From Desulforudis sp. (lineage in GTDB: Bacteria > Bacillota > Desulfotomaculia > Desulfotomaculales > Desulforudaceae): a stretch of DNA of 37,333 nt. Of the stretch, positions 1 through 37,333 are shown one piece after another. The notes beneath the pieces are model-generated. The model did no database searches. It saw only the letters and a program-made list of their open reading frames with translations, and was not told the origin of the DNA. The stretch lies in assembly GCA_014859075.1 (NCBI GenBank), contig JACUUW010000001.1, positions 1-37,333 on the forward strand, given 5' to 3'. Numbering within the stretch: position 1 is the first letter of the stretch; every line of letters starts with the position of its first letter. The translations under genes were made by a program, and so were the position numbers.

Positions 1-271
1 CCCTTACTGATCACAATAAACCTCCTCTCTCCCCTTTCGCTCGCTTTTTCAGCACCTTGTGCTTCCCATATTAAAATTAACTAAACTACTCATCACCCCT
101 TTCGCATGACTCGGCAGACCCCCAAAACTGAAGGTGTTCACCCCCCCTTCTCCCAACAGCCGTTAGATTGAAATCAGTCCCTCGTTTCCTCTTCCTGGCG
201 ATAAAGCTGTGCACTTTTACCAGGTCCGTAAGCAACAAAACCGCTCTGCACAAAGGCGGCAACCAAATAAA

Positions 272-481
272 TCACGAACCGTGATTGGATAATGCAAAAA
301 AAAGCTCGTCCACGGTAACACCGAAGAAGTCCGCCAGCCTTTTTTCGACGGTTTTCCGCGGGTGCCGCCGGCCGCCTTCGATCATGGCGTAGGCGCTTTG
401 GGTAATGCCCACCGCTTCCGCAACCTGCTGTTGGGTAAGGCCGCGACGCACGCGGAGGTTGTACATTGCTTCGTTACGCAC
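272..481 (-). CDS. XRE-family helix-turn-helix transcriptional regulator (69 aa)
   Basis: The ORF carries a typical XRE HTH (GLTQQQVAEAVGITQSAYAMIEGGRR). It lies divergent to a second HTH gene. Confidence 0.8.
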   Translation of the reverse strand: MRNEAMYNLRVRRGLTQQQVAEAVGITQSAYAMIEGGRRHPRKTVEKRLADFFGVTVDELFFALSNHGS

Positions 482-607
482 GAAACCACCTTGGCTCTTC
501 TATTTCTTTAATGTCGATAAGGCCGTTAAGACTCATCAGCAACTTTTGGAACAAGTTAATCACATAACGCGATATATGTCAATGGCTTGGCGCATAAAAA
601 ATTACTC

Positions 608-638
608 TTTGTGATAAACTGTTCTCCGGTATCACAAA
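608..638. promoter_or_regulatory. Candidate operator: perfect 9-bp inverted repeat TTTGTGATA-N13-TATCACAAA
   Basis: Read directly in the spacer between the two divergent HTH genes, about 35 nt upstream of the 674 start. Protein binding is not demonstrated. Confidence 0.3.
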
Positions 639-673
639 ATGTGTTACGTTAGGCTTAGGGTGTTGTATTGTTG

Positions 674-1117
674 ATGAAGACACTTGGCTCAAGGCTGGCC
701 GCACTGCGGCGGGAGAAAGAGCTTTCCCAGGTTGAACTGGCCCGGATGCTCAACACCGGGCAGAGCACCATCGCCATGTACGAGCGGGACAGGCGGGTCC
801 CGAATCCCGAAATGCTGGACAGGCTGGCGAATTTCTTCGGCGTTTCGGTGGACTACCTGCTGGCCCGGACGGACCGGCGGGTGGAAGCACAGAGCGCAGG
901 CAACAGCAGTATTTCCCAGCACCGGGACCAGCCCGCACCCTGCGAGCCGGGGGTGGCCTGCGCCGCGGCGGACCCGCGTTTCGCCGAACTCCTGCGGCGG
1001 CTTCCGGAACTGACCCGGGAGGAAAAAGAATCGCTGGCCGAGTACTGGGCGATGGCCCTGAAGGTCATTGAAAAAGAGCGAAGGCGGCGCAACCAGCCCC
1101 CGAACGGCAAAGAATAA
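674..1117 (+). CDS. XRE-family HTH regulator with a C-terminal extension of about 80 aa
   Basis: The N-terminal HTH reads LSQVELARMLNTGQSTIAMYERDRRVPN...LANFFGVSVDYLL. I prefer ATG 674 over the TTG at 668 used in the ORF track. Confidence 0.8.
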   Translation: MKTLGSRLAALRREKELSQVELARMLNTGQSTIAMYERDRRVPNPEMLDRLANFFGVSVDYLLARTDRRVEAQSAGNSSISQHRDQPAPCEPGVACAAADPRFAELLRRLPELTREEKESLAEYWAMALKVIEKERRRRNQPPNGKE

Positions 1118-1150
1118 CCCCGTCACTTGCAGGCGGGGTTTAATTTTTTT
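1116..1150 (+). terminator. Rho-independent terminator after the HTH gene
   Basis: Stem AACCCCGTC / GGCGGGGTT (one G-U pair), 7-nt loop, followed by TAATTTTTTT. Confidence 0.55.
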
Positions 1151-1229
1151 GTTCGACTTCTTTCCGACCGAATCTGGCGGGGCACCTGTAGTACAATGTA
1201 ACCAATCTAGGTTTGGAGTCCTAAATATT

Positions 1230-1688
1230 ATGGGTACTGGAGTCCTAAAAGCCCTGAAGATAATTGCAAAATACGGGCTTGATACGTTTCCCGGCACGCG
1301 GGCTCTTTGCCGCATAATCCGCAAGAAGGAGCTGCTGTTGGGTTACCACCCGTTCAAAGGCCGCATCAAAGGCATCTACACCCGCACGCCTGACGGCATC
1401 ACCCTGCTTACGGTGCGCAATGGATTGCCGGAATCCGAACTGAAACACGCCCTGGCCTGCGGCCTTGGTTACCACCTTCTGTGTCCCGACCCCGGGCTCT
1501 ATCTGTTGGGTTTCCGGGACGCGAAGGCCGAATCCCGGGTCGGGGCCTTCGCCGCTCTGCTTCTCGTGCCGCCCGCCGCTTACGCCGGGAAGACGGCACA
1601 CCCGCCCGCGGAGTTGGCGCGGGTCGGCCGGATACCCGACCATGCGGCCCGCCTGAGAACCCTGCTCGCCGTCCGGTACAAAGTCTAG
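1230..1688 (+). CDS. ImmA/IrrE (COG2856)-like domain protein with a degenerate metal-binding motif
   Basis: HALACGLGYHLL sits where HExxH is expected. The family-typical E..VGAFAALLLVP follows. ATG 1230 is preceded by GGAG. The track start at 1068 overlaps the upstream gene and its terminator. Confidence 0.55.
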   Translation: MGTGVLKALKIIAKYGLDTFPGTRALCRIIRKKELLLGYHPFKGRIKGIYTRTPDGITLLTVRNGLPESELKHALACGLGYHLLCPDPGLYLLGFRDAKAESRVGAFAALLLVPPAAYAGKTAHPPAELARVGRIPDHAARLRTLLAVRYKV

Positions 1689-1724
1689 TTCCGGGCTTAC
1701 AAGGGTGAAAGATCCTGAAACAAG

Positions 1725-1759
1725 ATACCCGCTTAATGATTAGCGGGTACTTGATTTTT
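1725..1759 (+). terminator. Rho-independent terminator between convergent genes
   Basis: Stem ATACCCGCT / AGCGGGTAC, 8-nt loop, then TTGATTTTT. Confidence 0.55.
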
Positions 1760-1777
1760 CCATTGTCTTTTCTCTCT

Positions 1778-2617
1778 CTACGGCAGGTTGATCACCTGAC
1801 CGATCTGCAATCGGTTCGGGTCCACCCCCGGGTTGGCGGCCTGGATGGCCGCTACCGTGGTGCCGAACCGCTGGGCCAGTCTAAAGAAGGTGTCCCCGGC
1901 CTGGATGGTGTAGGTCCTGCCCGAAGGGGTCGGGGTCGGCTTGACTTCTTTTTCGGGCGGCTTAACCTTGTCGACAATCGGGCAGACGATCTCCGCACCC
2001 GGCCGCAGGCACTCAAAGACCTTCTTCTGCTCGATATCGGTCACCCGCACGGTCACCTTGATCACCAGCTTAACGGCTATTCGGCGGGCATCTTCCAGGC
2101 TCACGGAGGCGAACTCGGCTTCGGCCATCACGTTGACATCGGCTCCGGGCTCCGCACCGGGTACTTCAAGGAAGGCGGTAAACGGAACCTCGACTTCAAA
2201 GGCGTGCACCTGCTGGTCCGGTGCGTCGCGCACGTAGGTTATCTTGAGGGTGACGACCCCCCGGACGATCACTTTGTTGGTGATGACCTCGGTCTCGGTA
2301 ACCGTAACATCGGTGACAAAAGCTTCCAGCACTTTCTGGGCGTCCGGCTTCGGCTGGGGAATGGTGACCACCTCGCGGAGGGTAACCTGCACCTGGTCAT
2401 CCTCGTTGAGAATCTGGTCCAGGAACAGGGTGACCTGCCGGATGGCGTCCGCATCCAGGAGGCAGGCCAACAGGTCGTCGTCCATCCGTACCACCAGCTG
2501 CTTCCGAATCTGTTCCATCACCTTGGCCCGGAGCAACAGTACAGCCGTAACGGCAATCTCGCACTCGTTCTTAACCCGGGCGTTGACATCTTCAATCTCC
2601 ACCTGGATCGTAACCAT
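1778..2617 (-). CDS. C-terminal fragment of a SipL-like protein: DUF3794-type repeat plus C-terminal LysM domain
   Basis: The LysM signature is at the C-terminus ([40 protein letters not shown]). The fragment is in the same reading frame as 2651..3409, separated only by a TAG and 11 sense codons. Confidence 0.75.
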
Positions 2618-2650
2618 GTCGCCGGTGCGGGCCCCGGGCAGCTCAATAAA

Positions 2651-3409
2651 CTACGTGAAGGGAATTTCGATGTGGGCGTGATGCACCGGCTGGGTGGGAA
2701 AGTCGGCGACGTAGATAATCTGGATGGTCAGCACGCCCTCCACGAGCACCTTGTCCTTGATAACCTCTTTCTTGGTGATCGTCACATCGGCAATGGTATC
2801 GATGATTTCCTTGGGGCAGGGCTTCTTACCCTGGAACAATTGCCGGATATCAATCTGGTCGCTGACCGCCACCTGCCTTCGCCCGACCGCCTTCACAATG
2901 TCCAGCTTCACCTGTTCTCTGACAAACCGGTTCTGGGCTCCCGGAAGATCAATGAGCAGTTGCTTCGGTTCGGCCTCCGTCACCTTGACGAAAATGCGGA
3001 TAATGAGCGTGACCAGGATCTGCCGCTTGTCCTTGGGATCAAGATCGGCCTTGACTTTTTCGATCGTGATCTGGGTGAACACGTCCAATCCCGGCCGGGC
3101 TCCCGGAATGTGCACCGATTCCGCGAATTCGATTTGGCCGCGTACGTGGTGCACCGGCTGGCTCGGGAAATCAGCGACGAAAGTGACGTTAAAAGTGGCC
3201 TTCCCCTGGACGATGACCTTATCGGGAATGATCTCGGTTTCTTTTTCTTCAACTTTGGCCCGAACCGCCAGGACCTGTTCCGCCTCCGGCTTCTGCTTGG
3301 GAATGGTAATCCGGCCGCGCACCACGGTCTGTACCGCCTTTTCGCCGATGACCTGCCGTACCACTTCTTCCTGGCAGACGATCCTTACCTTGAGTTCATG
3401 ACCGCTCAC
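2651..3409 (-). CDS. N-terminal fragment of the same SipL-like DUF3794 repeat protein, ending at an in-frame TAG
   Basis: It is collinear with paralog 3515..4987. The GTG start at 3409 sits 8 nt after AGGAGGAA and aligns with MSHITKVRIV of the paralog. The track start at 3484 has no RBS. Confidence 0.75.
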   Translation of the reverse strand: MSGHELKVRIVCQEEVVRQVIGEKAVQTVVRGRITIPKQKPEAEQVLAVRAKVEEKETEIIPDKVIVQGKATFNVTFVADFPSQPVHHVRGQIEFAESVHIPGARPGLDVFTQITIEKVKADLDPKDKRQILVTLIIRIFVKVTEAEPKQLLIDLPGAQNRFVREQVKLDIVKAVGRRQVAVSDQIDIRQLFQGKKPCPKEIIDTIADVTITKKEVIKDKVLVEGVLTIQIIYVADFPTQPVHHAHIEIPFT

Positions 3410-3415
3410 AAAAAA

Positions 3416-3465
3416 CTTCCTCCTTTCGGCATGTTTGATATCAATATATGCCTCAAAGGAGGAAG
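3416..3465 (-). promoter_or_regulatory. Leader hairpin pairing an anti-SD with the Shine-Dalgarno of the downstream DUF3794 gene
   Basis: On the minus strand CTTCCTCCTTT..GGCAT-loop-ATGCC..AAAGGAGGAAG forms an 11+5 bp stem. The SD lies in the 3' arm. Confidence 0.45.
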
Positions 3466-3514
3466 TGTGAGCACCGCCGGCCAACCGGTGATAACGGTAC
3501 AGTGGATCTTTCGG

Positions 3515-4987
3515 TTAAGTTGTGACCATTTTCGGATCCAGCGGGTCCAGTTTCGGACATTCCACCACGGCGCTCGGCCGCAGGCATTCAAATACCCTCT
3601 TCTGTACGATGTCGGCCACCCGGACGGTGATCCGCAGCACCAGCTTGACGGCCACCCGGCGGTCGTTATCCAGGGAGGCCTGGGCGAACTCGGCATTCAC
3701 CATCACGTTGACGTCAACCCCGGGTTCGGCTCCGGGCACATCAATGAAGGCGGTAAACGGAATCTCGGCCTCAAAAGCGTGCACCGGCTGGTCGGGCCGG
3801 TCGGCCACGTACACTACCTTGACGGTCGCCACGCCCCGGACAATGACCTTGTTGGGGATCACTTCGGTCTCGGTGACCTCGATGTCGGTGACAATGGCCT
3901 CCAGAATCTTCTGGGCGGCCGGCTTTTCTTGGGGGATGGTGACGATTTCACGCAGGGTGACCTGAACCATGTCTTCCTCGTTGAGGATCTGATCCAGGAA
4001 GAGGGTTACCGGTCGTATGGCCTGCTCCAGCAGGAGGCACTGCAGGAGGTCCTGATCGATCTTCACCACCAGCTCCTTCTGGATCTGCTTCACAATTCGC
4101 GCCTTGACTTCCAGGACGACGGTGATCATGATCTCGCACTCGTCCTTGACCCGGGCGCTGGCATCCTCGATCCGCACCTGCACGTTCACCATGTCGCCCG
4201 GACGCGCCTTGGGCAGGTCCACAAACGTGACGAAGGGGATTTCAAAGTGGGCGTGGTGGACCGGCTGACTCTTGATCAGGGCCACATAGATCACCTGGAC
4301 GGTGATTGTGCCCTCCACCAGGACCTTGCCGTCAATGACTTCCTTCTTGTCAATGGTGACGTCGGTAATGGTGTCGAGGATCTCCTCCGGGCAGGGCTTC
4401 TTGGCCTCAAAAAGTCGCAAAATGTCAAACTGCTCACTCACCGCTACCTGCCGTTTCCCCATCGCCTTGACGATATCCAGTTTGACCGGTTCGATTCTAA
4501 AACGCTTCTCGGCACCGGGAAGATCAATCAGAAGCTGCTTCCGTTCGACTTCAACCACTTTCACAAAAATACGCAGGATAACCGTGACGGTGATTCTTCT
4601 GGGGTCCCTGGGATCCAACTCGCCCTTGACCGTTTCAATGGTGATCTGCTTCACCACGTCCTGATCGGGCCGGGCCCCGGGAATAGGTACCGACTCCGCG
4701 AATTCGATTTGGCCGCGTACGTGGTGTACCGGCTGGTCGGGTTTGTCGGCCACGAAAGTCACGTTCAAGACCAGCTTCCCCTGAATGATCACTTTATCGG
4801 CAATGATGTCTTCTTCCTGTTCATCCTCCTCAATTTGGGCGCGTACCGCCAGGATCTGTTCGGCGCGCGGCTTCTCATTGGGAATGGTGATAGTGCCGCG
4901 GACCACGGTCTGTACTGTCTTTTCACCGATGACCTGCTGCACGTTCTCTTCCTGGCAGACGATCCTAACCTTAGTAATGTGGCTCAT
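3515..4987 (-). CDS. DUF3794 repeat protein, an intact paralog lacking LysM (490 aa)
   Basis: It has internal repeats of about 130 aa (..TIP..KP.AEQIL...DKVI.QG...V.YVAD.PDQPVHH..). ATG follows AGGAGGAA. It is similar to 1778..3409 along its whole length. Confidence 0.85.
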   Translation of the reverse strand: MSHITKVRIVCQEENVQQVIGEKTVQTVVRGTITIPNEKPRAEQILAVRAQIEEDEQEEDIIADKVIIQGKLVLNVTFVADKPDQPVHHVRGQIEFAESVPIPGARPDQDVVKQITIETVKGELDPRDPRRITVTVILRIFVKVVEVERKQLLIDLPGAEKRFRIEPVKLDIVKAMGKRQVAVSEQFDILRLFEAKKPCPEEILDTITDVTIDKKEVIDGKVLVEGTITVQVIYVALIKSQPVHHAHFEIPFVTFVDLPKARPGDMVNVQVRIEDASARVKDECEIMITVVLEVKARIVKQIQKELVVKIDQDLLQCLLLEQAIRPVTLFLDQILNEEDMVQVTLREIVTIPQEKPAAQKILEAIVTDIEVTETEVIPNKVIVRGVATVKVVYVADRPDQPVHAFEAEIPFTAFIDVPGAEPGVDVNVMVNAEFAQASLDNDRRVAVKLVLRITVRVADIVQKRVFECLRPSAVVECPKLDPLDPKMVTT

Positions 4988-4993
4988 AATAAA

Positions 4994-5041
4994 TTCCTCC
5001 TTTCCGGCATTTTGCTACCAATATATGCCGAAAAAGAGGAA
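4994..5041 (-). promoter_or_regulatory. Leader hairpin sequestering the Shine-Dalgarno (second copy)
   Basis: TTCCTCTTTTTCGGCAT-loop-ATGCCGGAAAGGAGGAA forms a 17-bp stem. The two differences from a perfect complement are G-U pairs. Confidence 0.45.
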
Positions 5042-5099
5042 GTGTGTGCGGTCAGTCAGTCAATCGGCAAACAACTGCCGCAAATTTTTTGCGTATCGG

Positions 5100-6035
5100 C
5101 TATTTCCCAATAAACATTTGCGTCCAGTAGTTGCCGTAGCTGCCGCCCACCGCGTGTCCCACGCCGATATGCGTGAAGTTGGCGTTCAGAATGTTGGACC
5201 GGTGTCCGGAGGAGTTCATCCAACCCTGCATCGCGGCTTCCGGGGTACGCTGTCCGGCGGCGATGTTCTCACCCGCCGTGCGGTAGGTGATGCCGAACTG
5301 GCGCATCATTTGGAACGGGGAACCGTAGGTCGGAGAGGTGTGCGAGAAGTACCTTTTGTCCCGCATGTCCTCCGACTTGAGCCGGGCCACCTTCGCCAAC
5401 TGATGGTCAACGGTCAGCGGCTTCAGTCCGTACTTGGCCCGTTCGGCGTTCACCAACTGCGCCACTTTCGCCTCGTAAGCGCTCAGGGAACCCGGGGTTG
5501 ACGGCGGCTGCGGTTCGGGTTCGGGGTTCGGCGCCGGCGGCTGCGGCGGCGGCGTGGGATCGGGTTTGGGGTCGGGTTTCGGGTCCGGCTGCGGCGGCGG
5601 AGCTGGGGCGTTCGTACCGCCCCCGATCTGGATCAGCATCGTGGTATTGTTTCTGATCGCCACGCCGACTTGGTCATAGCGGGACTGCATGGCGTATGCA
5701 GAAGTGGATCTGGTTAACACCTGAGCAACCAGGTCCGCGTTTCCGGACCCGACTCGCAGTGCACACGCGTACCGGTAGGATATACCCTGGTCACGCATCA
5801 AACCAAACACACTCGAACCGGTCTGGAGGTGAGTCCGGGCCACATTGGACAACGGATCGCTGATGGTGAAGGGCTGTACTCCGGCCCTTTCCCGGGCCTG
5901 GTTTATTCCCTCGACCAGTCTCGTTTCTTCGGCGGAAGGTGCGTTCGCATCAGCCGGAACACTTGGTACTAATAACGCGACAGTCAACAACAGGGCGATG
6001 GCGACGGTCAAAAGCTTCTTGTTTGCCACCCGCAT
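5100..6035 (-). CDS. Secreted CAP/SCP-domain protein, YkwD-like
   Basis: Signal peptide MRVANKKLLTVAIALLLTVALLVPSVPADA. The C-terminal CAP domain reads ..HTSPTYGSPFQMM..GENIA..GWMNSSGHRSNIL...HIGVG. ATG 6035 follows AAGGAGG. Confidence 0.85.
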   Translation of the reverse strand: MRVANKKLLTVAIALLLTVALLVPSVPADANAPSAEETRLVEGINQARERAGVQPFTISDPLSNVARTHLQTGSSVFGLMRDQGISYRYACALRVGSGNADLVAQVLTRSTSAYAMQSRYDQVGVAIRNNTTMLIQIGGGTNAPAPPPQPDPKPDPKPDPTPPPQPPAPNPEPEPQPPSTPGSLSAYEAKVAQLVNAERAKYGLKPLTVDHQLAKVARLKSEDMRDKRYFSHTSPTYGSPFQMMRQFGITYRTAGENIAAGQRTPEAAMQGWMNSSGHRSNILNANFTHIGVGHAVGGSYGNYWTQMFIGK

Positions 6036-6280
6036 GAAAGACCTCCTTTTCCCAAATTTGGACTTGTCCAACCAGATTGTAAACCAACAGACGAGATTCG
6101 ACAAATCTGTCTGTTTTTGCTCTCGCTTGGTATCTTTGGTTGGTTGGGGTAACTTGACCTAATATTAGCTTGATAATGAAATTATAACTATAATGGTACA
6201 TATTGGCGTACTAACGATAAAGCTCCAAAAGGACTCGGCCGTTGCCACCATATCGACCGGTACCGGTCAAACGGCTTGCA

Positions 6281-6310
6281 AAAGGGAAAACCACCGGGAA
6301 TCCCCGGTGG
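6281..6310 (-). terminator. Rho-independent terminator after the small-peptide pair
   Basis: Minus strand stem CCACCGGG / CCCGGTGG followed by TTTTCCCTTTT. Confidence 0.6.
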
Positions 6311-6331
6311 TCGGATCGCAATGCCGGTGTC

Positions 6332-6538
6332 TTATTTCTTTACATTGATCAGCGGTTCACAGAAATCCCAGTCCGGGCAGGCCCCGTTGTTAATGGTGAC
6401 ACAATTGGACAGCAGCACATAGATGACCTTCAAGGGCGCTACGCACTTGTTCTTTAGGAACAATTGGGCTTCCGCTTCGGAAGTGCCGAGTTCGCCCACC
6501 GCATCCACTGCGGCCTTGATTTGTTCTTTGTCAAACAT
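6332..6538 (-). CDS. Small 4-Cys peptide (68 aa), paralog 2
   Basis: ATG 6538 lies 7 nt after AGGAGGG. The C-terminal 33 aa are nearly identical to the upstream paralog. Confidence 0.6.
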   Translation of the reverse strand: MFDKEQIKAAVDAVGELGTSEAEAQLFLKNKCVAPLKVIYVLLSNCVTINNGACPDWDFCEPLINVKK

Positions 6539-6558
6539 TGTTTGACCCTCCTTTGTAA

Positions 6559-6780
6559 TTACTTTTTTCCACACAACGGATCACAGAAATCCCAGTCGGG
6601 GCAAGCCCCGTTGTTGATGGTGACGCAGTTGGTAAGAATGATATAGATTACTTTCAACGGCGTCTTGCACTTGCCCAACAAGTCCCCACTTTTCTGCGGG
6701 GGCCCGGGCCAGAACCTTTGGTCTTTCAGCTCCCGCGTCTCCGCTTTTTCGATCAGTTTTTCCAGATCTTCCTTTCCCAT
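6559..6780 (-). CDS. Small 4-Cys peptide (73 aa), paralog 1
   Basis: ATG 6780 follows AAGGGAGGG. The C-terminus is KCKTPLKVIYIILTNCVTINNGACPDWDFCDPL. The gap to paralog 2 is 20 nt. Confidence 0.6.
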   Translation of the reverse strand: MGKEDLEKLIEKAETRELKDQRFWPGPPQKSGDLLGKCKTPLKVIYIILTNCVTINNGACPDWDFCDPLCGKK

Positions 6781-6918
6781 TGGCTTCCCTCCCTTACTCG
6801 CCCCTCGGCGACTGTTCATGCCATCATATGACCGGTCAAAACATAGTGTGCGGCTGGTCAATCAGTTAGACATGCCACAGTGATACTCCCGCCGATCGGC
6901 TCTCGTACTCAGTCCGGC

Positions 6919-7314
6919 CTACAGCTGCAGAGCCTCGTTCGGCTTGTAGATGACTACACCCAAGCCGTCCGAAACCACCAGCGATACCGGCGCTCCGGAA
7001 TCTTCAGCCACAAAGCTGGTCAGAATGAACATTTTCTTGGTGTCATATGCCTTATTGAAACGGCGGAACATCAACTCGTCCACACCGGAAATCACGGTGA
7101 TTTCCCCGTCGTGCCCGCAGACCTCCAGACTGAAACGACCGTCGTCCTGTCGTTTGAAACCAACCCGTACAGTGGCTTGACTGCCCGTCTCCACGCAACG
7201 GGCCACCTGTTCGGTAAGACCGTTGACTTCGGACAGTGCCCGATCCCGGTCAAGAAAACGGGCGCCGATGACGGGCACCCCATTAATAGATGCAAAGGCT
7301 GCTTCGAAACACAT
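6919..7314 (-). CDS. Hypothetical protein (131 aa), no family recognised
   Basis: ATG follows GAGGAGGG. The ORF lies on the same strand as its neighbours. Confidence 0.55.
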   Translation of the reverse strand: MCFEAAFASINGVPVIGARFLDRDRALSEVNGLTEQVARCVETGSQATVRVGFKRQDDGRFSLEVCGHDGEITVISGVDELMFRRFNKAYDTKKMFILTSFVAEDSGAPVSLVVSDGLGVVIYKPNEALQL

Positions 7315-7549
7315 AAGGCACCCTCCTCTTTGGCTCCATGGTATGAATCACCCGGAGGGTTTGTTAGTGATCATTCCCTTGCGATGTAATGTTTTCCATT
7401 ATACCGTGATCCCGGGATTCAATCCTCGAATCCGGCTTCATGCGGCCTTCCATCTCAGTCCTACGACCAACTCTATTCCGGTTTTTAAATGCGGCTACCG
7501 CATTCGCTCCGCCAGTCCGACGACCGGTGACCAAGACTGGCGACTGCTA

Positions 7550-8410
7550 CTAGTACGCCGACTTCGGGGCTCCCATCCGATATTTGCCCTGTGTGTCCAG
7601 TCCCCCGATCCCCGGGTAACGGGTGATTGTGGCTTCAATCACTTCTTTCAGCACTATCGGTTTATGGACCGGAGTGTAAGCGACCTTCTCCACTACGAAC
7701 ACCGGGTCAAAGGCGTGGATCAGCACGCGTTCCGGCGCGCTCGCAAAGTTGGCGCCGGCGTCCAAGAGCGCCTCGTAATACGACTGGCAGGCTCCGGCAA
7801 AAATCACCAGATCGTCGCGGTTCTTTTCGTAGTCGCGCGCCACCCGCACCGCCTCCAAGAAGTGACGGGAATTACGGTAGTTGTTGATGTCCCTGAAATC
7901 CGTACTCCCCTTCTTTAAGGCGTCATGCCCGGTGAGGACGAGGATGTCGGGGTTGTGTTCTCTTAATAGATCGGCCACCCTCACCGGCTGGTCCGGTTCC
8001 GAAATGAAGTATCCCTTCGCGGGTACCCCCAGCTGACGGTAAGTGGTGTTGCACAAATCAAGGTAATCCTGATCCCCGTCCAGATGCAGAACTTTTCCCG
8101 GCACGTCGAAGGTGGCCACTTTTTTTCCCCGGTTCCAACCCTCATTCAATTCTTCCTTCCGGCGCTGGAAACAGCGGCGCACTAGATCATTCCCGGTCGT
8201 CATCACCTTGCGCCAGTGCTGGGCGACCTTATCGGAACTGATCTTCTCCAAGTCGGAAACCGGCGCGTCGGCACAAAGCCGGATGTCAATACCCCTTAGT
8301 GCGGCCCAGCGCTGTCCGTCCTCGCGATCATATAGGCTGCACACTTTAAAATACAGATCGAAATTATACGACTTACGGGCTACGATGTCGCCTTCCTTGA
8401 GATTACTCAT
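7550..8410 (-). CDS. yabG: Sporulation-specific protease YabG (peptidase U57)
   Basis: Close colinear match to B. subtilis YabG (GDIVARKSY..., PGKVLHLDGD, ILVLTGHDA, VIFAGACQS, GANFASAP, HAFDPV). I chose the ATG at 8410. Confidence 0.9.
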   Translation of the reverse strand: MSNLKEGDIVARKSYNFDLYFKVCSLYDREDGQRWAALRGIDIRLCADAPVSDLEKISSDKVAQHWRKVMTTGNDLVRRCFQRRKEELNEGWNRGKKVATFDVPGKVLHLDGDQDYLDLCNTTYRQLGVPAKGYFISEPDQPVRVADLLREHNPDILVLTGHDALKKGSTDFRDINNYRNSRHFLEAVRVARDYEKNRDDLVIFAGACQSYYEALLDAGANFASAPERVLIHAFDPVFVVEKVAYTPVHKPIVLKEVIEATITRYPGIGGLDTQGKYRMGAPKSAY

Positions 8411-8535
8411 GGCGTGTGGCTCCTTCCCCTGGGCTTTGTTCCATACTATGAAGGAAGCAACTTTTGGGAACTTTGGCAAAGCACAAGGCCGCCATATTTT
8501 CAATATATTGGAAAAAGGAAGGTGGCTTGTGAAGA

Positions 8536-9345
8536 TTGCTCTGTGTGGTAATACCGGTACAAAACGAAGAGGACCGCCTGGGACGCGTACTTGCCAACGT
8601 CCTGTCCCTGCCTGTCGATCTGGTCCTGCCGGTGTTAAACGGCAGCCGGGACAATTCGCGCCGGATCATCGAATCCTATCCGAAAGACCTGGTGAAATTG
8701 ATCCACTTTGACGAACCCCTGGGCATCGACATCCCACGGGCCGTGGGCGCTTTCCACGCGCACCGGCTGGGAGCCGACGCCGTGTTGTTTGTCGACGGGG
8801 ATATGGTGGGCAAGATTCGGGGTACCCTGGAGAAACTGATAAAGGCGGTGGGTGGTGTCGACTTGTGCCTGACCGACTGCTACCCGGCCGAGGGGCGCAG
8901 GCGGGAGACCCCGATAGTGGAACAACTCCTGGAGTTCAGGAGACAACTGAACCAAGCCCTGGGGCTGGAACACCTGGGCACCGCTTCACCTTCGCATGGA
9001 CCGCACGCTGTGTCCAGGCGTTTTCTGGACACCGTTGGGTTCCGGGAGTTGGGGGTTCCGCCGCTCGCCTTGGTGTTCGCGGCCCGCCGGGGGCTCAGCA
9101 TCGGGATTACGGCCTCCCTCCCCCACTGTGAGTTGGGTTCCTCCGATCGGGGTCCGCGGCACGCCCAACTGATCGCCGAAACCATCATCGGGGATCATCT
9201 GGAGGCCTTCTGCGTTCTTGCGGGCCGAGAAAGATCCCGCAATCGGGACGGTGTCACCTACGATGGCTACCACCACACCCGTCGCTGGGATCTCCTGGAA
9301 AGCCTAAGATCCTCATATCGGCAAGGGGCCCGGCGTTCCCGGTAG
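8536..9345 (+). CDS. Glycosyltransferase family 2-like protein (divergent)
   Basis: The N-terminus VVIPVQNEEDRL...FVDGDM resembles the GT-A fold. The usual DDGS.D is replaced by LNGSRDN. The start is TTG. Confidence 0.55.
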   Translation: MLCVVIPVQNEEDRLGRVLANVLSLPVDLVLPVLNGSRDNSRRIIESYPKDLVKLIHFDEPLGIDIPRAVGAFHAHRLGADAVLFVDGDMVGKIRGTLEKLIKAVGGVDLCLTDCYPAEGRRRETPIVEQLLEFRRQLNQALGLEHLGTASPSHGPHAVSRRFLDTVGFRELGVPPLALVFAARRGLSIGITASLPHCELGSSDRGPRHAQLIAETIIGDHLEAFCVLAGRERSRNRDGVTYDGYHHTRRWDLLESLRSSYRQGARRSR

Positions 9346-9366
9346 GAAAACCCCGGACCTGACCGC

Positions 9367-9846
9367 CTACTTGGTATGCCTGTCCGCCACCGAGGAGGCG
9401 CCGTAAGCATCTGGTTTTATTCTGGCCCGGAAACCACTGCCGGTGACCATGCCCACCACTTCGCGGATCAGGTCCTTGGTTTCACCGTGCGTACCGGCGT
9501 CGATGTGGATTTCAACCTTCAGATCCTCGTCGTCGCCGCCCAGGTCGGCAAACCTCTTGGCCACCATCCCGCCCAGTTCCAGGCTGAGTGCAGTCTCAAA
9601 AAAGATCTTCTGTCTCAGGCTCTTTATCTTGCGGTGACTCTTCTTCCGGTAGTAGTAACGGGCTCCCTTCCCCAGCCGGTGGATGATTACCGCCGTGATA
9701 AACAGGGTGTTCCCCCTGGCGACCTGCGAGTCGGTACCGATAATGACCTTGTACGAAGAGGACGGTAAACCGGTGATGTAGCCGAGCATGTCTTCCATCA
9801 TCTGTTCAAAAGTCAAACGCCCTTTTGTCGGGCTGTTCAGGAACAA
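9367..9846 (-). CDS. YkuK/DUF458 family RNase H-like protein
   Basis: Motifs IGTDSQ, ITAVIIHRLGKGARYYY, IHIDAG and RIKPDAYGASSVADRHTK match my recollection of B. subtilis YkuK. Confidence 0.7.
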   Translation of the reverse strand: MFLNSPTKGRLTFEQMMEDMLGYITGLPSSSYKVIIGTDSQVARGNTLFITAVIIHRLGKGARYYYRKKSHRKIKSLRQKIFFETALSLELGGMVAKRFADLGGDDEDLKVEIHIDAGTHGETKDLIREVVGMVTGSGFRARIKPDAYGASSVADRHTK

Positions 9847-9879
9847 TATGCCTCACTTCCCCTGTTACCGATACTAATA

Positions 9880-10803
9880 TTATACCACGGCTGGAGGGTC
9901 AAAGCCCATTTGGGCACAGGCGTCTGCAATAATTCCAAATTCCTCCGGTGTCAACGTCTCACCGCGGGCCTGCGGGTCCAGTCCGACGTCCCGAATAAGC
10001 CGCGTCCAAGCCTTCCGATCCAACCCGGGAATGCAGTGGTCCAGGGCGTTCGGGAGCATCTTCCGGCGCTGTCCGAAAGCGGCCCGCACGATCCGGAAAT
10101 AGAGGTCCGGTCGCAGGACCGATACGGCGGGCTGCTCGCGCTTGAAAAGTCTGATTATGGCCGAGTCCACCGCCGGAGGCGGGTAGAAGCAGTGCCGGGA
10201 AACACGCCAGAAAACCTCCGCCCTGGTGTGATAGCAGACCAGCACGGTCAACGCCCCGTATGCCTTGGTTCCGGGTTCGGCGACCATCCTTTCGGCCGTT
10301 TCCCGCTGAACCATCAGCACCATGCGCTCAAAACCATAACCCGCTTCCAGGAAACCGGCGATAAAAGGACTGGTAATGTAGTAAGGTAGGTTGGCGACCA
10401 CCTTAAAGGGAACATCCCGCATTCCTTCCGCCGGTCCGACCTCCGGCGACTGACGCCCAACCACCGTTTTAAGTAGGGCGTCGTAATCGACCTCCAGGGC
10501 GTCGGCCTGGATCAGCCGCACCCGGTCCGCGTAATCACTCAACACGTCCCGCAGCACCAGCAGCAATCCGGCATCCAGTTCAACAGCCACCACCCGCGCC
10601 CCGTCTTCGACCAAACGCCGGGTGAGCGCGCCCAAGCCGGGCCCGATCTCCACGACCAGGTCCCCCGCCCGGATTTCGGCCGCCTCCAGGATCTTGTCCA
10701 GCACGCCGGCGGCCACCAGGAAATTCTGGCCCCGGGACTTGCGGGGTCTTAAGCCGTACGCCGCCAGCAGGCGGCGCACCTCTCCGATTCTTGTCAGTTC
10801 CAT
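9880..10803 (-). CDS. rsmA: 16S rRNA (adenine1518/1519-N6)-dimethyltransferase RsmA/KsgA
   Basis: Family motifs are present (GQNFL, VVEIGPGLGALT, NLPYYITSP) and the position next to yabE is conserved. Confidence 0.95.
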   Translation of the reverse strand: MELTRIGEVRRLLAAYGLRPRKSRGQNFLVAAGVLDKILEAAEIRAGDLVVEIGPGLGALTRRLVEDGARVVAVELDAGLLLVLRDVLSDYADRVRLIQADALEVDYDALLKTVVGRQSPEVGPAEGMRDVPFKVVANLPYYITSPFIAGFLEAGYGFERMVLMVQRETAERMVAEPGTKAYGALTVLVCYHTRAEVFWRVSRHCFYPPPAVDSAIIRLFKREQPAVSVLRPDLYFRIVRAAFGQRRKMLPNALDHCIPGLDRKAWTRLIRDVGLDPQARGETLTPEEFGIIADACAQMGFDPPAVV

Positions 10804-10871
10804 CGCTTCTCATTTCCCGTCTGGTAGGAGTATTATTTCCAAATCCAGGTTAAATAACGGAAGTCGCGGGC

Positions 10872-10902
10872 GAAAATATAAAGAGGAGCTGGGAGCCCCT
10901 CT
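10872..10902 (-). terminator. Probable terminator after the yabE-like gene
   Basis: Minus strand stem AGAGGGGCT / AGCTCCTCT with one mismatch, then TTATATTTTC. Confidence 0.45.
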
Positions 10903-11913
10903 CTAGTCGAGTACGTACACGTTCACCGTTCGGCGGCCCCACCGGAGGGCCTCCTGCGGGGTGGTGAAGAATACGTCTATCCGCTCGCCTTTGATACTCC
11001 GGCCTATATCCATGGCCGTACCGTATCCGTACCCGTCTATATAAAGCCGGGTGCCCAAAGGAATTACCCTGGGGTCTACAGCCACCGTGCCCGGACCGGG
11101 GGGTTTACCGGTAGCCGTGTTATTGCCGGTATAGGTGTAGGCTGTGGCCACGGCCTGGAAACTACGTTCGAACCTTATTTCCTGACCCCCACGCGAAACG
11201 GTATCGGCCATCCCCACCAGCAACACCTGGCTGCGGGGCTTGGAAAGCACTTCACAACTCACCAGTTCCCGGCGCAACTCATCCCCATCGTGATAGACAA
11301 CCCGCCAGGTTTCCCGAACCACTCCGTCCTCACCCTGGGCCAACACCTTGGTCCGCCCCTTGAGCATGTCGTAAGCAGGGCGGCGCTCCACCCCGTGCGC
11401 CGTCCTGACCTCTTGTTCCTCAACCACGGTGGTCACCCGGGCAACACTGACCTCCATTCCTTCGGTCAGGGACGCCCATCTGGACGGCCTCACCAGGTCG
11501 GCATCGTTCAATTTCACGCCGGCCTCCTTTAGAAAGCAGTCCACAGTGCGGGCCGTGGTCCACTCCTCCCATTCCCGGCCGTCTACCCGGACCACCACTG
11601 GAACCGCCCGCCGGATCGAGATTCGAATCCCGTCATAAAGCACCGACTCCGGTACCGGTGAAACCCGATCCCAATCACCGATTCCAATCCGTTCCCGCTC
11701 CAGAACGTCGGCCACCGTACCGCCGCGGAAAACCCGCACCCTGAAAAGCTCCCCGTCGTCCTCTATGATCACGTTCATTTTCGCCCAGGCGTACACCCCC
11801 GGAGTCAACCCCAGCGACAGCAGCAGGAAAACGATCAGCCCAACTATTGTTCTCCGGACTCGTGCCCGCGCCTTTCGCTCCTCATTTCCGCTTGTCAAAC
11901 TATACCATCCCAT
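10903..11913 (-). CDS. yabE: YabE-like protein (DUF348 repeats, G5 domain, 3D domain)
   Basis: One N-terminal TM helix. The C-terminal 3D domain reads ATAYT..G..TATG....GTVAVDP.VIPLGT.LYI.GYG...A.D.G..IKG..IDV. ATG 11913 follows GGTGA. Confidence 0.85.
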   Translation of the reverse strand: MGWYSLTSGNEERKARARVRRTIVGLIVFLLLSLGLTPGVYAWAKMNVIIEDDGELFRVRVFRGGTVADVLERERIGIGDWDRVSPVPESVLYDGIRISIRRAVPVVVRVDGREWEEWTTARTVDCFLKEAGVKLNDADLVRPSRWASLTEGMEVSVARVTTVVEEQEVRTAHGVERRPAYDMLKGRTKVLAQGEDGVVRETWRVVYHDGDELRRELVSCEVLSKPRSQVLLVGMADTVSRGGQEIRFERSFQAVATAYTYTGNNTATGKPPGPGTVAVDPRVIPLGTRLYIDGYGYGTAMDIGRSIKGERIDVFFTTPQEALRWGRRTVNVYVLD

Positions 11914-12024
11914 CTTAATCACCACTTAAGTGGATTCTACCTGCGCGGCGGGTTTCCTGCCTTAGGATTCAAAATCGGCCGAAGGCTCTCGTCCCCAAGC
12001 TATGCCACCAACCTATGAACGGTG

Positions 12025-12555
12025 TCAGAACTCTATGCCCCTTTGGGCCGCTATCCCGGCGTGGTACGGGTGCTTCACCTCGCGCATCTCCGTGACCAGG
12101 TCGGCCCGGGCCACGATCTCGGGCGGCGCGCCCCGGCCGGTCAGCACCAGATGCATCCCGGGCGGCCTCAGGGAAATCAACGTCAGCAACTCCTCTAACG
12201 ACACCAGGCTTAAGCCCAGGGCACACAAGGCTTCGTCCAGGATCACCAGGTCGTGAAGTCCGGACTGCAGCGCCGCCCGGGCCTCCGCCAGTGCTTGCCC
12301 GGCAGCCTCCCGGTGTCGGGAAAGCCCCTGTTCTTCTCCCGGATGCACAAAGCCCGCGCCCACGGATCGGATCTCCAGGCCGGCCAACCCCGCGGCTGCT
12401 TTAATTTCTCCGGTTTCCCAGCCGCCCTTCACAAACTGGAGCACCAGCACCCTCATCCCGTGACCGACGGCGCGCAGGGCCAAGCCCAGGGCGGCGGTAG
12501 TCTTGCCCTTGCCATCCCCCGTGAAAACCAGCACCAGACCTTTTCGGTCGCTCAC
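12025..12555 (-). CDS. cobO: Cob(I)yrinic acid a,c-diamide adenosyltransferase (CobO/BtuR type)
   Basis: P-loop-like GDGKGKTTAALG, LVLQFVKG, ILDE, and C-terminal EMREVKHPYHAGIAAQRGIEF. Confidence 0.85.
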   Translation of the reverse strand: MSDRKGLVLVFTGDGKGKTTAALGLALRAVGHGMRVLVLQFVKGGWETGEIKAAAGLAGLEIRSVGAGFVHPGEEQGLSRHREAAGQALAEARAALQSGLHDLVILDEALCALGLSLVSLEELLTLISLRPPGMHLVLTGRGAPPEIVARADLVTEMREVKHPYHAGIAAQRGIEF

Positions 12556-12581
12556 GACAAATCCCTCCCCGCCCCACCTTT

Positions 12582-13358
12582 TTACCTTCCCTGACCTTCA
12601 AGGTTGAAAAAAGCACGGGCGTTGGCGGTGGTAATCTCGGCCAAGCGTTCCAGGGAGACACCGCGCAGTCCGGCCACGAAGGCGGCGGTGTGGTACAGAT
12701 AGCCTGGTTCGTTGCGGTGTCCCCGCCTGGGCGCCGGAGCCAGGTAGGGTGCATCGGTCTCCAGCAGCAGGCGGTCTTCCGGCACCTTCCGGGCCACTTC
12801 GCAGAGCGCCGCCGCCCCCTTGAAGGTGACCACGCCGGCCAGGGAAATGTAACAGCCCAACTCGAGAAACGACCGGGCCGCCTCCCAGTCTCCACCGAAA
12901 CAATGCATTACGGCCCCCGTCCACCGCGCCTCCCGTAGCAGGGCAAAGGTATCCGCCGTCGCTTGCCGGCTATGGACGACAACCGGCAGGCCCACCTCCG
13001 CGGCCAGGTCCAGTTGGGCGGCGAAAACCTCCCGCTGCACCGGGCGCGGTGAAAAATCATAGTGGTAGTCCAGGCCGATCTCTCCAACGGCCACCACCCG
13101 CGGCCGCAAGGCCAGGCGGCGCACTTCCGCCAGGTATCCCGGCGCGGCGCCGGCGGCATCGTGCGGGTGCACCCCCACGGCCGCAAACACGGACGGGTTT
13201 TCGTCCGCTAGATTGACGGCCGCCCGGGCCGACTCGAGGTCGTCGGCCACGGTCACAATAAGGCCCACCCCCGCGTCCCTCGCCCGGTCCAGAACTTGTT
13301 TCCGGTCCTCGGCAAAGCGGATGTGGTCCAGGTGGGCGTGTGTATCGACCAGGAACAT
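12582..13358 (-). CDS. tatD: TatD-family metal-dependent DNase/hydrolase (YabD)
   Basis: MFLVDTHAHLD, GVHPH, EIGLDY, VVVHSR and ETDAPYLAP motifs, in the conserved position after metG. Confidence 0.9.
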   Translation of the reverse strand: MFLVDTHAHLDHIRFAEDRKQVLDRARDAGVGLIVTVADDLESARAAVNLADENPSVFAAVGVHPHDAAGAAPGYLAEVRRLALRPRVVAVGEIGLDYHYDFSPRPVQREVFAAQLDLAAEVGLPVVVHSRQATADTFALLREARWTGAVMHCFGGDWEAARSFLELGCYISLAGVVTFKGAAALCEVARKVPEDRLLLETDAPYLAPAPRRGHRNEPGYLYHTAAFVAGLRGVSLERLAEITTANARAFFNLEGQGR

Positions 13359-13359
13359 G

Positions 13360-14913
13360 CTATTTGCCGACCTCCAGGCGTGGGAAGAGCGGCGCCCCGC
13401 GCGCGATCCGCGTGCCGACCGGCAGGCGGCCCCAGGTCAGAGATTCCCAGGTCTGCAACTCCGGTTGGTCGGAGATGCCCAGCTGGTCCCAGACCCGGGC
13501 CGGGAGGCCGGGCATGAACGGCGACAGCAGCACCGTGGCGATCCGGTAGGACTCGGCCAGGTTGTACATTACGGTGGCCATGCGTTCGCTGTGCTCCGGA
13601 TCCTTGGCCAGAACCCAGGGCGCCGTCTCTTCAATGTATTTGTTCGCCCGCCCGGCCAACTTCATAACCGCCCCCAGGGCCGCGGACAGGTCAAGCTGAT
13701 CCACCAACCCGGCCACCTCGCCCGGAGTGATCAGGGCCAGGTCAATCAGTTCCCGGTCCAACGGGTCGTCGGCGGGCCGGGGAGCTTTGATCTCTCCATC
13801 CAGGTACTTGTTGATCATCGCCGTGATCCGGCTCAACAGGTTGCCCAGGTCGTTCGCCAGGTCGACGTTGATACGCCGGATCAGGTTTTCTTCGGAGTAG
13901 TAGCCGTCAACCCCGAAGAGCATCTCGCGGAGCAGGTAGTAGCGGATGGCGTCGACCCCGTACTTGTCGATCAGTACCAACGGGTCGACGACGTTACCCT
14001 TGGATTTGGACATTTTCCCGCTGTCCAACATGAGCCAGCCGTGCCCGACCACCCGGCGGGGCAGCGGAACGCCGGCCGCCATCAGGATGATCGGCCAGAT
14101 GATGCAGTGGAAACGGACGATGTCCTTGCCCACCAGGTGCACCGCCGGCCAGTAACGCCGGTACAGTGTATCGTCCTTCGCCCCGTAGTTCAGAGCGGAG
14201 ATGTAGTTGGTCAGGGCGTCAACCCAGACGTAAATCACGTGCTTCGGGTCGAAAGGAACCGGGATGCCCCAGTCGAAAGTGGTCCGGGATACGCAGAGAT
14301 CTTCCAGCCCCATCTTGATAAAGCTCACCACTTCGTTGCGCCGCGACACCGGTTGAATGAAATCAGGGTGCCGCTCGATGTGGGCGAGCAAACGGTCGGC
14401 GTAGCGCGACATCCGGAAAAAATAGCTCTCCTCGGCGACCAACTCGACCGGCCGCCCGCAATCGGGGCAGTTCCCATCCCCCACTTGGCGCTCGGTCCAA
14501 AAGGCTTCGCAAGGGGTGCAATATAGACCCTCATAAGACGACTTGTAGATGTCGCCCTGCTCGTGAAGCCGGCGGAAGATCTCGGTCACCACCCGTTTGT
14601 GACGCTCCTCCGTGGTCCGGATGAAATCCGAATACTCGATGTCAAGCTGCGACCAGAGGTGCTTGAAACCGGCGACGATCTCGTCGACGTATTCCTTCGG
14701 GCTTTTGCCCCGGGCCGCCGCCATGCGTTCGATTTTTTGGCCGTGTTCGTCGGAACCCGTCAGGAAATAGACATCATAGCCGGTGAGCTTTTTGAATCGG
14801 GCGACCGTATCCGCCGCTACTGTCGTATAGGCGTGCCCGATATGAAGATTGTCACTCGGATAGTAAATCGGGGTCGTGATGTAAAAAGTCGGTCTAGCCA
14901 GCACCAAGGTCAC
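13360..14913 (-). CDS. metG: Methionine--tRNA ligase
   Basis: HIGHAY (HIGH) and KMSKS motifs plus a CPDCG zinc knuckle. The start is ambiguous within about 9 nt (GTG, TTG or GTG). Confidence 0.95.
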   Translation of the reverse strand: MTLVLARPTFYITTPIYYPSDNLHIGHAYTTVAADTVARFKKLTGYDVYFLTGSDEHGQKIERMAAARGKSPKEYVDEIVAGFKHLWSQLDIEYSDFIRTTEERHKRVVTEIFRRLHEQGDIYKSSYEGLYCTPCEAFWTERQVGDGNCPDCGRPVELVAEESYFFRMSRYADRLLAHIERHPDFIQPVSRRNEVVSFIKMGLEDLCVSRTTFDWGIPVPFDPKHVIYVWVDALTNYISALNYGAKDDTLYRRYWPAVHLVGKDIVRFHCIIWPIILMAAGVPLPRRVVGHGWLMLDSGKMSKSKGNVVDPLVLIDKYGVDAIRYYLLREMLFGVDGYYSEENLIRRINVDLANDLGNLLSRITAMINKYLDGEIKAPRPADDPLDRELIDLALITPGEVAGLVDQLDLSAALGAVMKLAGRANKYIEETAPWVLAKDPEHSERMATVMYNLAESYRIATVLLSPFMPGLPARVWDQLGISDQPELQTWESLTWGRLPVGTRIARGAPLFPRLEVGK

Positions 14914-15022
14914 TTCCCTTCCCGAATCATACCGAAAATTCTATCCACGGTTCCGGTGGTTGTCAAGTTTTCCTAGTCTTGTGTATGAAATGAAATCTCT
15001 GTAAAATTTTTTGAAAAACCCG

Positions 15023-15051
15023 TTGACTTTTAATGGAATGCTTGGTACCAT
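15023..15051 (+). promoter_or_regulatory. Candidate sigmaA promoter of abrB (TTGACT-N17-TACCAT)
   Basis: Hexamers and the 17-nt spacer were read directly. The site lies about 60 nt upstream of the abrB start. Confidence 0.4.
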
Positions 15052-15076
15052 TTACTTGCGCTTTTTTGTTTATTTC

Positions 15077-15083
15077 TGTCGAA
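15077..15083 (+). promoter_or_regulatory. Consensus Spo0A box TGTCGAA downstream of the abrB promoter
   Basis: Exact match to TGNCGAA, about 26 nt past the -10 hexamer. This is analogous to Spo0A repression of abrB in Bacillus. Confidence 0.35.
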
Positions 15084-15111
15084 AGCCACAAAGTAAGGGG
15101 GAGGGAGAGTT

Positions 15112-15366
15112 TTGAAGTCGACAGGTATTGTGCGCAAGGTGGACGAGCTTGGCAGGGTGGTTATTCCCATCGAGCTCCGCAGAACGCTCGGCATCGAAGA
15201 AAAAGACGCGCTGGAGATTTACGTAGACAATGAGAAGATTATTCTCAAGAAGTACGAACCGGCTTGTGTCTTTTGCGGAAACGCGGGCGATGTCCAGCAC
15301 TACCGCGGAAAACTCGTCTGTCGCCATTGCGCGGAAGAGATGTTCCAAAAATCCCAGGCTATGTAG
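15112..15366 (+). CDS. abrB: Transition-state regulator AbrB
   Basis: The first 50 or so residues (MKSTGIVRKVDELGRVVIPIELRRTLGI.EKDALEIYVD.EKIILKKY) are almost identical to B. subtilis AbrB. TTG start after GGGGGAGGGAGAG. Confidence 0.9.
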   Translation: MKSTGIVRKVDELGRVVIPIELRRTLGIEEKDALEIYVDNEKIILKKYEPACVFCGNAGDVQHYRGKLVCRHCAEEMFQKSQAM

Positions 15367-15391
15367 CCGGTTAAATTAAAAGAGTTTTTCC

Positions 15392-15418
15392 GAATGGGGG
15401 GCTGTGCGCCCCCCATTC
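15392..15418. terminator. GC-rich hairpin between convergent abrB and rsmI
   Basis: GAATGGGGGGC / GCCCCCCATTC forms an 11-bp stem. The U-tract is weak on both strands. It overlaps the last 2 nt of the rsmI stop codon. Confidence 0.5.
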
Positions 15419-16280
15419 ACTTTGGGTCATCTACGACGGGTTTGTTTTCACCCAATCCCGCAAGCAAGATACCGTATAGTTCACGGCGGCCAATCCCGTG
15501 CCGGCGCGCCACCTCCCGGAGCGCCTCCGCCCGGCTTCGGCCCCGGGCTTGCAGCTCGGCGACTTCGGCCGTCATCGTTTCCCGGTCCACGGGAACCGGT
15601 TTTGCTTCCCCGGCCGCCCCCTCCAGTACCAGAGTGATCTCCCCCCGGGCGGGATGGTTGCTGAAATGGTTCCGGGCCTCGCGCACCGTGCCCCGGAAGA
15701 CCTCCTCGTACTGCTTGGTCAATTCCCGGGCCACGGCCACTTTCCTGTCACCCAGCACGCTCAGGATATCTTCCAGCGTCGACGCCAGCCGCTGCGGCGA
15801 TTCAAACAACACGATCGTGCGCCGTTCCTCCTGAAGCGCCTCCAGGGCCCGTTTGCGCCCCTTGCGGGGCAGAAACCCCTCGAACACAAACCGGTCGGTC
15901 CGTAGACCGGAAACCACCAGCGCGGCCAAGACCGCGCTCGGGCCGGGTACCGAAACCACGGTAATCCCTTCCCGGATGGCTTGGGCCACCAGTTCAGAGC
16001 CCGGATCAGAAATTCCGGGGGTACCGGCGTCGGACACCAGGGCGACCGACGCACCCTGCTTCAGCCGCGCCAGTATCCCGCCCGCTTTTTCCCCCCGGCT
16101 GTAGGCGTGAAAACTGGTCAGCGAGGTCCGGATCCCGTAGTGGCTCAGAAGCTTTCTGGTGTGGCGGGTGTCCTCGGCCACAACCAAGTCGACTTCAGCC
16201 AACAGGCGCAAAACGCGCAAGCTGATGTCCTCCAAGTTTCCGATCGGCGTACCACAAAGGTACAGTGTGCCTGTGCCCAT
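15417..16280 (-). CDS. rsmI: 16S rRNA (cytidine1402-2'-O)-methyltransferase RsmI
   Basis: LYLCGTPIGNLEDIS, AEDTR and SDAGTPGISDPG motifs. Confidence 0.9.
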   Translation of the reverse strand: MGTGTLYLCGTPIGNLEDISLRVLRLLAEVDLVVAEDTRHTRKLLSHYGIRTSLTSFHAYSRGEKAGGILARLKQGASVALVSDAGTPGISDPGSELVAQAIREGITVVSVPGPSAVLAALVVSGLRTDRFVFEGFLPRKGRKRALEALQEERRTIVLFESPQRLASTLEDILSVLGDRKVAVARELTKQYEEVFRGTVREARNHFSNHPARGEITLVLEGAAGEAKPVPVDRETMTAEVAELQARGRSRAEALREVARRHGIGRRELYGILLAGLGENKPVVDDPK

Positions 16281-16289
16281 AACAACCGC

Positions 16290-17102
16290 CTAACGCTTGG
16301 CGCAAAGCTTCACTTCTTTCAGCGGGAAGTACTGGACGTGTTTTGACTCTTTCAACTCCACGGTGACCGTGTCTTTGAAGATGTTGACCCCCGTGACTTT
16401 GCCCTCCCCGGCCGGCGTCTCCACCCGGGTGCCCACGTCGGGGTAGGCGCCCCGGGCATGCTCGTACACCGCACTCTCGTATTTCAGGCAGCACATCAAG
16501 CGCCCGCAGATGCCTGAGATCTTGGCCGGGTTGAGCGAAAGGTTCTGCTCCTTGGCCATTCGGATGGATACCGGCGTAAACTCACGCAACCAGGACGCGC
16601 AGCACAGTTCCCGTCCGCAACCTCCCAACCCGCCCAGCATTTTCGCCTCGTCCCGCACTCCGATCTGGCGCAACTCGATCCGGGTTCGGAACACCGAAGC
16701 CAAATCGCGAACCAGTTCCCGGAAATCGACCCGGCCCTCGGCCGTAAAGTAGAAGATTATTTTGCTGGCGTCAAAGGTATAGTCCACTCCGACCAGTTTC
16801 ATGGGCAGCCCGTGGGCGTTTATTTTGTCCACCCCGATCCGGAAGGCGCGCGCCTCCTTTTCCCGTAATTCTTCCAGGCGGTTCAAGTCTTCTTCGGTCG
16901 CCTTGCGCACCACCGGCTTGAGCATCTGTTCGCCGTCATCCGCCTTCCGGGAGCACGATTCACTGACCACGGTACCGTACTCCAGCCCCCGCACCGTTTC
17001 GACGATCACGCCTTCGCCGACCTCCAGCTTTAAAGCGCCGGGATCAAAATAGTACGTCTTACCTGTGTTCTTAAACTGTATTCCAACCACTTGCCGTGTC
17101 AT
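16290..17102 (-). CDS. yaaT: PSP1-domain protein YaaT/RicT
   Basis: VVGIQFK..GK.YYFDP and the cysteine cluster GGCGRELCCASWL..CGRLMCCLKYE. It lies in the conserved position after holB. Confidence 0.9.
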   Translation of the reverse strand: MTRQVVGIQFKNTGKTYYFDPGALKLEVGEGVIVETVRGLEYGTVVSESCSRKADDGEQMLKPVVRKATEEDLNRLEELREKEARAFRIGVDKINAHGLPMKLVGVDYTFDASKIIFYFTAEGRVDFRELVRDLASVFRTRIELRQIGVRDEAKMLGGLGGCGRELCCASWLREFTPVSIRMAKEQNLSLNPAKISGICGRLMCCLKYESAVYEHARGAYPDVGTRVETPAGEGKVTGVNIFKDTVTVELKESKHVQYFPLKEVKLCAKR

Positions 17103-18093
17103 GCCCGTCCTCCTTAACCAGTCCCGCCAACCGCAGGCAGAGCACTTCGGCCGCCAGGCGGACGTTGGCGTTGGCCGACAGCTTCTTTCTAAGATCTTCT
17201 ATGGCGTTAATGCTGCGCACCAGCCCGGGAGTAGTCGCCCGCCCCGCCTGGGTGCGGATCTCATCCAGGCGGTCCGCGTTCACCAAATAGTCGGCCGCGC
17301 CGGTTTCGCGCCACAACAGCAGGTCGCGGTACCACAGGAGCAGCAGTTCGGTTCGCGCCAAGAGTTCGGCCCGCTCGCCCAGTTCGCGGGCCCGGGCAAA
17401 CAACTCAGCCACCCCGATGCCGGCCAGCAGTTCGCCCGCGAGGCTCGCCGCCTTTTCCCGCCAATCCCCGTCTCCCCGGCCGGCGGCCAGTTCGGCCGCG
17501 CGTCCCAGGCTGCCACGGGACAGGCCGGCCGCCACCGGCAGCACGTCCCCCTTGAATCCCATTTTTTCCAAACCTAACATAATTTCATCCCTGGTCAACA
17601 ACCGGAAGGGAATCTTCAAGCAACGGGACACCACCGTGGGCGGCATGCGGTCCGGCCGGACACCGGTCAAAACAAACAGCGCCGGACCAGGAGGTTCCTC
17701 GAGGGTCTTCAGCAAGGCGTTCGCCGCTTCCGCCGTCAAGTTCCCGGCTTCCTGAACCAGGCACAGTTGTAGGGTGCCGAAAGGCCGGAAGCGCAATCCC
17801 TGCTGCAGTTGTCGTACCTGGGCAATCCCGATCGATTTCCCGGCCCCGTCCATGACGAACAGGTCGGGGTGCGTACCGGCCAGGAACATCCGGCAAGGGG
17901 GGCAGATACCGCAGGGGCGCTCTCCGGAATCGGCGCAGATCAGGATCCGGGCCAGTTCCCGGGCCAGGGTCTTCTTCCCGACGCCCGCTGGACCGTAGAA
18001 AAGATAAGCATGCGCCAGTCGTCCGCCGGCGACCGCCCGGGCCAGGTACCGCCTGGCCAGATCCTGCCCGATAATCCCGTCAAACAAGACCAA
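17071..18093 (-). CDS. holB: DNA polymerase III subunit delta prime
   Basis: HAYLFYGPAGVGK, the C..C..C zinc module, and synteny after tmk. Confidence 0.85.
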   Translation of the reverse strand: MVLFDGIIGQDLARRYLARAVAGGRLAHAYLFYGPAGVGKKTLARELARILICADSGERPCGICPPCRMFLAGTHPDLFVMDGAGKSIGIAQVRQLQQGLRFRPFGTLQLCLVQEAGNLTAEAANALLKTLEEPPGPALFVLTGVRPDRMPPTVVSRCLKIPFRLLTRDEIMLGLEKMGFKGDVLPVAAGLSRGSLGRAAELAAGRGDGDWREKAASLAGELLAGIGVAELFARARELGERAELLARTELLLLWYRDLLLWRETGAADYLVNADRLDEIRTQAGRATTPGLVRSINAIEDLRKKLSANANVRLAAEVLCLRLAGLVKEDGHDTASGWNTV

Positions 18094-18712
18094 GAACCAC
18101 CTCGACCCGCTCCATTACCGCCGCCGCCAACACCTCGACCTCTCGGTCGGCGTCCAGCACCAGGTAGCGCCCCGGATCGGCGGACGCCAACCGCCGGTAG
18201 CCCCGGCGCACCCGGTCGTAGAAATCGGTGTCTTCCAGTTCCAGACGGTCACGGCGGCCGACTTCCAGCCGACCCAGCGCGGTGACGACCGGCATGTCGA
18301 GCAGGATGGTCAAGTCCGGACGCAAGCCCCCGGTGGCCAGCATGTTCACCTGTGCCAACTTCTCCAGGTCCAAGCCCCGACCGTAGCCCTGGTAGGCCAG
18401 GGACGAGTCCACGAAACGGTCACTCAACACAACCTCGCCCCGCTCCAGAGTCGGCCGCACCACTTTCGACACGAACTGGGCCCTGGCGGCCGCGTACAGC
18501 AACGCTTCGGTCTCCGGGGTCATTTCCTGGTTCTCCGCATCCAGCAGTACCCGCCGGATGGCTTCGCCCACCGGGGTGCCCCCCGGTTCGCGTGTAAGCA
18601 CCACTTTCCGGCTCCGCCCCCGGAGTTCGTGGAAGAGAGTAAACAGTTGGGTCGTTTTCCCCACGCCGTCAATTCCTTCGAACACAATAAACGCGCCCCG
18701 CATTCCCATCAC
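18080..18712 (-). CDS. tmk: dTMP kinase
   Basis: FIVFEGIDGVGKTTQ P-loop and TREPGGT. Confidence 0.9.
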   Translation of the reverse strand: MMGMRGAFIVFEGIDGVGKTTQLFTLFHELRGRSRKVVLTREPGGTPVGEAIRRVLLDAENQEMTPETEALLYAAARAQFVSKVVRPTLERGEVVLSDRFVDSSLAYQGYGRGLDLEKLAQVNMLATGGLRPDLTILLDMPVVTALGRLEVGRRDRLELEDTDFYDRVRRGYRRLASADPGRYLVLDADREVEVLAAAVMERVEVVLGLV

Positions 18713-18714
18713 CC

Positions 18715-20142
18715 TCAGTGCACAATTATGGAGGTCAGTTCCGGGTCGGTGGCTTGTACCGCAAACCCACGCACTTTGATTTCCAAAATATATTGTATCA
18801 CTTCCGCAGTCAGTTTTTCACCAGGGAATACTATCGGGATTCCCGGTGGGCAAATGCTGATCGTTTCGGCCGCGACCAGTCCGGCGGCCTGTTCGGGCGG
18901 CAAGGCCCTCGCGGGCAAAAGCCAGCTTTCCCGCGGTGTCAACACTTTTTCCGCCGCGGGCGGAAGACAGAAATCGGCCGTGTCGGACCGGCAAGATGAC
19001 CGGGTCCGTTCACGGGTCAGGGCGCGGAAAGCCCGGAGCGCCCGGACGATGTCTTGAACCCGTGCGCCCAGCCCGACCACGAGCAGGACGTACGCCGACC
19101 CGGCCATCTCCACCTGCACGCCGTATTGCCGGTCCAGAACGGCGGCCGCTTCGTAGCCGCTTAAACCAAGGCCGCCGGTGGAAACCACCACCTTGGTCGG
19201 ATCGCCCCTTCCGGGGCCGGCATCCAGAACCCGCACCCCGTCCAGAACCGCGAGCCCTTGGCGCAGCCGGGCGGCCAGTTCCACCGCCCTCCCTACGCGC
19301 CGCGGCCCGGAAACGGCCAACTGCCGCCGGGCCAGGTCCAGGGAAGCCATCAGCAGATATGAGGGGCTTGCGGTCTGGATGAGCGCCAACGCCCGGCGCA
19401 CCCGGTCGGCCGGCACTTGCGGCCCTTTAAGGTGCAGTAACGAACCCTGCGTCAAGGCGCCGCCCAGTTTGTGCATGCTCTGTACGGCCGCCGCCGCGCG
19501 CAGCCCTAAAGCCGGAAACGGCAGTGCGGGGTGAAACGGCAGGTGGGCGCCGTGAGCTTCGTCAACCAACAGGGGCAGCCCGGCCCCCCACACCGCCGCC
19601 GTCACCCCGGCATCCAACGTGGCCAGGCCGTGGTAGTCGGGGTGGGTCCACAACACCGCCGCCAGGTCCGGATGTGCTGCGAGGGCCGCCCGGACGCCGA
19701 CCGCCTCCGGCGGCAGGGGGATGCTGAATTCCCGGGAAAAGGGCGGGCTGACGTAGACCGGCTCGGCCCCCGAAAGCACCAGACCGCCGATGACCGAACG
19801 GTGGATGTTCCGGGGCAGGAGCACCTTTTGGCCCGGGCCCGTGGCGGCCAGCAAGAGGGCCTGGATCCCCGCCGTACTTCCGTTGACCAGAAAGAAAGTG
19901 TGGTCGGCCCCGTAGAGGGCGGCCGCCAACTCCTGGGCCCGAGCGATCGGGCCGGTGGGTGCGTGCAGGTCATCCAGTCCAGGCAGTTCAGTCAAATCCA
20001 ACCGCGCCAGCTCGCCCGTCAGGGCGAGCGGCAAACCCCTCCCGCCGACGTGTGCCGGGAAGTGAAAACCGGAACAACCCCGCGCCAAATGGCGTTTCAA
20101 AGCTTCAAACAAAGGCGCCCGCCGCTGCCCGGACATCGACAT
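18715..20142 (-). CDS. PLP-dependent Orn/Lys/Arg decarboxylase (YaaO-like)
   Basis: SMHK PLP-lysine motif in AVQSMHKLGGALTQGS. Its position upstream of tmk matches Bacillus. Confidence 0.85.
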   Translation of the reverse strand: MSMSGQRRAPLFEALKRHLARGCSGFHFPAHVGGRGLPLALTGELARLDLTELPGLDDLHAPTGPIARAQELAAALYGADHTFFLVNGSTAGIQALLLAATGPGQKVLLPRNIHRSVIGGLVLSGAEPVYVSPPFSREFSIPLPPEAVGVRAALAAHPDLAAVLWTHPDYHGLATLDAGVTAAVWGAGLPLLVDEAHGAHLPFHPALPFPALGLRAAAAVQSMHKLGGALTQGSLLHLKGPQVPADRVRRALALIQTASPSYLLMASLDLARRQLAVSGPRRVGRAVELAARLRQGLAVLDGVRVLDAGPGRGDPTKVVVSTGGLGLSGYEAAAVLDRQYGVQVEMAGSAYVLLVVGLGARVQDIVRALRAFRALTRERTRSSCRSDTADFCLPPAAEKVLTPRESWLLPARALPPEQAAGLVAAETISICPPGIPIVFPGEKLTAEVIQYILEIKVRGFAVQATDPELTSIIVH

Positions 20143-20471
20143 CGTCTTCCATCACCCTTGACTATTTCTGTTTTTCCCGGATGTTCATTTCCAACAGCAC
20201 AGCAGCCATTCCTGCTCCGTTCGGAACAGACCCATGTTCACTTAATTCTTTTTTGCAAAGCTGTGGACAAAGGAAGGCGGAAAAGGGGTCACGCACCTAT
20301 TTCCGCTCTGCCCGCAAAAGAAGACCGCCTTTCCGGGAGAAAAACAGCGCCCCTTTTCCCCTCCATGCCACCCGCCGCCGTTCAGCCGGTATGGTGGACG
20401 CCGGTTCCAGGCGTACGCGGCGCCGGGAAGAACAAACGTGAGCAGGCTTGAGTCCGGTTTTGCCTAAGATT

Positions 20472-20732
20472 CTACACCATCAACGTAAGTACGATCAGGA
20501 GGATCACGCCCGGCACCTGGAGCGCTCCGGCGGTTAGAACGGTAACCGGATTGATGGCCAGGTGAAAGCCGAAAAAAGAACCCCCCAGGTTGACCAACGC
20601 CAGCAACACCACGCCCACCACCACACAGGCGCCCAGGCGGTACAGGTACTTCAGCGGCGTCACGAAGAAGGAACCAACCAGGTAAAGTCCGGCCAACCCC
20701 AAAAGACCCAGTAGAATCAGCTTCCATTCCAC
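20472..20732 (-). CDS. bofA: Pro-sigmaK processing inhibitor BofA
   Basis: A two-TM protein similar to B. subtilis BofA (..NLGGSFFGFHLAINPVTVLTAGALQVPGVILL). GTG 20732 lies 9 nt after GGGAGG. It sits downstream of recR. Confidence 0.8.
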   Translation of the reverse strand: MEWKLILLGLLGLAGLYLVGSFFVTPLKYLYRLGACVVVGVVLLALVNLGGSFFGFHLAINPVTVLTAGALQVPGVILLIVLTLMV

Positions 20733-20792
20733 AGTATAACACCTCCCGGGTTCACCCTGATTACCCAATAACTATGAAGCCCGGCAGGTAAA

Positions 20793-21389
20793 TTATACCT
20801 CTCTTCTTCCTTCTATCGCCCGGGCCAGGGTCCGCCCGTCGGCATACTCCAGATCGGAGCCCACCGGCAGCCCGAAAGCCAGCCGGGTCACCCGCAACTC
20901 GGGAGAACGGAGCAACCGCGCCAGGTAAAGCGCGGTGGCCTCCCCTTCCACCGTGGCGTTGGTGGCCACGATGATTTCCCGAATTTGTCCTTTCCTTACA
21001 CGCCGGACCAGGCTGTCGATGTTCAGATCTCCGGGGCCCACCCCCTGCATCGGCGAAAGACTGCCGTTTAAAACATGGTACAGGCCGCGGTACCCGTGTG
21101 CCTTCTCGATGGCCAGGATGTCACGCGGCTGCTCCACAACGCAAACGACCTCCCGCGTCCGGCTCTGATCGCGACAAATGCCACACGGGCTTTCATCGGC
21201 GATATTGGCGCAGACTTCGCAGAAGACCAGTTTCTCGCGGGCTTCGACAATGGCCCGGCTTAAACCCTGCGCCACCTCCGGTGGCGCGGCGATCAGGTGA
21301 AAGGCCAGTCGTTGGGCCGTCTTCGGCCCGATACCCGGCAGTTTGGCCAGTTCCTCGACCAGGCGGGCCACCGAATGCGAATACTGCAA
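20793..21389 (-). CDS. recR: Recombination protein RecR
   Basis: LPGIGPKTAQRLAFHL, a C4 zinc finger and a Toprim region. Confidence 0.95.
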   Translation of the reverse strand: MQYSHSVARLVEELAKLPGIGPKTAQRLAFHLIAAPPEVAQGLSRAIVEAREKLVFCEVCANIADESPCGICRDQSRTREVVCVVEQPRDILAIEKAHGYRGLYHVLNGSLSPMQGVGPGDLNIDSLVRRVRKGQIREIIVATNATVEGEATALYLARLLRSPELRVTRLAFGLPVGSDLEYADGRTLARAIEGRREV

Positions 21390-21414
21390 AATCCTCGCTC
21401 CTCGTCGGCGTTAT

Positions 21415-21723
21415 CTAAAAGATCCCGGGGATGTTAATGCCGCCGGTCAGCTTGCCCATCTCCTCGGCCACCATCTCCCGCGACTGGCGCAAAACCTCGT
21501 TCACCGCCGTCAGGACCAGGTCCTGAAGCATCTCCGGGTCGTCCGGATCAATCGCCTCCGGCTTGATGGTGATACTCAACAACTCCTGCTTGCCGTTGGC
21601 GACGGCGGTGACCACACCCCCGCCCACGGTGGCCTCCATGGTGCGCTCACCGAGTTCCTCCTGCAACCGGACCATCTCGGCCTGAATTTTCTGAACCTGC
21701 TTCATCATTTTGTTGATCCCCAA
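21415..21723 (-). CDS. ybaB: YbaB/EbfC nucleoid-associated protein
   Basis: ..QKIQAEM...QEEL......GGGVVTAV.NG....L.I.I.PE.IDPDD.EMLQDLVL.A.NE. The start is either TTG 21723 (9 nt after GGGAGG) or ATG 21708. Confidence 0.85.
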   Translation of the reverse strand: MGINKMMKQVQKIQAEMVRLQEELGERTMEATVGGGVVTAVANGKQELLSITIKPEAIDPDDPEMLQDLVLTAVNEVLRQSREMVAEEMGKLTGGINIPGIF

Positions 21724-21751
21724 GGCACATAACCTCCCTGATTTAGGTAGT

Positions 21752-23110
21752 CTAAGGTTCCCCGTAATCACCGTCCAGCACACATGTGATCTGCCAACGG
21801 CCGGGGTAGAAGCGGTTTAAGACCTTCTCGAGTATACCCTTGTTCTCCGGCAAGGCAACCTTTTCCTTTGCCAGCTCGTCCCGGAATTTCAACTGTAGTT
21901 TACGGGGACCGGCCAAAATAGGTTCCGACCGCGCCAGCCACGGGCCGACCGGTGGGTTCCGCCGGCGAAACTCGGCCAGCACCTCGCCCCAGACCTGCTC
22001 CAGGTCGGGAGTCCCGTCGGCTCTACTGGATGCGCCGGCCCCAGCTTCCGCCGCCGCTCCCCGCCTCCGGGCCGACCCGACCACCGCCAGTTCCAGCGGC
22101 AGGATCTGCCGGGTGGCGAACCGCATCTCCTGTTCGGCGCGCGCAAACAGGGCCAACAGGTCGATCAACCGCTCCCGGTCCGATTCCGGCGGCCCAACGG
22201 CCGCCTGCCCGGCGCCATAAGCGGCGTGCAGCAAGCCGCGCAGGTAATCGGTGAGTTCTCGGGCGAAAATCCGCAGTTCCTTGCCCGCTGCCTCGACCTC
22301 CTGCAGCAGCACCAACGCCGGCCCGGTTTCCCCGGACAACAGCCGGCGCACCAACCGTTCCAGAACATCGTCGGTGACGGTGCCCAGGATGCTGTGCAGG
22401 TCGGCCAAGCTAATCCGGTCCTCACCCAGGGCCGCCGCCTGATCCAGGATGCCGAGGGCATCACGCAGGCTGCCATCCGCCACCCGGGCAATCAGGGCGA
22501 AGACACCGGATTCCGCCGTCAGCCCGGACTGCTCGGCCACTTCCTCCAGCCGCATTACCAGGTCTTTTCTGGTGATGCGCCGGAAGTCGAAACGCTGGCA
22601 GCGGGAGGTAATGGTCAGGGGAAGTTTATGCGGCTCGGTGGTCGCCAGGACAAAGATCACGTGTCCCGGTGGTTCCTCCAGTGTCTTCAGTAAGGCGTTG
22701 AAAGCCTCGTTGGTCAACATGTGGACTTCGTCAACAATATAGACCTTGAAGTCGCCGGCCGCCGGCCGGAACTTCACCTTTTCCCGGAGTTCACGAACCT
22801 CGTCGACGCCCCGGTTGGAGGCCGCGTCGATTTCCAGCACGTCCATCGAGGTGCCCGCCGTAATTGAGACGCAGGAAGGGCACTCGCCGCAGGGTTCCGC
22901 CCCCTGGCGCCGCGTGCAGTTCACCGCCTTGGCCAGCACCTTCGCCGTCGTCGTCTTGCCTGTTCCCCGCGGACCACAGAACAAGTAGGCGTGGGCCACC
23001 CGGCCCGCGCTGACCGCGTTTGCCAGCGTGCGGACCACGTGCGCCTGGCCGACAACCTCCGCGAACCGCTGCGGCCGCCAGGTCCGGTAAAGGGTCTGGT
23101 ATGGCAGGAT
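21752..23110 (-). CDS. dnaX: DNA polymerase III subunit tau/gamma DnaX (start unresolved)
   Basis: GPRGTGKTT, a C4 zinc module, DEVHML and SRCQRF. The conserved YQTLYRTWRPQRFAEVVGQ lies upstream of the first canonical start (GTG 23038). The frame is open only back to the TGA at 23114-23116. Confidence 0.85.
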   Translation of the reverse strand: MLPYQTLYRTWRPQRFAEVVGQAHVVRTLANAVSAGRVAHAYLFCGPRGTGKTTTAKVLAKAVNCTRRQGAEPCGECPSCVSITAGTSMDVLEIDAASNRGVDEVRELREKVKFRPAAGDFKVYIVDEVHMLTNEAFNALLKTLEEPPGHVIFVLATTEPHKLPLTITSRCQRFDFRRITRKDLVMRLEEVAEQSGLTAESGVFALIARVADGSLRDALGILDQAAALGEDRISLADLHSILGTVTDDVLERLVRRLLSGETGPALVLLQEVEAAGKELRIFARELTDYLRGLLHAAYGAGQAAVGPPESDRERLIDLLALFARAEQEMRFATRQILPLELAVVGSARRRGAAAEAGAGASSRADGTPDLEQVWGEVLAEFRRRNPPVGPWLARSEPILAGPRKLQLKFRDELAKEKVALPENKGILEKVLNRFYPGRWQITCVLDGDYGEP

Positions 23111-23312
23111 GCGTCACATCTTTCATGGTCCCTTAGTGTCCTTGAGCTTGAAGTCGCCTGAGATGCTTCGGGCACCGAGAAACGCACAAACCTGTCCAAT
23201 GCCTGGTCTACATCCCTGGGCAGAATCCGATTTCATTATACACCGAAACCAAACAACCAGCCATAACCCCCTAACGAACCGGTCAATATGCCGATCCCTG
23301 AACAGATACAAT

Positions 23313-23350
23313 CCAAAAAACCCCGGACTCTTGAGGGAGCCCGGGGTTTT
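23313..23350 (-). terminator. Rho-independent terminator after the beta-helix gene
   Basis: Minus strand AAAACCCCGG-loop-CCGGGGTTTTTTGG. Confidence 0.6.
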
Positions 23351-23357
23351 CATCTGC

Positions 23358-24075
23358 GGATGACTGTTACCCGTTGTTGTTGTTGCAGGGGAAAATCTTG
23401 TGCAGGTTGTTGAACTCCTGCTTGACGGTGATGTTTTCTTCGGGGTAAGGCCGAATGGCCGATACCAGCAGGTTCTCGTGCTTCCACAGTTTGTCGATGA
23501 CTTTGAGATCGACTTCCACCCGCGGATTCTCGGTATTCACGACCCGGCAGTCTTCGATGATCATGGTCTTACAAGAACCATCAATGAATTTGATTATGTC
23601 TCGGAACGCGGCTCTGTCTTCCGGGGTGTCCTGGAAGCCGTCTCCGCTGGGAAACTCGTGGAATTTGGTGAATAGACATTCCAAGGTGATGACATCCCTG
23701 ACGACCAGGAAGACAGTTTCACCATTGACCTCGACGCTCAGGATTACCTCGACGCCGACTTCGTTATCGACCTGCAGGCAGGCCATGTCGCCGGTCTGCA
23801 CCAGGGTCTCTTGGGCACAGAAGACCCGGCAGCTTTCGAGAGTGAGTAGGCCGGTGATGTTTCGGCCGCCCCGGCAGCCGACCACGGAGTCGATGCCCGG
23901 GATCGGGGTCTCGTGGGTGAGTTCCTCGACACAAATGAGCTTGACGTCCGGTACGCAGATGTCGTGGCACTGACAGGTCGCTTCTTCCTCCTGATACCCA
24001 AACGCTTCACGCAGTTCCTCGTCGGTGAAGATGGCGCAGCAGTCGGCACAGTTTCCGGTCGGGTCAACGCACACG
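23358..24075. repeat. Left arm of a roughly 717-bp inverted repeat (3' part of the beta-helix gene)
   Basis: The reverse complement aligns with 28357..29072. The 23761-23950 tract differs from its partner at one position in my comparison. Confidence 0.9.
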
Positions 24076-25256
24076 GCCACTGGTTCACCGAGCCACGGAA
24101 TGAAGTCAATCCTGTCACTGACCGGGTCGCCCAAACCCGTGGGATTCAGGGTCAAGTGAAACGGTCCGCTGGCGTCCCCCCACCAGTTGTTCGTTCCGTC
24201 CACCGTCTTAGCGGTGGCGTTAAAGACCCCCCAAGTGTTGTTTTCAATGTTGTTGAAGTGAATGGTGGGGTTGGCGTTACCCGGGGAATAGTAGTAAAGA
24301 TTACTCACATACACGCCCGCCCGGACGCTGTTTTTCAAAGAGTTTCCCTGTATCAGCGGTTCCAACGGGAAGGGGTCGGGCGGGATCCAGCCGCCGGGGC
24401 CCATCGAGAACAGATAAATCGCATCGCGGGCGCTGTCTTCAATCCTGTTGTTGGTGATCAGGATTTCGGCGGGCGCCGGACCCGTGGAAGGCACCCAGCC
24501 CCAAAATATGCCGGAGCGGTTGCAGTTCTTGATGGTATTGCCACTGATTTCCTCCGCCATGGACTGAATGATTACAATGCCTCCCGTTTCATCGAAACCG
24601 CCGATTCCGGCGTTCTTGATGCGGTTATCGCGGATAGTGACGTTTCGCTCGTCCCAGACCAGAGTGACACCACTGTTGAGGTGGTCCTCGATATCGTTGT
24701 CCTCGATCAGCAAACCGGAGCTGCTGGCCCGGGCGAAAATGCCGTCAATAGTGTTGTTTTTAATGGTGTTCCCAATCACCTGACTGGCACCATGGGGAAA
24801 GAGAACGACGCCCACCCGGTTGAAGCCGGTGCCCTGTCCGTTGTCTTCTATTACGTTGTTTTCGATATGCATGGCGGCCCCGTGGTTGGTCAGAACCCCC
24901 GCATTACCATGTCCGCGGATAATGTTGTTTGTAATGACGATATTGGTCAGGTTCGGAAAGGCCGCGCTGCCGGCCCGGATACCGTGCAGTGGTCCGTTTT
25001 CGATGGTGAGGCGGTTGACCGTTACGTCACCGGCGAGTATGTGAATAGTGGGGACTGCCGCCATACCTGCCGCATCCACAATCGCCACCCCGACTGCCGG
25101 ATCCGGTCCGGTGAGGGTCAGCGGCTTGTCGATAATCAACTGTTCATTGTAGGTACCCGGCGGTACCACCACCGTGGCACCAGGGGCGGCGGCGTCAATA
25201 GCGTCCTGAATAACAAAAGACCTGGTTTGGGCCTGCCGGATTTCTCCGTTACTCAT
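23367..25256 (-). CDS. Right-handed parallel beta-helix (NosD/PbH1-like) protein with a C-terminal 16-Cys module (629 aa, no signal peptide)
   Basis: It has repeated ..I.NN.I....GI.. turns and the NNWWGDASGP...NP.G.GD.VSD.IDFIPWL tail typical of NosD-like beta-helices. The last 235 or so aa duplicate 28357..29061. Confidence 0.85.
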   Translation of the reverse strand: MSNGEIRQAQTRSFVIQDAIDAAAPGATVVVPPGTYNEQLIIDKPLTLTGPDPAVGVAIVDAAGMAAVPTIHILAGDVTVNRLTIENGPLHGIRAGSAAFPNLTNIVITNNIIRGHGNAGVLTNHGAAMHIENNVIEDNGQGTGFNRVGVVLFPHGASQVIGNTIKNNTIDGIFARASSSGLLIEDNDIEDHLNSGVTLVWDERNVTIRDNRIKNAGIGGFDETGGIVIIQSMAEEISGNTIKNCNRSGIFWGWVPSTGPAPAEILITNNRIEDSARDAIYLFSMGPGGWIPPDPFPLEPLIQGNSLKNSVRAGVYVSNLYYYSPGNANPTIHFNNIENNTWGVFNATAKTVDGTNNWWGDASGPFHLTLNPTGLGDPVSDRIDFIPWLGEPVAVCVDPTGNCADCCAIFTDEELREAFGYQEEEATCQCHDICVPDVKLICVEELTHETPIPGIDSVVGCRGGRNITGLLTLESCRVFCAQETLVQTGDMACLQVDNEVGVEVILSVEVNGETVFLVVRDVITLECLFTKFHEFPSGDGFQDTPEDRAAFRDIIKFIDGSCKTMIIEDCRVVNTENPRVEVDLKVIDKLWKHENLLVSAIRPYPEENITVKQEFNNLHKIFPCNNNNG

Positions 25257-25394
25257 TATACATCCCTCGTAACATGTGTTTGTTAATTTTACAGTTTATT
25301 CCATGTAAAAGGAAGATGCTACTATTTGGACTGTAAATGCTGAGCAGGCCCAGGAAACAGCTTATCCCGTTCCAACCAATACGGTTTGAACCTT

Positions 25395-28007
25395 TCACCC
25401 GGACGTTGACGGCAACAGCTGAACCCGTGCCGGAATCCCGGGCACGATTCCGGGTTTTCGGTAAAAAACCACAACCACCCGTAAGGGACAACAGTCCGCG
25501 GTTCCTCCCACGACCCGGTCGACCGTACCGTTAAGTTCTTCACCCCCTACGGTCACCAGCGCCGTCAAGCCCTGCAGTTGCGAAACGGGGAGCGCCCACT
25601 CCTCTAGCAGGATGGATACCTGGAAACGGTCCGGGTCCTTGATGTGGGCCAGCACCACGTCCGGCCGGACCGCCGCGCCTTTTTCGACTAACAGGGCGGC
25701 GACTTTTCCCGCCACCGGCGACACCACCGTGTAGTCCGCCAGCCTCTCCTGGAGGTGCCGCTGGGCCTCGCGCAGGCGGTTCAATTCAATCTGCTCGGCC
25801 TTGAGGCCCGCAAGATCCGCCCCTGCAACCACGCGACCGAGCGGTTGACCAGCCGCCACGGTGTCGCCCTCGGCCACATACAGGTCGGCCAGCCGGCCGT
25901 CCTGTGCCGCACGCACGGGGAATTCTACTTTTTCCACCGCGCACAGCGTCTCCAGCTGGCCGTCTACCGTGTCGAGCACGATCCGCGGCCCAGGTGCTTC
26001 CCGCACTTCACCGCCGGTTTCCGGCCCTTCCGGCTGATCATCGGTGGGCAAAACGCCGCCGTACTCGCGCAGTATCCGCACCCGGAACCGGGTTCCCTCT
26101 TCGCCGGCGCGGCCGCCCGTCACCGGTGAAACCAACACTGCTTCAACCCTGTCGTGCTCCGGCAGGTATAAATCCACCGCCAACCCCTCGTCGAGTAACT
26201 GAAACCCAGGCCCTCCTTGACTCAGCGTGACGTCCAGCAACCGGTCGGAGAGAAGGGTGGCGATAACTGTGTCTGCAGTGACGTCCGCACCCGGCTGCAC
26301 ATACACCCCGGTAACGATCCCGGCCAGTTCGGATTTGAGCTCCAATTCCTTTCCTTGAGACAGACTGCCCATTCTCACCCAGCATTTGTCAATTTCGAAC
26401 TGGAGCTGGGAAAGCGCGAACTCGGTTTCGCGGGAATCAATCCGCAGCACAGCCTGCCCCTCGGTAACCGAGTCACCCGGTTCCACCTCGACCGCCGTCA
26501 CTAAACCGAACTCTTTGCCGTAAAGCTCCCTGGTTGCCGGAGCAACCACACCCTCCCCAACGGCCAGGACATGCTGGTTATTTTGAATTGCGAACACGCC
26601 CCACACGTCGTACTTGTTTATCCACCAGCCCACGGCCATGCCCAAAAACACCAATATAATGACCGTCAGGAGCAGAGTCCGACCCTTAGGTGAGTACCCA
26701 TCCCGGCTGACCTTGCCCCCTATTTGTTCTTTCTCCGGGTTCCGGGTTCGATCCGGTTTATCCTCTCTATAGGCCTTCCCATTACAGGCACCTTCGGCCC
26801 CGGTGTGCGCCCCAGGTGCCGGCTTTCCCGTCTCGGTTTCCCGGGGCTCGCTGTCCGTCGCGGTATCTTTGCGCCGCACGCCCCCCCCGGCCTGTGCTCC
26901 TTCGTCCGCAACCATGTCTTCAGCTATATCCTCCATATCCCCGCCGCCGGCCTCGTTTTCGTAATGTTGAGGACCGGCGGCATTGGCGGCGACAGCACCA
27001 AAACTCATACCCGGTGCCGAACTGTCTTCTTTCATCGGGTCGTCTTCTTCCTCTTCACTTTCCGCCGTCACACCGGTAAGAGTAAGCAGGGCCAGGCTTG
27101 TGTATATCACTGCGGTGGATTCCTTTTCTCCGGCACCCACCCACCGGCCGTCGGGTTGCTGGCAGCTGACCAGGAAATCCGCCATGTAGTCCCGCCGATC
27201 GCGCGCACCGAACATACCCGCAGCAGGCTCCAACATACCCGCGTGCCCAAGACTAAAAAGGTAATGATAATGCCAGCCGTAAGGAACATGTGTACCGGAT
27301 AGGGCGGCGTGGTGAACACCCAGCCGTTCCAACGCCCCGCCGGCCAGATTCCGGGCCTGGGACCGCACCTCCTGATCCGGCGAGGACAGACTGATCGTCA
27401 TCAGGCCGCATAAGGCCCCCGCGGTCATGGCCGGTAAGACAACAGCATCGCTGTTGAGCGGGTGATCACCCGGGCTGTAGACGAAGCTGCCATCCTTGTT
27501 GACGGCGTGGTTTTGGCGGTACCAGGCCAAGGCCCGCCGCCACGTCTCGGGCGGCACCGTTAACCCCCAAGCCCCGGCCTCCCGCAGGGCCAGCAGGGCA
27601 AACTGGGTGTTCGAGCCGTCCGCCGCCTGGGAGTCGCGGCAGTGACCCCAGCCGCCGTAAGACCACAAATGCTCGGGATCAGCGTGCTGGGCTCCAATCA
27701 GCCAGTCCGTGTCCGACTGCGCCCGCCTGAGGATGTCCGGCGTTTTGGGACCGCTAGCCAAGAGCGCCATGATCGTCAAGGCGCGGAAGTGAGTGGAGTC
27801 GGAAGGCCGGCAGTTCAGGATGTAGGCCACCGCGTCGGCCACCGCCGGTGCTGAAGCGGGGAGCCTGGCGGCCAAGAGGGCCATTACGGCAAAACCGGTG
27901 GAACCGGGTCCCCACTGCCCGTAACCACCGCCCGCTTTCTGTTGTGCTTTGAGCCAGAGAGCACCCTTTTCGAGGGCCCGGTCTACCCGTTCCTGAAGAC
28001 TCACCAC
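25395..28007 (-). CDS. Fusion protein: prenyltransferase/squalene-cyclase-like alpha/alpha toroid repeats, acidic linker, one TM helix, tandem HlyD/MFP-like barrel-sandwich units (870 aa)
   Basis: Four Q..(D)GG(W/Y)G-type repeats in the first 320 or so aa. EEEEDD-rich linker. TM segment LLLTVIILVFLGMAVGWWI. Four lipoyl-like hairpins (e.g. VSPVAGKVAALLVEKGAAVRPDVVLAHI) flank two short coiled coils. Confidence 0.8.
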   Translation of the reverse strand: MVSLQERVDRALEKGALWLKAQQKAGGGYGQWGPGSTGFAVMALLAARLPASAPAVADAVAYILNCRPSDSTHFRALTIMALLASGPKTPDILRRAQSDTDWLIGAQHADPEHLWSYGGWGHCRDSQAADGSNTQFALLALREAGAWGLTVPPETWRRALAWYRQNHAVNKDGSFVYSPGDHPLNSDAVVLPAMTAGALCGLMTISLSSPDQEVRSQARNLAGGALERLGVHHAALSGTHVPYGWHYHYLFSLGHAGMLEPAAGMFGARDRRDYMADFLVSCQQPDGRWVGAGEKESTAVIYTSLALLTLTGVTAESEEEEDDPMKEDSSAPGMSFGAVAANAAGPQHYENEAGGGDMEDIAEDMVADEGAQAGGGVRRKDTATDSEPRETETGKPAPGAHTGAEGACNGKAYREDKPDRTRNPEKEQIGGKVSRDGYSPKGRTLLLTVIILVFLGMAVGWWINKYDVWGVFAIQNNQHVLAVGEGVVAPATRELYGKEFGLVTAVEVEPGDSVTEGQAVLRIDSRETEFALSQLQFEIDKCWVRMGSLSQGKELELKSELAGIVTGVYVQPGADVTADTVIATLLSDRLLDVTLSQGGPGFQLLDEGLAVDLYLPEHDRVEAVLVSPVTGGRAGEEGTRFRVRILREYGGVLPTDDQPEGPETGGEVREAPGPRIVLDTVDGQLETLCAVEKVEFPVRAAQDGRLADLYVAEGDTVAAGQPLGRVVAGADLAGLKAEQIELNRLREAQRHLQERLADYTVVSPVAGKVAALLVEKGAAVRPDVVLAHIKDPDRFQVSILLEEWALPVSQLQGLTALVTVGGEELNGTVDRVVGGTADCCPLRVVVVFYRKPGIVPGIPARVQLLPSTSG

Positions 28008-28218
28008 TGATTCCTCCGAGTCATATCCTGATTGTGCTGATTTTCCGTTAAGCCTTCATGAGACTGTTAGTCAATAGATATGTGAAAACCCGCTTCCAGT
28101 TGCCGTGATGTCGAAGCCCTGACTTACAAGATATTTTTAGGAAAATTATGGTTTCAATGGAACGCTGATGGGTAATTTCCATATAATGTATTGCTAAACG
28201 AAAGGGGGGTTGTGGATT

Positions 28219-29061
28219 ATGCCAGAGGAGAAAGGCTCAGTGGTCGCCGAAAACTTGGAAGCACCGGTTTTCGCCGTTCCCCAAAAACATCTGGAAACCC
28301 CTCACACCAATATCGAAAAGGAGGCAAACCCCATGGCAGACGATAAGCTTCGTCAAGTGTGTAACGACCCAAACGAGAACTGTGCCGAATGCTGCGCCAT
28401 CTTCACCGACGAGGAACTGCGTGAAGCATTTGGGTATCAAGAGGAAGTGGCGACCTGTCAGTGCCACGACATCTGCGTACCGGACGTCAAGCTCATTTGT
28501 GTCGAGGAACTCACCCACGAGACCCCGATCCCGGGCATCGACTCCGTGGTCGGCTGCCGGGGCGGCCGAAACATCACCGGCCTACTCACTCTCGAAAGCT
28601 GCCGGGTCTTCTGTGCCCAAGAGACCCTAGTGCAGACCGGCGACATGGCCTGCCTGCAGGTCGATAACGAAGTCGGCATTGAGGTAATCCTGAGCGTCGA
28701 GGTCAATGGTGAAACTGTCTTCCTGGTCATCCGGGATACCATCGAATTTGAATGTGAATTCACCGAGTTCCATGAGTTTCCCAGCGGAGACAGCTTCCAG
28801 GACACCCCGGAAGACAGGGCTGCGTTCATGGACATAATCAAATTCATCGACGGCTCCTGCAAGACCATCATCATCGAATCCTGCGAGGTCGAGAATACCG
28901 AGAATCCCCGGGTCGTCGTCGAACTCAAGGTCATCGACAAGCTGTGGAAACACGAGAACCTGCTGGTGTCGGCCATTCGGCCTTACCCGGATAACATCAC
29001 CGTCAAGCAGGTGTTCAACGCTCTGCACGAGATTCAACCTTGCAGCAACAACAACGGGTAA
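28219..29061 (+). CDS. Stand-alone 16-Cys module protein, paralog of the beta-helix protein C-terminus
   Basis: ATG 28219 lies 9 nt after AAAGGGGGG. An alternative ATG at 28333 lies 7 nt after AAGGAGG. Homology to 23367..24075 starts at VC.DP..NCA.CC. Confidence 0.8.
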   Translation: MPEEKGSVVAENLEAPVFAVPQKHLETPHTNIEKEANPMADDKLRQVCNDPNENCAECCAIFTDEELREAFGYQEEVATCQCHDICVPDVKLICVEELTHETPIPGIDSVVGCRGGRNITGLLTLESCRVFCAQETLVQTGDMACLQVDNEVGIEVILSVEVNGETVFLVIRDTIEFECEFTEFHEFPSGDSFQDTPEDRAAFMDIIKFIDGSCKTIIIESCEVENTENPRVVVELKVIDKLWKHENLLVSAIRPYPDNITVKQVFNALHEIQPCSNNNG

Positions 29062-29072
29062 CAGTCATCCCA
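28357..29072. repeat. Right arm of the inverted repeat (stand-alone module gene)
   Basis: See the left arm. Similarity continues 11 nt past both stop codons (GGGTAACAGTCATCC). Confidence 0.9.
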
Positions 29073-29080
29073 GACGCAAG

Positions 29081-29114
29081 ACCCCAGGCTTGCCAGCAGG
29101 CCTGGGGTTTCTTG
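29081..29114 (+). terminator. Rho-independent terminator after the stand-alone module gene
   Basis: ACCCCAGGC / GCCTGGGGT forms a 9-bp stem, followed by TTCTTGTG. Confidence 0.6.
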
Positions 29115-29150
29115 TGCGGTGACGGGTTGGTCCGAACCTGGGAGCCACCT

Positions 29151-29840
29151 TCAATCTCCGGTACGACGGTCCTGCCCCGTGAGCCAGCCAATAAGCCCCG
29201 AACGACTCTCCCTTTTTTCTGTTTCAATGTCCGCGTTCTCAAGCTCCCCCCGCATCTTCGCGATAACATCCGGGCGTTTCAACTCCCGGGCGATAGTGGT
29301 CTCCAATTGCGCCAACTTGTTCTCGGCAGCGTCCAGCTTCTGCTCGATTCTATCCAACTGCTTCAGCCTTTCATCCAACACGTCCGGTCCAGGCGATTTT
29401 TTTTCGATCACGCCCAGTTCATCCACCTTCTTCTGGAGTGCTTCAAGCAGCCCCAGCTTATTGCCGACCGCCTCAAGGCCGGCATGGATCTGCTCCAGGA
29501 CGGCTTTCTGCTCAGGGCTTCCTACTTCCGTGCGATTCCAGTGCCGCGACTGGCTGAAGGGGGACTGCTTCTCCTGTTGAAGCCTCAGCTCCTTGGCGGC
29601 CTCCGGCGTGGCGCCGACTACGTAGGCTTGTGTCTTTCGCTTTTCATCCCTGCGAACCAGGTTATGGTCCTTCCTTTTCAAATCCGCACAGCCGCCCGCA
29701 GGGCCGGGGCCAGCGTATTTGATGCCATCTTTTGCCTCTTTCCCCCCCCGAGTTATGCCAACGGGTTCACGTTTGGTCACCAAAATACAGGCTGTTTGAC
29801 GGGCAGCAGCATAACGTGGCTTGGTTTTTCCTCGGGCCAT
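29151..29840 (-). CDS. Hypothetical basic/coiled-coil protein (229 aa)
   Basis: ATG lies 7 nt after AAGGAGGG. The C-terminal half is heptad-like (LEEALQKKVDELG..LDERLKQLDRIEQKLDAAENKLAQLE). Confidence 0.6.
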   Translation of the reverse strand: MARGKTKPRYAAARQTACILVTKREPVGITRGGKEAKDGIKYAGPGPAGGCADLKRKDHNLVRRDEKRKTQAYVVGATPEAAKELRLQQEKQSPFSQSRHWNRTEVGSPEQKAVLEQIHAGLEAVGNKLGLLEALQKKVDELGVIEKKSPGPDVLDERLKQLDRIEQKLDAAENKLAQLETTIARELKRPDVIAKMRGELENADIETEKRESRSGLIGWLTGQDRRTGD

Positions 29841-29914
29841 ACATCATCCCTCCTTATCACCGCCTACCTCAATCTATGCCCCGAGGCAAACTTTGGTGAT
29901 AAAGCCTTTACTTA

Positions 29915-29948
29915 CCAAATAAAGAGAGGGCGGTTTCCGCCCTCTCTT
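29915..29948 (-). terminator. Rho-independent terminator after the SRP RNA
   Basis: Minus strand AGAGAGGGCGG-loop-CCGCCCTCTCT followed by TTATTT. Confidence 0.6.
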
Positions 29949-29957
29949 CAAAAACAT

Positions 29958-30227
29958 AGCCGTGCACCTGCCTCTGAACAATGACTTCCGGGCGTTACCG
30001 CCGCAGGTAGCTCGAGTCAGGCACCCTTGCGGCACCCGGAGGACTTCCCTTAGTGCTGCTTCCGTCAGGACCTGACACGGTTCGAGAAACTCCGTCGCGC
30101 AAGACCCAACCGTCAACACCCCTTACGACGGGCGGACCCCACAAGCCAAGCCCTCGGACAGGAATTCAACCCCGCTGTAGCGGATTGCGGGTCACAGGGC
30201 ACCGCTACCTCCCCGTCTAGCACGGCT
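29958..30227 (-). ncRNA. ffs: Signal recognition particle RNA, large Bacillus type (about 270 nt)
   Basis: The minus strand reads AGCCGUGCUAGACGGGGAGGUAGCGGUGCCCUGU...GUCAGGUCCUGACGGAAGCAGCACUAAGGG...GGUGCACGGCU. This is colinear with B. subtilis scRNA, including domain IV. The 5' and 3' ends pair. Confidence 0.85.
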
Positions 30228-30235
30228 AATATTTA

Positions 30236-30452
30236 AGTCGTTGGTCGTCAGTCTTCGGTCGTCGGTGAAGACGGGGGAGTCTTCTCCCATCCCAGACTGA
30301 TACCAGACGATTTGTTGACTTTTTGTGTTACCTACAGACGCGCCGGCCTGACGACCGACCTGGTTCTCACTGAGACAATCAAGCTTTTTTCGGAATGCGG
30401 TTGTCCGCATTCCTTCCGCCAGTCCGACGACGGACCACCGACGACTGACGAC
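30236..30452. repeat. Composite intergenic repeat: inverted GTCGTC-rich ends enclosing hairpin GGAATGCGG-TTGT-CCGCATTCC plus TTCCGCCAGTCCGACGAC
   Basis: The same architecture is seen at 36001..36135. Partial hairpin-plus-tail units occur at 7495..7546, 35857..35900 and 36467..36500. Confidence 0.6.
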
Positions 30453-30461
30453 TAAATCATA

Positions 30462-30551
30462 TGGCGGAGAGAGTGGGATTCGAACCCACGAGGCGGTTAC
30501 CCGCCCACACGCTCTCCAGGCGTGCGCCTTCATCCGCTCGGCCATCTCTCC
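30462..30551 (-). tRNA. tRNA-Ser (anticodon GGA), CCA encoded
   Basis: Cloverleaf built by hand: acceptor GGAGAGA/TCTCTCC, anticodon stem CACGC/GCGTG with loop CUGGAGA, long variable arm, T-loop GGTTCGAATCC. Confidence 0.9.
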
Positions 30552-30638
30552 GGACTACAAAACCTCAGGCTCGTTTTACCACCCGACAATCGGAGAAACC
30601 CCAGAATACCGCACCTCTCCGACCACCGCAGCCTTCTC

Positions 30639-30667
30639 ATTGTACCACTAATCGCGGCTGATTTCAA
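30639..30667 (-). promoter_or_regulatory. SigmaA promoter TTGAAA-N17-TACAAT with TGn extension, upstream of tRNA-Ser(GGA)
   Basis: Read on the minus strand, about 80 nt upstream of the tRNA 5' end. Confidence 0.55.
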
Positions 30668-30849
30668 CTACACCGGTACCAGCCGAATGAGAAGGCGGCG
30701 ACCGTCCGGAGACATCGGGCGAAGGACCGGATAAGGCACTTGCGCACCCGGCTGTAACATTGCGCATATCATACGGCACAGGCAGGCCGTTTGAACGGCC
30801 GGCGCAAGTCCGAACCTCCTGGAATCAGGTTTAGGAGGACGCAGCCCAG

Positions 30850-33288
30850 ATGTCTCTCAGGGAAGCGACCCTCATCAGACTGAGCACACTGACCCAGAAA
30901 TGGCTTAACATCAAGAAGCCTCCCCGCCGGGGCCGCCGTTTTGATCAAAACGTCGTCAGAAAAGCCACCCCCAATTCCTTAGTACTGGCTAACAAAAACG
31001 GGCCAATTCTGGTTAGTCCCTTCAACCAGGGAATTCTTCGGGTCTACCTGCAAAGCGTCCGCCACCGGGAAGCCTGGTGGGAACAGAACTCCTGGGCGGT
31101 CGACCTGGCAAACATCAACCGGGACGGCTGGCGCCTGGAACAGGCCGAGGACGCCACGCTTGCGTTTACCTTGGCCGATGGGCTCCAGGCAAGCTTCTCC
31201 GTTGCCGCACCGGCGGGGCTCATCTCGTACCGGATTGGGCCGGACCTGGTGCTGACCGCACCGCTCCCCCCGCAGACCACGAAACAATGGCTGCTCGTCG
31301 ACAAGCGGCTTCCCCGTCCCGGCGGAGTCCGGGTTTTCGGCCTGGGCGAAAACACGCCCCCCATGGACAAAGCCGGGCAAAGGGTGGTCATGTGGAACAC
31401 CGACAACTCCGCGTACCGGGTCGGGGACACCCCGCTGTACAAGTCGCTGCCCGTGGCCGTATTTCAATACATCGACGGGCCGGCCTTAGGCCTGGTTTTT
31501 GACAACCCGGGTTATGCCGAGTTTGATTTCTCCGCCGACGGCAAAAGGCTGCTGTACTCCGTGAATGACACCGAACTGAGCTACTATCTCCTGTTGGGAC
31601 CATCCCTCCCCGAGGTTATGCGCCAGCTGACCACCCTGACCGGCAACACCGCTCCCTTGCCCAAGTGGGCCTTTGGATACCAACAGAGCCGCTGGAGCTA
31701 CGCGCCCTCCGCCCGGTTACGCGAAATCGCCGCCGAGTTCCGAAACCGGGACATTCCCTGTGACGTCCTCTACCTCGACATCGACTACATGGACCGGTAC
31801 AAGTGCTTTACCTGGGGAGAAGGTTTTGCGGACAGCCAGGACTTGATCCGGGAACTGCACCGCCACGGGTTCAAAATCGTGGTCATTCTCAACCCCGGCA
31901 TTAAAACCGAGCCGGGTTACCACGCCTATGATTCCGGCGTCAGCCGGGGCGTTTTCGTGACGGACCGAAACGGCAAAACCGCCGCCAAGAAGGTCTGGCC
32001 GGGATCCTGCTATTTTCCAGATTTCCTCAATAACTCCGTCGGAGAATGGTGGGCGGAACTAATCCGGGATTTCGCCGCCTCCGGCGTGGACGGCATCTGG
32101 TGTGACATGAACGAGCCTTCCACCTTCGACTGCCGGCGCACGCTGCCCCCGGACGTACAGCACAGGCTGACAGACGGAACGACTTTCCCCCACGGACGCG
32201 TCCACAACGTATACAGCCTCATGATGTGCCGGGCGACCCACGCCGGCCTTCAGGAAAACACCCGATTACCTTACGTCATCACGCGGTCGACTTACCTGGG
32301 GGGGCAACAGTTCGCCGCCACCTGGACCGGCGACAACGCCAGCGACTGGGATCACTTCAAAGCCGGCATACCCATGCTTTTAAACCTCGGTCTTTCCGGA
32401 CAACCGGTGACCGGGCCGGACATCGGCGGCTTCAGGGGAACGCCATCCCCGGAACTGTACGAACGCTGGATCCTTCAGGGCGCCCTCTACCCTTATTGCC
32501 GCACCCACACCAGCCGGGGCACCGGCGACCAGGAACCTTGGTCGTTCGGAGAGAAAGTGGAAGCCAGTGCCCGCCGGGCGATCAAGCTGCGATACCGGCT
32601 CGTTCCCTATCTCTATTCCCTCGCTTACGAGGCCGCCCAAACGGGTCAGCCGATAATGCGGCCGATTTTTTTCCACACGCCCACCGCCGAGACCTTGAAG
32701 CCCGAGTACTACGAAACGGAATTCTTGTTGGGTCCCTGCCTGCTGGTCGCCCCTTTGATGAGCCCCGGCTCGACCCGGACCTACCATCTCCCGCCGGGGC
32801 AGTGGTATTCGTGGTGGTGCCGGAAGGGCCGTCAGGGCGGACAGACTTACCAGACCCGCCCGGACGAAGACACCGACCTGCCGTTGTTCGTACGTGAGAA
32901 TACGGCCATTCCCCTGTACCCGGACCCACTGTCCCACATACCGGGCCGCTCCCTCCCCAGCCTGGAGCTGTTCATCACCGTGACGGGCAAGACCGAAGGG
33001 CTGATCGTAGACTACTTCGACAGGGATTCGCTGCTCGCCTATGCCGTCAAGGCGGCCGTCCGAAACGGTCACCTGGAAATCAGCGTCGACTTGATTCGGA
33101 AGGGCGACGTGCCGGTGGAGTATCAGCCTCCTGAGACCCTCCACTTCCTTTTGAACCACCGCCTCCAACAGGTTGAGTTCGGTTCGTCTTATCGCAGCCA
33201 TTCCGTGGTGCCGGATCCGGCCACCGACCCGTGGACCAGAATCACCGTCACCGGACCGGCGTTCCCTCTCCGGGCCGTTCTGTCTTAA
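30850..33288 (+). CDS. Glycoside hydrolase family 31 (alpha-glucosidase/alpha-xylosidase-like)
   Basis: GIWCDMNEPS nucleophile motif, TWTGDN and GPDIGGF. No signal peptide. Confidence 0.9.
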   Translation: MSLREATLIRLSTLTQKWLNIKKPPRRGRRFDQNVVRKATPNSLVLANKNGPILVSPFNQGILRVYLQSVRHREAWWEQNSWAVDLANINRDGWRLEQAEDATLAFTLADGLQASFSVAAPAGLISYRIGPDLVLTAPLPPQTTKQWLLVDKRLPRPGGVRVFGLGENTPPMDKAGQRVVMWNTDNSAYRVGDTPLYKSLPVAVFQYIDGPALGLVFDNPGYAEFDFSADGKRLLYSVNDTELSYYLLLGPSLPEVMRQLTTLTGNTAPLPKWAFGYQQSRWSYAPSARLREIAAEFRNRDIPCDVLYLDIDYMDRYKCFTWGEGFADSQDLIRELHRHGFKIVVILNPGIKTEPGYHAYDSGVSRGVFVTDRNGKTAAKKVWPGSCYFPDFLNNSVGEWWAELIRDFAASGVDGIWCDMNEPSTFDCRRTLPPDVQHRLTDGTTFPHGRVHNVYSLMMCRATHAGLQENTRLPYVITRSTYLGGQQFAATWTGDNASDWDHFKAGIPMLLNLGLSGQPVTGPDIGGFRGTPSPELYERWILQGALYPYCRTHTSRGTGDQEPWSFGEKVEASARRAIKLRYRLVPYLYSLAYEAAQTGQPIMRPIFFHTPTAETLKPEYYETEFLLGPCLLVAPLMSPGSTRTYHLPPGQWYSWWCRKGRQGGQTYQTRPDEDTDLPLFVRENTAIPLYPDPLSHIPGRSLPSLELFITVTGKTEGLIVDYFDRDSLLAYAVKAAVRNGHLEISVDLIRKGDVPVEYQPPETLHFLLNHRLQQVEFGSSYRSHSVVPDPATDPWTRITVTGPAFPLRAVLS

Positions 33289-33293
33289 CCCCC

Positions 33294-33322
33294 AAAAAGG
33301 GGAGGCGCAACACCGCCTCCCC
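33294..33322 (-). terminator. Terminator between convergent GH31 and DUF1343 genes
   Basis: GGGGAGGCG / CGCCTCCCC forms a 9-bp stem. A TTTTT run follows on the minus strand. Confidence 0.5.
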
Positions 33323-33396
33323 GCACAAAACCCGGCCATTCCGGCGCGTACCCGGCACCGTCCCCTCACCATTTGCGCCGGTCGGCCGCGGTATAC

Positions 33397-34941
33397 TCAG
33401 GAACCCTCAACGGTCACCGTCCGCAAGCCGCCGTCCCAGTGGACCTTGGCGCCCACAGACTCGGCCACGAACCGGGCCGGAACCATGGTGCGGCCGTCCC
33501 GGATCACCGGTCGGGTATCCAGGATCACCGTCCGGTTTTCGAAAACGGCGGTGGTGCTGCCGACCGTGAACACGCTCTTCTTGCCTTCCCTGGTGATGGT
33601 GATCCTTTTGGTCCTTGTATCCCAATCCACTTGCGCGCCCAGCGCCTCCACGATCGCCCTGAGCGGCACCATCACCCGGCTGTTCGAATCTATGTAGGGC
33701 TCCACGTCGAAGGAAACCGGGCGCCCGTATACAAGGACCTTGATCGGTCCGGAACCGTAGATCAGGTACTTCTCCCGTTCCGCTTTGAACCTGTTCAGAC
33801 CGGGCGCATAATTGGCTTCGATCTGCTGGGGCGAGAGTCCCTGCTCCAGGTATTGACCGATCTTGTCCGTGCCCATAATCTTGTCAAACATGACGATGTT
33901 GTTTGCACTGCTCTTCGGTACGCTGAACCCGTTTAAGGCACGAGCGTAGGCCAGGGCGTAAATCCCGGTCCGGGCCGGGTTGAAGGTGTGATAATCCACG
34001 ATGTTCAGGCGTACGCCCCCGGCTTCGCCGCGCGTTTCGGGCACGAAATCCACGCCGGGCAGCCCGGCCTGGTTCAGCATCCGGGCGTACTTCTGAGCGT
34101 CAATGCCCTTCCCGCCGATCCACCGGAATTTATCGGCCTGAAAGATGCCGGTCCCTTCCCCCAGGCCGGTGGCCCCGTACCCGAACACCGCTTCCAGGTC
34201 CGGAATATTCGGTGAGGTCTGCACCCAATTCAACCCCGTGTCCTGAAAGATCATCGACCGGGTGTAACCGGCCATGGGGACCACCGTCAGGTCGGCCCCG
34301 ATCTTCCGGTTGAAAAACCGCGCCAACTCGCCCGCGGTCATCCCGTGGGACATCGGCAGGTTGTCGACCCCGACGAAAGTGATGAAACGATCCTCCATGA
34401 CCGGACCGTCCACGATCACCCCGCCCAGCGGGTTGGGCCGGTCGAGAACGACCACCGGCACCTGATGCTGCTTTGCCGCCACCATGCAGTAGTTCAGCGT
34501 GGACATGTAAGTATAAGACCGGGCGCCGATGTCCTGCACGTCAAACAGAAGCACGTCCACCCCGCGCAGCATCTCCGCGGTCGGCATCCGGGTCTGCCCG
34601 TACAGGCTGTACACTGGGATACGCAGGGTGGGGTGCACGTACGACTCCACGTAGGCCCCCGCCTTGGCCTGCCCGTCGATCCCGTGTTCCGGCCCGTAGA
34701 GCGCTACTAGTTGTACCGTCTTGTCCCGCACCAGGACGTCGATCGTGCTCTCCCCGCGGGTATTGACCCCGCTCTGGTTCGTCACGAGCCCCACCCGCTT
34801 CCCGGCAATCAGGTGGTGGTACTCGTCCACCAAACGCTCGTTGCCGAGCTTGAACGCCGCCGCCTCCGCCCCGGCGCCCCCGCCCCACGGCAACAACAGC
34901 ATTAAGGCGGCGAACACCGCCGCAAACATCAGTCTACGCAT
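33397..34941 (-). CDS. Secreted DUF1343 (NamZ/YbbC-like exo-beta-N-acetylmuramidase family) protein with a C-terminal copper-amine-oxidase-N-like domain
   Basis: Signal peptide MRRLMFAAVFAALMLLLP. DUF1343 core (VGLVTNQSG, ALYGPEHG, DIGAR.YTY, LDRPNP). The tail has repeated ..SRVMVPLRAIVEALGAQVDWD.. ATG 34941 follows GGAAGGAG. Confidence 0.8.
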   Translation of the reverse strand: MRRLMFAAVFAALMLLLPWGGGAGAEAAAFKLGNERLVDEYHHLIAGKRVGLVTNQSGVNTRGESTIDVLVRDKTVQLVALYGPEHGIDGQAKAGAYVESYVHPTLRIPVYSLYGQTRMPTAEMLRGVDVLLFDVQDIGARSYTYMSTLNYCMVAAKQHQVPVVVLDRPNPLGGVIVDGPVMEDRFITFVGVDNLPMSHGMTAGELARFFNRKIGADLTVVPMAGYTRSMIFQDTGLNWVQTSPNIPDLEAVFGYGATGLGEGTGIFQADKFRWIGGKGIDAQKYARMLNQAGLPGVDFVPETRGEAGGVRLNIVDYHTFNPARTGIYALAYARALNGFSVPKSSANNIVMFDKIMGTDKIGQYLEQGLSPQQIEANYAPGLNRFKAEREKYLIYGSGPIKVLVYGRPVSFDVEPYIDSNSRVMVPLRAIVEALGAQVDWDTRTKRITITREGKKSVFTVGSTTAVFENRTVILDTRPVIRDGRTMVPARFVAESVGAKVHWDGGLRTVTVEGS

Positions 34942-35122
34942 TATGGATACTCCTTCCGTTTGTTCGGTGAGGCCCGTTGTAACCAAACCCTCACCTCTTA
35001 GACCTTTTGCGTCGGCTTTTGGTTTCCAAAAAGGGCTGTTATTTGCCGTGGCGGGCCTAGTAAAACATGGGGACAAACAATAAGGCTTCACTTTCTGTGA
35101 AGCCCCTTGATTTCGGCATGTT

Positions 35123-35217
35123 TGGCGGAGAGAGTGGGATTCGAACCCACGAGGCAGCTGTGGGCCGCCTACTCGATTTCGAGTCGAGCGCCTTCAACCG
35201 GACTCAGCCATCTCTCC
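35123..35217 (-). tRNA. tRNA-Ser (anticodon CGA), CCA encoded
   Basis: Anticodon stem CTCGA/TCGAG with loop CUCGAAA. Long variable arm. Confidence 0.9.
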
Positions 35218-35238
35218 GCGTTGTTTAACCTGGTTATG

Positions 35239-35709
35239 TTATTGTCGCAGTTCCCGGAAAAACCGCTGGACGATCTCCCGGCACTCCGCTTCCAGTACCC
35301 CGGGAATGACCTCCACCTGGTGGTTGAACCGCGCCTCCCGTAGAAGGTCGACCACCGAACCAGCGGCGCCGGCCTTGGGATCGGGCGTTCCGAAAACCAC
35401 CTTGCCAACCCGGAACTGCACCAGGGCCCCCGCGCACATTGGACAGGGCTCCATAGTTACGTACACCGTAGCTTCGTTCAAACGCCGATCGTTCAGGGCC
35501 CCCGCCGCTTCCCGCACCGCCAGCAGTTCAGCGTGCGCCGAGGCGTCGTTCAGGGTCTCCTGCAGGTTGTGGCCCCGCGCCACCACACGACCGCCGGCCA
35601 CGACCACCGCACCGACCGGCACTTCGCCCAGTTGATAGGCCTTCTCGGCCTCCCGTAGCGCTTCGCGCATATACCCGGCGTGCACCACCAGGTTCGGCAC
35701 GTGGTTCAC
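35239..35709 (-). CDS. tadA: tRNA adenosine(34) deaminase TadA
   Basis: HAE and PCPMCAGA zinc motifs. The start is either GTG 35709 or ATG 35670. Confidence 0.9.
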   Translation of the reverse strand: MNHVPNLVVHAGYMREALREAEKAYQLGEVPVGAVVVAGGRVVARGHNLQETLNDASAHAELLAVREAAGALNDRRLNEATVYVTMEPCPMCAGALVQFRVGKVVFGTPDPKAGAAGSVVDLLREARFNHQVEVIPGVLEAECREIVQRFFRELRQ

Positions 35710-35767
35710 TGATCGATCACAAACCTCATCGCCGGAAGCCGGCAGTCTCTTTCCGACCTCCGGCTTC

Positions 35768-35920
35768 TTTTAAGAAAGGGGTCTGACCCTTAACTTAACA
35801 CACTACTTCAGCCAGTCCGACGACTGACCACTGACGACTGATTACACATATATTACGGAATGCGCCCCGCGCATTCCTTCCGCTGGTCAGACCTCTAACT
35901 TCCGGCCTCAAACTTCTTTT
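35768..35920. repeat. tRNA-spacer repeat block (GGTCTGACC palindrome, CCAGTCCGACGAC tail, hairpin, GGTCAGACC plus tandem 11-mers)
   Basis: The modules recur in the same order at 36139..36207 and partly at 36305..36339. Confidence 0.55.
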
Positions 35921-35997
35921 TGGTGCGCCCGGAGGGACTCGAACCCCCGGCACGCGGTTTAGGAAACCGCTGCTCTATCCTCCTGAGCTACGGGCGC
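35921..35997 (-). tRNA. tRNA-Arg (anticodon CCU), CCA encoded
   Basis: GCGCCCGTAGCTCAGGAGGATAGAGC..., anticodon stem GCGGT/ACCGC with loop UUCCUAA. Confidence 0.9.
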
Positions 35998-36000
35998 ATG

Positions 36001-36135
36001 TTCAGTCGTCGGTCGTCGGTGGATAGGCCGATCCCGGAAAGCCGTTGCGAAATTTTCAGTCGCTTTCGACCCAATAAATTAATCTGGAATGCAATTTATT
36101 GCATTCCTTCCGCCAGTTCCGACGATTACCCACTG
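36001..36135. repeat. Second copy of the composite intergenic repeat (between the two Arg tRNAs)
   Basis: CAGTCGTCGGTCGTCGG at the left. Hairpin GGAATGCAAT-TT-ATTGCATTCC followed by TTCCGCCAGTTCCGACGA at the right. Confidence 0.55.
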
Positions 36136-36207
36136 TTTCAAGAAAGGGTCTGACCCTTAACTTAACCGGCGGTCAGACCTCTGACTTCCGGCCTCTGACT
36201 TCTTTTT

Positions 36208-36283
36208 TGGTGCGCCCGGAGGGATTCGAACCCCCAACCTGCAGATCCGTAGTCTGACGCTCTATCCGTTGAGCTACGGGCGC
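36208..36283 (-). tRNA. tRNA-Arg (anticodon ACG), CCA encoded
   Basis: GCGCCCGTAGCTCAACGGATAGAGC..., anticodon loop CUACGGA. Confidence 0.9.
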
Positions 36284-36348
36284 ATGTTCGTCACCGCTTT
36301 GCTTTTAAGTTTAAGTAAGGGGTCTGACCCTTAACTTAAATTCATTCA

Positions 36349-36443
36349 TGGCGGAGAGAGAGGGATTCGAACCCTCGAGACAGGATTATGCCCATCTACT
36401 CGCTTAGCAGGCGAGCGCCTTCGACCTACTCGGCCATCTCTCC
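36349..36443 (-). tRNA. tRNA-Ser (anticodon GCU), CCA encoded
   Basis: Anticodon stem CTCGC/GCGAG with loop CUGCUAA. Long variable arm. Confidence 0.9.
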
Positions 36444-36522
36444 GCGACCATAAGCTATGACATTATGAATGCGCCCCGCGCATTCTTTCTGCTGTCCCAC
36501 CTCTCACTTCCCACTTCCCAAA

Positions 36523-36613
36523 TGGCGGAGGGGGTGGGATTCGAACCCACGGAACCACTCTCGGGTTCAGCGGTTTTCAAGACCGCCTCCTTAAACCTCT
36601 CGGACACCCCTCC
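36523..36613 (-). tRNA. tRNA-Ser (anticodon UGA), CCA encoded
   Basis: Anticodon stem GCGGT/ACCGC with loop CUUGAAA. Long variable arm. Confidence 0.9.
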
Positions 36614-36636
36614 GAGGTGCTCCACAGGCACATATC

Positions 36637-36665
36637 ACTATAGCACATCGGACCCACAGTGTCAA
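36637..36665 (-). promoter_or_regulatory. SigmaA promoter TTGACA-N17-TATAGT driving the tRNA cluster
   Basis: Consensus -35, 17-nt spacer and a 5/6 -10, read on the minus strand about 24 nt upstream of tRNA-Ser(UGA). Confidence 0.6.
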
Positions 36666-36735
36666 TAAATCCGGGCCTGTAGCCGCAGAAACCAAGGGTG
36701 ATTGACCCGCCATGCCGGTCCGGTTGCCGTGCAGA

Positions 36736-37333
<598 letters not shown>

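Follow-up and report, generated by a model that had tools for sequence, protein, structure and literature searches.

Probable gene conversion between inverted copies of a cysteine-rich domain in an uncultured Desulforudis

An inverted repeat with both arms inside coding sequences raises the question of whether the locus is an invertible switch between two protein C-termini or the product of a duplication followed by recombination between the copies. The question was addressed in a window of 37,333 nucleotides from a Desulforudis metagenome contig (the whole stretch of DNA analysed), whose continuity through a 179-nt exact repeat hinges on the original assembler. The answer is very probably that a domain was duplicated, that the copies then diverged and that their centre was gene-converted between the inverted paralogues, with no programmed switch.

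Geometry of the repeat and the genes that carry it

Positions 23358-24075 of the window are the reverse complement of 29072-28357, with about 90% identity and one codon indel. An inverted repeat of ~717 bp with both arms coding had been described in a first-pass annotation and was recovered here by repeat search and by MAFFT and codon alignments. The repeat search returned two pieces, 23440-24074/28357-28991 (635 nt, 91% complementary) and 23358-23438/28990-29070 (81 nt, 86%), which are parted by a 3-nt indel; the codon alignment displays this indel as the PEEN versus PDN difference already reported. The spacing between the arms is 4282 nt. A chance origin of the arm pairing is excluded, because no other inverted repeat within the 12 kb searched exceeds 32 nt, and the longest of these match at 70-85%, a chance-level quality.

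The left arm (23358..24075, minus strand; repeat search and alignments) consists of the final 236 codons of a 629-aa fusion gene (23367..25256, minus strand), which encode the cysteine-rich domain at the C-terminus of the fusion protein, and of 9 nt beyond the stop codon. Residues 1 to ~390 of this protein correspond to a NosD/pectate-lyase-like right-handed beta-helix (Pfam PF13229, PF05048 and PF12708; homologues) and residues ~392-629 to the cysteine-rich domain; no signal peptide was apparent on inspection by eye. The right arm (28357..29072, plus strand; repeat search and alignments) lies in a stand-alone gene for the same domain (28220..29061, plus strand; 280 aa), for which an alternative start is annotated at 28333 (242 aa). 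The start is most likely the ATG at 28220, which is followed by an N-terminal LEAPxFA motif conserved in orthologues, and a sigma-K-like promoter motif, AC-N16-CATATAATG (28162..28188, plus strand), is located 58 nt 5' of it. The repeat therefore spans ~84% of the gene, which had been described as nearly the whole of it. Both genes show a Shine-Dalgarno sequence, and the stand-alone gene alone shows a promoter-like motif as well.

Both genes end in a predicted hairpin: an intrinsic terminator with a U-run 3' of the fusion gene (23315..23351, minus strand; -32.4 kcal/mol, z = -6.5 by folding) and, in weak similarity to it by alignment, the terminator of the stand-alone gene (29075..29116, plus strand; -36.9 kcal/mol, z = -4.7 by folding). 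The similarity said to run 11 nt past the stop codons is in fact perfect for 9 nt past each, after which a weaker likeness continues into both hairpins. Antisense ORFs of 172 aa also sit within both arms; they were rejected as genes and taken for a by-product of composition, as neither their frame nor their length is conserved among orthologues.

Between the arms lies an 870-aa gene (25395..28007, minus strand) whose product begins with a toroid part like that of squalene cyclases and prenyltransferases, continues with an acidic linker and a hydrophobic stretch that is read as a membrane segment, and ends in an HlyD-like membrane-fusion part. This gene probably shares a transcript with the fusion gene. 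A conserved operon of a beta-helix gene and an 870-aa gene was sought and not found, typical members of the beta-helix family being scattered single genes.

Divergence along the arms

The similarity between the arms had been called uneven, and it proved to be so more sharply than claimed. A tract of 228 nt (left copy 23756..23981, minus strand; right copy 28450..28677, plus strand) holds a single difference (23802/28629) and is identical over 179 nt in a row, whereas the other 474 aligned coding nt of the arms hold 66 differences. None of 20000 permutations matched either tract statistic (p<5e-5). The partner of the nearly identical stretch 23761-23950 is 28481-28670, which corrects the 28491-28680 given previously. 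Synonymous divergence between the copies (Nei-Gojobori dS) is 0.53 in the N-part, 0.018 in the centre and 0.34 in the C-part. The omega values between the arms range from 0.16 to 0.43, and those of the diverged variable halves (0.26-0.43) indicate purifying selection, on which ground diversifying selection on these halves was rejected. The idea that the copies evolved asymmetrically was rejected as well, since each matches the outgroups at 9 sites.

Two relatives served to interpret this dip: a locus (L057) whose DnaX is 89% identical, and a strain ~96% identical that was recovered from X2, a related groundwater run. The search for sequencing runs found only X2 and the source run X1, a volcano metagenome, both as k=31 contigs; the comparison for conversion involves one genome with both arms and one close strain. 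Third-position identity in the N-part, centre and C-part is 74/99/79% between the left and right arms, 100/97/98% between the right copy and X2 and 61/63/63% between the right copy and L057. When sites were classified among left arm, right arm and X2, the centre had 1 left-unique and 3 X2-unique sites versus 63 left-unique and 7 X2-unique sites in the flanks (Fisher p=0.007); that is, the centre groups the left arm with the right arm and the flanks group the right arm with X2. The dS dip, the flat third-position identity to orthologues and this three-taxon incongruence bear out the gene conversion that the first-pass annotation had proposed. The arms are thus same-genome paralogues with a sharply bounded low-dS tract, phylogenetic incongruence and no local constraint, as gene conversion requires. 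Because the orthologues show no dip in synonymous divergence, conversion of the central tract, and not sequence constraint, is the reading that the sequences support. The tract would date from near or after the strain split, as placed by X2. Over the 228 nt of the centre, the right copy differs from X2 at 3 positions, a rate like that of its flanks, and was thus not overwritten by a diverged donor, so it is the probable donor; the conversion most likely ran from the stand-alone gene to the fusion, a direction that rests on three sites.

Could the centre instead be held identical in both copies by a nucleotide-level element or by very strong purifying selection? It does encode the conserved cysteine-rich core of the domain, CxCHDICV...GCRGG, with several invariant residues. 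Yet synonymous sites are near-identical between the arms too, the same codons diverge normally in orthologues (the third-position identity to L057 is that of the flanks) and the antisense ORFs are not conserved in the family, so that regional constraint appears extremely unlikely. It is very unlikely, too, that a metagenome assembler collapsed or mis-joined similar repeats, so that either the near-identical centre or the entire arrangement would be an artefact. The independent Logan assembly of the source run does break at the arms and contains a 339-nt collapsed contig in which left and right variants are mixed; these contigs, at k=31, cannot span the identical core and are silent on orientation. 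At 15.6, the k-mer depth of this contig nevertheless fits two copies with a shared centre, the expected values being 17.2 for two identical copies and 10.6 for one. The lone difference within the tract was kept, which argues against merged bubbles, and further differences stand at the tract edges (12 and 8 nt apart on the left; 28678/28680, 49 nt beyond 28629, on the right). The independent sample X2 confirms the right arm at 96% identity and keeps the 3' stub of the left arm where it is expected. A diversity-generating retroelement was also considered and rejected, as the window contains no reverse transcriptase and the arm differences are of all substitution types rather than adenine-specific.

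In Salmonella and E. coli, RecA-dependent gene conversion has been described between tufA and tufB, an inverted pair of duplicate genes (PMC5485169, PMC6735719). As in that system, oppositely oriented paralogues share one chromosome, non-reciprocal exchange over tens to hundreds of nt would keep part of them identical and the same repeats could also invert by reciprocal exchange. Unlike the tuf genes, which are whole genes hundreds of kb apart, the copies described here are limited to a domain and are separated by 4.3 kb. Instead of near-complete identity they form a mosaic with flanks at dS 0.3-0.5, and the dependence on RecA is only presumed.

Origin of the fusion and the question of inversion

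The relatives of the locus give an indication of how the fusion came about. Scans covered 49 loci on genome contigs and 63 on metagenome contigs, among which no same-species locus with both arms was found. Fusions occur there only in L052 and in the Desulforudis loci L003, L064 and L065, with copies 39-54% identical, and L057 lacks a fusion gene but carries dnaX together with the toroid and stand-alone genes. Compared with P0088, the window's fusion is 79% identical in the beta-helix part and only 45% in the C-domain; the window's C-domain is 89% identical to the stand-alone gene of its own genome and 58% to the stand-alone gene neighbouring P0088. The whole C-terminal domain of the fusion is of the stand-alone type and would for that reason have been copied from the neighbouring gene. 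The stand-alone gene is the resident copy and the conserved orthologue. X2 is collinear with the window, yet it has neither the fusion gene nor the 870-aa gene: the left terminator and the last few fusion codons are joined to 28089, which amounts to a 4.7-kb deletion.

Recurrent inversion of 24076-28356, which would swap the C-terminal halves of the beta-helix and stand-alone genes and create heterogeneity within the population, is very unlikely. The repeat had been considered a substrate for homologous inversion, and as geometry this stands: long inverted repeats lie within two opposed coding sequences and the identical core is an adequate RecA substrate. What an inversion would achieve is a different matter. 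Because both 5' ends lie inside the flipping segment, it would merely swap the diverged C-terminal halves, which differ by ~18% in protein, of two expressed genes; both are complete with their own 5' ends, so nothing is turned on or off, and the halves are under the purifying selection described above. Two of four sequence attributes of gene-altering inversions (PMC9881135) were found, namely long repeats and very unequal unique upstream parts (137 nt versus 1181-3932 nt; asymmetry 0.88-0.97 by the formula of that study), although the shorter partner has a conserved N-terminus with its own start codon, preceded by a Shine-Dalgarno sequence and a promoter-like motif. The orientation attribute is absent: the units are head-to-head and the arms lie at their outer, 3' ends, a layout that makes the distance between the arms as large as possible, and validated gene-altering inversions tend toward minimal repeat distance (PMC9881135), whereas the head-to-head spacing of 4282 nt compares with ~300 nt if the units were tail-to-tail, as in L052. 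Fusion and stand-alone gene are head-to-head in the window, tail-to-tail in L052 and in tandem in L003, and the locus thus rearranges over evolutionary time. The contig was nevertheless assembled through both arms in one orientation and X2 shows the same inner-to-outer linkage as the window. Comparison of related strains, suggested earlier as a way to detect the inverted configuration, yielded X2 as the only related strain, collinear and with the fusion deleted.

The shufflon-like switching that had been put forward was not supported. In the R64 shufflon, the Rci recombinase acts on multiple 19-bp sfx repeats and rearranges the C-termini of pilV. The present locus resembles it in that the C-terminal segment of a surface-type protein could in principle be exchanged by inversion, but it has one pair of long diverged arms, no Rci-like gene and no alternative cassettes. 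No integrase, invertase or transposase was detected by Pfam in the ~26 principal ORFs of at least 92 aa of the 37-kb window, and the 12-kb repeat search returned the single long repeat pair and no multiple short crossover sites. With gene-altering programmed inversions (hsdS invertons, the Mu Gin/P1 Cin tail-fibre segments and the loci of PMC9881135) the locus shares long inverted repeats in two opposed coding sequences, unequal unique upstream parts and 3' parts that are exchangeable behind a constant 5' part. Unlike these, it lacks a nearby recombinase and its head-to-head layout sets the repeats far apart; its short partner is a complete, conserved gene with its own predicted expression signals in place of a promoterless cassette; and no variation was seen in X2 or the assembled contigs, the halves being ~18% different and under purifying selection. 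A related proposal, that inversion proceeds independently of a recombinase, swaps the C-termini of a beta-helix-anchored and a free spore-surface protein and leaves the tract as a by-product of frequent arm pairing, is very improbable; if it were true, inversion without a recombinase would generate spore-to-spore heterogeneity.

Under the preferred reading of duplication, divergence and conversion, the arms would be paralogous copies of a ~235-codon domain from a small uncharacterised cysteine-rich family of spore-forming Bacillota. The stand-alone domain, probably together with its terminator, would have been copied in frame behind a NosD-like beta-helix, presumably by duplication rather than by conversion, and the fusion copy would have been made or completely overwritten after the split from L057. 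The fusion copy then diverged under purifying selection (dS 0.3-0.5, omega 0.2-0.4) before the central 228 bp were re-homogenised, more recently, in a non-reciprocal exchange by homologous recombination between the two. Occasional RecA-mediated inversion via the arms may also take place, with no sign of a programmed switch, and in the sister strain the fusion and 870-aa genes were simply deleted.

The cysteine-rich domain family

The domain belongs to a family of ~59 clusters at 50% identity, all in spore-forming Bacillota. Cultured carriers of the single-copy gene include Syntrophaceticus schinkii, Pelosinus sp. and Oscillospiraceae LBM23126. The protein contains ~7% cysteine, and no signal peptide was recognised by eye. 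Searches of the domain against Pfam, NCBIfam, PHROGs and PDB sequences returned no match, and a Foldseek search of PDB and BFVD with its AlphaFold2 model (mean pLDDT 82.6) gave nothing at E<0.001. The neighbourhood of the stand-alone gene is conserved in relatives, with a squalene-cyclase-like membrane protein divergent upstream and a small coiled-coil protein convergent downstream. The toroid part of the 870-aa gene corresponds to the first of these, being the conserved divergent neighbour in L011, L057 and L060. In 23 of 50 loci the stand-alone gene has a small partner protein with the motif KKSTYWHQQ beside it; in the window, the product of the convergent coiled-coil protein gene (29151..29840, minus strand) is read as its counterpart from motif (here SQSRHWNRT) and position, although this ORF did not join the BLAST cluster of the partner protein.

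A sigma-K-like motif is present in 48 of 86 upstream regions of the family versus a background of 5% (p=1e-38), and this enrichment suggests that the product is a late mother-cell protein, a component of the spore coat or exosporium. Cysteine-rich proteins of the spore coat and exosporium of Firmicutes include CotY/CotZ and CdeC. The domain family is similarly cysteine-rich, without a signal peptide by eye, restricted to endospore formers and enriched for a sigma-K-like motif upstream, and is probably a spore-surface component; it resembles no characterised coat protein in sequence or fold.

The mechanism at work in this locus is not new, but ordinary concerted evolution of duplicated genes. 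The locus offers a clean and datable case of concerted evolution at the level of a domain, from a spore-former not in culture, in which a domain would have been copied and partly re-homogenised and the fusion lost in a sister strain. The more promising lead is the domain family itself, which combines a confident model without a structural match, conserved partners and a sigma-K-like signature, and which therefore offers a candidate, open to test, for a new module of the spore coat or exosporium of anaerobic Firmicutes.

The inverted repeat and its setting

The window comes from an endospore-forming Firmicute and covers housekeeping DNA close to the origin, with serS, tadA, tRNAs, the SRP RNA (29960-30225), dnaX, ybaB, recR, tmk, holB, a PSP1 gene, metG, tatD, ksgA and the sporulation protease gene yabG. 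Four genes sit between the SRP RNA and dnaX: a coiled-coil gene (29151-29840, minus strand, a 229-aa ORF), the stand-alone gene (28220-29061, plus strand), an 870-aa minus-strand gene (25395-28007) that joins a squalene-cyclase-like toroid N-part to an HlyD-like C-part, and a 629-aa gene (23367-25256, minus strand), the first ~390 residues of which form a NosD/pectate-lyase-type beta-helix. Elsewhere, a 1125-aa ORF (1736-5113, plus strand), with no Pfam match at E<1e-4, adjoins a CAP-domain (cysteine-rich secretory protein family) gene (5100-6104). The mechanically called dnaX ORF starts at GTG 23038; the conserved DnaX N-terminus (LPYQTLYRTWRPQRF...) extends upstream to CTG 23107, aligned with the TTG start in the related locus L057, and dnaX probably starts ~23 codons earlier with a non-canonical start codon.

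A repeat search of 20000-32000 returned one outstanding inverted repeat, in two pieces separated by a 3-nt indel (23440-24074 with 28357-28991, 635 nt, 91% complementary; 23358-23438 with 28990-29070, 81 nt, 86%). The arms are spaced by 4282 nt, and no other inverted repeat in this interval exceeded 32 nt. Global and codon alignments placed the left arm in the final 236 codons of the 629-aa gene and the right arm in the plus-strand gene ending at 29061, confirming the ~717-bp inverted repeat inside two coding regions described in the first-pass annotation; its codon indel (EEN versus DN) is also real. The near-identical stretch does hold a single difference (23802/28629), but its limits have been corrected to 23756-23981 and 28450-28677, and the similarity past both stop codons amounts to 9 nt of exact identity after each, not 11 nt. 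Each arm also carries an antisense 172-aa ORF (23455-23973, plus strand; 28458-28976, minus strand); these were rejected as genes, since neither frame nor length is kept among orthologues.

Gene conversion in the central tract

Nei-Gojobori estimates between the arms gave a dS of 0.53 in codons 3-33 (omega 0.16), 0.018 in the central codons 34-109 and 0.34 in codons 110-237 (omega 0.32). When the differences were shuffled 20000 times, a 228-nt window with at most one difference or a 179-nt identical run never arose. Sequence constraint was rejected as the cause of this dip because, at third codon positions, the stand-alone gene matches its orthologues about equally well in the N-part, centre and C-part (100/97/98% against X2, a groundwater metagenome run with a related strain; 61/63/63% against L057), whereas the arms match each other at 74/99/79%.

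The X2 contig L002 (2275 nt, 96% identical over the stand-alone gene) served as third taxon. The flanks hold 63 left-unique and 7 X2-unique sites and the centre 1 and 3, respectively (Fisher p=0.007), so that the two paralogues are the closest relatives in the centre, and the right copy and its X2 orthologue in the flanks. This grouping bears, at the sequence level, the signature of conversion, dated to about the strain split or later. Only 3/228 central nt separate the right copy from X2, a divergence no higher than that of the flanks, so no diverged donor overwrote the right copy, and conversion likely ran from the stand-alone to the fusion gene.

Central identity could in principle be an assembly artefact, and the Logan k=31 assembly of the source metagenome run (X1) indeed breaks at the arms, with one collapsed 339-nt contig mixing variants of both. 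However, the window retains an isolated SNP inside the tract and more differences at both tract edges, and the depth of the collapsed contig (15.6) is close to the 17.2 of two copies sharing the centre and far from the 10.6 of one copy, which makes an artefact very unlikely. The proposal of gene conversion is thus upheld by the low central dS, the flat orthologue identity and the three-taxon incongruence, and every conversion test runnable on sequence points the same way. The closest analogue is the concerted evolution of tufA/tufB. There, RecA-dependent conversion between inverted duplicates leaves tracts that measure tens to hundreds of nt, and these repeats also give rise to occasional chromosomal inversions (PMC5485169, PMC6735719). 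By this analogy, the locus would represent an already known type of process, tufA/tufB-type concerted evolution by gene conversion.

The proposed inversion and the history of the left arm

The arms had also been proposed as a substrate for homologous inversion with shufflon-like switching of the C-terminus. The geometry of the first part stands: crossing over within the identical core would flip 24076-28356 and exchange C-terminal halves that differ in ~18% of residues. There would be no on/off switching, since neither gene would lose its 5′ end. The locus was scored for the features by which validated gene-altering inversions can be predicted (PMC9881135). It resembles these in repeat length. 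Its asymmetry is numerically high (0.88-0.97), although biologically the short partner is itself complete and conserved as a gene. Unlike them, it shows no orientation matching, as the arms lie at the far ends, and no neighbouring recombinase; Pfam scans of the ~26 principal ORFs of at least 92 aa in the 37-kb window gave no integrase, invertase, transposase or reverse transcriptase. The locus therefore fails two defining tests of inverton/shufflon membership, and programmed switching between the arms is unsupported and very unlikely; occasional RecA-mediated inversion may still occur.

In related strains, X2 keeps the left terminator and the last few left-arm codons (23286 to ~23383) fused directly to ~28089, a 4.7-kb deletion having removed the fusion and 870-aa genes. 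Its linkage is that of the window (stand-alone N-terminus with right-type C-terminus, left-type stub on the dnaX side), and the inner-outer linkage gives no sign of an inverted ancestor. In the window the fusion and stand-alone genes are head-to-head; L052 has them tail-to-tail and L003 in tandem. These three fusion-bearing lineages share only 56-65% protein identity, and their orientation differences do not come down to flipping a single segment. On L002 (1-1132 compared with window 23079-23135), the dnaX match ends after the first ~56 nt, a DUF8426 gene and a P-loop protein (GPPGTGKT, McrB-like by eye) stand upstream in place of dnaX, and another 151 nt (window 23136-23285) are missing; this reflects either an insertion or rearrangement beside dnaX or a chimeric contig.

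The beta-helix part (24076-25256) belongs to a large Bacillota family of 540-600 aa (homologues P0088-P0154, 55-79% identical), most members of which end in a different ~170-aa region without Pfam annotation. The cysteine-rich C-domain occurs only in a few: the window protein, P0088 (L052), the Desulforudis protein P0155 (L003, L064, L065) and perhaps P0231. With at least two unrelated C-terminal modules, the beta-helix C-terminus is modular in evolution. The window protein and P0088 are 79% identical in the beta-helix part and 45% in the C-domain. The window fusion C-domain is 89% identical to the window stand-alone gene and 58% to that of L052, compared with 39-54% between the two copies within L052 and likewise within L003, neither of which has long nucleotide repeats between its copies. 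The left domain thus belongs to the stand-alone type, and these identities indicate that it was duplicated from, or fully overwritten by, its resident stand-alone neighbour. This event postdates the divergence from L057, as third-position identity is higher between left and right (74-79%) than between the right copy and L057 (61-63%). In L057 (DnaX 89% identical), dnaX is accompanied by the stand-alone gene and a toroid gene of 318 aa, and a fusion gene is absent. Weak left-right similarity reaches into both terminator hairpins, which favours a DNA-level duplication with the terminator included. Both copies have since changed equally (9 sites each match outgroups) and are under purifying selection.

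A cysteine-rich family of spore-forming Bacillota

The cysteine-rich domain had no match in Pfam, NCBIfam or PHROGs. At 90% identity its family falls into 85 clusters, made up entirely of hypothetical proteins from Bacillota MAGs; at 50% identity, a set of 1.84 billion proteins contains 59 representatives. The 49 genomic loci found, almost always with one copy each, are restricted to spore-forming Bacillota (Desulforudis, Syntrophomonadaceae, Syntrophaceticus, Thermacetogenium, Oscillospiraceae, Christensenellales, Tissierellia, Pelosinus and Sporomusaceae). A typical member has 230-400 aa, ~7% cysteine and, by eye, no signal peptide. The AlphaFold2 model of the domain (53 sequences) confidently predicts very long beta strands (pLDDT 82.6, pTM 0.77), and Foldseek against PDB or BFVD returned nothing better than E=0.02. 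Extra copies occur in two relatives: L011 has a frameshifted direct copy across the toroid gene (7058-7804 and 9928-10681, 86-89% nucleotide identity), adjoining a transposase-like ORF, and L014 two tandem copies (4797-5486 and 5671-6408, ~77% identical). These duplications are independent ones and mark the gene as prone to local duplication.

In 23/50 loci the convergent downstream neighbour is a small coiled-coil protein bearing a KKSTYWHQQ-like motif, and from motif and position the 229-aa ORF of the window is read as its counterpart. A toroid protein, squalene-cyclase-like and read as a membrane protein, is divergent upstream of the stand-alone gene in the closest relatives (L057, L060 and L011), exactly as in the window. 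By tblastn, the HlyD-like membrane-fusion half of the 870-aa protein has no match in these toroid neighbours (318, 449 and 524 aa, respectively); L057 DNA just downstream of its shorter gene aligns to window 26476-26558, which suggests a deletion or truncation on that side. The motif AC-N16/17-CATAnnnT[A/G], which matches the sigma-K promoter consensus of Bacillus subtilis, was present in 48/86 distinct family upstream regions compared with 5% of random 400-nt windows (p=1e-38), and in the window lies 58 nt upstream of ATG 28220. From this we infer that family proteins are produced late in the mother cell, which would make the family, with its partners, a candidate for a new module of the spore coat or exosporium. 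This uncharacterised, sigma-K-associated domain family is a more interesting by-product of the analysis than the conversion between the arms.
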